This document shows positions 1 through 64,000 of a stretch of 64,000 nt of DNA, piece after piece. Source of the stretch: Azolla caroliniana. Taxonomy: Eukaryota; Plantae; Polypodiophyta. Each line of letters begins with the position of its first letter. Position 1 is the stretch's first letter. The position numbers and the translations under genes were made by a program. Under the pieces are notes generated by a model. That model saw nothing but the letters and a program-made list of their open reading frames with translations. It ran no database searches and was not told where the DNA came from. The DNA is taken from positions 21,948,001 through 22,012,000 of the forward strand of contig JBHGNT010000001.1 in NCBI GenBank assembly GCA_043228905.1. The letters run 5' to 3'.

Positions 1-781
1 ACTAAATAGTTAGAGCCGGTGAGCTTGAACATGCCGCCAAACGATTCGTCCATTTTCTGTGTCGTTTCGCTCTGATACCACTTGTCGGGAACTATACGCT
101 CCTTATACGCAACGCTCGGCCACAACCGAGCTTAGAATCATACACACAGAACGGGAAATAAAGAACAACACAATGGAAGAGAAGAGTACGCAGGATGTTT
201 AATGTGGAAAACCCCAAACTAGGGGAAAAAAAAACCACGGTAGGCAATAGGCTGCAAACTATCACTAGGTTAGTATGTACAACAGTGAGTTCACAGAGGC
301 AACGACCTCGTGCTCACGATCTTCGCCACAGGCGGCGTTACAACAGAGGCAACGACCTCTTTCTCTCTCTGTCTCTCTCTCTGTACACTATTACGTGCTC
401 TAATCTCGTGCAAAACAAGAATGACAACAACTACTAAAAGTTTGCCCTAAGTCATATTTATACTAATATGACTTTTCGGCTATTTACAAATATAGCCATG
501 ATGGACTCTCAAAAAACATATTTACGAATATGTCTCTTCATCTGGTTCTCACCGGGCCTGCACCATCCGGCTCTCCGTAGCCGGGTACTCCTCATCCGGT
601 CCTCGCCGGGTCTGCACCATCCGGCTCTCCAAAGCCGGGTACTCCTCATCCGGTCCTCGTCGGGTCTGCACCATCCGGCTCTCCGAAGCCGGCTACTCCT
701 CATCCGGTTTCGGCCTCGACCGAGTTTGTTCATCAGCACTGTTCTTCTCCCTTCCCATCCGGAGGGACCTGTCTCCCAACA
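1..781 (-). mobile_element. 5' end of a Tork/Tnt1-like Copia LTR retrotransposon (5' LTR 83-781, PBS, gag start); continues beyond the left edge
   Basis: LTR TGTTGGGA...TCCCGACA on the minus strand. tRNA-iMet PBS TGGTATCAGAGC at 80-69. Gag start MDESFGGMFKLTGSNY from 53. It interrupts the integrase C-terminus of Bryco-like element A at 782. Same LTR family as the solo LTR at 26303-27118. Confidence 0.85.
541..710. repeat. 54-bp CCGG-rich tandem repeat (about 3 units) inside the Copia LTR
   Basis: CCGGTCCTCGCCGGGTCTGCACCATCCGGCTCTCC...CTCCTCAT recurs at 54-bp spacing (596, 650). Confidence 0.9.
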
Positions 782-3241
782 CTGCACGGGGAATGCACGG
801 CCGAGTCTCCACTACTCGCCGGCTCTTCATCGTACTGGTCGAACCGACTCAGTCGTCCATTCGGTCCGCTTAACCGAAATGAAATCAGACTCTCTCCGCG
901 GGTCCTGATTTCAGGCTCATCCGGAGGCATCTCAACATCGCTGACCTCATCACCAGAACTCGGATTGGAGGTGAGGTCCAGAGTCAGAGGCAAGTACCAA
1001 GACGCGGACTCGTCAAACACAACGTCGCGGCTCACGCGCACTTGTTTGGTGCGCGGGTTATAACACTTATAACCCTTCTCCTCATCTGAGTAACCGACCA
1101 AGATACATTTCTCGGCCTTTGCATCCAGCTTCCTCCATTTCTCCTTCTGCACATGCACATACGCAATGCTACTGAAAACTCGTAATTGTCGCAAGTTCAG
1201 CTTCGTTCCAAAATATAGGTCCTGCGCCGACACTTTGTCTCCGATCCGGTTCTGGATGTATACCGTAGTTCGTACCGCCTCGGCCCAATAGAACTTGGGC
1301 ATGCTCTTTTCTTCAAGCATTGCCTGCGCCGCTTTCACAACCAACCGATTTTTCCTCTCTGCCACGCCGTTCTGCTCCGGCGTGTATCTACAACTGAATT
1401 CACGCCGAATTCCCATCTGTTGTAGATAACCGTTGAATTGACTGGAAAAGTATTCTTTTCCGCCATTCCACCGCAGGCACTTGATCTTCCTTCTTGTTTC
1501 CATTTCCACAAACCCTTTGAGTCCCGGAAATAGTCGAAAACTTTGCTCTTCCTCTCAATGAGGTAGATCCACGTGTGTCGCGTGTAGTCATTGATGAAGG
1601 AGACGAAATATTGGCTCCCGCCAAGACTAACGTTTTGTTCCGGCCCCCACACATCGGAGTGTATCAAGTTGAGCTTGTTCCGGGTCTGGTTACACTCGTA
1701 GGGGAAGGGAAGTCGGTGTTGCTTCCCAAGCTGGCAAGCTTCACAAATTTGTGCCTTCTGGCCACTAAATTTGGGCAATCCGAACACCACTTGTTTCGAT
1801 TGTAGGTAGTTGACGTGGGCTATCTGCTTCTGCCATAAGTCGATGTCCGACTCGACTTTTTATCCCTTCGTGAACATTGCGGTGCCACCGTTAGTAGAGT
1901 TGAGGATGAACATCCTCCCATCTCTGCGCCCTTGCGCAATAACACGGCTTTCTTCCTCAATGAAGCACCCGAGGTGTGTAAACCGGACCTCCATCCCTTG
2001 GTCAATGATTTGTCCGACCGACACCAAGTTCTTCGTGATTGTCGAAACGTGTAGCACATTCATGAGTTTCCCTTTTTGCCCGACATGGCTCAGGGGAACT
2101 TCTCCGACATTCGTGATCGGATGCGGAGTGTCGTCTCCGGTTGAGACTACTCCCGGTTGCATCGGTTTTTATAGGTACGAGAACCACTCCTTATGGCTCG
2201 CCATGTGATTTGACGCGCCAGAGTCGACGTACCACACCTCGTCCGATTTTGGGGTGGGCTGCTTCATTGAGTTTGCTTCGTGTCTCGTCACGAAGACTGA
2301 CCCTTTTCCGGCTTCTCCGGATCCTTCGGCGTAGTGCGATCGTTGCCGATTTCCTTTGTCGGTCTGTCCGGAACCTGTTCTGGACTCAGTTCTCTCCGAA
2401 TCGGCGCGCTTGTTCAAGCACTCGCTCTCCCTGTGGCCTTTGTTGCCACAATACCAGCATTCCACGGTGGATTTTCCTTGCCGGTTCTCGTCGCCTCGAC
2501 TCCCCCTGTTTCCGGAGGGTCCGGAATTGCAGTCGGCATCACTTCGGTGCTTTCTTCCTTGATCCCGTCGGCCGCCTCCATTGCGTACCGACTCGCCTCA
2601 TTCGCCACGACCACGAGGCCTCTCTCCCTTCGTGTACAACATCTTGCTGTCGGCATGCGTGCTTGTTGATGCACCCGCGTGGTTCTCCTCTATAAGGAGC
2701 ATCGATTGTAAGTCGAAAAACGACGACGTATTCTCCTGTGTACACACAGTAGTTCGGAACGCTCCGAGCTTTGACGCCAAACCCCCGAGACAAACCTGGA
2801 CCATCTCGCTTTCCTCGATGTTCACATCGATGGAAGCTAAGGAGTCGCATATGTCCTTGATCTTCGAGGTATAGTCAGCTACCGACAAATCACGTTGTTG
2901 TAGGTTGCTCAAGTCCTGTCGGAGCTGAAGCTTCTTGGTTGTCGTGCTTGTGGTGAAGATCTTCTTCAGATTTTACCATGCACCCTTCGGCGTTTTTGCA
3001 TCCCGAACGTAGCTTAATAGTTGTTCGCCCACACAAGACGTGAAACAGTACAACACTCCGCTCGCCGATTGTTCCCATGCCGGGAAGTCTTTGTGTGTTG
3101 AATAGCTGTGTCATTTGCTCCATCGACATAGCTCTAGTAACTGTGCCCAAGCAGGTACTGGTGCATCTTGTAGGACCAAGATGCGTAGTTGGTTCTGTCG
3201 AGCTTCTTTGTCAGAAGCGAGCTAGCCATTCCTTTGTCCAT
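782..3241 (-). pseudogene. gag-pol: Degenerate Copia gag-protease-integrase of element A
   Basis: Fragments with zinc knuckle CWYCGNKGHRESEC, protease WYVDSGASNHM, integrase HSDVWGP, CRYTPEQNGVAERKN and GYKCYNP...SRDVVFDE; several stops and frameshifts. Confidence 0.9.
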
Positions 3242-4084
3242 CGTTTTTCTTGTTCTTCTTCGTTGGTTTTTCCTTCAAGCAAAGTTGACTGCAGAGGTTC
3301 TCAACCCTCGCGCTCTGATACCATGAAAAGAATGGTGTGCGGAAGCAATATAGGAAACCAAACAACAGAAAACGTAGGTTTAATGGAAAGCTTAGGTTTG
3401 CATAGTACGTTGTCGCGAAAATACGACGAGGATACGTGAACGTTGAGGCAAGACCCCGGGGCCTTTGTCTAGAGGATATCAAATTCGTGTATTTATGTAC
3501 TAAGAATTAACCGAAATGAGAAAGATTAACAAATTTCATTAATAAAAGGGAAAGAAAGATTACAATCAATCCCAAGATTGGGATTACAAAAGTTTTATCT
3601 TATGGAGATGATTAGAATAATAGAGTAGAGGAAATAAGAGATTATGATTCTTGAGTGATATGGCTTTGACAAGGAATTTTGGATTTTGAGAGATTGCTTC
3701 CGTATAGAAATTATGGTTTACTTGAGAGATAGCTTCCGTAGGGAAGATTAGGGTTCTTGGCTTCGATAAGATAAGAGAGCTCCCAAAGAAAAGAAAAAAA
3801 ATTTAGATAATATGGAGAGTGAGACCTAGTGTAGGAAAAAAAAAATGGAATAAATATCGAGTTCTCCCTTGATCATAGCCTTTCCACTTTTCGTTGCATG
3901 GCCTCTACTTTTAGTTGCCTAGCTTTTTCTTTTTGTTGCATGTGACTGTCCACATGACCTTTACTTTTTCCATGCACTCCTTCTTTAGTTGCTTGCGTCC
4001 ACATGGCCTTTACTTTAGTTCTCTTCACTTTACTTTAGTTTGTTGCATGATCCAATCTTTCGTCCGTCCGCGTCCAAACTCGTC

Positions 4085-4370
4085 CGGTAGCCGGTTCCAT
4101 TTTGCTTGCCGGTCGGTTCCGGTTCCGATTTTGCTTGCCGGCCGGTTCTGGTTTGCTTGCCGGTTCAGGTTCCGGTTTGCTTGTCGGTTCCGGTTCCAGT
4201 TTTGCTTGCCGACCGGTTCCGGTTTGCTTGCCGGTTGCGGTTGTGGTTTTGCTTGCTGGCCGGTTCCCGATTTGCATACCCGTTCCGGTTCTGGTTTTGC
4301 TTGCCGGCCAGTTTCCAGATTGCATAACGGCCGATTTCCGGATTTGCTTACCGGCCGGTTTCCGGTTTTA
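4085..4370. repeat. Degenerate ~22-27-bp CCGGTT/TTTGCTTG tandem repeat in the G1 LTR (second copy 18562-18830)
   Basis: TTTGCTTGCCGGTTCCGG-like units repeated about 10 times. Confidence 0.85.
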
Positions 4371-4749
4371 GGGAATTTGGCCACCATCATCCATTAAGAC
4401 AAAGTGGCCAAAGTGCTCTTAGCACAAATGAAAAATGAGGGAGCTCAAGGTGTTTATATAGCCAAGGCCTTAACTTTCCTATCTATGTGGGATAGTTCTA
4501 ATTTCTCTATCTAATCAAACTTCATTTTCTCATAACTTGATATGTATTTCTCCATTTTGTATATAGTAAAATACATTTTGAAGCTCTTGAGTATATCCAT
4601 CTTTCTATAGTAAGCTACTAATCTAATCTATAATAATTATTTCATTATTTTTTTACATAGTGTGTGAAGATTCATACGACATTCGCCCCCACCAAACCTG
4701 CACATCCACCGGTATGTGCCAATTTTGGTGAGGATTCATATTTTGTTTA

Positions 4750-6460
4750 CTATACTTTTTCATCGATGCTTAAGACTGAATCGTCAAAAGCTTCGAATCC
4801 AATTTCTATTCTATCTCTTCTCTTGAAGATCTTGATTCTTTTACCGGCAATTGGCAAGGCAAGTGGTGTACCATCCAGTTCTACTAAATGATATGTTGCA
4901 TTATCTTCCACTTTCTTCACCACATATGGCCCAAACCATCGTTGTGAGAATTTTCGAGCCGTACTATGTTGGTTATCTAGGCTACTGTCATAGACTAGCA
5001 CCCAATCTCCTTCAACGATTTTCCTCGGCTGAAGTCGATGTCGTTTATCGAAGTCTTTCTGGTTCTTTAGCCTTGCATTCTTTAGCCGCGCTTTAGCCAC
5101 CTCTACATCTTCCAAATTCCGCTCTAATTGTCGAATCCTCAATGCTAGAAGATCTTCTCTACTTATCTCATCTTGCCATGGCAATGCAAACCATGAAATA
5201 ATACTTTGTTCTATCGGCATTATTGGCTTTTGTCCGAATATGAGCTCTGCCGGCATGTATCCCTTCACCGTGCTATGAGTAGTCCTGTCAACCCATAATG
5301 CAAATGGCAATAGACGTGGCCATTCTCCTATTTTCCCGTGGCAAGCTTTCACTAGAGCCTTCATAATCGGTCCATGTCCACGTTCCACCTTCCCATTTGC
5401 TTCTGGATTATACGCCATGGTAAGAGATAATTTGATTCCCATCCTCGAGAAGAATTCTCTAGCTTCATTGGCGTCCAACTCGCCTCTATCAGCCATTATC
5501 TTGCCGACGCATCCATAACTGCAAATAACATCTTCAAGAAGGAATCGGCATACCGATGATGTCTCTTAGTTCTTAATGCTCGCCCTTCAACTTGATTGGT
5601 AAGATCCTCTCTCGCGAGCACAAGATACTTCATCTGCCATCGTCCCATTGGCATCATCACTATGTCCACCATCCACTTGTAATGCATAGCCAACGGGTAA
5701 GTCGGATGAAGTCCATCTCGATGGCGAATATTCGAAAACATTTGACATTCCTTACATGTTTCCACATAAGCTACTACATCTTTGTAGATGTCCGGCCACC
5801 AATATTTCTCCTTAAGCTTCGCAAACGTAGTACATATTCCTCGATGGCTTGCAAAAACACTATCATGAAATTCGGACATTAGTTTTTGTTGGTCTTCTAG
5901 CTTGCAGACAACTCTCATCGGAGTCCCATTCTTCTTTTTTGCATGCTTCCAAAGAGCTCCATCCTTAAGGAAATACTTGTATGCTTTCTTCCGAATTCGA
6001 TGGAAGTCTTCCGTCAACCATGATTCATCTTTTTGGAGAGAACTTAAGTATTTCCCGATCTCCACGAATTTGCCTTCATAGTCCTCTTCTATGAAAGTAA
6101 TCAACACCCGAGCATAGGAACTTGCAAAGAAATCCAGGCCAACATCATCTTCATCAGAATGTCGATCTTCTTCTCCGTCGTATCTCGCTCGTGATAGCAT
6201 GTCTGCAACGACATTACGCTTCCTAGCTATATGACGGATCTCCGGGTTGAGTGATTTGATATATGCAATTCAACGCAACATGGCAATATCCGGTGTATTA
6301 CAACCAGATATCATACCCAAAATTGGTAGGCAATCTGTCTCAATTATGACTTCTACTCCAATAAGGTAATCACGATCAGATTTGATTGCCGAGACGATCC
6401 CCCATAGCTCCCTCTTCACTTGGGCATACCTCCTTTGCCTGTCACTTAACACTTTCGCGT
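4750..6460 (-). pseudogene. pol: G1 pol 3' part: RNase H C-terminus and integrase
   Basis: ETDCLPILG, HHCC zinc finger (HDSVFASHRG...CKEC), WMVDIV...ADRGE...ERGH, WFGPY; broken by a stop and a frameshift. Confidence 0.9.
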
Positions 6461-6863
6461 TGTCGTGAAGATCCGTCACTACGCGCGGATCGTGAGGCGG
6501 AACCGCCGGGGTTCTGGACCAGAAGGATTTAGAGTCGATACAAGCTTTGGCGAGAAAGTACTTAAGATAGATTGGGAAAGAGAGAAGTTGAGATTAAACG
6601 ATTGATTTGATAACGAATTCCTTCCTCTTAATTTTCATAAAAAAAACCCCGTGTTTTTTCTCCTCCCCCTTCCCTCTTTTATAGATGCTCTCATGCATAT
6701 GATGCATGTGAGGGTACAAGACATGCATAAATTGCATGTTTGCCATTTGGCGCTTAAGTATTACATGTGGTGCATACTAACCATGTCACTCATTTTAGCT
6801 CTCATGTATGAGAATTTACATGTAAAAGTACAATGATAGATATATAATTTTAACTAAATACCA

Positions 6864-6917
6864 TGGCTTAATGGTAAGCCATTTGACTCCTAACTTGGAG
6901 GTGCAAGGTTCGAATCC
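6864..6917 (+). promoter_or_regulatory. tRNA-like Pol III internal promoter (A box and B box) in the G2 LTR; second copy 13688-13741
   Basis: TGGCTTAATGG, then GGTTCGAATCC starting 43 nt later; D-arm-like hairpin ATGGCTTA/TAAGCCAT; T-arm AAGG-TTCGAAT-CCTT. Confidence 0.7.
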
Positions 6918-7534
6918 TTACTTGCCCTCCTTGTATATGTAAATATGTATATATATTTATATATTTATTTTATCTAGTCGCCGGACGCCGGTTCGCCAGA
7001 TACCGTCGCCGGATACCGGTGCCTCGCCGGATGCCGCCGCCGGATTGCCGTCGGATGCCGTCGGATCACCGGCTCCATCGCCGGTCCGGTTTTGGTTGGC
7101 CAAAACCCTTTACGAGTAGCTAGCCACCTCCACTCTTAGTTCAAGTTACCTTGAACTCTCTATGCTCCACACATAGACACAAGGATAATATCTTTGCTCC
7201 ACGTTATATATGATGAGAGCCGTATTTGTCGTGCCTATGTGGGATATCTCACAATTTTCTCTTTTCTTTTCACAAACTTTATACCCTCATATCTTGACAT
7301 TTAGTTGTCCATTTCTCATGTAATAAAGTGCATTCGAAACCTCCATCATTTTGTACTTAGATATTAAAAATGTTATCTTCACAATTATTGTATTACGTGA
7401 TTCATACTTGATTTCGTACGTTTTATGGGATTTTCACACTATTGCCGAAAATCTTCACGACATCCACCCCCACCAAACCGCATGTCCTCCGGTACGTGCC
7501 AAGAAGAGAAGAAGTGAGATTTCGGCTACGATGA

Positions 7535-10500
7535 TCAATTAGATTCCTCCATGTCTTCATTTTCATCCGGCCTATTATGTTCATCGTCGAGGTAATCGAG
7601 GTCAGGATCCTTGTCTTGTCTTTTCTTGAAAAGCTTTACTCTTTTTCCCGCAATGGTTACGGCCAACCTTGATCCGTCTAGTTCCGCAAGGTGGTATGTG
7701 GCATTATCGTTGGCACTTGTCACCACATACGGCCCGAACCATCTTCTTGCGAACTTCCTTGTTGTACTATGTTGATTGTCAAGGGTGCTGTCGTAAACCA
7801 AAACCCAATCCCCTTCTTCAATCTTCTTGGGACGAAGTCGATGCGTGTTGTCGAACCGAACTTTGTTCTTTACTCGGGCTGCCTTCATCATCTTTCGCGC
7901 TTTTTCTAAATCTTCAGGTCTTCTTTCAAGTTGCCTTATCCGCGCCGCTAATAACTCTTCTCGGCTCATCTCGTTCTCCCACGGTATCGCTACCCATGAG
8001 GCGATCGTCCTTTCGATGGGCATAATCGGCTTTTGTCCATACATAAGCTCCGTCGGCATATACCCTGTCACCGAGCTATGTGTCGTTCTATCGGCCCACA
8101 AGGCATAGGGTAATAGTCGTGGCCAATTCCCGACTCGACCATTGCATGCCCGTACGATGGCTTTAACGATAGGTCCATGCCCTCGCTCGATCTTCCCATT
8201 TGCTTCCGGATTGTAGGCAGTCGTGAGGGAGAGCTTCACGCCTAGTCTTTCGAAGAGCTCCGTTGCTTCGTGCGCGTCCAACTCCCCTCGGTCGGCCACT
8301 ATCTTCCCTACACATCCATATTGGCAAACAACATCTTCAAGTAAAAATTTACAAACGGCTGAAGTCGTCTTATTTGTCAAGGCTCGTCCTTCCACTTGAT
8401 TTGTCAAGTCTTCCCTTGCCAGCGCTAAGTACTTCATTTGTCCCACTCCCATTGGCATCGAGACCAGATCCACCATCCATTTGAAGTGAATGGTGAGTGG
8501 GTATGTCGGCTTTAACTCATCACGATGATGTATATTTGAATATATTTGGCAAGTTTCACATGTGCACACGAAATGGAGTACATCTTTGTACATGCTTGGC
8601 CACCAGTACTTCTCCTTCAATTTTTTGAACGTCGCCCATGTTCCTCTATGACCTGCCCAAGCACTCTCGTGGAATTTGGTCATCAGCGTCTCTTGCTCTT
8701 CTCTCTTTACCACCACTCGACGTGGTAATCCTGTCCTTCTTTTTGGATGTCGCCAAAGGAATCCTCCCTTCAAGAAGTATCGATAAGCTTTCTTTCGGAT
8801 TCGTAGGGCCTCCTCCTTTGTCAACGAAGCATCTGTCGTCAATGTTCTTAGGAATCTACCGATGAGTAACCACTCTCCTTCGTACTCGTTCTCATTGAAG
8901 GCGTGGAGGGTTTGCGTGTCCTGGTCTTCCGCCGACAATCGAGCCATCTTGAAGAAGTCGAGGGCGACATCTTCATCTTCCAAAACCATGTTACTTCCAT
9001 TTGAAAATCTTGCCCTCGACAACATGTCAGCCATGGCGTTCTTCTTCCCTACGATGTAACGGATCTCTGGGTTTAAAGACGTGATGTAGGCGATCCACCT
9101 TAGCATAGCAAGATCTGGGGTCGCACATCCCGAGACCATTCCGGGAATTGGGAGACAATCTGTCTCTATTATCACTTCTGACCCGATCAGGTAATCTTTG
9201 TCCGTCTTCACTGCCGACACAATACCCCAAAGTTCCCGCTTGACTTGGGCATATCTTTGTTGTCGTTCGCTGAGAACCTTTGCTCCGAACCAGACGGCAT
9301 ATCGCGCATTATCTTCAACTTCTTCATTGATGACCCACCCGATTCCGGTTGGGCTCGTATCTACGGTCACGTAAATTGGTTTCCCTTCAGCATAGTCAGC
9401 CTTCCTTAGTGCCGGAGCTTCAAGAAGCAGTTTCTTTAATCTTCGCATCGCCTCTGTGTGCTCGTCTCGCCATTCGAACTTTATTCTTTTCTTTAGTAGT
9501 CCATATAACGGTTTGGCGACATGAGCGTAGTGAGGAATCCATATATGATAAAACGCGCACGCTCCAAGGAATCTTCGAACCTCCGTTTGGTTTTCGCATT
9601 CTTCTTTCATATCTTGGATTGCGTTCACTTTGGATGGCGAGGGCTTTCGGCCGTATGCTCCACACAAGTGACCTACCACCAAGATCTCCGGTTGCCCGAA
9701 TGCAGATTTTTCTCCCGAAAATGTCAAATTCGCATCTTCGAGCCTTTGAAGCACCTTCTCGCAATCTTTCATATGATCCACAACGAACTTTCTACAACCT
9801 TCCTTATCTTTCGATTCATCTTTTTGCTCATCTGAACATCCTTTTATCGGAATATCATCCAAGAATGGCATCGTGATGTCCGGAATGCAATCCTTCAAAA
9901 CTTTATTCATGGCATTCACCATATGAGCCACCGAGTTCGTTGCGCCTTGGGGTAAGGTACACATCCGCACAAGCCCGATCGGAGTCCTCATGGTTGTAAT
10001 GTCCTGACTGTCGATCGCCAATTGGAATTGGTCATATCCGGAGTAGAGATCGCCAATGGAGTAGATGGACTGTCCCGCAAATGCTTCGGCAAATTCGTCC
10101 ACGCTCGGACCGATTCCGGCATTTCGAATTGTCACCTTGTTGACGGGTTGAAGATCTTGGATGAATCGCAATGATCCATTCTTCTTCGGCACCGTGAACC
10201 ACCTATTGGACTAAGGAGCATTCGACGGTTCTAGAATTCCCATACTCACCTTCTCCTTTAAGAGCTCGATCAGCTTCGGAAGGTGTGCTCTCAGAACCGG
10301 TATCGGTTTCAAATTCCAAGGCACATGAGGCACCGTGAAGATCACCATTGGCTCTATAACCTTTGGGTCGGCGCATCCGATTTCTCGTGGGAAGAATGTG
10401 AAAGCCTTCCCATGTCTCTCAAGCATATCGCGAAACATTTGCTCCTCTTCAGGGAGAAGGAAATCCTCCTTTCCAACTCGTAGCTTCCCCTTCGTCTCTT

Positions 10501-11029
10501 TGGTGAAGTCATGACCTATCTTCTTCGGATCTCTTAAGCTTGGATCGTTAGCGACTTCCTTCATCTTTTGCCAGCTATCTTCCGGTAGCGGAACCGCAAC
10601 TGGCTTGATCTTCCTATCCACCGTTTTATATTTCGTGTTGATGTCAGTTTCCTTCATCGAGATGCCACGACGGTATTCATCGATGATAGCATACATGTTG
10701 ACGGAGTTAACCGAAATCACGCGTTGGTTGTGAAGATAGCTCAAGTCCACGACGTCCTCGATTTCGCCGATGGTGTCGTTAAATGAGGCTTCTTCCATAA
10801 TATGAGTCACGAACTCTCCTTCTTCTATTATGTTCTCTTCTTTCAGCATCTTCTCGAATTCTTGTATCCGGCGCTTGTGCTTCTTGTCGGGTAGTACTAG
10901 TTTACATGCGCCAGTAGGTGTGACACATGTTGCTTCTCCTTGCAATCCACGCACTCTTCTTTCTTGTGGGGTCTTGTGATTGCTCGGACTATTTGTGCCC
11001 CATGCTTCAATAGTCCGCTCTAAAAATCC
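7535..11029 (-). CDS. pol: G2 pol (RT-RNase H-integrase), entered by a predicted -1 frameshift; one in-frame stop at 10211-10213
   Basis: The 885-aa and 247-aa ORFs share a frame, and that frame is open back to the slippery site. Motifs: GDLYSGYDQF, LPQGATNS, FLDD, VDTSPTGIG, DDE integrase, WFGPY. Confidence 0.9.
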
Positions 11030-13217
11030 GAGGATTCGCCTCCGAGACTATCTCGATTCCTTTCATGATTGGCTCGCACTGTTAGGAATTGGACCGATCT
11101 TTGGTTGTCAAGACTCTTTATTCGTGCGAAGGCTGCTCCATTATCGAACACTTTGGTCTCCATCTGAGATGATGTGATATAAGGTTGCCCTAGCATGACA
11201 GGATGCAACGCCGATTCTTGTACGAAGAAGTGTTGATCCATCTCCACATCCCCGATCGTGACTTCGACATTGGGACAAGCTCCATACAAGTCCTCTGTAG
11301 ACTTTGTTGCCGCGCGAATCTTCCATCCGTGGTTTGTATTGATTGGCCATCTTCCCTTTTTGTAGAAGTCGGTTGACATGAGGTTGATCTCCGAGCCGTG
11401 GTCGATCAAGGCTACCACGGTCTCTTTCTTCTCCCCGATCTTCACCGGCGTCTCCGTTGTCGCTCGTGCCCAATGAGGTCGAGTGTAGTGGCTGTCCACC
11501 ATATCTTCATCGATTTCGTCTCTTGCCATCGTTATGGCATTCGTTTTTGCTTTCTGCAGCTTCTCTTCTTCCTCGTCCGATTGTTGTCTCTTTCTCTTAA
11601 CAAGGTCCACGATCGTGTCATGGAACTCCTTCTTCGTAATGCCAAGCAATTCCCTCAAGGACAAAGTTACGTGGCTATCAAGAACTCGTTCTTCGAGAAT
11701 CTTCTTTAGGTCCGTCGTCTGCTCTATGTCCGACCTTAGCTTATAGGTAGGTATGGTCCTTGTCCTCCGAGTGGGGTCTTCGACACCAACCTTCACGGGC
11801 CGAACCGTTTCTTCAACTTGTATGCTCGGCTCCCCTTTTCGGCTTGATTCTCGTTCCTCCGTTTGTAAAGGTCGACTCGTCTCCGCATCGTCCTTCTTTT
11901 TCGCGTTCCTTGTTTCATGTCTTTTTGATGGCCCTTGCTCTTCTATTCTCTTTCTCTTTTCTTTGACGAACACCTCGTGGTTGTCGCACATCACCTCTGC
12001 GAGTATGGTGTTGTCGTCCACCGGATCCGACCACCCAGTTATGCTTTGCACGTTTCGGTCCGCAAGCTCTACCTCGTTCGATGTGACTTTTCCCTTCTTC
12101 TCATATTCGAGAACGGAAGTCCAAAACTTTGCTCCCGCTCTAGCAGCTTCAGTCTTGTCTTTCTCGACTCTTATTCCGGCCGACGCAGCATAGTGCATCG
12201 CATCCACATGAGTCGCATCGGCATCCTCCATAGATTTCTTCATTCCTCCTCTTCCGAAATTCACCCGTAGGGGTCTTCTAGTCTCGCTTGAGCAGATCAT
12301 GTTGTCCTCTATGTATACGATATTTTGTCGAATCGCCTCTCGAAGGCTCGCACAATCCCTTCTCATGTGGTCCATGCTATCGCACCACACGCATCTAAAG
12401 GGTTCTTTTCCTTTAGGGCCCCGACGATTCATGTTGGCTAGAGTGACCTTCTCGAACTTCTTCGCTAGCTCTTCAATGATGTCGTCATCAATCTTCTTTT
12501 CTTCCACGTTACTTTGTCTTGGCGGCTCAGCTACTTTCGGCGGTCTTGCTTTCTCCGTGGTAGTCGGTCCCGTCAAGTCGGTGTCATCAACCCATTGGCG
12601 ATGCTTGTCGAGCCTATTGCATGCCCGCTTCACCGCGATCCAGTCCGCTACAAGCCCATTTGCTTGGGTATCATCTTCGAGAAGAGTCCCCAACTCCCGT
12701 CTATCCTTTATGTCCACGGCCTTCAAGAAGTACAAAGTCTTGTCCTCTTCAAGCAACACTTGGTCCGTATTGGGGAGACGACTAAACATCTGGTCGAATT
12801 CGTCGTACACCCTCAAGACGCTCATCTTCTTATTCTTCTTCTCTATCCACTTCATCAAGGCATGTCGAGTCATCCTCGTTGAGTCTTCAGTCACGAACTC
12901 CGCTAGTATCGTTTTCTCGAACTCGGACCATGTTGTCTTTCCTTCTTGAAGCTCGATGACGCGTCTTTGGATGTTGTTGGCGACAACTCTCTTGAAGCTT
13001 GCGATTTGACGTGCCTTGGACACGTCCCTTTGATTCATCTCCCTCTTATATGCATCAAGGAACTTCGTAACGTTCCTTCCATCGAATTGGCCCTCGAGCT
13101 CTACGACACGATCGACAACCTTCTCCACGCTCGCGTCGTTGTCCCGAGTCTCATCATTTGCTCGACGATTAGCATCATCCTTTCGAGCTCTCCTGCTTGG
13201 TTGCTTGAGGACGCCAT
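11020..13217 (-). CDS. gag: G2 gag-protease ORF (frameshift near the N-terminus)
   Basis: 702-aa ORF with zinc knuckle CVWCDSMDHMRRDC, protease ALIDHGSE and MLGQPY. The probable ATG at 13217 is out of frame. Confidence 0.88.
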
Positions 13218-14329
13218 CTCCAAGTATTAATCTCGACTTGATCCTTCCTACCGCCTCTTTTACGTCGGGTTCACCACTTAATTCTGTCGTGAAGATCCGT
13301 CACTACGCGCGGATCGTGAGGCGGAACCGCCGGGGTTCTGGACCAGAAGGATTTAGAGTCGATACAAGCTTTGGCGAGAAAGTACTTAAGATAGATTGGG
13401 AAAGAGAGAAGTTGAGATTAAACGATTGATTTGATAACGAATTCCTTCCTCTTAATTTTCATAAAAAAAACCCCGTGTTTTTTCTCCTCCCCCTTCCCTC
13501 TTTTATAGATGCTCTCATGCATATGATGCATGTGAGGGTACAAGACATGCATAAATTGCATGTTTGCCATTTGGCGCTTAAGTATTACATGTGGTGCATG
13601 CTAACCATGTCACTCATTTTAGCTCTCATGTATGAGAATTTACATGTAAAAGTACAATGATAGATATATAATTTTAACTAAATACAATGGCTTAATGGTA
13701 AGCCATTTGACTCCTAACTTGGAGGTGCAAGGTTCGAATCCTTACTTGCCCTCCTTGTATATGTAAATATGTATATATATTTATATATTTATTTTATCTA
13801 GTCGCCGGACGCCGGTTCGCCGGATGCCACCGCCGGATGCCGGTGCCGCCGCCGGATGTCGTCGGTTACCGGTGCCTCGCCGGATACCGGTGCCGCATGC
13901 CGCCGCCGGATTGCCGTCGGATGCCGTCGGATCACCGGCTCCATCGCCGGTCCGGTTTTGGTTGGCCAAAACCCTTTACGAGTAGCTAGCCACCTCCACT
14001 CTTAGTTCAAGTTACCTTGAACTCTCTATGCTCCACACATAGACACAAAGATAATATCTTTGGCTCCACCTTATATATGATGAGAGCCGTATTTGTCGTG
14101 CCTATGTGGGGTATCTCACAATTTTCTCTTTTCTTTTCACAAACTTTATACCCTCATATCTTGACATTTAGTTGTCCATTTCTCGTCTAATAAAGTGCAT
14201 TCGAAACCTCCATCATTTTGTACTTAGATATTAAAAATGTTATCTTCACAATTATCGTATTACGTGATTCATACTCGATTTCGTACGTTTTATGGGATTT
14301 TCACACTATTGCCGAAAATCTTCACGACA

Positions 14330-16077
14330 GCGCCAAACCGAATTGCATATTGGTTGCAATCTTCATCTTCTTGGTTGATAACCCATCCAATTCCGATTGG
14401 ACTAGTATCCACAGTCACGAAAATGGGCTTGCCGTATGAATAGTCCGTTTTCCATAATGCAGGTGCCTCCATCAATAATTTCTTCAGCCTTCGGATGGCG
14501 ATTGTATGCTCGCTCGTCCATTCGAACATCCGCTTCTTCTTTAGTAGACCATATAATGGCTCAGCAATGTGGGCGTAGTGTGGAATCCAAATATGATAAA
14601 ACGCGCATGCTCCAAGGAATCTTCGAACCTCCGTTTGGGTTACACATTCTTGTTTCATGTCTTGGATTGCATTCACCTTGGATGGCGAAGGCTTCCGACC
14701 GTATGCTCCACACAAGTGACCTACCACCAGGATCTTCAGTTGCCCAAATGCGGATATTTCTCCCGAAAATGTCAAATTCGCATCTTCGAGCCTTTAGAGC
14801 ACCTTCTCGCAATCTTTCATATGATCCATGACGAACTTTCTACATCCATCCTTATCTTTTGATTCATCCTTCTCTTCATCCGAACATCCTTTTATCGGAA
14901 TATCATCTAAGAATGGCATCGTGATATCCGGGATGCAATCCTTCAAGACCTTGTTCATGGCATTCACCATATGAGCCACCGAGTTCGTTGCGCCTTGAGG
15001 TAAGGTTCACATCCGCACCAACCCGATTGGAGTTCTCATGGTTGTAATGTCACGACTGTTGACCGCCAACTGGAATTGATCGTAGCCAGAGTAAAGATCG
15101 CCGATGGAGTAGATGGACCGGCCCGCAAACACCTCGGCAAATTCATCCACACTCGGACCGATTCCAGCATTCCGAATTGTCACCTTGTTGACGGGTTGAA
15201 GATCTTGAATGAATCGTAACGATCCATTCTTCTTTGGCACCGTGAACCACCTATTAGAATAAGGAGCATTTGACGGTTCTAGAATTCCCATCCTCACCTT
15301 CTCCTTTAAGAGCTCGATCAGCTTCGGTAGGTGTGCTCTCGGAACCGGTATCGGTTTCAAATTCCAAGGCACATGCGGCACCGTGAAGATCACCATCGGT
15401 TCTACCGTCCTTGGATTAGCACACCCGATTTCTTGTGGGAAAAACGCGAAAGCCTTCCCATGTCTTTCAATCATTCCACGAAACATTCGCTCCTCTTCAG
15501 GGAGGAGGAAATCCTCCCTTCCAACTCGTAGCTTTCCCTTCGTCTCTTCAGTGAAGACGTGACCAATTGTATTTGGGTTCCTTAAGCTTGGATCTTTTGC
15601 AACTTCCTTCATCTTTTGCTAGCTATCTTCCGGTAGCGGAACTGCAACTGGCTTGATCTTCCTATCCACGGTTTTATATTTTGTGTTGACTTCGACTTCC
15701 TCTATCAAGATGCCTCGATGATATTCATCGATGATAGTATACATGTTGACGGAGTTAACCGAAATCACATGTTGATGGTGAGGATAGCTCAAATCCACGA
15801 CTTCCTCGATTTCGCCGATGGTGTCGTTAAATGAGGCTTCCTCCAGAATATATGATACGAATTCTTCTTCTTCGATTATGATTTCTTCTTTTAGCACCTC
15901 CTCGAAGTCTTGTATCTGACACTTTTCCTTCTTGTTGAGTAGTCTAAGTTTGCATGCGTCGCCAGGTGTGACGCATGTTGCTTCTCCTTGAAATCCACGC
16001 ACTTTGCTTCCTTGTGGGGACTTATGATTGCTCGGACTATTTGTGCTCCATGCTTCAATAGTCTGCTTTAAAAATCC
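14330..16077 (-). pseudogene. pol: G1 pol 5' part: linker, RT, RNase H N-terminus
   Basis: PYSNRWFTVPKKNGSLRFIQDLQ, MPFLDD, VRRFLGAC, VDTSPIGIG, with in-frame stops. Confidence 0.9.
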
Positions 16078-18098
16078 AAGGATTCGCCTCCAAGGCTATC
16101 TCGGTTCCTTTCATGATTAGCTCGAACCGTTAGGAATTGAACGGATCTTTTACTATCAAGACTCTTGACGCGCGCAAAGGCTGCTCCATTATCGAACACC
16201 TTGGTCTCCATCCGGGACGATGTTATATATGGTTGTCCTAGGATGACGGGATGTGAAGCCGAGTCTTGCACGAAGAAGTGTTGATCAATCTCTACATCCC
16301 TGATCGTGACTTTAACGGTCTCTTTCTTCTCCCCGATCTTCACCGGTGTCTCCGTTGTCGCTCTTGCCCAATGAGTCCGCGAGTAATGGCTATCCGCCAC
16401 TACTTCTTCTTCTTCCTCCTCTTCCGATCTTGCCATGGTTATGGCACTTGTTTTCACCTCCTCTTCATCAGATTGTTGCCGCTTCCTTTTAATAAGGTCC
16501 ACGATAGTATCATGGAACTCCTTCTTCGCGATCCCAAGTAGCTCTCTCAAGGTAAGGTCGACATGACTATCTAAAACCTTCTCCTCAAGGACCTTCCGCA
16601 AGTTAGTTGTTTGTTCTATATCCGACCTTAGCTTGTAAGTCGGTGCCGCTCGTTCTTTTCCTTTGTTCGTTGATTCTTCGACTTCCATCCGAGCAGGTTG
16701 GCTCGATCCACCGGGCTTCATGTTTGTTTCACCAATCTCTTTTCTTGGGATAGGTTGGGGTGGCCCTTCTTTCCCTCCGTTCCTCGTGTTAGGTCGCTTT
16801 GATGTGCCATCTTTTTCACCGGTTCTCTTCCTCTTCTCTTCGACAAGGGCTTCATAGGTGTCACACACAACCTCCGCAAAGCTTGTGTTTTCGTCAATTG
16901 GATCTGACCATCCGGTTGCTCGTCGCACGTTTCGGTCAGCAAGTTTTAGATCCTCCGAATTGATTTTGCCTTTTTCTTCGCACTCGAAGACCGTTGGCCA
17001 AAACCCAGCTCCTGGCTTGATCATTTTAAGATTCTCTTTTCCAACTCGTATCCCAGCCGAAGCGGCATAGTGCATAGCCTCCACATGCCTTGCATCTTCT
17101 TCTTCTACAATCTTTTTCAGCCCACCTCTTCCGAAGTTCACTCGTAGTGGCTTCCGGGTCTCGCTTGAGTGAATCATGTTGCCGTCCAAATAGACGACAT
17201 TCTTGCGGATTGCATCTTGCAAGTCAGCACATTCCCTTCGTGAGTGTTCAAAGCTATTGCACCACACACATCTATACGCTTCTTTTCCCTTGGGCCCGCG
17301 CCGACCTAAGTTGGCTAGCGATACCGCTTCAAACTTCTTGGAGAGCTCTTCGATTATAGACTCCTCCATTTCTTTCTTGTCGAAACTGTTGATCGGCTTA
17401 CTAGGCTCAATCATCGTAGGTGCCTTCTTCCACAATTGTGGATTCTCGACCTCAGCTTCCTCTTGCCATTGTCACCGCTTATCAAAACGGCTGCAAGCCT
17501 TCTTCACCGCCGCCCAATCCGCTACCAAACCATTTGGTTGTGTTTCATCCTCCAAGAAACTACCCAATTCTCGTCGATCTTTCGCATCCATTGCCTTTAG
17601 GAATAGTAAGACTTTATCTCCGTCGAGAACTCGTTGCTCGACACTCGGAAGTCGGTTGTACTTCTGGTCGAATTCGGCATAAATTCCCGATGCACACAAA
17701 TTCTTCCCTTTCTTCTCGATCCAATTCATTAATGTATGCCAAGTCATCCGCGATGCGTCTTCAAGCATGTATTCAGTGAGAAGAGCCCTTTCGAACTCCG
17801 CCAAGGTTGCATGCTCATTTTGGATCTCCATCACGCACTCACGGATCCCGGGTTCTACCACACGCTTAAAGCTTGAAATTTGTTTTGGATCATGGACATC
17901 TCTTTGTTGCATCTCATTCCGGTACGTAGCAGGGAAATTTGTGATGTTCTTCCCACCGAATCTTCCAACTGTCTCCACAGTTCGGTCAACAGCTTTGTCG
18001 ACTAAAGCCTCCCGATCTCTCTCTTTCAGAATGAATTCGACGACGGACACCATGCCTTTCGTCAATTCTTCTCCTTGAGTTCCACTTGTCGAAGCCAT
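16068..18098 (-). pseudogene. gag: G1 gag-protease; one stop and a ~150-bp in-frame deletion removing the protease active site
   Basis: 208-aa and 455-aa ORFs in one frame; CVWCNSFEHSRREC; the KKETV|KVTI junction lacks the segment containing ALIDHGSE that is present in G2. Confidence 0.85.
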
Positions 18099-18129
18099 CT
18101 TCGTACTTGATATCCTCCTACTGCCTCAT

Positions 18130-18147
18130 TTCACGTCGGGTTCACCA
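18130..18147 (-). promoter_or_regulatory. Primer-binding site complementary to the tRNA-Trp 3' end
   Basis: TGGTGAACCCGACGTGAA is the reverse complement of the plant tRNA-Trp end TTCACGTCGGGTTCACCA; the same site occurs at 13259-13276 and 48980-48997. Confidence 0.85.
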
Positions 18148-20743
18148 AAGATGTCACGAAAATACGACGAGGATACGTGAACGTTGAGGCAAGACCCCGG
18201 GGCCTTTGTCTAGAGGATATCAAATTCGTGTATTTATGTACTAAGAATTAACCGAAATGAGAAAGATTAACAAATTTCATTAAGAAAAGGGAAAGAAAGA
18301 TTACAATCAATCCCAAGATTGGGATTACAAAAGTTTTATCTTATGGAGATGATTAGAATAATAGATTAGAGGAAATAAGAGATTATGATTCTTGAGTGAT
18401 ATGGCTTTGACAAGGAATTTTGGATTTTGAGAGATTGCTTCCGTATAGAAATTATGGTTTACTTGAGAGATAGCTTCCGTAGGGAAGATTAGGGTTCTTG
18501 GCTTCGATAAGATAAGAGAGCTCCCAAAGAAAAGAAAAAAAATTTAGATAATATGGAGAGTGATTTTGCTTGCCGGCCGGTTCTGGTTTGCTTGCCGGTT
18601 CAGGTTCCGATTTGCTTGTCGGTTCCGGTTCCAGTTTTGCTTGCCGACCGGTTCCGGTTTGCTTGCCGGTTGCGGTTGTGGTTTTGCTTGCTGGCCGGTT
18701 CCCGATTTGCATACCCGTTCCGGTTCTGGTTTTGCTTGCCGGCCGGTTCCGGTTCCGATTTGCTTGCCGGCCAGTTTCCAGATTGCATAACGGCCGATTT
18801 CCGGATTTGCTTACCGGCCGGTTTCCGGTTTTAGGGAATTTGGCCACCATCATCCATTAAGACAAAGTGGCCAAAGTGCTCTTAGCACAAATGAAAAATG
18901 AGGGAGCTCAAGGTGTTTATATAGCCAGGGCCTTAACTTTCCTATCTATGTGGGATAATTCTAATTTCTCTATCTAATCAAACTTCATTTTCTCATAACT
19001 TGATATGTATTTCTCCATTTTGTATATAGTAAAATACATTTTGAAGCTCTTGAGTATATCCATCTTTCTATAGTAAGCTACTAATCTAATCTATAATAAT
19101 TATTTCATTATTTTTTTACATAGTGTGTGAAGATTCACACGACAACGCACGGGAGAGAGAGAGAGAGAGAGAGTAAAACACAAGAACTTAATTCAAAAAT
19201 AATACTTGATCTGTAAATCATGTGTGTTCAATGGACACTTTTATACAAGTCCTTTTCGGACTGACAGAAGTACTGATAGTACCTCAATGCTCATTGAGGA
19301 GCCCCTACACTAACTCCCAAATATATTCCTTGCGGAATATCTTTCCGATGGCCTCCCGGTTTCCGCACCGATCCGGCCTTCCTACACACCGGTTTGCGTA
19401 CCAGTTTCCAACGGATCCGGTGCTCAGCTTGCTCAGCCGATCCGGCCGATGTTGAGCTTGTCTCTCAACAACCTCCAAGATCAAAGAAATCTTCGACGCT
19501 TTTGCCTCTGTCAACGTGAACGTCGAGGAAGATGAAATGGTGCAGGTTTGTCTTGGTGGGTTAGCGTCAAAGTTCAGAGTGTTCCGAATGGCGGTCTGTA
19601 TGAGGGAGAATACGCCTTCGTTTTTCGAGCTTCAGTCAATGTTGCTCGTAGAGGAAAATCATGTGGGTGCATTGACGAGTACGCACGCCCACTAGAAGAT
19701 GCTATACACGGAGGGAGATAGGCCCCATGGTCGTGGCGGACAAGGCGGATTGGCGCATAATGGAGTCAGCCGAAAAAGAGCAGAATCGATGGCATAATCG
19801 AAATGCCGAAAGCAATTCTGAACCCTCCGGAAGCAGGGGGAGTGATAGAGGTGTTGGAAGCCGGCAAGATAAGGCCGCAACGGAATGTTGGTACGGTGGA
19901 AAGAAAGGCCACAAGAAAAGCGAGTGCTGGTAGAAACAAGCCGATTCGGACAAAGCCGGACCGAGTGGGAGAGACGCAGGAAGGCGTCAAAAGTTGCACT
20001 ACGATGAGGACTCCGAACGAGTTGGAAATGGATCGGGCCCTGCCTTCATAATGAAACAGAAGGCCAATTCAATGGCCGTGAACACCTCAAAATCGAGCGA
20101 GGTGTGGTATGTTGATTTCGGAATGTTAAATCATATGACGAGTCACGAGGAATGGTTCTCGTACTTGGAGAAGCCGGAAAAGCAAGGGGTAGTCGAAATG
20201 GGAGATGACACCCTGCATACCATCGAACATGTCAGTGAAGTTCCCCTTAGCCATGTCAGGCAGAAAGGGAAACTCTTGAACGTGCTACACGTTCCGACAA
20301 TAACGAAGAACCTGGTGTCAGTTGGTCAGATCGTCAACCAAGGGATGCAGGTTCGATTCACGCATCTAGGGTGTTTCATAGAAGAGGAGGGCAAAGTAAT
20401 CGCGCAAGGGCACCGTGAAGGGAGGATGTGTATCCTTGAAGCCAACAATGTGGGCACCGCTATGTTTGTGAAAGGTCGAGTCGGACATTGACCTGTGGCA
20501 AAAGCGGTTCTGCCATATTAACTTCCTGCGCCTTCGTGAAATGCAGACGAAGAACATTGTGTTCGGCTTGCCAAAATTTCGAGGCCGGAATGGCCAAGTT
20601 TGCAAAGCCTGCCAAATGGGAAAATAACACCAAATTCCATTCCACTAGATTTGATCCATTCGGATGTGTGGGGTCCGGCACAGAATGCGAGCCTCGGTGG
20701 AAGCCGTTACTTTGTAACCTTCATCGACAACTTCACTTGGCAC

Positions 20744-21459
20744 ACGTGGGTATGCACGATCGTGAAGAAGAGCGAAGTTTTCACATGTTTCCTGAAGGTG
20801 AAGAGCCTTGCGGAAAGGGAAACGGGGTCCGATGGGGGGAAGGAGTACTTCTTCGACCAGTTCACAAGTTATCTACAGAAGGAGGGAATTCGACGCGAAT
20901 TCTCATGTAGATACATGCCGCAGCAAAACGGCATGCCTGAGCAGAAGAATTAGACAATCGAAGAAGCGTCCAGGGCAATGCTAAAGCATATGTCAAAATT
21001 GTATTGGGCTAAAGCCGTGAGGAGGACTGTCTACTTGCAGAATCAGACTTCTGCTAATGGAGGAGTGTCGCCACATGAATTGTATTTTGGGAAGAAGCCG
21101 AACGTGGGTATGCACGATCGTGAAGAAGAGCGAACTCTTCACATGTTTCCTGAAGGTGAAGAGCCTTGCGGAAAGGGAAACAGGGTCCGATGGGGGGAAG
21201 GAGTACTTCTTCGACCAGTTCACAAGTTATCTACAGAAGGAGGGAATTCGACGCGAATTCTCATGTAGATACATGCCGCAGCAAAACGGCATGCCTGAGC
21301 AGAAGAATTAGACAATCGAAGAAGCGTCCAGGGCAATGCTAAAGCATATGTCAAAATTGTATTGGGCTAAAGCCGTGAGGAGGACTGTCTACTTGCAGAA
21401 TCAGACTTCTGCTAATGGAGGAGTGTCGCCACATGAATTGTATTTTGGGAAGAAGCCGA
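20744..21459 (+). repeat. 358-bp direct tandem duplication in the element B integrase
   Basis: ACGTGGGTATGCACGATCG at 20744 and 21102; the two units are almost identical. Confidence 0.95.
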
Positions 21460-22557
21460 ACTTGGCACACTTGAAGGAAAAGAGGAGGAAGTTGGACGCC
21501 AAAGCCGAAAAGTGCATCTTAGTCGGCTATCCAGACGAGTAGAAGGGGTATAAGTGTTATCACCCCCGAACAAAGGAAGTGCGTGTAAGTCGAGATGTCG
21601 TGTTCGACGAGTCTGCTTCGTGGTACTTGCCTTCCCCTCCAGTACCTCATGACTCCATTCCAAATATTGAAGAAGAAGTTAGTGGGGCTGAGATGCCTCC
21701 GCATGATGAGGAAATCAAAGCTTTGAGAGAGAGTCCGATGTCATTTCGGCTAAGTGGGCTGAGTGAGGGGTTGGACCGAGATGGCCAACCTATTGAAGAA
21801 ACGACAAGTAGTGAAGACTCAACCATGATGTCCCCGTGTAAAGAACCGAGGAGATGGTTTACACGCAAGGAGAAGGGGAATAAAAAGATGTCAGAGTACG
21901 ACTTTGACAGTGCTCAATTAGATTGGAGCATATCTGACTTCGAGCCAATTCAGAAGGAACCTCCACGGAAGAGCTCGAAATCGGCTGAAAAGGACGTGAA
22001 ATCGGGGAACCACGAATTACACCGATCTACCCGCGAGAAGAACCCCGTAAAAAGATACGGGTACAATGAATACATGGCGTACCATTACGCGTAAATGACG
22101 CGAGTGGCGGAAGTGTGTGAGCCGGAGAGGTACGTAGAAGTGGCGAAAGACGCGAGCTGGCGTGCCGCGATGGAGGAAGAGATGCACACTTTGATTGATA
22201 ATGAGACTTGGGACCTGGTTGACGCACTAAAGGGTGTAAAGCCGATCGGATGTAGGTGGGTGTATAAAGTGAAATACAATACGGATGGCTCAGTCAATTG
22301 ATACAAGGGCCGTTTAGTTGTGAAAGGTTACATGCGGAAGCACAACGTGGACTACGACGAGACCTTTGCGCCTGTCGCGAAGATGACTACTGTGCGTGTT
22401 CTGCTAGCCGTAGTTGCGGCAAAGGGGTGGCACTTAGATTTGATGGATGTAAAGAACGCGTTCCTACAAGGTGATGTTGAGGAACAATTGTACATGGTCC
22501 AGCCCCCCGGATTTCTATCCGAACGAAACACTTCAGCACTTTGCTGACTAAAGAAGT

Positions 22558-25448
22558 TGTTGAGTAATTGTTGCGGTATAGATCACAATAAACGAACTAC
22601 GCATTGAAATACGAATCACAGAAATGCCAGAAAAACAAGACAAATAGAAGTATACACAGAGATTTACGTGGAAACCCTAAAACGGGGAAAAACCACGGGT
22701 GAACAGATTCTTCACTATAGTATAGTGGATATACAATACAGAGAGGATTACAACACAAGGCTCTTCGCGTCTGCTGTTACACACACAGCTATGGCGCGGC
22801 TCTCACTTCTCTCTCTTACTCTCACAGTTCTCCACACACATAAAGTTTGCCCTAGTTGTATATATACTTACACAACTTTCTAGCTATTTACATACGTAGC
22901 CCTCATGGGGCGCACACTTAGACTATTTACAAGTATAGTCACCCGAGTTGGCTATTTACACGATTCCGGTTTCCACACATCATCAACTCGGCTCCTCTCT
23001 CTTTCCCATCTGGAGGGACTTGTTTCCACACATCATCATTATTATTATTACTATAATAATAATAGTCGAATCTTCAAATAGTCGACTCACTGTTTTTGAC
23101 TCTTCGACTGTAGTCTTTCCAAACAGTCGGATTTTCCCTGTCATCGACTTTCGGCTTTCCGATTAGTCGGTTCTTCCTCCCACTGGAGGGACATATTCCC
23201 AACAAACTCCCCCTTCACTCATGTGGGAGGAAATCTGTCAGTCTTGTATTTTGTCGACAGACTCTGAGTCTGTCCATAGGTAGGTTCTTCGTCTGCATGT
23301 TAGATCCATTGTCGTCTGTATGGCTCTTCACAAGAGCGAACTCTCCATCTTCGACTCTCTCCCGCAACCAGTGATACCTTTTCTATATGTGCTTGGTCCG
23401 GGAGTGATATGCCGCGTTCTTGGCTAGGTGTATGGAGCTTTGACTGTGACAGTGAAGCAAGAACTCCTTTTGCTTCATGCCTAATTCGGTGAGAAAATTT
23501 CTCATCCAAATCAGCTCTTTTCTGGCCTCTACCACTGCCATATACTGCCTCTGTAGTCAACAAGGCCACGACACTGCTCCCCCTGCATAGGTCATCACGT
23601 ACCCTGACGTGGATCGGCTTGAGTCGACATCTCCTGACATGTCCGAATCGGTAAAACCTTCTAGTACAGGTTTTCCGACACCATATCTTAGGCACACCTC
23701 CAAGGTTCCTTTCAAGTACCTGAGTATCCACTTCACCGCTGCCCAGTATTCTCTCCCTGGATTACTCATATATCGGCTTACTGCTCCTACAACAAATGCT
23801 ATGTCCGATCTCGTACAGACCATAGCATACATTAGACTGCCGACTGTTGTGGCAGATGGTACCTTCTTCATCTCACCCTTTTCCTTCTGCCCTTTCGGAC
23901 CATCCTTCGCATTCAATCTGCAGTTTGTCGGCAACACTAAGCCGACTAGCTTTGCGTTCGACATGTTGAACCTCTCTAGGATCTTCGTCACATACTTCTA
24001 TTGTGACAACCATAGCACCTTCCGAGCTCTGTCTCGGGTTATGTGCATTTCTAGGATTTCCTTTGCTGGTCCAAGGTCTTTCATGGAAAATGATTTTCCG
24101 AGACCTTTCTTCAAGCTTCCAATCTTCCTTGCATCTTGGCCGACTATCAACATATCATCAACATATAGCAAGAGAATCAAGAAATCTCCTTCCTCGTACC
24201 TTTTTACGAACACACAATGATCAACTTGTGTTTTTTGGAATTGATGTTCTATCATGAAGGACTCGAATTTCTTGTACCATTGGTGTGGAGCGTGTTTCAC
24301 ACCATACAAGCTTTTCCTAAGTCGACACACTAGATTCTCTTTCCCTTTCTCCTCAAGCTTCACATACCCCATGAACGTGTTGATGTGTTCGACGATGCTC
24401 TCACCGTCTCTGTATTTCAGCTATACGATCTTTCTCATCAATGAGTTTCTGTTTAGCGTGTTCTTCCTCTTGTACAAACCCGACAGCTTCTACCACATCT
24501 CGTGGGGATTCGTGTTGTTCGCCACATGCTGAAGGACACTTACATCGACACATTCTCAGATTGTGGCCACCGCCTTCCTATTCAGAAGCTTCCAGTCTGA
24601 CTCCAATACCCCCCTGGGTATTTTTGCTCTATCTACTGGCTCGTACAGGTCTTTAACTATGAGAAGGTCTTCCATCTTTATCTTCAAGTCTGCATAGTTC
24701 TGAGAGTTTAGAACTATCATACTTGGGAAACTGCTAACACCTCCTTCCATGCTTGCACCTCAAGCTCTGATACCAGTTTGTTGAGTAATCATTGTGGAAT
24801 AGATCACAACAAACGAACTACGCACTGAAATACAAATCATAGAAATGCTAGAAAAACAAGACAAACAGAAGTATACACAGAGATTTACGTGGAAACCCTA
24901 AAACAGGGAAAAACCAATGGTGAACAGATTCTTCACTATAGTATAGCGGATATACAATACAAAGATGATTACAACACTCTGTCGAGTGTATCAGCCACAC
25001 AGGGCTCTTCGCATCTGTTGTTACACACACAGCTATGGCGCGGCTCTCACTTCTCTCTCTTACTCTCACAATTCTCCACACACACAAAGTTTGCCCTAGT
25101 TGTACACATACTTACACAACTTTTTGGCTATTTACATACGCAGCCCTCATGGGGTGCACACTTAGACTATTTACAAGTATAGTCACCCGAGTTAGCTATT
25201 TACACGATTCCGGTTTCCACACATCATCAACTCGGCTCCTCTCTCTTTCCCATCTGGATGGACTTGTTTCCACACATCATCATCATTATTATTACTATAA
25301 TAATAATAGTCAAATCTTCAAACAATCGACTCACTGTTTTCGACTCTTCGACTGTCGTCTTTCCGAACAGTCGGATTTTCCCGGTCGTCGACTGTCGGCT
25401 TTCCGATCAGTCGGTTCTTCCTCACACTGGAGGGACATATTCCCAACA
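22558..25448 (-). mobile_element. Internally deleted Tork/Tnt1-like Copia element; LTRs 22558-23204 and 24779-25448
   Basis: Perfect TSD GAAGT. PBS-Met 24775-24764. PPT 23205-23219. Gag N-terminus (LNSQNYADLKIKMEDLL) joined near 24370 to RT (LLLYVDDML, VGSLMYAMVCTR) and RNase H. Confidence 0.93.
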
Positions 25449-26302
25449 GAAGTCACTATACGGAAGTCCAAGTCCGACTCTTGATTATTCGTTCAACAAG
25501 GTCGACATGAACCGGTTAGTCTCTTACTCTATGTTGATGATTTAGTCATAGTTGGTGCCGACCTGGAAGAAATCTGCCGCGTAAAGTCTCAGCTTGCGGC
25601 ATCATTCGAAATGAAGGATCTTGGAGACCTTCATTACTTTCTTGGGATCGAAGTGATCCGCAACCCCGAAGGCATATTGATCCGCTAACGTCATTACGTG
25701 CTGAATATGCTCTTCAAGTTCGGGATGGCAAACTGTAAGCCCATCTCGACCCCTCTGGATAGAAACACAAAGCTTCGCGGAGATTCGGGAAAGGCATGCG
25801 ACCCGACACGTTTTCGACAGATTGTTCAAAGCCTGATATATTTGATGATCACCAGGCCGAACCTCAACTACCCGGTCGGACTGGTCAGTCAGTTTATGTC
25901 GCAGCCTATGGCCGAACACTTTCAGTGCGCGCAAAGGATATTGCGATATGTCAGCGACACAACAGACATGGCGTTGCTTTATTAGGTAGGCGTAGCCAAG
26001 CAATTAGTTGGCTACACGAAAACACCAGTGATCGTAGATCCATATCCAGATACGCCTTCTCATTAGGAAGTGTGGCGATTGCGTGGAGCAGTAAGAAGCA
26101 ACCGACAGTAGCACCTTCGAGCACGGAGGCCGAATATCGAGGGGCGACTGTCGCTACGTGCGAAGTAATTTGGCTGAAATGACTGTTACGACATCTACAT
26201 GTGGAGGTGTCTAATCCAACGACAATCTATTGCGACAACCTCAGTAGTATCCACCCTGCAAAAAACCCCGTACTCCACGCCTGGACCAAGCACATTGAGG
26301 TG

Positions 26303-27118
26303 TGCTGGGAGACAGGTCCCTCCAGATGGGAAGCGAGAAGAACAGTGCTGATGAGCAAACTCGGCCGAGGCCGATAGGTCGAGGCCGAAATCGGATGACG
26401 AGTATCCGGCTACGGAGAGTCGGATGGTGCAGACCCGGTGAGAACCGGATGACGAGTACCCGGCTACGGAGAGCCGGATGGTGCAGACCCGATGAGAACC
26501 GGATGACGAGTACCCGGCTACGGAGAGTCGGATGGTGCAGACCTGGTGAGAACCGGATGAGGAGTACCCGGCTACAGAGAGCTGGATGGTGCAGACCCGG
26601 TGAGAACCGGATGACGAGTACCCGGCAAGCGCCGGATGATGCAGGCCCAGTGAGGAGTGCTCACCAGATGAAGAGACATATTCGTAAATATGTTTCTGAG
26701 AGTCCATCGTGGCTATATTTGTAAATAGCTAAAAAGTCATATTAGTATGAATATGACTTAGGGCAAACTTTTGAGTGAGAGGTGTTATTCTTGTTTGCGC
26801 AAGATCAGAGCGCGTAACTGTGTACAGAGAGAGAGAGAGAGGAAGAGGCCGTTGCCTCTGTTGTAACCGCCACCTGTGGCGAAGATAGAAAGCTCGAGGT
26901 TGTTGCCTCAGTGCTTTACTGTTGTACACTGTAACATAGTGATAGTTTGCAGCCTGTGGGCTGCCGTGGTTTTTTTCCCTAGTTTGGGTTTTTCCACGTA
27001 AACATCCTGTGTACTCTTCTCTTCACTGTGTCGTGCATTCTTTCCCATTTTTTCTGTGTATGATTCTAAGCTCAGTTGTGGCCGAGCGTTGCGCATAGGA
27101 GGCGTGTAGTTCGTGTCA
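26303..27118 (+). mobile_element. Solo LTR, Tork-like family, with about five 54-bp repeats
   Basis: TG...CA ends with perfect TSD AGGTG; interrupts HIEV|xYHF of the element B RNase H; homologous to 83-781. Confidence 0.95.
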
Positions 27119-27855
27119 AGGTGCCCTACCATTTTGTCCGTGAGCGGGTCCTTTCCGATGAAGTCGAACTAGCATATTTTCCGACAAATCAGCAGGTTGC
27201 CGACATCTTCACCAAACCTCTTGGTCTCGACAAGTTACGACACCTCTCGGGTGTGCTAGGTTTGCGTCAGCTCGACACACCGAACTGGAGGGGGAGACAG
27301 GAACAAGAGAGTGAAAGGAGTGGAGGTGATTATCACGGCGGAAGTGACTGTGATGCGGAGTCGGATGAAGAATTCGATTTCGGGCCGGCTAAAAAAGCCG
27401 AAGAAGGAAGCAGGGGCCGTAACCACAGGGAAGAGCCGAAAATAGCCGAATCAGGGGGAGGTAAGGCCAATACCAAGACCTGGTCTGATATTGTCAAAGT
27501 TTTGAAAACAAAAGAAGAATTGGAGACAACCAATTCCTGAGAAAATGGAATTGAATGGGAAATGTTCGATTCGGAAATTACGAATTGACTGAGGGCCAAG
27601 CGGAAGAAATGGCAGAAAAAGCGGCACCAACACCGCGACAACAAGGGAGCTGAGAAGGGCCACATGAGCAGACAAGCCGACTGAAAGGGTCGAAGTGCGC
27701 CGTATCGAACGGGCAGAGGAGCGCGAGCAAGGCGTGAAGCCAGGAGAAGCCGGAGCGAAGATCTGAAGGAGCATGTGGAACTTCAAGTTGAGCTTGAGAG
27801 GGAGTGTTGAGTGAAAAGCTCAACATTGGCTACGTAACACGATGCGTAACCCAGT

Positions 27856-30800
27856 TGTTGAAACGTATGTGCGGAAGCGTAAGACAACATCTTGGCTGCG
27901 TAGCAACAGAGAGAGAGAGAGAGAGAGAGAGACAAAGAATAATACACAGAATACAGAGAGTACTCGGGAAAGATCGAGAGAGCAAAACAAGAATCTAAAT
28001 TCAAAAATTATATCAACACTCTGTACATACAATGTGCTCAACAACACCATTTATACAAGTCCTCATGGGACTGACAGAAGTACCGCGTACTTCAATGCTC
28101 ACTCGAGCATCTGACACTAACTACAAGACTAACTACCTAGTAGTCTAGGCTACTACTAGGCTTCCGGTTATTGTTTGTTCCGGTTAACGGGCTCCCCAGC
28201 TCACCGGCTCACTTGCTCACCGGCTCGCCCATCTGGCTTCATCCTTCCGGATGCCGATCCGGCTCAAGCTTGTTCAGCCGATCCAGATCTGATTGAGCTT
28301 GCCGCTCAACACTCCCCTCAAGCTCAACTTGAGCTCAAATCGTAGTGTGAGTCTCCATGGCAGCCGGTCATTCCACCCGGATCCTTCTGCCGTCACTCCG
28401 CCTTGCTCGCGCTCCTTGCTTCTGTTTTTGCACATCTCGACCTCCTCGGTTGCCTTGTTTGCTCAACAGGCCCAAATCAGCTCCCTTGTTGTTGTGACTT
28501 TGGCGCTTGTCGACCCACCGATTCCTTCGTGTAGGCGTCGACTTTTGCTGCCACCTCGTCCTCTTGGCCTTGAATTGATCCAGTTCTTCCAAATCCGTCT
28601 GTCGAACCAAATCAGCTATCTCCGATTCATTCTAGCTCTTGTCTGAATCGGTCGCACCCGATTCGTTTTCCGGTTCCGGGCCCTTCACCACATAGGACCA
28701 TGTCCGGGTCTTGGGCTTCTTCTTCCGGTCGGCTATGTCCTTCTTGACTCTACCGCCGCTGCCGCTTGCTCCGACTTGTTTGGATGTGTCAACTTCCTTT
28801 GTTGACTCGGCTCCTTTCTTCTTTTTGTCTCTCCCTTTGTCTGTTCTTCCCTCACCAGCGCAATCGACAGTCTCTTTGCCTTTGCCCTTTCCGGTGTCTT
28901 TGACTGTTCTCCCCCTCAAGTGTGGCACGTCGAGATGCTGAACACCAAGCATTTCGGTGAAGTGCTGCAACTTGTTCGATCCGAGCGGTTTGGTGAAGAT
29001 GTCGGTGACTTGCCGATCCGTATGAACATACCGAAGTTTGACTTCACTGTTCAGGACACGCTCACGCACGAAGTGGTAGTGCACTTCTATATGCTTTGTG
29101 CGAGCATGGAATATGGGGTTCTTGGCGAGCTGCATGTTGCTTATGTTGTCACAGTAGATCAGGATTGGGGTTGGCACCTCGATCCGAAGGTCTTGCAACA
29201 GTCACCAAAGCCAAATGGCTTCACAGGTGGCAACGATAGCGCCCCGGTACTCAGCCTTAGTGCTTGAAAGGGCCACTGTTGGCTGCTTTTTGCTGCTCCA
29301 CGCAACAACCGCGCTACCAAGAGAGAACATGTAACCGAAGGTGGATCGGCGATCCGATGCATCGCCGGCCCAGTCGGCATCAGTGTAGCCGACTAGCTCT
29401 TCGGTTATACCATGCCGGTATAACAAGCCCCGTTTATTCGTGCTGCTCACATATCGCAAAATGCGATGCGCACACAGAAAGTGCTAAACGGTTGGCTTCT
29501 GCATATATTGGCTGATCACGCCGACCAGATAACTGATGTCGGATCGGGTGATTGTCAAATATATGAGGCTTCCGATGATTTGTCGGAACTGTTCCTCATC
29601 GCAGGCCGGTCCGGAGTCGGGACAGAGTTTCTGGTTCTGGTCTAGGGGTGTAGAGATAGGTTAGCATTCCGTCATGCCGAACTTGTACAGCATATTCAAC
29701 ACATAGTGTTGCTATGAGAGCAATATGCCGTTGGGGGTTCGGATTACCTCGATCCCAAGGAAATAGTGAAGGTCCCCCAAATCCTTCATCTCAAATGCGT
29801 CTGACAGCTGGGACTTGACTCGGCTGATTTCATTGAGTCCGGGTCCGGTGATGACTAGATCATCAACACACAATTGGGGCATGCTCTTCTCCTCCAGCAT
29901 TGCCCTTGCTGCGTCGACAAACAACCGGTTCTTCCTCTCGGCCACACCGTTATGTTCTGGTGTGTATCTACAGCTGAACTCTTGTCAAGTTCCCTTTTGC
30001 TGCAGATAACTATTGAATTGGGAAGAAAAGTACTCTTTTCCACCATCCGACCGCAGGCACTTGATCTTCCTCTCCGATTCCTGTTCCACAATGCTTTGGA
30101 GGTTCCGGAAACAGTCGAAGACTTCGCTCTTCCGCTCAATGAGGTAGATCCGTGTGTGCCGACTATAGTCGTCGATGAAGGAGACGAAGTATCGACTCCC
30201 GCCAAGACTCACGTTCTTTGCCGGTCCCCATACATCCGAATGAATAAGGTCGAGCTTGTTGCAGCTACGGTTTCGTTCAGTGGGGAATGGAAGCCGGTGT
30301 TGCTTCCCGAGTTGGCAGGCTTCACATATTGGGGCCTGCCGGCCATTGAACTTCGGCAAACCGAAAACAACTTGTTTCATTTGCAAGTCTTGATCTGGCC
30401 GATCTACTTGTGCCAGAGATCAATATCCGATTCAATCTTCTGTCCTTTAGCGAACAAAGCGGTGCCTACGTCATTGGTGTCGAGGATGAACATCCTCCCA
30501 TCTTTGCGCCCTTGCGCAATAATCTGGCCCTCTTCCTCGATGAAGCACACAAGGTGTGTAAACTGCACCTGCATCCCCTAGTCAACGATCCGACTGACTG
30601 ACACTAGGTTCTTCGTGATAGTTGAAACATGTAATACGTTCATCAACTTCCCCTCTGTCCGACGTGGCTCAAAGGGACTTCTTTGACATGCACGATTGGG
30701 TGAGGAGTATCACCTCCAGTTTCGACGACTTCCGGTTGTTCCGGTTTCTCCAAGAAGGAGAACCACTCTTTGTGGCTCGTCATGTGATTCGACGCACCGG

Positions 30801-32651
30801 AATCAACGTACCACACTTCCTCCGATTCAGAAGCATTCTTCTTCATCGAGTTAGCCTCGTGTTTCATCACCAAGGCTGGCCCTTTACCGGCTTTTCCGGT
30901 TTTGGATCCTCTCGATCCTTCTGCGTAGTGCGAGTATTGCCGGTTCTCCCGACCGGTTTTGACGGATCCAAATCTGTCGGAATCGGAGTGCTTCTTCCAA
31001 CACTCGCTTTCTCTGTGGCCCTTTTTGCCACAGTACCAGCATTCCGTGGTGGATTTGTCTTGTCAGCCTTCGGCGCCGCCTTGACTCCCCCTGTTTGTGG
31101 AAGTCCCGGAATTGCTATCAACACGTTCTCTGTGCCTTCTTTCCTGCTCTTGTCGGCCGCCTCCAGTGCATGCTGACCCACCTCGTCCCCCACGCCCACG
31201 GGGCCTATCTGCCTCCGTGTACAACATCCGACTGTCTGATTGAGTGGTCCTGAACCCACTCGTGTGGTTTTCTTCGACCATCAGCATCGATTGCAAGTCG
31301 AAGAAGGTCGGTGGTTTCTCCCGGGTGCAGATCATTGTCCGTTTTTTGCCACAATACCAGCATTCCGTGGCAGATTTTTCTTGTCGGCCTCCGGCGTTGC
31401 CTTGACTCCCCCTGCTTGTGGAAGTACCGGAATTGCTATCGGCACGTTCTCTGTGCCTTCTTTCCTGCTCTTGTCGGCCGCCTCCAGTGCGTGCCAACCC
31501 ACCTCCCCCACGCCCACGGGGCCAATCCGCCTCTATGTACGACATCCGGTTGTCCGATTGAGTGGTCCTAGACCCACTTCCATGGTTTTCTTCGTCTATC
31601 AGCATCGATTGCAAGTCGAAGAAGGTCAGTGGTTTCTCCAGGGTGTAGATCGCTGTCCGGTTTGGCTCGTACCTTTGCGCTAGACCACCAAGGAAGATTT
31701 GTACCATTTCGTCCACCGTCATGTGGATGGACCCGAGCGCATTGCAAATCTCCTTTATTTTGGTGGTGTAGTCCATAACCGACATGTCTCTTTGTCGGAT
31801 GTTGTTCAATTGTTGCCGGAGCTGCAACTTACGAGCTGTGGTACTTGCGGCGAAAATCTTACGCATATTTTCCTAGGCCTCCTTCGACGTCTTTGCATCC
31901 CTAATGTAGCTAAGCATCTGATCGTGCACACAAGATGCGAGGCAGTATAATACTCGGCTCGCTCCTTGCTCCCACACTGGGAAGTTCTTGCGCGTAAGCA
32001 CTGGTGCTACCTCATTCATTCCTTCCGCGAAACTCCAATACCCATGCCCCAGTAGATACTAGTGCATTTTGTATGACCAGGACGCGTAGTTGCTCCGGTC
32101 GAGCTTCTCTATAGGAAGTGAACTCGCCATACCTCTGTCCATATTTTCTCTCTATCTACTGTTCTATTCCCACAACCGAGGTCTTCAACCCTTGCACTTT
32201 GATACCATGTTGAAACGTATGTGTGGAAGTGTAAGACAACAACTTGGTTGCGTAGCAGCACAGAGAGAGAGAGAGAGAATAATACACAGAATACAGAGAG
32301 TACTCGAGAGAGACAGAGAGAGCAGAACAAGAATCTAAATTCAAAAATTATATCAACACTCTGTACATACATCGTGCTCAACCACACCATTTATACAAGT
32401 CCTCATTGGACTGACAGAAGTATCGCGTACTTCAATGCTCACTCGAGCGTCTGACACTAACTACAAGACTATTAACTACCTAGTAGTCTAGGCTACTACT
32501 AGGCTTCCAGTTATTGTTTGTTCCGGCTAACCGGCTCCCCAGCTAACCGGCTCGCCGATCCGCCTCACCGATCTGGCTTCATCCTCCCGGATGCAAATCC
32601 GGCTCAGACTTGTTCAGCTGATCCGGATCCGGTTGAGCTTGCCGCTCAACA
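27856..32651 (-). mobile_element. Bryco/RLC5-like Copia element C (internally deleted); LTRs 27856-28311 and 32208-32651
   Basis: Perfect TSD CCAGT inside the element B 3' LTR. PBS 32207-32194. PPT 28312-28320. Integrase core is fused to the RT VDD motif (EKSMPQLCVDDLV). Confidence 0.93.
31021..31660 (-). repeat. ~320-bp tandem duplication in the element C gag
   Basis: The segment FFDLQSML..EENH...RGRGG...ECWYCGKK occurs twice. Confidence 0.9.
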
Positions 32652-32979
32652 CCAGTGCGTAGAGTGGGTGCGTAAAACAATACACATAACATGGCCATAT
32701 CGGTGCGTAAACCAAAATGCCGTTAGTATGGTATTCCTCGTAAGGAATAATTTTGGGACTTAGTGTAGTAGGCTCATTTATGAGCTGTCAAGTACTGTCA
32801 TTACTTGTGTCGACCCGATAGTCAGGGCTTGTATAAAAGGTGCTCACTGAGCACGAAGTATGTATAGAGTGTTATTATTTTGAAATAGAATTGAGTTATC
32901 TGCTCTCTCTCTTTCCTGTGTTTTTACGAACTGTGTACTCTATGTTTCACATACGCTTCCACATATATATTCTTTTACA

Positions 32980-33276
32980 ATGATGATAACAGATGATATA
33001 TTATGTGAAGAGTAAGTACAAAATAGCTATGCGGCTTAAAACTGGCGTTGAACCAATTTGGTTCGAAATAATGCCTTGTGCCTCTTTTTATAGTGTTCCC
33101 AGGAATAGTCTTGAAGCTTCTAGAATTTTCCAGAGATATCCGGAATATACAATAATTTTCTATAGTAAAACTTAAATGAAAATAATATCCTACGTGTTAC
33201 AATAGATAATGTAATGGTCAAGAGCTTGAGCCATATAACATAAGGTTATGGGTTTGAGTCTTGCCAAATCATGACA
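32980..33276 (-). mobile_element. Partial Tcn1-like chromovirus LTR, cut by the element B insertion
   Basis: Reverse complement starts TGTCATGATTTGGCAAGACTC and aligns with the LTRs at 38980 and 63628. Confidence 0.85.
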
Positions 33277-34516
33277 GGCTCTAACCTCTAGGAAACTCTC
33301 TTGAATTGACTAATACAATTGCATCTAGTTGCTTGTTTAGGGATTTCTCTTTGACCTTGTAATGTAACTCCTTTTTTTAATAAAATCATGCCACAAGTTG
33401 CATTAGCAATGCAGAAGATTTTGTATGATGTTTATAAGAACCCATCAATTGTAGAAGAAGGACATAACTTGGCAGACATTTGCAAAAGCAACTTTGACAT
33501 GTTGACAGCCACCCGTCAATGAGATCCATAGTCTCCTAGAGCAAGGATGACTATACTTTTTGTCAAACTATAAAGTAAATGAAAGCATGGTGAATTTTCT
33601 TGTCTTTGACATTGCAAAAGATGCTAGAAATTTGTGATGGTTAAAAATGAACTTTGTCGTTGGCCAACATTGATGTCATGAATAATGCACAATGAATTGA
33701 GTTGATCACTTGCCTACACTTCACAAGATCTAAAAATAGTTGTTCATCCCAATTGCTAAGAATACCCTCATATTTATAGGTTTTTAGTTGCGTTATTCTT
33801 GCTTTTTTCTTTTCTTTTCTTTCTACATATCCTCGAGTTTGTGTGATGCATTTTTCATATCATTATTTCTAGTTTGTCATACAAGAAAGCTCCCATTCTC
33901 ATCTTTCTTACAAATCTTTTCTTTTGAAATTTGGATAAGAGATGAAGAAGTTATGAGCTTTTTTCTCTCCTTTGCTTTTTCTGCCTTTTTCTTGCGTTTT
34001 TTTTCTTTTTTCCTGCTTTTTCTACTTTCACCTGCAAAAGCAAATTAAAAAGCCATATTGGTTACAAACAAAAAATACGGAAAAAGACTATTTGTGTGGT
34101 ACATTTATCGTCCTCTTTGCTTTGAGATCATGTACACTACAAGTTAGCTCTTGAAATTATGACTCACAAATTTTCACTCATAATTTTTATGAAATAATCA
34201 AGATTGTTTCGTTTCACATTGTGTGCCATTGAAAGTGTTCTTAAAAATGTTGTTGCAAGTGATTTAAAACATCTATGTTCTTAAGAATGTTGTTTGTACA
34301 TTGTCATGCTTCAAAGCATCCACTTTACGCTATATTGACTTATTTGAGTAAGAGATGATGCCAAAAACAATGGGAAGTAGACCCAGACAAATGCAAAAAC
34401 GATATAGAGCTTCTAAAATCTAGATCTTGGAGGATACATGCTCGAAAAACTTCACATGGGATCCAATAGAACCATGATGGAAAACTCTGAAAGTTAATAT
34501 TCAATTTTTTCGTTAT

Positions 34517-34903
34517 TGTTGAGATACAAGCTCAACATTGGGTGTGTAAACCGGGTGCGTAACGAGAGGCCGTAGCGGTGCATAAACCGGGAGGCCGTTG
34601 GATAGATATTCCGTGGAGGAATATTTTTTGGGAGTTAGTGTAGGGGCTCATTGATGAGCATTGAAGTACAAGTCAATACTTTTGTCAGTCTGTATGGACT
34701 TGTATAAAAGTGCTCTCTGAGCATATCTTATGTATAGAGTTTTAGAGTATTGTTTTGAAATAGAGTTTTTTGTGTTCTGCTCTCTCTGTCTCTCCCACGT
34801 ACACTGTGTTGATTAAGCTTTCCATTAAACCTTCCTTGTCTCTTGTCTTTTTTCTGTTGTTACTCGGTAGTGTCTGTTAAGCTTCCGCACGTATTCTTTT
34901 ACA
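34517..34903 (+). mobile_element. Bryco/RLC5-like solo LTR
   Basis: TGTTGAGATACAAGCTCAACA...TTTTACA with perfect TSD GTTAT. Confidence 0.93.
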
Positions 34904-34932
34904 GTTATTCATCTAAGCTTGGTCACAATATT

Positions 34933-36300
34933 TGTTGAGTAACAAGCTCAACATGGGCCGGATCGAACGTACACCGATCGGGTAGGCCCGAATCGGTTGA
35001 AGAAACCGGAAGCCTAATCGGACAGAGACTGATCGGCTAGGCCAGATCGGCTGGGGGCCGATAGATCGTTATGGGCCTATATTCCTATTTTAGTAAATAA
35101 GAATATTTGGGGTTGTTAATGTTAGGTTCTCGGTTTATGAGCATTAAAGTACTTGTCAATACTTGTGTCAGTCCTTTGGAGGACTTGTATAAAAGGTGCT
35201 CAGTGAGCACATCATCATGTACAAAGTGTTTTGTAATAGAAGTTGTTTTGTTGTCTGCTCGAGTCTATGTGTGTATATACCTAATTGTCTCGTGGTGTCC
35301 GACTGAGCCGACTATGTCTCTTGTGTACTAGCTTCTGCATACATGAATCTTTACATGGTATCAAAGAGCGAGGGTTGAGAAGAATCCTTTGTCGCCGACT
35401 TAGCTTTCTGACACAGGTCAAATAACAGGTTTCTGAAAAGGAAACGATACGAACATGGACAAAGGAACGGGGTAACTCCCTTTCAACAGAAAAGATTGAA
35501 ATGAGCAACTTTGCATCTTGGGCATACAAGATGCATCAATACCTGCTCGAACATGAGTATTGGAGCTATGTCAAAGGAGCTAACGATGTAGCACCATATT
35601 CGACACCCAGAGATTTTCCAGCCTAGGAAAAGGCGGCAAGCAGAGTCTTGTACTACTTAACATCCTATGTGAGCGATCCACTATTAAGCTATATCCAGGA
35701 TGCCAAGACGCCAAAGGATGTTTGGGCAAACCTAAAAAGGATATTCGCCTCAAGTACAAAGGCTAGAAAGCTACAACTTAGACAAGAGTTGAGCAATATT
35801 TGACAAAGAAACATGTCGGTGGCTGATTACACCTCTAAGATCAAGGAGATCTGCGACTCTCTCGCCTCCATCAATGTAACAATTGAAGAAGATGAAATGG
35901 TGCAGTTTTGCCTAGGATGTTTGGGGTAGAGGTTCAGATCATTCTGATCGGCAATCTGCACGAGGGAGAATATGCCATCCTTCTTTGAGTTGCAATCCAT
36001 GCTTCTCGTCGAAGAGAACCACACAGGTGCATAAATGAACATGTATGTTGACAACAAGATGTTGATGTGGCGGATCGATAGACAATGGAAATGGCTGACA
36101 AGAGCAGAACTAAAGGCACAGAGGAAGTGCCAACAACGGTGGACCCTCCACGAGCAAGGGGAGGTAGGCTGGTGCCGGGAGCCGGCATGGGAAAGCCACA
36201 GATTGTTGGTACTGTGGCCGGAAGAGCCACAAGGAGAGTGAGTGTTGGAAGAAGCGTGTTGATTCGGACAAAGGCGAATCAAGTAGAGCCGAGGCAGAAA
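34933..36300 (+). mobile_element. Truncated Bryco-like element: 5' LTR 34933-35355, PBS, decayed gag
   Basis: TGTTGAGTAACAAGCTCAACA...TTTACA followed by TGGTATCAAAG; gag remnants NFASWAYKMHQYLL and CWYCGRKSHKESEC. Confidence 0.85.
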
Positions 36301-36713
36301 TGCGACACCAATCGTAATATGTTGAAGTGTTGTTGGGTGGGCGGTGGAGTGTGAGGGGAAGAGAGAGAAACACGCACAATTTGTCATGGACACACAAAGC
36401 GCGGACTGGGACGGAGCACGAATGATGGGGCTAAGAGTGTGGAACTTAAGAAGTTGGGAACGATACAAGAACATGAAGACAGAGATAAAGATCAAGGAGA
36501 CAAGATGGGGCAAAATGAGACTACTAGATTAATGTGTCAATGACCGGTGTTGAATCACCTAAAAGGGACCAAGAAGGTTACAAGTATTTATACAAGTTCT
36601 AAGATTGAGTATCTCTAGAATATACCTATCTAGAATACACCATAGAATATTTTTAGAATACATTAAAGGCTCTAGAATATTCTAGAATGTATATATGCTA
36701 GAATATACAATAC

Positions 36714-36786
36714 GTGGTTATATCCAGATGGTTGAGCATGATGTCTGGTAGACGTGAGGTTGCAGGTTCAATCCTCACTAGCTACA
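36714..36786 (+). pseudogene. tRNA-like cloverleaf remnant inside the LTR
   Basis: Acceptor GTGGTTA/TAGCTAC pairs 7 of 7 with GU; CAGATGGTTGAGC D-loop; ATGT-CTGGTAG-ACGT arm; GGTTCAATCC B box. Confidence 0.6.
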
Positions 36787-36952
36787 TATTTGATGTCATT
36801 GTGCCGTGGCATTATCCTGCCCTTTACGGTCGCCTTTTCGAACGCATGGTGTAGGGGTGGACGGGAATTGGAGCACTAACAGGCATTATCCTCCCCTTTA
36901 CGCCCGCCTTTCCGAAAGAATGGTGTAGGGGTGGATGGGGATTGGAGCACTG

Positions 36953-37790
36953 ACGGGCGTGAGTAACCATATGTTGTCCTCACTGGACATTGGAACACCG
37001 ACGGACATGAGTGACCATGTGCGGTCCTCACCGGAGAATGGAAGACCGACGGGTGTGAGCGGCCATCTACGGTCCTCACCGCATATTAGAACCCTGACGG
37101 GGGTGAGCGACCATGTGTGGCCCTCACCGAAGACTAGAACACCTACAAATGTGAGAAACCGTGTGCGGTCCTCATCAAGAACATGAATAGGAGTGCGCGA
37201 CCATGCGGCCCTCATCGGGAACTTGAACATCAACGGGAGTGAGCGACCATTCGTTCCTCACCGGGAACTCTAACACAAATGGACGTGATCATCAAGAACA
37301 TGAACAGGAGTGCGCGACCATGCGGCCCTCATCGGGAACTTGAACATCAACGGGAGTGAGCGACCATTCGGTCCTCACCGGGAACTCTAACACAAATGGA
37401 CGTGATCTGGGTCGCTCACCGGGAACTTGAACACGAACTGACGTGAGGAACCATGCGGCCCTCACCGAGAACTCGAACATGAACGGGCGTGAGCAACCAA
37501 GTGTGGCTCTCACTGGGAACTCAAACACGAATGGGCATGAGCTGCCATGCGGTCCTCACCGGGAATTAGAACACGAACGGGAGTGAGCGACCATTGGGTC
37601 CTCATCGAGAACTGGAACACGAACAGGAGTGAGCGACCATGTGGTCCTCACCGAGAACTGGAACACGAACGGGCATGAGCGACCGTGTATGGCCCTCACT
37701 GGGAATTGGAACGTGAGTGACCATGTGCGGTCCTCATCGGAAACACGAATGGGCGTGAGCAACCATGCGGTCCTGACCAGGAATTAGAAC
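36953..37790. repeat. ~46-bp minisatellite, about 18 units, with a 117-bp higher-order duplication
   Basis: Consensus-like GGGCGTGAGCGACCATGCGGTCCTCACCGGGAACTGGAACACGAAC; the block at 37174 repeats at 37291. Confidence 0.9.
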
Positions 37791-38164
37791 AAGGGACCAA
37801 GGAGGTTACAAGTATTTATACAAGTTCTGAGATTGAGTATCTCTGGAATATACCTGACAAATATATCTAGAATATACCTGTTTAAAATACACCATAGAAT
37901 ATTTCTAGAATACACTAAAGGCTCTAGAATATTCTAGAATGTATATATGCTAGAACATATAATACTCTATTATATACAAATACATGGTCCTTTCCAGATG
38001 GTCGAGCAGGTTTAATTCTCACTAACTACGTATTTGACATCATTGTGTCATTAGTAGGTTAGTGACATAACCTTCTAACAACTTAGACCTGCTCTACAAC
38101 ACTGCACACATTCACATAAATGTGCATGTGTTTACAGTGTACACACATTAATATGCACACACCT

Positions 38165-38414
38165 ACAACATGACTTTTAACACAAGACTTTACACTTATC
38201 TATCCACGTACCATCACTTATACACTCATACACTTACAATCCCATGAATAACACATATGGCAAGCCCATGGGATAGTGCCTTGCATGGCTCAACCCACAT
38301 GCTTTTAATAAACACACACTTACAATATGACTTTTAACACAAGATTTTACACTAATCTATCCACGTACCATCACTTATACTCTCATACACTTACAATCCC
38401 ACGGATAACACATA
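38165..38414. repeat. Direct repeat of ~90 bp at 157-bp spacing, origin unknown
   Basis: TGACTTTTAACACAAGA...ATCTATCCACGTACCATCACTTATAC occurs twice. Confidence 0.8.
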
Positions 38415-38417
38415 AAG

Positions 38418-38979
38418 TGTTACGAAGGCACTACGGCTCTTCTGTGTGCACAACAGTCAGCAGATCATGATGTGCTAGATCGTTAGATGCTCAAGATAGA
38501 AAAGGAAGGGGAAGGAGACTTACCTCTATGTAAAACACACACTTCTATTCCATTACACGTAGGGCTCAACTTGCTCTCGTCAGTTTTCTGTTCATGCTTC
38601 TACACACTCTCACTCTTACTCACTTTTCTCCTTACTACACTTACTTTTTACCTAAGTATATAAGTGACTTATATATCACATTTATGTCCACTAGTAGCTA
38701 ATTGGCTAATCCCTACTATAGCTTATTTCTCAATAAGCATCACATACCTTTGTTGAGATTGCTTCTCAACACTCCCCCTGAAGCTGAACTTATCCTTTCT
38801 TGGGATCGCTACTATAGCTTATTTCTCAATAAGCATCACATACCTTTGTTGAGATTGCTTCTCAACACTCCCCCTGAAGCTGAACTTATCCTTTCTTGGG
38901 ATCATATTCAATCTTCTTTTCTTTATGCTTTTCAGCTCCCATCATGTCTCTAAACTTGTTGATTTGTACTTACATACAA
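38418..38979 (-). mobile_element. 3' end of a diverged Copia element: LTR 38418-38771, PPT, 96-bp tandem duplication 38713-38904
   Basis: TGTTACG...CTCAACA followed by CTCCCCCT (PPT on minus); the junction resembles the Bryco PPT/LTR junction. Confidence 0.6.
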
Positions 38980-39484
38980 TGTCATGATATGGCAAGACTC
39001 GAACCCATGACCTTATGCTACATGGGTCGAGCTCTTGACCATTAGACCATACATTGTAATACGTAAAATATTATTTTCATTTATGTTTTATTATAGAAAA
39101 TTGATGTATATTCTAGATTTCTCTGGAACATTCTAGAAACTTCAGGAGTACTCCTGAGAACACTATATTATTTCGAACCAAATCGATTCAACGCTAGTCT
39201 TAAGCCTCCTAGCTACTATTGTATACTCTCTTCACATAATATATATCATTTATCATCATCCTCTCTCACCCTTTCTCTCTCTCTATCTCTCTATCTCTCT
39301 ATCTCTCTCTCTCTCTCACTCTTTCCTTCTCTCGAGAGTTCTACATCTCTCTTAGTACTAATCCTCATCTTTTAGTACTAATTCCTTCTCTGTCTTAGTA
39401 CTGATCCTAACTGTTTGAACCGATTTCCCACCCTCTGTCTCCCTCCCTTCATACTAATCTCTTATTCCTCTTTCTTCTCATCCC

Positions 39485-40642
39485 ATGGCCACTATTAGTG
39501 CTCAAGAATATCAATCTGTTTTCTCGGAGTTGCAATGCTTGAAAGAGAAGTTCCTTGCTTTGGAACAAGAAAATCAACGGTTGTTGGGGGATCTTCAACA
39601 AATCTCCTTAGAAAAGCAGCAAACGCAACAACAACAACAACATGGGGAACTTGCGTTACGTGTGCAAAAACTTGAAGCAACCATCGTAGCGATGCAACAA
39701 CAAGAACCCGGAACATAAGGGATTTATAAAGAACCCAAAATCAGCCTTCCTATGCAATTCGATGGAACGTGATCGCAGTTTAGAGGGTTCCTTAATCATG
39801 TACGACTACTTATTCAAATGCATCCTTCCCGATATCCCACTGATGCATTAGGAGTGGGTTTCGTAGGCACGTTGTTAAGTGGCTCAGTGTTGGCATGGTT
39901 CGCTCTGTTGTTAGAAAAAGAATCTCCATTACTAAACAATTTTTAAGAGTTTATAAGTGAGTTTAAAGCTTGTTTTGGAGATACTGACAACATAAGGACA
40001 ACAATCAACAAAATCTGACAACTACGTCAAGGCGATCGTCCAGCCTCCGCATATGCTGCAGATTTTCGTCTACTCACCTCCGATATCCCCTGGGATGATC
40101 AAGCGTTAATGGAGCAATTTCGTTATGGTCTACGTAACGATGTCAAAGATTTACTCTTGACCTTTCCTGAAGAACCAAAGTCATTAATAGAAACAATCAG
40201 TCGCACAATGAGATGCGACAATCACCTCTTCGAACGACGTTCGGAACGTCAGTTCCAGATGCCAAGGGCAAGATCTGAGCCTAGCTATGCCTCAGTGGTA
40301 ACGAAACATTTTTCGAGGGAGTCATATAATGCGCCTCCAGTAAGTACTCCAAATCCGATGGAAATTGACACTACACATCGTCGTAAACCGCTATCGGAAG
40401 AAGAAAAGCAAAGACGCCGAGCAAACCGACTATGTCTTTATTGTTGTGGACCATGGCATATCGCGGTAAATTGTCCCCATAGGCCAAGAAGGCAGGTAAA
40501 CCAAATAGTTGCTAGTTCTGATTGTACTAAACCCGAGTCTATTTCAGTAGGGTTATCTAATAGTCCTAATAGTGCTAATAACCCAAATCTAGCGAACAAA
40601 TTTGATGCCCTTAGTCAGCTAGAAGAAGAGTTAAACGATTAA
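39485..40642 (+). pseudogene. gag: Chromovirus gag
   Basis: Coiled-coil-like N-terminus, EQFRYGLRNDVKD, PNPMEID, zinc knuckle CLYCCGPWHIAVNC; internal stops. Confidence 0.9.
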
Positions 40643-43600
40643 GTCCAGCCAAAATAGGAGTCGTTTGGTTGTACATCCCTAGATCTGTGCAGCCCATTAG
40701 TGGTTCCATTCCCTCTAAGCAAGTTAGCAATGCGTTCGTAGCCCAAGTAACAGTTCGTACTAAAAGTACCCCTCCAGTACATGTCTTAGCACTTCTAGCT
40801 TCCAGAGCTAATTTTTGCTTCATGGATAGGAACTTTGCCCAAGCTCATCAGATATCTCTTAGAAAACTCCCGTGTCTAGCCTCTGTAGTAGTCATTGATG
40901 GTTGTCCCATTGCTTCTGGAAATATCATAGAAGAGTAAGAGCCCGTTAATATTGTCCTAGATCATCTAGCATGTGTAGTATCATTTAATATAATTAGCAT
41001 CCTAGAACACCCCATTATTTTAGGATTACCATGGTTTGAATTACATAACCTAGACATAGATTGGAGAACAAGAGAAATCCGGTATCGAAAAACCCGAGGG
41101 TCTACTCATGAGATTGCAACCATTTCGCTACATCAGTTGCGAGGAAGAAATGTTTCTCTTCGCAATATCAGTAAAGCCCTCAGACACCATTAAAGAGGAG
41201 TCCACCATTCAACTTCCAAAGAAGTATCATCATTATGCTGATGTGTTCGATAAAGTACAAGCCAATACGTTGTCGTAGTGTATTCCATACACTACGTGAA
41301 AATAATATAAAATAACCGATTGAATAAATATGAAGAAAAAAGAAGAAGAAAATATCAAAATAAGCATTTCATGCATAGGGCAAGATTTGAACCTTGCACC
41401 TCCATATTAATAATATAATGTCTTACCATTGCACTAGCATTTCATTAGTGTTAAAAGGTAGATGTTCCACATAGAAAGGTTAGTTCACCTTGGATAAACT
41501 TTAGTTAAAAGAAAACGCATGCTAAAAGAAAAAACTACGCAGGCACATCTAGCGTGCATGAATGCTATAGTTGATAAAAAACGCACAAGTTAGAAAAAGC
41601 ATGATCACTTTAGATAAAGCATATAGTCTATCTATAGGAAAAGCATGGAGTCTATAGTTAGAGAAGAAAAAGCATGGATTGCTAAGACTCCCTCATCACT
41701 ATATAAGGATGGGGAGCACAATGTAGTGTGTGTGGAATATTTGGAAATTGAATATATTTCCTAAAACACCAATTAATATAATATATTCGTGGGATTCACG
41801 AATTTGTGATCAAAATTGTCTCTTACTATCTAAATATTGATTAAATACACTAAACTCATGGGATTCATGAGATTCATAACTTACCTATCTTTCTAATAAT
41901 CTATCCATAACTATAAACTTGTCTCAAATTCTTCCTCCTCCTAGTCCAAAACCTTAGTGGTTCCCATCCGACTCACGCAACGATGCGGAGCCAAAAGGCA
42001 CGACAACGCTTCCTCACCATCGACCATATGATTGCCCCATCGATTTACAACCGGGGAAAGAGCCACCATGGGGACCAATCTACAATTTGTCACCAACTGA
42101 GCTAGAAGTCCTCCAAGCCTATATAGAGGAGAATTTGGAAAATGGTTTCATTCGGCATTAGAAATCTCCAGCCGGTGCACCCATTTTCTTCGTCAAGAAA
42201 AAGGATGGATCACTTCATCTCGTTGTAGATTACTGTGAGTTGAATAAGGTTACAATCAGAAATAGGTATGCACTTCCCCTTATCTCAAGTCTTTTAGAAT
42301 GGATCAATGGTGCAAGGTTCTTCACGAAAATCGACTTACGTGGAGCCTATAACCTTGTACGGATCTGACCATCGACCATATGATTGCCCCATCGATTTAC
42401 AACCGGGGAAAGAGCCACCATGGGGACCGATCTACAATTTGTCACCAACCGAGCTAGAAGTCATGCAAGCCTATATAGAGGAGAATTTGCAAAATGGTTT
42501 CATTCGGCATTCAAAATCTCCATCCGGCGCACCCATTTTCTTCGTCAAGAAAAAGGATGGATCTCAAGTCTCGTTGTAGATTACGTGGAGCCTATAACCT
42601 CGTACGGATCTGACCAGGAGATGAATGGAAGACCGCATTTTGCACCAAATATGGGCACTTCGAGTATACGGTCATGCCGTTCGGCCTCACTAATGCGCCA
42701 ACAGTCTTCTAGCACATGGCAAATGATATATTCCGAGATCTCTTGGATGTTTTTTTGATCATCTATTTGGATGATCTACTGGTTTATTCGAAGACCCAAG
42801 AAGAGCATGATTCTCATGTACTGTTAGTACGAAAACAACTTCGAGGACATGGTCTTTATGCAAAGTTGGAAAAATGTAGTTTTGGGTGCAACCAGGTGGA
42901 ATTTCTGGGCTATGTCATTTCTTCAGAAGGCATCTCCATGGACCAAGCTAAGGTCAAAACTGTGGTAGAGTGGCAAACTCCGTGTTCGGTGTGAGATGTG
43001 CAATACTTTTTTGGCTTTGCCAATTTTTACTAGAAGTTCATACAGGATTACTCAAAGTTCGTTCTACCTCTCACACAACTTACTAGGAAGGGACAATCGT
43101 TCGTTTGGTCTGAAGAAGCGGACATGGGTTTCGAGAGTCTTAAAAAGACATTTACATCGGCTCCAATTCTAGCTCATGTTGATCCAGAAAAACTATTCAT
43201 TATCGAAGCAGACACATCAGATTTCGCATTGGGGAGTATTTTGTAACAACGGGGTAATGATGAGAAGCTACATCCTGTGGTTTTTCACTCACGCAAGTTT
43301 GACGCCGCCAAAATCAACTACAAAATTCATGATAAGGAGCTATTGGCAATAGTGGACTCTTTTACGCAATGAAAGCATTTTCTAGAGGGATCCTCTCATC
43401 AAGTCATCGTATTCAATGACCACAAAAACCTTGCCTACTTTCAGGACGCTCGTGTGTTAACTCGACGTCAAGCTCGGTGGGCCCACTTCTTCACGCGTTT
43501 CGACTTCAAAATTACATATTGTCCAGGGAAGCACCAAGGGAAGGCAGATGCATTATCACGGCGTTCGTACCTAGCACCGCGTCCCGGCGAGCCAACTTTT

Positions 43601-43692
43601 GATAACCAAAAGCAAGTAATCTTGGGACCGACACGACTGCAAGCAACATATGTCTTTGGCATGCCCATGGATTCCCACATTATTGATACTAT
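40630..43692 (+). pseudogene. pol: Chromovirus pol 5' part (PR-RT-RNase H), with a 352-bp tandem duplication (units starting 42017 and 42369)
   Basis: [59 protein letters not shown]. Confidence 0.9.
41271..42005 (+). mobile_element. Phygy-like solo LTR
   Basis: TGTCGTAGTG...GGCACGACA; ends homologous to the G3 LTR; TSD ACGT/ACGC; the host frame ANT|LPHHRPYD rejoins. Confidence 0.92.
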
Positions 43693-43992
43693 TGTTGAGT
43701 GACAAGTTCAATGTTGGGTGCGTAACATGGTGCGTAACCTAGTGCGTAGACTGGGTGCGTAAAACATTACGCATAACGTAAGTCGTAACGGTGCAAACAC
43801 CGTGAGGCCGTTAGAAAGATATTCCACGAAAGAAATAATATTGGGAGTGAGTATAGAGGCTCATTTATGAGCGTCAAGTACTGTCAATACTTGTGTCAGC
43901 CCGATTGTCAAGGCTTGTATAAAAGGTGCTCACTGAGCACGGTGTATGTACATAGAGAGTCATTATTTTGAATCTGAGCTTTCTGTTGTCTG

Positions 43993-44025
<33 letters not shown>

Positions 44026-44242
44026 TCCATCTCCATCTCTGCATTTTCTGTGTTTTACCGAACTGTCTTATTCCTCCGAACTATGTACTCTGTGTTTACG
44101 CACACGCTTCCGCACAACGTATTCTTTTACATGGTATCAGAGTGCAAGGGTGGAAGTTCTCTGCAGCCGACAAGAAAAGCTTGTGACAAAACAGAGTTGA
44201 AGTTGTTCTTCGTTTTTGTTCGGAAAAGAAAAAGACAACAAT

Positions 44243-45085
44243 ATGGACAGAGGTATGGGAAGCTCGCTACCAACTGAAAAGCTCGACAGGAGCAACTACG
44301 CAACTTGGTCGTACAAGATGCACCAGTACCTGCTCGGTCACGACTACTCAAGTTATGTCAAAGGAGCTAATGATGTAGCACCCGATTCGACACACAACAA
44401 TTTTCCGGCTTGGGAACAAGCGGCAAGCAGAGTTCTCTACTGCTTTGCATCCTATGTGAGCGACCAACTATTGAGCTATATTCAGGATGCTAAGATGCCA
44501 AATGACGCATGGGCGAATCTCAAAAAGCCTTTTGCCGCAAGCACAACGGCCAGGAAGCTGCAGCTCAGACATGAGCTCAGCAATGTCCGACAAAAAGATC
44601 TGTCTGTGGCCGATTATACGGCCCGAATCAAGGAAACCCGCGACTCTCTCGCCTCCGTCAACGTGAACGTCGAGGAGGATGAAATGGTGCAGGTTTGCAT
44701 TGGTGGGCTAGCGTCCAGGTTCGGAGCCTTCCGAATGGCGGTCTGTATGAGGGAGAATACGCCTTCGTTCTTCGAGCTTCAATCAATGTTTCTCGTGGAG
44801 GAAAACCACGTGGGTGCGTCAACGAGTGCGCACGTCGATGGCAAGATGCTCTACACGGAGGATGAAAGGCCCTGTGGTTGTGATGGACGAGGTGGATCGG
44901 CACGCAATGGAGGCGGCCGAAAGGAGCAGAATGGATGGCATAATCGAGATGTTGGAAGAAATTCCGAACCCTCTAGAAGTAGGGGGAGTCATGGCGGCGC
45001 TGGAAGACGGCAAGAGAAAGCCGTGTCGGAATGCTGGTACTGTGGCAAGAAAGGCCACAAGGAGAGCGAGTGTTGGAAGAAATAA
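44243..45085 (+). pseudogene. gag: Element D gag
   Basis: KLDRSNYATWSYKMHQYL, TARKLQLRHEL, CWYCGKKGHKESEC, ending in a premature stop. Confidence 0.88.
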
Positions 45086-48000
45086 GCCAATTCAGACAAA
45101 GTTGGATCGAGCGGAAGAGATGTAGGAAGGCGTTAGAAGTCGCATTACACGGAAGGCTCGGAATGAGTTGGAAATGGAATGGGTCCTGCCTTCGTAATGA
45201 AGCATATGGCCAACTCAATGGCCGTGAACACCTCGAAATCGAGCGAGGTGTGGTATGTGGATTCCGGAGCGTCAAATCATATGACAAGTCACGCGGAATG
45301 GTTCTCGTACTTGGAGAAGTCGGAATCACGAGGGGTTGTTGAAATGGGAGATGATACCCCGCATGCCATCGAACATGTCGGCGAAGTTCCTCTTAGCCAT
45401 GTAGGGCAGAAAGGGAAACTCATGAATGTGTTGCTTGTCCTGACAATAATGAAGAACTTGGTGTCGGTCGGTCAGATCGTTGACCAGGGAATGCAGGTTC
45501 GACGCATCTCGGCTGCTTCATAGAAGAGGAAGTTAGAGTAATCGCGCAAGGGCTCCGTGAAGGGAGGATATTTATCGTCGACACTAATCAAGTCGGAACC
45601 GCGTTGCACACGAAAGGACAAAAGGTCGAATCGGATATCGACTAGTGGCACAAGCGGTTCGACCACGTAAATTTTCCACGGCTTCGTGAAATGCAAACGA
45701 AGAATGTTGTTTCCGGGTTGCCGAAATTTCGTGGCCGGAATGGCCAAGTCTGCAAAGCCTGTCAGATGGGAAAACAACACTGACTTCCATTCCCCAATGA
45801 GCGTAATCATAGTCGAAATCCATTGGATTTGATCCATTCGAATCTGTGGGGTCCGGCACAGAACGTGAGTCTCGGTGGAAGCCGTTAATTTGTAACCTTC
45901 ATCGAAGACTTCACTCGGCTATTCAGACAAGAAAAAGGGGTATAAGTGTTACAATCCCCGAACGAAGGAAGTACACGTAAACCGCGATGTCGTGTTCGAC
46001 GAGTCCGCTTCGTGATACTTGCTTTCATCTCCAACTCCTCATGACTCCATTCCAAATTCTGAGGACAACGGTAGCGAGGCTGAAATGCCTCCGCATGATG
46101 AAATCGGAGCTCTAAGAGAGAGTCCGATCTCATTTCAGCTAACTGGGCCAACTAAAGGGTTGGGCCAAAATGACTAACCTCTTGAAGACACGGTGAGCAG
46201 TGGAGACTCGGTCGTGATGTCCCCGCATAAAGAACCGAGGAGACGGTTTACGCACAAGGAGAAGGGGAAGAAGAAGATGTCGGAATACAATTTCGGTAGT
46301 GCCAAGTCAGTTCGAAGTGAATCTGACCTCGAACCAGTCAAGAAGGAACCTCCACGGAAGAGGTCGAAATTGACCGAAAAGGTCACAAAATCAGGTAATC
46401 ATGAATTACGACGATCTACCCGCCAGAAGAACCCCGTAAAGAGGTATGGGTATAATGAGTACATGGCGCACCATTACACGTACATGACGCGAGTGGCGGA
46501 AGTGCGTCAGCCGGAGAGCTACACAGAAGCGACGAAAGACGCAAATTGGCGTGCCGCAATGGAGGAAGAGATGCGCGCATTATCAGAGAATGAAACCTTG
46601 GACCTCGTTGATGCACCGAAGGGTGTAAAGCCGATCGAATGCTATTAAGAGACAAGCTCAACATTGGCCGGATCGGTTGAGCAAGCCAAGGACTGGATTG
46701 GTTGGGACCGATCGGTTAGGCCGGACCGGTGCGTAAAACGGGTGCATAAACTAGTACGTAGACCGGTGCGTAGGAAGGCCGTATAGGTGCGTAAACTGAA
46801 AGGCCGTTAGAGAGATATTCCTCATAAGGAATAGTTTTGGGAGTAAGAGTCGAAGTTCATTTATGAGCAGTCAAGTACTGTCAGTACTTGTGTCAACCCG
46901 ATTGTCAGGGCTTGTATAAAAGTGCTCACTGAGCACATCCTATGTACAGATTGAGTATTATTTTTTAATTAAGTTATGTGTTTTACTCTCTCTCTGTCTC
47001 TCCCGTGCGTAATGTGCAAACCTAAGCTTTCCATTAAACCTCCATTTTCTGTTGTTCTGTTTTCTTATATTGCTTCTGCATACAATTCTTTTCATGGTAT
47101 CAAAGCGCGAGGGTTGAGAACATCTACAGCCAACTTTGCTGGAAGGAAAACCCAACGAAGAAGAACAAGAAAACCGATGCACAAAGGAATGGCTAGCTCG
47201 CTTCCGACGAAGAAGCTCGACAGAAACAACTACGCATCTTGGTCTTACAAGATGCACCAGTGTGGGTGGGTTAACAACTATTAAGCTACGTTTGGGATGC
47301 AAAAACGCCGAAAGGTGCGTGGGAAAATCTGAAGAAGATTTTCGCCGCCAGCACCACAGCTAGGAAGCTTCAGCTCCGACAGGAGTTGAGCAACCTACGG
47401 CAACGCGATTTGTCGGTGGCTGACTATACCTCGAGGATTAAGGACATATGCGACTCCCTAGCTTCCATCGATGTGAACATCGAGGAAAGCAAGATGGTCC
47501 AGGTCTGTCTTGGGGATTTGGCATCGATGTTCGAGGCGTTCCGAACTACTATGTGTACCCGGGACAATACGCCGTCCTTTTTCGACTTATAGTCGATGCT
47601 CCGTATAGAGGAGAACCACGTGGGTGCGTCGACAAGCATGCATGCCGACAGCAAGATGTTGTACACAGAGGGAGAGAGGCCCCGTGGTCGTGGTGGACGA
47701 GGCGAGTCCGTACGCTATGGAGGCGGCCGACGGGATCAAGGAAGAAGGCACTGAAGTGATGCCGACAGCAATTCCGGACCCTCCAGAAGCAGGGGGAGTT
47801 GGGGCGACGAGAACCGGCAAGGGAAATCCGCCACGGAATGCTGCTACTGTGGCAAGAAAGGTCACAAGGAGAGCGAGTGTTGGAAAAAGAGCGTCGAGTC
47901 AGAGAGGACTGGTTCCGGATCTGGTTTCGAACATACCCACAAAGGAAACTGGCAATGATCGCACTACGCCGAAGGATCAGTCTTCGTGACGAGACACGAA

Positions 48001-49013
48001 GCAAACTCAATGAAGCAGTCCACCCTGAAATCGGATGAGGTATGGTACGTTGACTCCATTGCGTCAAACCACATGACGTTGTCGTAGTGTAATTCGTACA
48101 CTACGTGAAAAATTACATTTTTGGTTTCTCCGGATAAGACATGGAGTAGCCGGTGAGAATCGGAAGAAGGAACCGGTAAGGACCGAAACCGGCAAGGAGA
48201 CCCGGCAAGAGCCGGATGAAGAAAGCCGGTGAGAGTCGGTGAGAAACGGACGAAGAGATCGGTAAGGAGGTCCCGGTAAGAACCGGACAAAGAAAACTAT
48301 CAAGCACCGGATGAAGCAGAACCGGAAAGAGCCGGATGAAGAAGGCCGGTGAGAGTCTCTCACCAGATGAAGAGACGTATTTGTAAATAGAAGAAAGTAT
48401 AAAAATATATATATTACATGCATAGGGCAAGATTCGAACCTTGCACCTCCATGTTAATAATGTTAAGCCTTATCATTATAGTAGGGTATTATGAATTTTA
48501 AAGTTATACTAAACTTTATTCCATGTAAAATTTCTAGACATGCATGGTACAAAAGTTATTCATGCATAGACACTCGAGTTAAAAAGAAAAGATGAGATAG
48601 AAAGCTAATCATGCACATGCAGTGTGCATGAAAACTAAAGATAGAAAAAGCATGATGCTTGCATGTGATAAACTTAGACTCTTCCAACACTATATAAGGA
48701 AGAGAGAAAGCTGTATAGAGGTTGTTGATTATTTTACAAGGGTTGATTAATATAAGATAATCGTGCGATTCACGAATTTGCTAACTATTCTTTCTCTCTT
48801 AATTTGATTACTCACTAATACACTATACTCGTGGGATTCACGAGTTTTTCATATCTTTCTTTCTTACAATATATTTCATATTCTTAATTGCCATAGAATT
48901 TTCATTCCTCCTAGTCCAAAACCCCAGCGGTTCCCACTCGACTCACGCAACGATCCGGAGCCATAAGGCACGACACAAGTGGTGAACCCGACGTGAACAC
49001 AGGTGGCAAGGAG

Positions 49014-51164
49014 ATGGAAAATCAACCTGAGGCTAACAACATGATGATGATGTTCGAACGGATGCTTCAGGAACAACGTGTGATGTCGGAGATAGCGGCG
49101 GCAGTAGAGCAGCTCGTGCAACGGATCAGGAAATTCAACGGAAAGGACGTATCACGCTATCTTCGGGACTACAAGGTGGAAATGCTACGGTGCCGGATTT
49201 CGGAAGGACTGCAAGTGGCATCCTTCAACTGGGTGGCTACCGACGGGCTTCAAGCGAGTATCCACATGCTACGACAACAAAATCCGACGTGGGAAGCATT
49301 TGAAGAGGCGCTAAAGACCATGTTCGCTATCGAGGACTCCTCCAAGGCAACGCGGAGAGGATTTGAGGATTGGGTAGAAACCCCGGACAAGGGGATGAAG
49401 GTCCTCGATGTGTTTTCGGCATTCGAAAGTTGGTTCGAGATGTTGTCTGCAAGAGATCAAGCTATCCTCGCACCGGACAAAGTTATCATGTTCTTACGAG
49501 CCGTAGATGTTCGGGACCGGAAGGATCTTGGAGTGCTTCTAGAGGACCTGACTATCGAGAGTGGCCTCACCGAAACATGGGAAAGCATGTGGGATATCGT
49601 CGCGCGATACAAAAAGAGGAGGTGATGGCTTGCCAATGAAGAAAAGAGGGTTTCGGAACTGATTCCGAAACCGAGATTCGGATCGGAAGACCATCAACTG
49701 TGAGCTCGGGAAGCTACGATTGAGAAGGGAATCGATGCAACTATGGTGGAGCAGTTGCTGAAGGAGATGGAGAATCTAAAAATCGCGATGGTGAACAAGT
49801 CGGATGACCGTGCCACAAGTTCCAAGTATATGGACCGTCGATGCATATGGTGCGGTAGCACCGAACATGATCGGAGGGATTGCGACGAGCACAAGGAAAT
49901 GCTACGACAGGATCTTATCTACTACGAGGGAAATCGGATTCATTCGATGGACTCTCGGAAGCCGCTCCAACCGAACTTCCGAAAAGGGGATTGCGACGAG
50001 CACAAGGAAACGCTACGACAGGATCTTATCTACTACGAGGGAAATCGGATTCATTCGATGGACTCTCGGAAGCCGCTCCGACTGAACTTCCGAAAAGGCG
50101 GCATGAAGAAGTTCCTAGAGGAGGAAATAGCGGCGAAGAACAATTACGCGACAACCTCGGGAATACGTGTCGGGGAGTCATCGGGAGCAAAGGTGTCTTT
50201 TGGGCCGGAAGTACTAGAAAACACCGAGAAAACCGACTCTAACGAGATCCGAAGCACCGTGGAAGGCATCTGGGAAGCTACGGGATGGGAGTGCCCTGTC
50301 GATAAGAATAGCGTGTTTGCTTTATGCCAATTGCATGAAGTGTATGTAGATGAGAAGCGACGGCGCACAGATGAGGCGGCCGGTCCATCGAAGAAACCGG
50401 AAAGCTAGAACTCCGGAGGTAAGGGAAAAGAAAAGATGATTCCGGCATTCAAGCTCGCCTCAGACATTGAACAACAAACGGACTTGAAAAAGGTGTTCGA
50501 GGAGAGAATCCTTGATAGCCGGGTAGATTTTTCGCTTCGAGAATTACTTGGAATAGCGAAGGAGTTCCACAACCTTCTTGTGGATCTCGTGAAGAGAAAA
50601 AGGCAAAGTACGGAGGAGAACACTCCAAGGGTGAATGCAAATACTGTTCTAATGAATGACACCGAATTGGAGGACGAAATACCAAATTCTCACTACACAA
50701 AGCCACATTGGGCACGCGCAACTATGGAGACTCCGGTCCGAATTGGTAGCATCAAAGAACCCTTGCTAGCATTGATTGATCACAGATCGGAGATCAACTT
50801 GATATCCAAGGAATTCTACCGGAAGGGTAAGTGGCCTATTAACACCAATCATGGATGGAAGATCCGGGTGGCCACTAAAGCAACGGAAGATCTATTTGCG
50901 GCTTGTCCGGATGTGATGGTGAAGATCGGGGATCTCGAGATCGACCAAAATTTCTTCGTACAAGACGAGGTCTCACACTTCGTGATCCTCAGGCAACCCT
51001 TTATCACGGCATCACGGATGGAGACGAAGGTGCTCGATAGCGGTGCGGCTTTTGCGCGAATTCGGAGCCAAAACGGAGGGAAATCCGTCCAATTCCTAAC
51101 GGTGCCGGCAAATCATGAAAGGAACAAGAGAGAGCTCTTGTCCCAAACAAGAATGGATTTTTAG
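49014..51164 (+). pseudogene. gag: G3 gag-protease with a 111-bp in-frame duplication (49876-50097)
   Basis: FNGKDVSRYL, CIWCGSTEHDRRDC, ALIDHRSE; several stops. Confidence 0.88.
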
Positions 51165-54100
51165 AGCGGACTGTTGCAGAGTGGGGAAGTGATAGTCTGA
51201 GAAGCCCTGATACCCCACACAGGAAGAAACCTCTCGGTGCAAAACAAGTACGAATCGGTCCAGATGGGGCATCCACGTACACGGCCGTAACCAGAGGAAT
51301 GAAGAAAGAATACCGGAAAGTGGAGGATAATTTACGGTCGGCATCAATAATAAAAGAAGATGAAGAAATCGTGGGAATAGTCGAAGAGGTGTTCTATGGG
51401 AGCACACTACAATGGCTTGAAGAGCTCGCTGAAGATACAAGCCAGGGAAACCGGGTAATTCTGGTGGAGTCGGTCGAGATGTACGAGATCATTGTGAAAA
51501 TGGGGCCGGATGCGCTCCGCAAAGAAGAAGCAATGGTAAGTACGAAATACAAGACCGTTACCCGCAGATAGCGAACAAAAGAGGAAAGAAGTCTCGGGGG
51601 ATCCGACACTTCGGAAGTTCATGGATATCGGACATGCCTTCACGGATGAGACCTGGAAGAAAATTCGGATCGGTGGAGGTGGGTTCCTATTAAAGAATGA
51701 AGAAGAACGATTCCGTGGGATGCTAGAGCAACATGGGAGAGCATTTGCATTTGCATTTACATCGAAAGAAATAGGATGTGCTGACCCGAAGATAGTGGAG
51801 CCGATGGTGATCTTCACGATTGACCATGTGTCGTGGAACCTGAAGCCGATTCCGGTGCCACGGGCGCATATTCCGAAAATCATCGACTTGCTCAAGGAGA
51901 AGGTGGCAATGGGGATTCTAGAGCCATCAAATGCTCCATACTCAAATCAATGGTTTACGGTTCCGAAGAAGAATGGGTCACTCTGATTTATTCAAGATTT
52001 GCAACCGGTAAACAAGGTAACGATTCGGAACTCCGGAGTTGGTCCGATAGTGGACGAATTTGCGGAAGCATTTGCCGGTCGCGCGATATACTCCATCAGA
52101 GACCTATACTCTGGATATGACCAATTCCAACTAGCCGTGGAGAGCCGAGACATCACTACCATGTGGACACCGATAGGATTAGTCCGGATGTGTACGCTAC
52201 CACAAGGCGCGACGAACTCAATCACACATATGATGAATGCAATGAACAAGGTGCTCCGGGATTGCATACCAGAGATAACGATGCCGTTCCTCGATGACAT
52301 TCCGATGAAAGGGTGTGCGGTGGAAGAAAAGGATGAAGCTATGGATGAACGGGGATGCCGAAGGTTTGTAGTCAACCTTATCCGTGATTGTGAGAAAATG
52401 TTATGGAAGTTAGAAGATGTGCATCTAACACTTTCTGGAGAGAAATCGGCATTCAGACAAGAAGAAATATTGGTAGTCGGACATCTATGTGGGCCCTACA
52501 GCCGAAGACCGTCACCAATCAAGATCGATGTGATTCAAGCTACGAAAGAAATATGTGAGTCACAATCCGAAGTCCGAAGGTTTCTTGGAGCATGTGCATT
52601 CTATCACATATGGATTCCACACTACGCACATATTGCGGACCCGCTCTATCACTTGTTGCGGAAGGGGAAGAAGTTCGAATTGAAACCGGAGCATACGAAA
52701 GCCATGAAGAAGCTCAAGAAATCACTACGGAAGGCAGAAGCACTAAAGAAGCCGAACAATGACCAACTGATCATAGTAACGGTTGACACAAGTCCAACCG
52801 GAATCGGATGGGTCATCAATCAAGCTGATCCGGAAGGTTCGCGATATCCGATCCGATTCGGAGCAAAGGTTCTCAACGAAAGGCAATGCGGATATGCACA
52901 AGTTAAAAGAGAATTATGGGGAGTCGTGTCGGCAATCAAATCGGATCGAGATTATTTGATCGGAGCCGAAGTAGTGATCGAAACGGATTGTCTTCCGATA
53001 CTTGGGATGATGCGGTGTTGCACGATACCGGATGTGGCTATGCTAAGATGGATTGCATATGTTAAGTTCCTTAATCCGGAGATAAGACACATCTCTGGAA
53101 AAGACAATGTTGTAGTGGATATGCTATCAAGGGTGCGGTTCGGAGATGACATAACTGAATCCGATAATGAAGAAGTTTTCGAAGACTACTTTGCTTCGGA
53201 GCACATATGCCGGGTGGACGTAATCAAAGAATTCTGGGAAGAAGAGTACGAGGGAGAAAGCTTGTTGATCGGGAAAATGCTATGAGAAATCGAGGAATCA
53301 TCGGACAATAAAGAGAAGAGAGCCGAGATCCGAAGTAAGAAACGACAAGTCCGAAAGTTCTTCTTGAAAAATGGATTTTTATGGAGGGAGCCGAAAAGAC
53401 CGGGTGGCATACCACTTCGAGTAGTCGGGACAAAAGAGCAATGAAACCGGGTAATGTCCGAATTTCACGAATCCGATTGGGTTGGACATCGAGGAACATG
53501 GGCAACATTTGGGAAGATCAAGTAAAGATATTGGTGGAAAAATATGTACAAAGATGTCGCGGAGTTCACGGAAAGCTGCGAGAAGTATCAAATCTACTCC
53601 GGAGTTTGACACCGAGATGAGTTACATCCGACATTCTCACTGACAATCAACTTCAAATGGATGGTCGACATTGTAGCCATGCCAACCGGGATCGGACAAA
53701 AGAAATACTTGGTGTTAGCTCGGGAAGATCTCACAAATCAAGTAGAAGGTTGGGCGCTACGAAGAAAAACGTGTTCTGCAGTATGCCAATTTCTTTTGGA
53801 AGAAGTGTTTTGCAGGTACGGGTGCGTAGGACAAGTGATTGCGGATCGGGGAGAACTTGACTTTGATAAAGCTAGGGAATTCTTCGCCAAACATGGAGTT
53901 CGGTGAACACTAACAAGGGCATACAATCCGGAAGCCAACGGGAAGGTCGAGCGAGGACATAGTCCGATCGTCAAAGCACTTGCCAAAACATGCGTCAGAA
54001 GGGTGAAGGATTGGCCGCAGATGCTTCCGTATGCACTATGGGCGGATCGGACGACGCATAGCTCCGTAATCGGTTACATGCTGGCAGAACTTATGACTGG

Positions 54101-54671
54101 ACAAGCACCGGTAATGCCGACGGAAATCGCAATCGCGACATGGACAATGCTACCATGGAAGGAAGAGATGAGCCGAGAAGAACTACTAGCGGTCCGGATA
54201 CGACAACTGGAGGGAAGACCGGAAGACATAGCGGAAGCAATACGCCGACAACAAGAAGCGCGATTCCGGAATAAAAGCCAGTTCGACACAAAGCACCGAC
54301 TACGACCGCGGAAGATTGAAGAAGGAGATTGGGTCATTGTCTATGACAGTAGTTTGGATCATCAACATACAACGATGCGGATGTTCGCGAAAAGGTGGTT
54401 CGGACCATACGAGGTTCGGAAAGTTTTCGACAACGGAACTTACCGACTATGCGAGTTAGATGGAACAATGCTACGAGTGCCTATAGCCGGGAAACGGGTG
54501 AAGATTTTCAAGAAGCGGACCGATGAAGAACCCTATGTGATCCTAGACAAGACCAACCAGAAGGAGCAATCAAACGAAGATCGCGGTGATGTGGAAAGCG
54601 AAGAAAGTAGATTAGAACTCATCGTCGACTTAAGGGGAGAATCGGAGGAAGCTTCAGATGAAGGTGAATAG
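51155..54671 (+). pseudogene. pol: G3 pol (RT-RNase H-integrase)
   Basis: DLYSGYDQF, MPFLDD, VDTSPTGIG, WMVDIV, ADRGE, WFGPY; stops and frameshifts. Confidence 0.9.
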
Positions 54672-55623
54672 CAAGCATTGGGGACTTCGGCACATACCAG
54701 AGGATGTGGGGGTTCGGAGGGGGCGAGTGTCGTAGTGTAATTCATACACTACGTGAAAAATTACATTTTTGGTCTCTCTGGATAGGACATGGAGTACCCA
54801 GTGAGAATCGGAAGAAGGAACCGGTAAGGACCGAAACCGGCAAGGAGACCCGGCAAGAGCCCGATGAAGAAGGCCGGTGAGAGTTGGTGAGAAACGGACG
54901 AAGAGATCGGTAAGGAGGTCCCGGTAAGAACCGGACAAAGAAAACTATCAAGCACCGGATGAAGCAGAACCGGAAAGAGCCGGATGAAGAAGGTCGGTGA
55001 GAGTCTCTCACCAGATGAAGAGACGTATTTGTAAATAGAAGAAAGTATAAAAATATATATATTACATGCATAGGGCAAGATTCGAACCTTGCACCTCCAT
55101 GTTAATAATGTTAAACCTTATCATTATAGTAGGGTATTATGAATTTTAAAGTTATACTAAACTTTATTCCATGTAAAATTTCTAGACATGCATGGTACAA
55201 AAGTTATTCATGCATAGACACTCGAGTTAAAAAGAAAAGATGAGGTAAAAAGCTAATCATGCACATGCAGTGTGCATGAAAACTAAAGATAGAAAAAGCA
55301 TGATGCTTGCATGTGATAAACTTAGACTCTTCCAACACTATATAAGGAAGAGAGAAAGATGTATAGAGGTTGTTGATTATTTTACAAGGGTTGATTAATA
55401 TAAGATAATCGTGCGATTCACGAATTTGCTAACTATTCTTTCTCTCTTAATTTGATTACTCACTAATACACTATACTCGTGGGATTCACGAGTTTTTCAT
55501 ATCTTTCTTTCTTACAATATATTTCATATTCTTAATTGCCTTAGATTTTTCATTCCTCCTAGTCCAAAACCCCAGCGGTTCCCACCCAACTCACGCAACG
55601 ATCCGGAGCCGTAAGGCACGACA

Positions 55624-58600
55624 ACATGCCACGAGGAGTGGTTCTCATATCTTGAGAAACTGACGCAACCAGGAGTAGTCGCAACCGAAGACGACACTCC
55701 GCATCCGATCGCGAATGTCGGTGAAGTTCCCTTGATCCATGTCGGGCAGAAAGGGAAACTTATGAACATGTTACACGTCCCGACCATCACGAAGAATCTG
55801 GTGTCGGTCGGGCAGATCGTCGACCAGGGGATGCAAGTTCGGTTTACACACCTCAAGTGCTTCATTGAGGAAGAAGGTCGTATTATTGCGCAAGGGCGCA
55901 GAGATGGGAGGATGTTCATCCTCTACTCTACTGATGGTGGCACCACAATGTTGGCGAAGGGACAAAAAGTCGAGTCGGACATCAACTTATGGCACAAGCG
56001 GATAGGCCATGTCAACTACCAATGGTGTCAAGACCTGTAGTCGAAAGAAGTGGTGTTCGGATTGCCCAAATTTCGTGGCCGGAAGACACAAATTTGTGAA
56101 GCCTACCAGCTTGGAAAGCAACACCGACTTCCCTTCCCGAACGAGCGTAACCGGAGCTGGAACAAGCTCGACTTGATACACTCCGATGTGTGGGGGCCGG
56201 TACAAATTGTTAGTCTTGGCGGGAGCTGATATTTCGTCTCCTTCATCGACGACTACACGCGGCACACGTGGATCTACCTCATTGAGAGGAAGAGCGAAGT
56301 CTTCGACTGTTTCCGGGACCTCAAAGGGTTCGTGGAAACGGAAACAGGAAGAAAGATCAAGTGCCTGCGGACGGATGGCGGAAAAGAATACTTTTCCGAT
56401 CAACTCAATGGTTATTTACAACAGATGGGAATTCAGCCCGAATTCAGTTGTAGATACACGCCAGAGCAAAACGGCGTGGCCGAGGGGAAAAATCGGTCGG
56501 TGGTGGAAGCAGCACGGGCAATGCTGGAGGAGAAGAGCTTGCCCAAGTTCTACTGGGCCGAGGCGGTAAGGACCACGGTATATATCCAGAACTGGATCGG
56601 AGACAAAGTGTCGGCGCACGAGCTATATTTCGGAACGAAGCCGAACTTGCGACACTTACGAGTTTTCAGTAGCATTGCGTATGTGCACGTGCCGAAGGAG
56701 AAAAGGAGGAAGTTGGACGCGAAAGCCGAGATGTGTATCTTGGTCAGCTATTCGGATGAGCAGAAGGGTTATAAGTGTTATAACCCGCACACCAAACAAG
56801 CGCGCGTGAGCCGCGACGTTGTGTTTGATGAGTCTACGTCCTGGTACTTGCCTCCGACTCCGGACCTCACCTCCAATCCGAGTTCTAACGATGAGGACAG
56901 CGAGGCCGAGGTTCCTCCGGCTGAGCCTGAAATCGGGACCCCCGAAGAGAGTCCGATTTCGTTTCAATTAAGCGGACCGAATGGACGACTGAGTCGTTTT
57001 GACCAATCCGATGAAGAGCCGGCGAGTAGTGGAGACTCAGCCGTACATTCCCCGCACAGGAAGCCGAGGAGACGGCTCACGCGCAAAGAAAAAGGGAAGA
57101 AGAAGGTGTTGGATTACGGCACGGATAGGAACGAGTCAGATCGACGCGAGTCCAACTCCGAGGGAAGCCATGATGGAGCGAAGTTCGCGTCAGCCGAGAA
57201 GACCTCGACATCGGCTAAAGACCGATTACGCTGATCTACCCGCCAGAAGAACCCAGTTGTGCGGTTCGGATACAACGAGTACATGGTGCATCATTATGCG
57301 TACATGACCCGTGTAGCGGAAGTGCGTGAGCCGGAGAGCTACGCAAAAGCGGCTAATGACATGAATTGGCGCGCCGCGATGGAGGAAGAGATGCACGCAT
57401 TGGCGGAAAATGAGACCTAGGACATGGTTGATGCACCAAAGTGTGTGAAGTCGATCGGATGTAGGTGGGTGTACAAGGTCAAGTACAACACCGACGGCAA
57501 CACGGTCAACCGATATAAGGCCCGCTTAGTAGCGAAAGGCTACGCGTAGAAACACGGCATCGACTACGATGAGACATTTGTGCCAGTTGCGAAGATGACG
57601 ACCGTCCATGTTTTGCTCGCGGTAGCTGCGGCAAAGGGGTGGCACTTACATAAGATGGATGTAAAGAATGCGTTCCTGCAAGGTGAGCTTGAGGAACAAG
57701 TGTACATGGTACAACCCCCCGGATTTCACTCCAAAACGAACACTTCGGCAATGTGCCGATTGAAGAAGTCCCTTTACAGACTGAAGCAAGCCCCGCGTGC
57801 CTGGAACGCGAAGATCACACATCAACTACGTCGAATGGGCTTTGCAACATCAAAATTGGACTCTTCCCTATTCATCCGGAAAGGTCGACTCGGGCCGATT
57901 AGTATTTTACTATATGTTGATGACTTGGTCATCACCGGCGCCGACCTAGGTGAAATCGACCGCGTGAAGCTCTAGCTTGCGGCAGCATCATTCGACATGA
58001 AGGATCTGGGGGACCTTCATTACTTCCTCGGGATCGAAGTGATCCGCACCCCCGAAGGCATATAGATCAGCCAACGTCATTACGCGCTGAATATGCTCTT
58101 CAAATTCGGGATGGTAGATTGTAAGTCCGTCTCGACTCCTCTGGATAGAACCATCAAGCTTCGCCCCGAGTCTTGCAGGGTATGAGACCCGACGAGGTTC
58201 CGACAGATAGTCGGTAGCCTCATATACTTGACCATCACCCGACCCAATCTCAATTATCCGGTCGGGGTGATCAGTCAGTTTATGGCGCGACCTACCGAGG
58301 AGCACCTTCAGTGTGCGCAATGCGTATTGCGGTATGTAAGAGGCACTAAGGACCGGGGACTGCTATATCGGACTAGTACAACCTCGTCGTTGGTCGGCTA
58401 CACCGACGCTAATTGGGCTGGCAACGCCGCCGATCGCTGATCCACGTCCGAATACGCGTTCTCTCTTGGGAGTGTCGCGATCGTGTGGAGTAGTAAGAAC
58501 CAGCCGACAGTTGCACTGTCGAGCACCGAAGCTGAGTACCGAGGAGCGGCTGTCATGACATGCGAAGCCATATGGTTGAAACAACTACTTAAGGACCTAC

Positions 58601-59364
58601 AAGAGGAGGTGTCTGATCCGACGATGATCTACTACGACAACCTCAGCAACATCCAACTTGCCAAGAACCCTGTTTTCCATGCCTGGACTAAGCACATTGA
58701 GGTGCACTACCATTTCGTCCGTGAGCATGTTCTCTCTAGTGAAGTAGAACTTCAGTATGTTCCAATGGATCGGCAACCCGCCGACATCTTCACCAAGCCT
58801 CTTGGTCTGGACAAGTTGCGGCAATTCTCAGGTGCGCTTGGGTTGTGTCACCTCGACGTGCCGAACTTGAGGGGGAGAGGTGTCCCGAATGGTGTCCCAA
58901 ATGACCACGGAACCGAGTCGGATGATGAATTCGATTTCGGATCGGCTGAAGAAGCCGAGGGCGGACCCGGGGAAGAGTCCAAAAGTGGAGACAAAGGGAG
59001 CAGTTGGGAGAAAGAGCCGAAGCCAACCAAGCATGGGGGAGATGACGCCGTCAAGGGCGAGAAGACCGAAGAAGAGTTGGAGACAGCCAACTCGGATGAG
59101 AGCGAAAACCGATCGGAGGTAGTCGAGTCGGTTAAGATGTTCGATTCGGATACGCTGAATCAACCAAGGGCCAAGCAGAAGAGAAGGCGGCATAAGAGGC
59201 GCCAACACTACAATAGCAAGGAAGGTGAGAAGGGCCGTGGGAGCAGACAAGCCGACCGGAAGGGTCGAAGCGCGCGGAGTCGAACAGGCCGAGGAGCATG
59301 AGCAAGGCGTGCAGCCAGGAGAAGCCGGAGGCGGTGGAGCAGGCGGAACCTCAAGTTGAGCTTG
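55624..59364 (+). pseudogene. pol: Element E pol (PR end, integrase, RT, RNase H, charged C-terminal tail)
   Basis: [62 protein letters not shown]. Confidence 0.92.
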
Positions 59365-62135
59365 AGGGGGAGTATTAAGAGACAAGCTCAACATCGGCTG
59401 GATCAGCTGAGCAAGCTGAGGACTAGATCGGTTGGGACCAATCGGTTAGGCCAGACCGGTGCGTAAAACGGGTGCATAAACTAGTACACAGACCGGTGCG
59501 TAGGAAGGCCGTTAGAGAGATATTCCTCGTAAGGAATAGTTTTGGGAGTAAGAGTCAAAGCTCATTTATGAGCAGTTAGGTACTGTCAGTACTTGTGTCA
59601 ACCCGATTGTCAGGGCTTGTATAAAAGTGCTCACTGAGCACATCCTATGTACAGATTGAGTATTATTTTTGAATTAAGTTCTGTGTTTTACTCTCTCTCT
59701 CTGTCTCTCCCGTGTGTACTATGCAAACCTAAGCTTTCCATTAAACCTGCATTTTCTGTTGTTCGGTTTTCCTATATTGCTTCTGCACGCAATTCTTTTT
59801 AGATGTAGATGGGTGTATAAGGTGAAATACAACACAGATGGCTCTGTCAACCACTACAAGGCCCGTTTAGTAGTGAAAGGCTACGCACAGAAGCACGGCG
59901 TGGACTATGACGAGACCTTCATGCATGTCGCGAAGATGACTACCGTGCGAGTCCTACTATCCATAGCGGCGGCACAGGGGTAGCACTTACATCAGATGGA
60001 TGTAAAGAACACGTTCCTGTAAGATGATCTTGAGGAGCAGGTGTACATGGTACAACCCCCCGGATTTCTATCCGAACAAAACACCTCAGTAGTTTGCTGA
60101 TTGAAGAAGTCCTTATATGGACTAAAGCAAGCCCCGCGAGCTTAGAACACAAAGATTACGCAATAGTTGCGTAGGATGGGGTTTGCACTGTCGAAATCAG
60201 ACTCTTCTCTATTTGTTCGGCAAGGTCAATATGGACTGGTGAACCTGCTCTTGTATGTTGATGATCTAGTCATCTCCGGTGCCAACCTTGACAAAATCCA
60301 CCACGTGAATTCTTAGCTTGCGCCTTCGTTTGAAATGAAGGATCTCAGAAACCTTGATTACTTCCTCGGGATTGAACTGATCTGTACCCCTGAAGGCATA
60401 TTGATCAGTCAATGTCATTACGCACTGAATATGCTCTTCAAGTTCGGGATGGCAAACTGTAAGCCCATCTCGACCCCTCTGGATAGAAACGCAAAGCTTC
60501 GCCGAGATTCGGGGAAGGCGTGCAACCCGACACGGTTCCGACAAATTGTCGGAAGCCTTATCTATCTGACGATTACTCGGCTGGATCTTAGTTATCCAGT
60601 CGGCCTAATCAGTCAATTCATGTCGTAGCCTACGGCCAAACACTTTCAGTGCGCGCAACAGATACTACGTTATGTCAACGGCACGAAAGAGATGGCGTTG
60701 TTTTATTGGACAGGCGTAACCGAACAGTTAGTCGGCTACACGGATACCGATTGGGCCGGAAACACCCACGATCGTAGATCCACATCCGGACACGCATTCT
60801 CTCTAGGAAGTGCGGGGATTGCATGGAGCAGTAAGAAGTAGCCGACAGTAGCACTGTTGAGCATGGAGGCCGAGTATCAAGGGGTGACTATCGCTACATG
60901 CGAAGTCATTTGGCTAAAACGGCTATTACAGGATCTGCATGTAGAGGTGTCTGATCCGACGACGATCTTTTGTGACAACCTCACCAATATCCACCTTGCG
61001 AAAAACCCCGTGTTCCACGCCCGGACCAAGCACATTGAGGTGCATTACCATTTTTTCCGTGAGCGGTCCTTTCAGGTGAAGTCGAACTAGTGCATGTTCC
61101 GACGGATCGGCATGTTTCCCACATCTTCACCAAGCGTCTTGGTTGTGACAAGTTACGGCATTTCTCGAGTGAGCTTGGGTTGCGTCACCTTGACACGCTG
61201 AACTTGAGGGGGAGAAAGGAAGAACAGGAACAAGAGTGTGAAAGGAGCGGAGGTGTTCATCACAGCGATGAGGAATCGAACGGAGATTTCGATTTCGAAC
61301 CGGCTGAAGAAGCCGAAGGAAGAAGCAAGGGCCATAATCATAGGAAAGAGTCGAAGATAGCCGAAGAGATAGCCAAAAGTTGTCAAAGGCCTAAAGACAG
61401 GAGACGAATTGGAGACAACCAATTCGGATGAGAGCGGAATTGAATCGGAAGAGTTCGATTCAATCGGAATGTTTGATTCAGATATGCCGAATCAACTGAA
61501 GGCCATGTGGAGAAAAGGGCAGTGGAGGACGCGCCGACACCGCGACAGCAAGGGAGCTGAGAAGGGCAGAACAAGCAAACAAGCCGACCGGAAGGGTCGA
61601 AGCGCACGGAATCGAACGGGTTGAGGAGCGCGAGCAAGGCGTGAAGCCAGAAGGAACCGGAGAGTAGATCCGGAATAGCGGACCGAACCTCAAGTTGAGC
61701 TTGAGGGGGAGTATTGAGTAACAAGCTCAACGTTGGGTGCGTAACACGGTAAGTAACCCAGTGCGTAGACTGTACGCATAACGTAAACTGTAAGTGTGCA
61801 AACACCATGAGGCCGTTAGAAAGATATTCCTCGAAAGGACTAATTTTGGGAGTGAGTGTCACAACTCAATTATGAGTGTCAATTACTGTCAGTACTTGTG
61901 TCAGCCCCATTGTCATGGCTTGTATAAAAGGTTCTCACTGAGCACGGTGTATGTACATAGAGAGTCATTATTTTGAATCTGAGCTTTCTATTGTCTGCTC
62001 TCTCTCTCTCTCTGTCTCTCCCTCTTCATCTCCATCTCTGTGTTTTCTATGTTTTACCGAACTGTCTTATTCCTCCGAACTGTGTACTATGTGTTTACGC
62101 ACACGCTTCTGCACAACGTATTCTTTTACAACTAT

Positions 62136-63635
62136 ACGTGAGGACTTGAAGACCGATGCTTTCGCCCAAGCCATTCTAGCACAAATTGATCCCTCTCGAG
62201 CATCTTGTTCACAGTCTCAACCACCAGGTACGGACTATCGGCAATTCAAATACCATGATGGAGTACTATTCTTTAATGAACTCTTGTATGTTCCTAATGG
62301 TTCTTGCCGCCTTTGAGTAGTCCAACACTATCATGACACATATACAGTTGGGCATTTTGGTAGTACTAAAACATTAGATTTAGTACAGTGATCATTCTGG
62401 TGGCCCCGTATGTGACAATTTGTCGAAGATTTTGTTCGAACTTGTGATACATGTTGCAGAGCGAAAATGCCAAGGTATCATCCATATGGTTTATTAGAAC
62501 CATTACCAATTCCAAGCCGTGGCAATCGATTGCTCTAGACTTCATCACAGATCTTCCAGTCTCTAAGGGGTTCAATGCGATTCTAACAGTCGTAGATCGA
62601 TATACGAAGATGGCTCATTTCTTGCCATGTACTAAGGAAATCTCCAGTGAAGAAACCGTTGAAATTGTCATGCGTGAAGTATGTCGGCATCATGGCCTTC
62701 TCGATAGTATCATCAGCGATCGTGGAGCCCAGTTCGTATCGAAATTTTGGAAGCACCTTTTTTAAATGCTCAAGGTCACTTGTAACCTCTCCTCCGACTA
62801 CCACCCACAAACCGATGGCCAAACAGAACGAACAAATCAAACGTTGGATCAGTATCTTCGGTGCTTTCTAAGCTATCATCAGGATGACTGGGCAGATATT
62901 CTCCACTTCGTCGAATTTGTCTATAATAACTCTGTCCACGCATCGACTAAAGTTACGCCATTTTATGCTTATACAGGTTGTCACCCCCGGTGGTGTGTAT
63001 TTGAAACCCTAGAGTTGTCCACAAATCGTTGCGCAGAGGATCGTTTAGAGCGGTTACACAAGATACAAGCCGATTTATCTACTCATCTCCAACAAGCTCA
63101 ACAAACACATAAGGTTTACGTGGATCGTCATCGACTTCCATCCAGTTTTAACATTGGAGACCGGGTATGGCTACTATGACGACACATCAAGACTACTCGC
63201 CCATGCGAGAAGTTGGATTATCAGCGATTAGGTCCTTTCCGTATTATAGGAAAGATTAAGGATGTCGCTTTTCGTCTCGATCTACCTCCACAACTTTGGA
63301 TACATCCGGTGTTTCATAGTTCTCTCCTCGAACCCTATCAAGAGAGCACCATCCTAGGACGTATTACACGGTCTCCACCCCCAATCGAGCTTGAAGATGG
63401 ACTTGAGTACGAGGTTGCCGCCATGCTTGATTCCAAGATTGTTCGCAACAAGCTCTACTATCTAGTCGATTGGCTAGGATATACTCCCAACGAGCGTACT
63501 TGGGAACCGATAGAGCATGTGACCAATGCTCGTGCTCTTCTTGAAGACTTCAATCGTCAATATCCAGACAAACCGGGTCCTCAATCCAAAAGGACTCGTG
63601 ACACTCGTCATTTTAAAAGGAGGATAGTGTCATGA
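62136..63635 (+). pseudogene. pol: Chromovirus integrase with GPF motif and C-terminal chromodomain
   Basis: [68 protein letters not shown]. Confidence 0.92.
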
Positions 63636-63933
63636 TATGACAAGACTCAAACCCATGACTTTATGCTACATGGGTCGAGCTCTTGACCATTAGAACATAC
63701 ATTGTAATATGTAGAATATTATTTTCATTTATATTTTATTATAGAAAATTGATGTATATTCTAGATTTCTCTGGAACATTCTAGAAACTTCAGGAGTACT
63801 CCTGAGAACACTATAAAAGGAGGCACAAGGAATTATTTCGAACCAAATCGGTTCAATGTCAGTCTTAAGCCTCCTACTACTATTGTATACTCTCTTCACA
63901 TAATATATATCATTTATCATCATTCTCTCTCAC

Positions 63934-63976
<43 letters not shown>

Positions 63977-64000
63977 AACTCTTTCCTTCTCTCGAGAGTT

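Follow-up and report, generated by a model that had tools for sequence, protein, structure and literature searches.

Antisense tRNA-derived A and B boxes in the LTRs of gag-pol Gypsy retrotransposons of Azolla caroliniana

Units derived from tRNA, in which an A box and a B box are found at tRNA spacing, are present in the LTRs of several Gypsy retrotransposon families of Azolla caroliniana. All units face outward from the promoter block, and their carriers are gag-pol elements of 5.7-7.9 kb with a TATA box. We put the probability at roughly 0.5 that the boxes bind TFIIIC and act in cis, keeping the Pol II promoter of the LTR open in heterochromatin. Such boxes had originally been noticed in two Gypsy elements, G2 and G3, and in a solo LTR; new here are the units beyond G2 and G3, which occur in a chromovirus family (family C) and in three further Phygy families (F100, F258 and F117).

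tRNA-derived units in the analysed window

The analysed stretch of DNA, 64,000 nucleotides long and referred to as the window, contains three Phygy-type Gypsy elements (G1, G2 and G3), a solo LTR and chromovirus LTRs of family C (Table 1). G2 is nested within G1, and its two LTRs differ by 13 substitutions over 1002 aligned bases. The predicted boxes of the G2 3′ LTR were recovered, with 43 nt from the start of the A box to the start of the B box, and the second G2 LTR repeats both boxes 6,824 nt further on (A box 13688, B box 13731). An exact 20-nt core is identical at all five places (6897, 13721, 41403-41384, 48450-48431 and 55098-55079), confirming that the solo LTR and G3 share it with G2. 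All five units are antisense, as had been claimed, because G2 lies on the minus strand and G3 and the solo LTR lie on the plus strand. In the A box of G3, G19 is replaced by A, and both G3 copies score below 19 bits. The weight-matrix scan of G1, in which no module had been seen originally, likewise gave nothing at or above 14 bits. Three units of the window that had been overlooked are located in chromovirus LTRs and are unlike the G2 and G3 units in sequence.

Table 1 Elements, LTRs, units and boxes of the window. Positions are those of the window.
Feature	Position	Strand	Details
G1 Phygy-type element, unit-free comparison	3411..19144	-	weight-matrix scan
G2 Phygy-type Gypsy element	6461..14329	-	gag, RT, RNase H, integrase; tRNA-Trp primer site; target site GCGT/GCGC
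G2 3′ LTR	6461..7462	-	repeat comparison
TATA-like box, G2 LTR	6676..6684	-	180 nt from A box; CATGCA repeats intervene
tRNA-derived unit, U3 of G2 3′ LTR, antisense	6857..6928	+	tRNA positions 1-73 by register; 33.8 bits
A box TGGCTTAATGG of G2 3′ LTR unit	6864-6874	+	sequence
B box GGTTCGAATCC of G2 3′ LTR unit	6907-6917	+	sequence
First T4 run past B box, G2 3′ LTR	6968..6971	+	sequence
G2 5′ LTR	13285..14329	-	unit 13681-13752 (+)
Family C unit	33200..33276	+	own LTR on minus strand from 33276
Family C unit, 5′ end of chromovirus LTR, antisense	38980..39056	-	B box 39005-38995; 29.2 bits
Solo LTR, G3 group	41271..42005	+	antisense unit: A box 41436-41426, B box 41393-41383
G3 Phygy-type element	48080..55623	+	LTRs 48080-48975, 54728-55623
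G3 antisense units	B boxes 48440-48430, 55088-55078		A box degraded
Family C unit, start of chromovirus 3′ LTR	63628..63704	-	chromodomain ORF 63180-63635 immediately precedes

The first T4 run past the B box would terminate Pol III transcription from the G2 unit after about 115 nt, and the TATA-like box presumably acts as the Pol II promoter of this LTR. The units in U3 are flanked by a CCGG-rich repeat and by a block of CATGCA repeats, which terminates in the TATA-like box. Clusters of CATGCA/TGCATG repeats precede the TATA box at 6660-6850 of the window as well as in the equivalent blocks of other Phygy LTRs; we take them to resemble RY elements, the targets of B3 factors. The G2 LTR at 6461-7462 is a mosaic with two TATA-like boxes, in which the first 270 nt are G1-like, the unit is G3-like and the CATGCA-TATA block is like that of F100 and F258. 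Likeness between G1 and G2 is 84% in RT and only 65-66% in gag and integrase, a contrast that suggests recombination.

Classification of the carrier elements

Phygy elements are defined by a tRNA-Trp primer, NCGN target sites, absence of a chromodomain and a size of 7.7-10 kb (Neumann et al. 2019, PMC6317226, supplement 3). The primer sites of G1-G3 are complementary to the 3′ end of host tRNA-Trp, the 4-bp NCGN target-site duplications read GCGT/GCGC, ACGT/ACAT, ACGT/ACGC and ACGT/ACGC with one CpG-type difference each, and the chromodomain is absent from the three Phygy-type integrase ORFs. G2 measures 7,869 bp and G3, slightly below the published range, 7,544 bp. By primer site, target sites, missing chromodomain and size, G1-G3 fit Phygy, and the first three of these agree with the label Phygy-like that they had been given. 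Phygy insertions are found at CpG-centred 4-mers, chiefly ACGT and GCGT: R-CG-Y or its decay forms occur at 28 of 43 G3 5′ flanks compared with 1 of 44 for family C. NCGN target sites have already been published for Phygy (PMC6317226). Many Phygy copies consist of two LTRs with just 2-3 kb of internal sequence, representing recurrent internal deletions (L256, L257, L258, L259, L260, L265).

The integrase of family C carries a chromodomain (PF00385, E 3.9e-14), and the RTs of family C and G2 are 27% identical. Family C is self-priming, with 11 nt (offset by one) past the 5′ LTR being complementary to the LTR from position 217. A self-priming site instead of a tRNA primer defines Tcn1-like chromoviruses (Novikova et al. 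2010, PMC2864245), a group that family C fits by its chromodomain and self-priming site; the LTR layout described here thus recurs in an element without any tRNA primer. In unrooted trees of 7 elements, the unit carriers do not form one clade, and the topology differs between domains.

Genomic distribution and orientation of the units

Exact matches to the 20-nt core number 1,637 genome-wide, compared with 0 for the reversed control. LTRs of the G2 or G3 type hold 28 of the first 30 core matches and the Phygy LTR F61 holds the other 2, all 30 being antisense. A sample of 1.4 Mb out of 523 Mb, with loci mostly chosen by unit or LTR patterns, yielded 184 distinct matches of at least 18 bits, and all G-type (111/111) and C-type (38/38) matches among them are antisense within LTRs. 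No poly(A) tail or target-site duplication of their own was seen by eye around the inspected units. A free tRNA-derived SINE was rejected on the grounds that 149 of 149 G- and C-type matches in this 1.4 Mb of 523 Mb lie within LTRs, in agreement with the original reading.

When LTRs were anchored on the primer site and not on the unit, 33 of 50 G2-type and 41 of 50 G3-type LTRs were of full length. The unit is mostly gone from 2 of these 33 and 1 of these 41, one more being partial, and an extra deletion of a G2 unit was noted by eye (L155). Both deletions that are comparable with a partner LTR (n=2) are confined to one LTR. The commonest Phygy type is unit-free: 26 of the first 30 of 5,601 matches to the tRNA-Trp primer site have no unit, while the linker types bearing units comprise 431 and 1,157 of the 5,601 matches. 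The unit is also absent from 8 repeated segments beside Copia coding sequence, which are presumed to be LTRs.

The LTR of family C starts with an antisense unit that differs in sequence from the G-type. A 27-mer that runs across the LTR end and the B box is matched exactly at 2,103 genomic sites; with LTRs anchored at the opposite end, 25 of 30 loci from two subfamilies have an intact LTR start, and the unit is present in 25 of 25. A third version of the unit occupies the equivalent place in the solo LTR of a family C-like group (L184, L359), which is probably kin to family C judging from LTR likeness. Units also occur on both sides of the TATA box. In F100 (Phygy, L255; LTRs 99.9% identical), U3 contains two antisense units and one sense unit follows past the TATA box, F258 (Phygy, L258) carries a complete antisense unit, a partial one and one sense unit, and F117 (Phygy) has one of each, the sense copy being decayed. 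The start of the antisense units precedes the TATA box by 115-263 nt (8 of 10 LTRs were measurable). In the three Phygy families with sense units, these are located 76-127 nt downstream of it and, by eye, run into T runs inside U5.

tRNA origin of the units

Weight matrices were built from host tRNA genes and not from LTR units. The 33.8 bits of the G2 unit compare with a median of 30.6 (range 6.9-35.9) for 67 host tRNA sequences. Its best alignment is with tRNA-Arg(TCT) at a score of 62, whereas the maximum of 300 shuffles is 45, and a CCT anticodon loop lies in register within the unit. The claim of tRNA derivation is upheld by both the host-trained score and the alignment. Across 464 kb (the window and 400 kb picked blind), 16 matches of at least 19 bits were found versus 0-1 in 5 local shuffles; LTRs account for 9 of them and a free two-headed element for 5, the other 2 being weak and unassigned. 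Taken by itself, the B box does not clearly exceed chance expectation within the window, with 8 matches at up to one mismatch against a shuffled mean of 3.25, a count of 8 being obtained by 1 of 100 shuffles. The G3 copy of the window scores 47 against host tRNA, equal to its own shuffled value of 47. The best-matching host tRNA varies from unit to unit among 15 units, and the host set of 71 distinct sequences from 14 isotypes limits any assignment of a parent isotype. A pattern search of the genome for a host tRNA-Arg(CCT) gene gave none.

ARAGORN reported no tRNA in the window, the sole window match to Rfam RF00005 is the solo copy at 21.9 bits, under the cut-off of 29, and the highest Rfam score obtained is 27.4 bits for the F258 unit, so that none exceeds the threshold. 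In 18 copies, Watson-Crick pairs account for 25% of the acceptor stem, 17% of the anticodon stem and 44% of the T stem, as counted on ungapped rows (MAFFT alignment A2 had a gap in the T arm). The acceptor and anticodon stems of the G2 unit are broken; of the two hairpins originally seen in it, the T arm stands with 4 of 5 pairs, whereas the D-arm hairpin is off the tRNA register by one base. Based on ARAGORN, Rfam and the stem-pair counts, the cloverleaf is lost and a functional tRNA gene can be ruled out.

Conservation of the boxes

Across 18 natural copies of different subfamilies, the 10 box-critical positions, which correspond to the textbook tRNA promoter consensus, are conserved at 0.83 and the rest of the body at 0.58 (P=0.0006 on resampling of positions, the copies being treated as unrelated). 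Positions 44-48, which belong to neither box, equal the boxes in conservation (0.87). In LTRs anchored off the unit, values for the anticodon-arm part, A box and B box are 0.71 versus 0.89 and 0.78 in G2, 0.67 versus 0.80 and 0.87 in G3, and 0.84 versus 0.92 and 0.90 in family C, so that the B box is kept better than the A box in G3. Among 11 unit types, which were chosen by their boxes, the identity of the B box averages 0.78 and that of the spacer 0.45 (shuffled 0.38), and the distance from GG to the B box is constant within about 1 nt.

Measured along whole LTRs, as the original prediction had proposed, conservation of the B box is about average in G2 (0.78 vs 0.78 for the rest of the LTR) and family C (0.90 vs 0.91). 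Its percentile among 11-nt LTR windows is the 41st in G2 and the 45th in family C; in G3 it is the 82nd. The CpG-decay count, designed as a selection test, gave no support, the B box not being spared: genome-wide, 463 CpG changes are box-breaking versus 332 tolerated, with 1,305 sites intact. This box-breaking excess mostly reflects decay after insertion. Substitutions within the boxes occur in two amplified G3 subfamilies, one with A in place of G19 and the other with A in place of G52.

At four-fold RT sites G2 and G3 share 39 of 100, which is near saturation. When LTRs of the G2 group are compared with those of the G3 group, the highest-scoring local alignment falls on the unit in 6 of 6 pairs, ahead of the U5 end, while the CATGCA-TATA blocks of the two groups fail to align. 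G2, F100 and F258 have the CATGCA-TATA block in common and the A box at an equal place; the stretch shared by the three starts at the A box, and behind the A box only the box and the spacing agree. Since the G2 LTR is a mosaic, the sharing of the unit by G2 and G3 may stem from segment exchange and not from long selection, and such exchange can account for part of it. The selection that had been proposed is therefore supported between subfamilies and families (0.83 vs 0.58; 6 of 6 LTR pairs), but not cleanly within families and not by the CpG count. Taken as sequence evidence, these patterns suggest that the units are partly under constraint.

Possible roles of the units

tRNA genes and B boxes serve as chromatin barriers in yeasts and mammals (tDNA, ETC/COC and SINE boundaries). 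These barriers resemble the present units in that TFIIIC boxes adjoin a Pol II promoter, possibly without an RNA product; they are, however, host loci, whereas the boxes described here travel in the LTR of an element. By analogy with the yeast and mammalian barriers, tRNA-derived boxes placed beside the Pol II promoter and facing outward would bind TFIIIC, and TFIIIC would load TFIIIB on the side facing the promoter. The predicted outcome is that nucleosomes are depleted and silencing is hindered at the LTR promoter, a short antisense Pol III transcript, if any, being a by-product. In favour of this explanation, the cloverleaf is lost and the spacer drifts while box residues and box spacing are kept, and the antisense placement in U3 recurs in two Gypsy lineages. 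TFIIIC acting in cis is favoured because boxes and spacing persist whereas folds differ between families, because the B box of G3 outlasts its A box and because some families bracket the promoter. The unit would be an accessory and not a requirement, since the commonest Phygy type is without it. Against this explanation, a plain barrier needs no fixed outward orientation, and G1 as well as 26 of the first 30 tRNA-Trp-primed elements do without a unit. Further points against it are the average conservation of the B box within G2 and family C, the CpG count, the equally conserved positions 44-48, the altered boxes of amplified G3 subfamilies and the mosaic G2 LTR. To our knowledge, barrier action of TFIIIC in plants is unsettled. 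A more tentative proposal is that two unrelated lineages converged on outward boxes bracketing the Pol II promoter, TFIIIC being a portable anti-silencing barrier, and that the LTR copies, in their thousands, seed heterochromatin with TFIIIC sites far in excess of genuine tRNA genes.

Among other explanations, the units may be passengers useless to the element, i.e. tRNA or SINE heads captured a few times, copied and swapped by LTR recombination, although we regard this as rather unlikely. The mosaic G2 LTR, box conservation at the LTR average within G2 and family C, CpG decay with 463 breaking versus 332 tolerated changes and the unit-free state of G1 and of the most numerous Phygy family all agree with it, and donors would be available given that the genome also contains a free element bearing two tRNA-like heads. 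It fits poorly with the persistence of box residues and spacing while stems and spacer decay, with the shared side and outward facing of the units in both unrelated lineages and on either flank of the TATA box, and with the location of 149 of 149 G- and C-type matches in LTRs, where no poly(A) or own target-site duplication was seen by eye. Improbable, in our view, is a role for an RNA product, either a Pol III RNA of 100-120 nt antisense to U3 that acts as a decoy or gives small RNAs, or Pol III traffic that dampens the Pol II promoter. The fixed orientation would suit such a role, and foamy viruses do make Pol III RNAs from U3 (PMC3993851). A T4 run follows up to 61 nt past the B box in 62 of 79 copies, but T runs are frequent anyway in AT-rich LTRs, and the unit of family C ends at the LTR edge, which leaves the 5′ LTR without a terminator of its own. 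A single long hairpin is the fold of the family C unit (z -4.85), and the G2 unit, when folded together with its tail, reaches z -5.56, partly due to an AT-rich palindrome, yet folds are unlike across families, and those of G3 (z -1.31) and the solo copy (z -0.78) are no better than shuffles. The A box, required for transcription start, is moreover degraded in an amplified G3 subfamily.

Two explanations based on the life cycle of the elements were rejected. Split primer sites and pairing with tRNA during strand transfer are known from Ty3 and HIV-1, and the antisense unit makes genomic RNA complementary to tRNA, the G2 unit scoring 52 against host tRNA-Trp. Pairing of the unit with the primer tRNA in either of these ways is nevertheless very improbable: tRNA-Trp is the best match for 0 of 15 units, the G2 unit prefers tRNA-Arg(TCT) at 62, the unit has G52 where tRNA-Trp has T, and family C uses no tRNA primer but primes itself and still carries the unit. 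The units could also be landing pads, with an integrase that seeks TFIIIB/TFIIIC sites and copies that draw nested insertions. Ty3 and TRE5-A insert at tRNA genes, and the elements of the window are heavily nested. However, a foreign unit lies within 400 nt at 9 of 267 outer junctions where about 4 are expected, the 9 distances are scattered over 71-373 nt with none directly upstream of a start site, and Phygy sites obey NCGN. With no fixed distance among the 267 junctions, we consider self-targeting to have hardly any chance of being correct.

If the boxes work as TFIIIC sites, they would constitute a cis counter-silencing device made from host tRNA signals on full-length heterochromatic retrotransposons, and the genome would hold several thousand such sites (at least 1,637 + 463 + 2,103 exact motif matches). 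Since sister families differ in whether they carry the unit, they offer a natural comparison. Even as passengers, the units matter to tRNA and SINE annotation.

Relation to known systems

Helenus/TRIMp3, which is treated together with Cassandra and Ajax, has tRNA-like LTR sequence in which boxes A and B are conserved, the tRNA is nonfunctional and several origins are probable, according to the main text of Kojima 2024 (PMC10886601). Helenus elements are non-coding and 311-1263 bp long, and their Pol III promoter is thought to yield genomic RNA (PMC10886601), whereas the carriers here are gag-pol elements of 5.7-7.9 kb with a TATA box and the main unit antisense in U3. Because of this antisense position, the main unit cannot make genomic RNA, and the unit as a source of genomic RNA was excluded. 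The Helenus paper argues that autonomous partners need Pol II, and its screen retained only TRIMs below 1 kb while further Repbase LTRs also match tRNA (PMC10886601). Autonomous LTR cases may thus sit undescribed in Repbase.

Foamy-virus LTR microRNA cassettes are likewise Pol III elements in U3 of an autonomous retroelement, situated in a dispensable region; they produce hairpin microRNAs against host genes from non-canonical boxes (as described in PMC3993851), whereas the units here are full-length tRNA relics, antisense and without a conserved fold. cqgypsy_1 of Culex also has tRNA sequence in its Gypsy LTR region, in this case a dimer of tRNA sequences that end in CCA, located at the 5′ LTR/primer site of a single element (as described in PMC3286476). 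The present units differ from it in being conserved, in both LTRs and in many families. Where the accounts of Phygy (PMC6317226) and Tcn1 (PMC2864245) deal with tRNA, they treat it as primer and not as LTR content. The main text of PMC10886601 contains neither "Moss" nor "Physcomit", and that of PMC7466625, which reports RLG2 of P. patens to be ABA-induced, does not contain "tRNA". The original statement that no description was known needs to be narrowed, given LTR tRNA in Helenus (PMC10886601) and Pol III elements in foamy U3 (PMC3993851); in the literature covered, which comprised neither Repbase notes nor the Helenus supplements, no account was found of outward tRNA boxes in moss or autonomous plant LTRs.

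Other tRNA-like sequences in the genome

At G000:C14 about 16916300-16927600 (L005-L015, L312, L313), nearly identical G2 LTR units, at least 11 in number, follow one another in tandem every 939 bp, and a tRNA-like unit is present in each. The free element mentioned above is about 230 bp long, SINE-like and outside LTRs, with two facing tRNA-like heads within CT microsatellites. It was found at L347:1574-1806, L347:4425-4656 and L359 about 3190-3380, and is not closely like the LTR units; a related head lies at L306:5050. Lone A/B-box matches of 18-20 bits in other repeats (L169:2953, L271:104 and L288:1060) may represent more families. On G000:C5, C8 and C16, genes for tRNA-Trp, tRNA-Lys and tRNA-Ile form large tandem clusters that include numerous variant copies.
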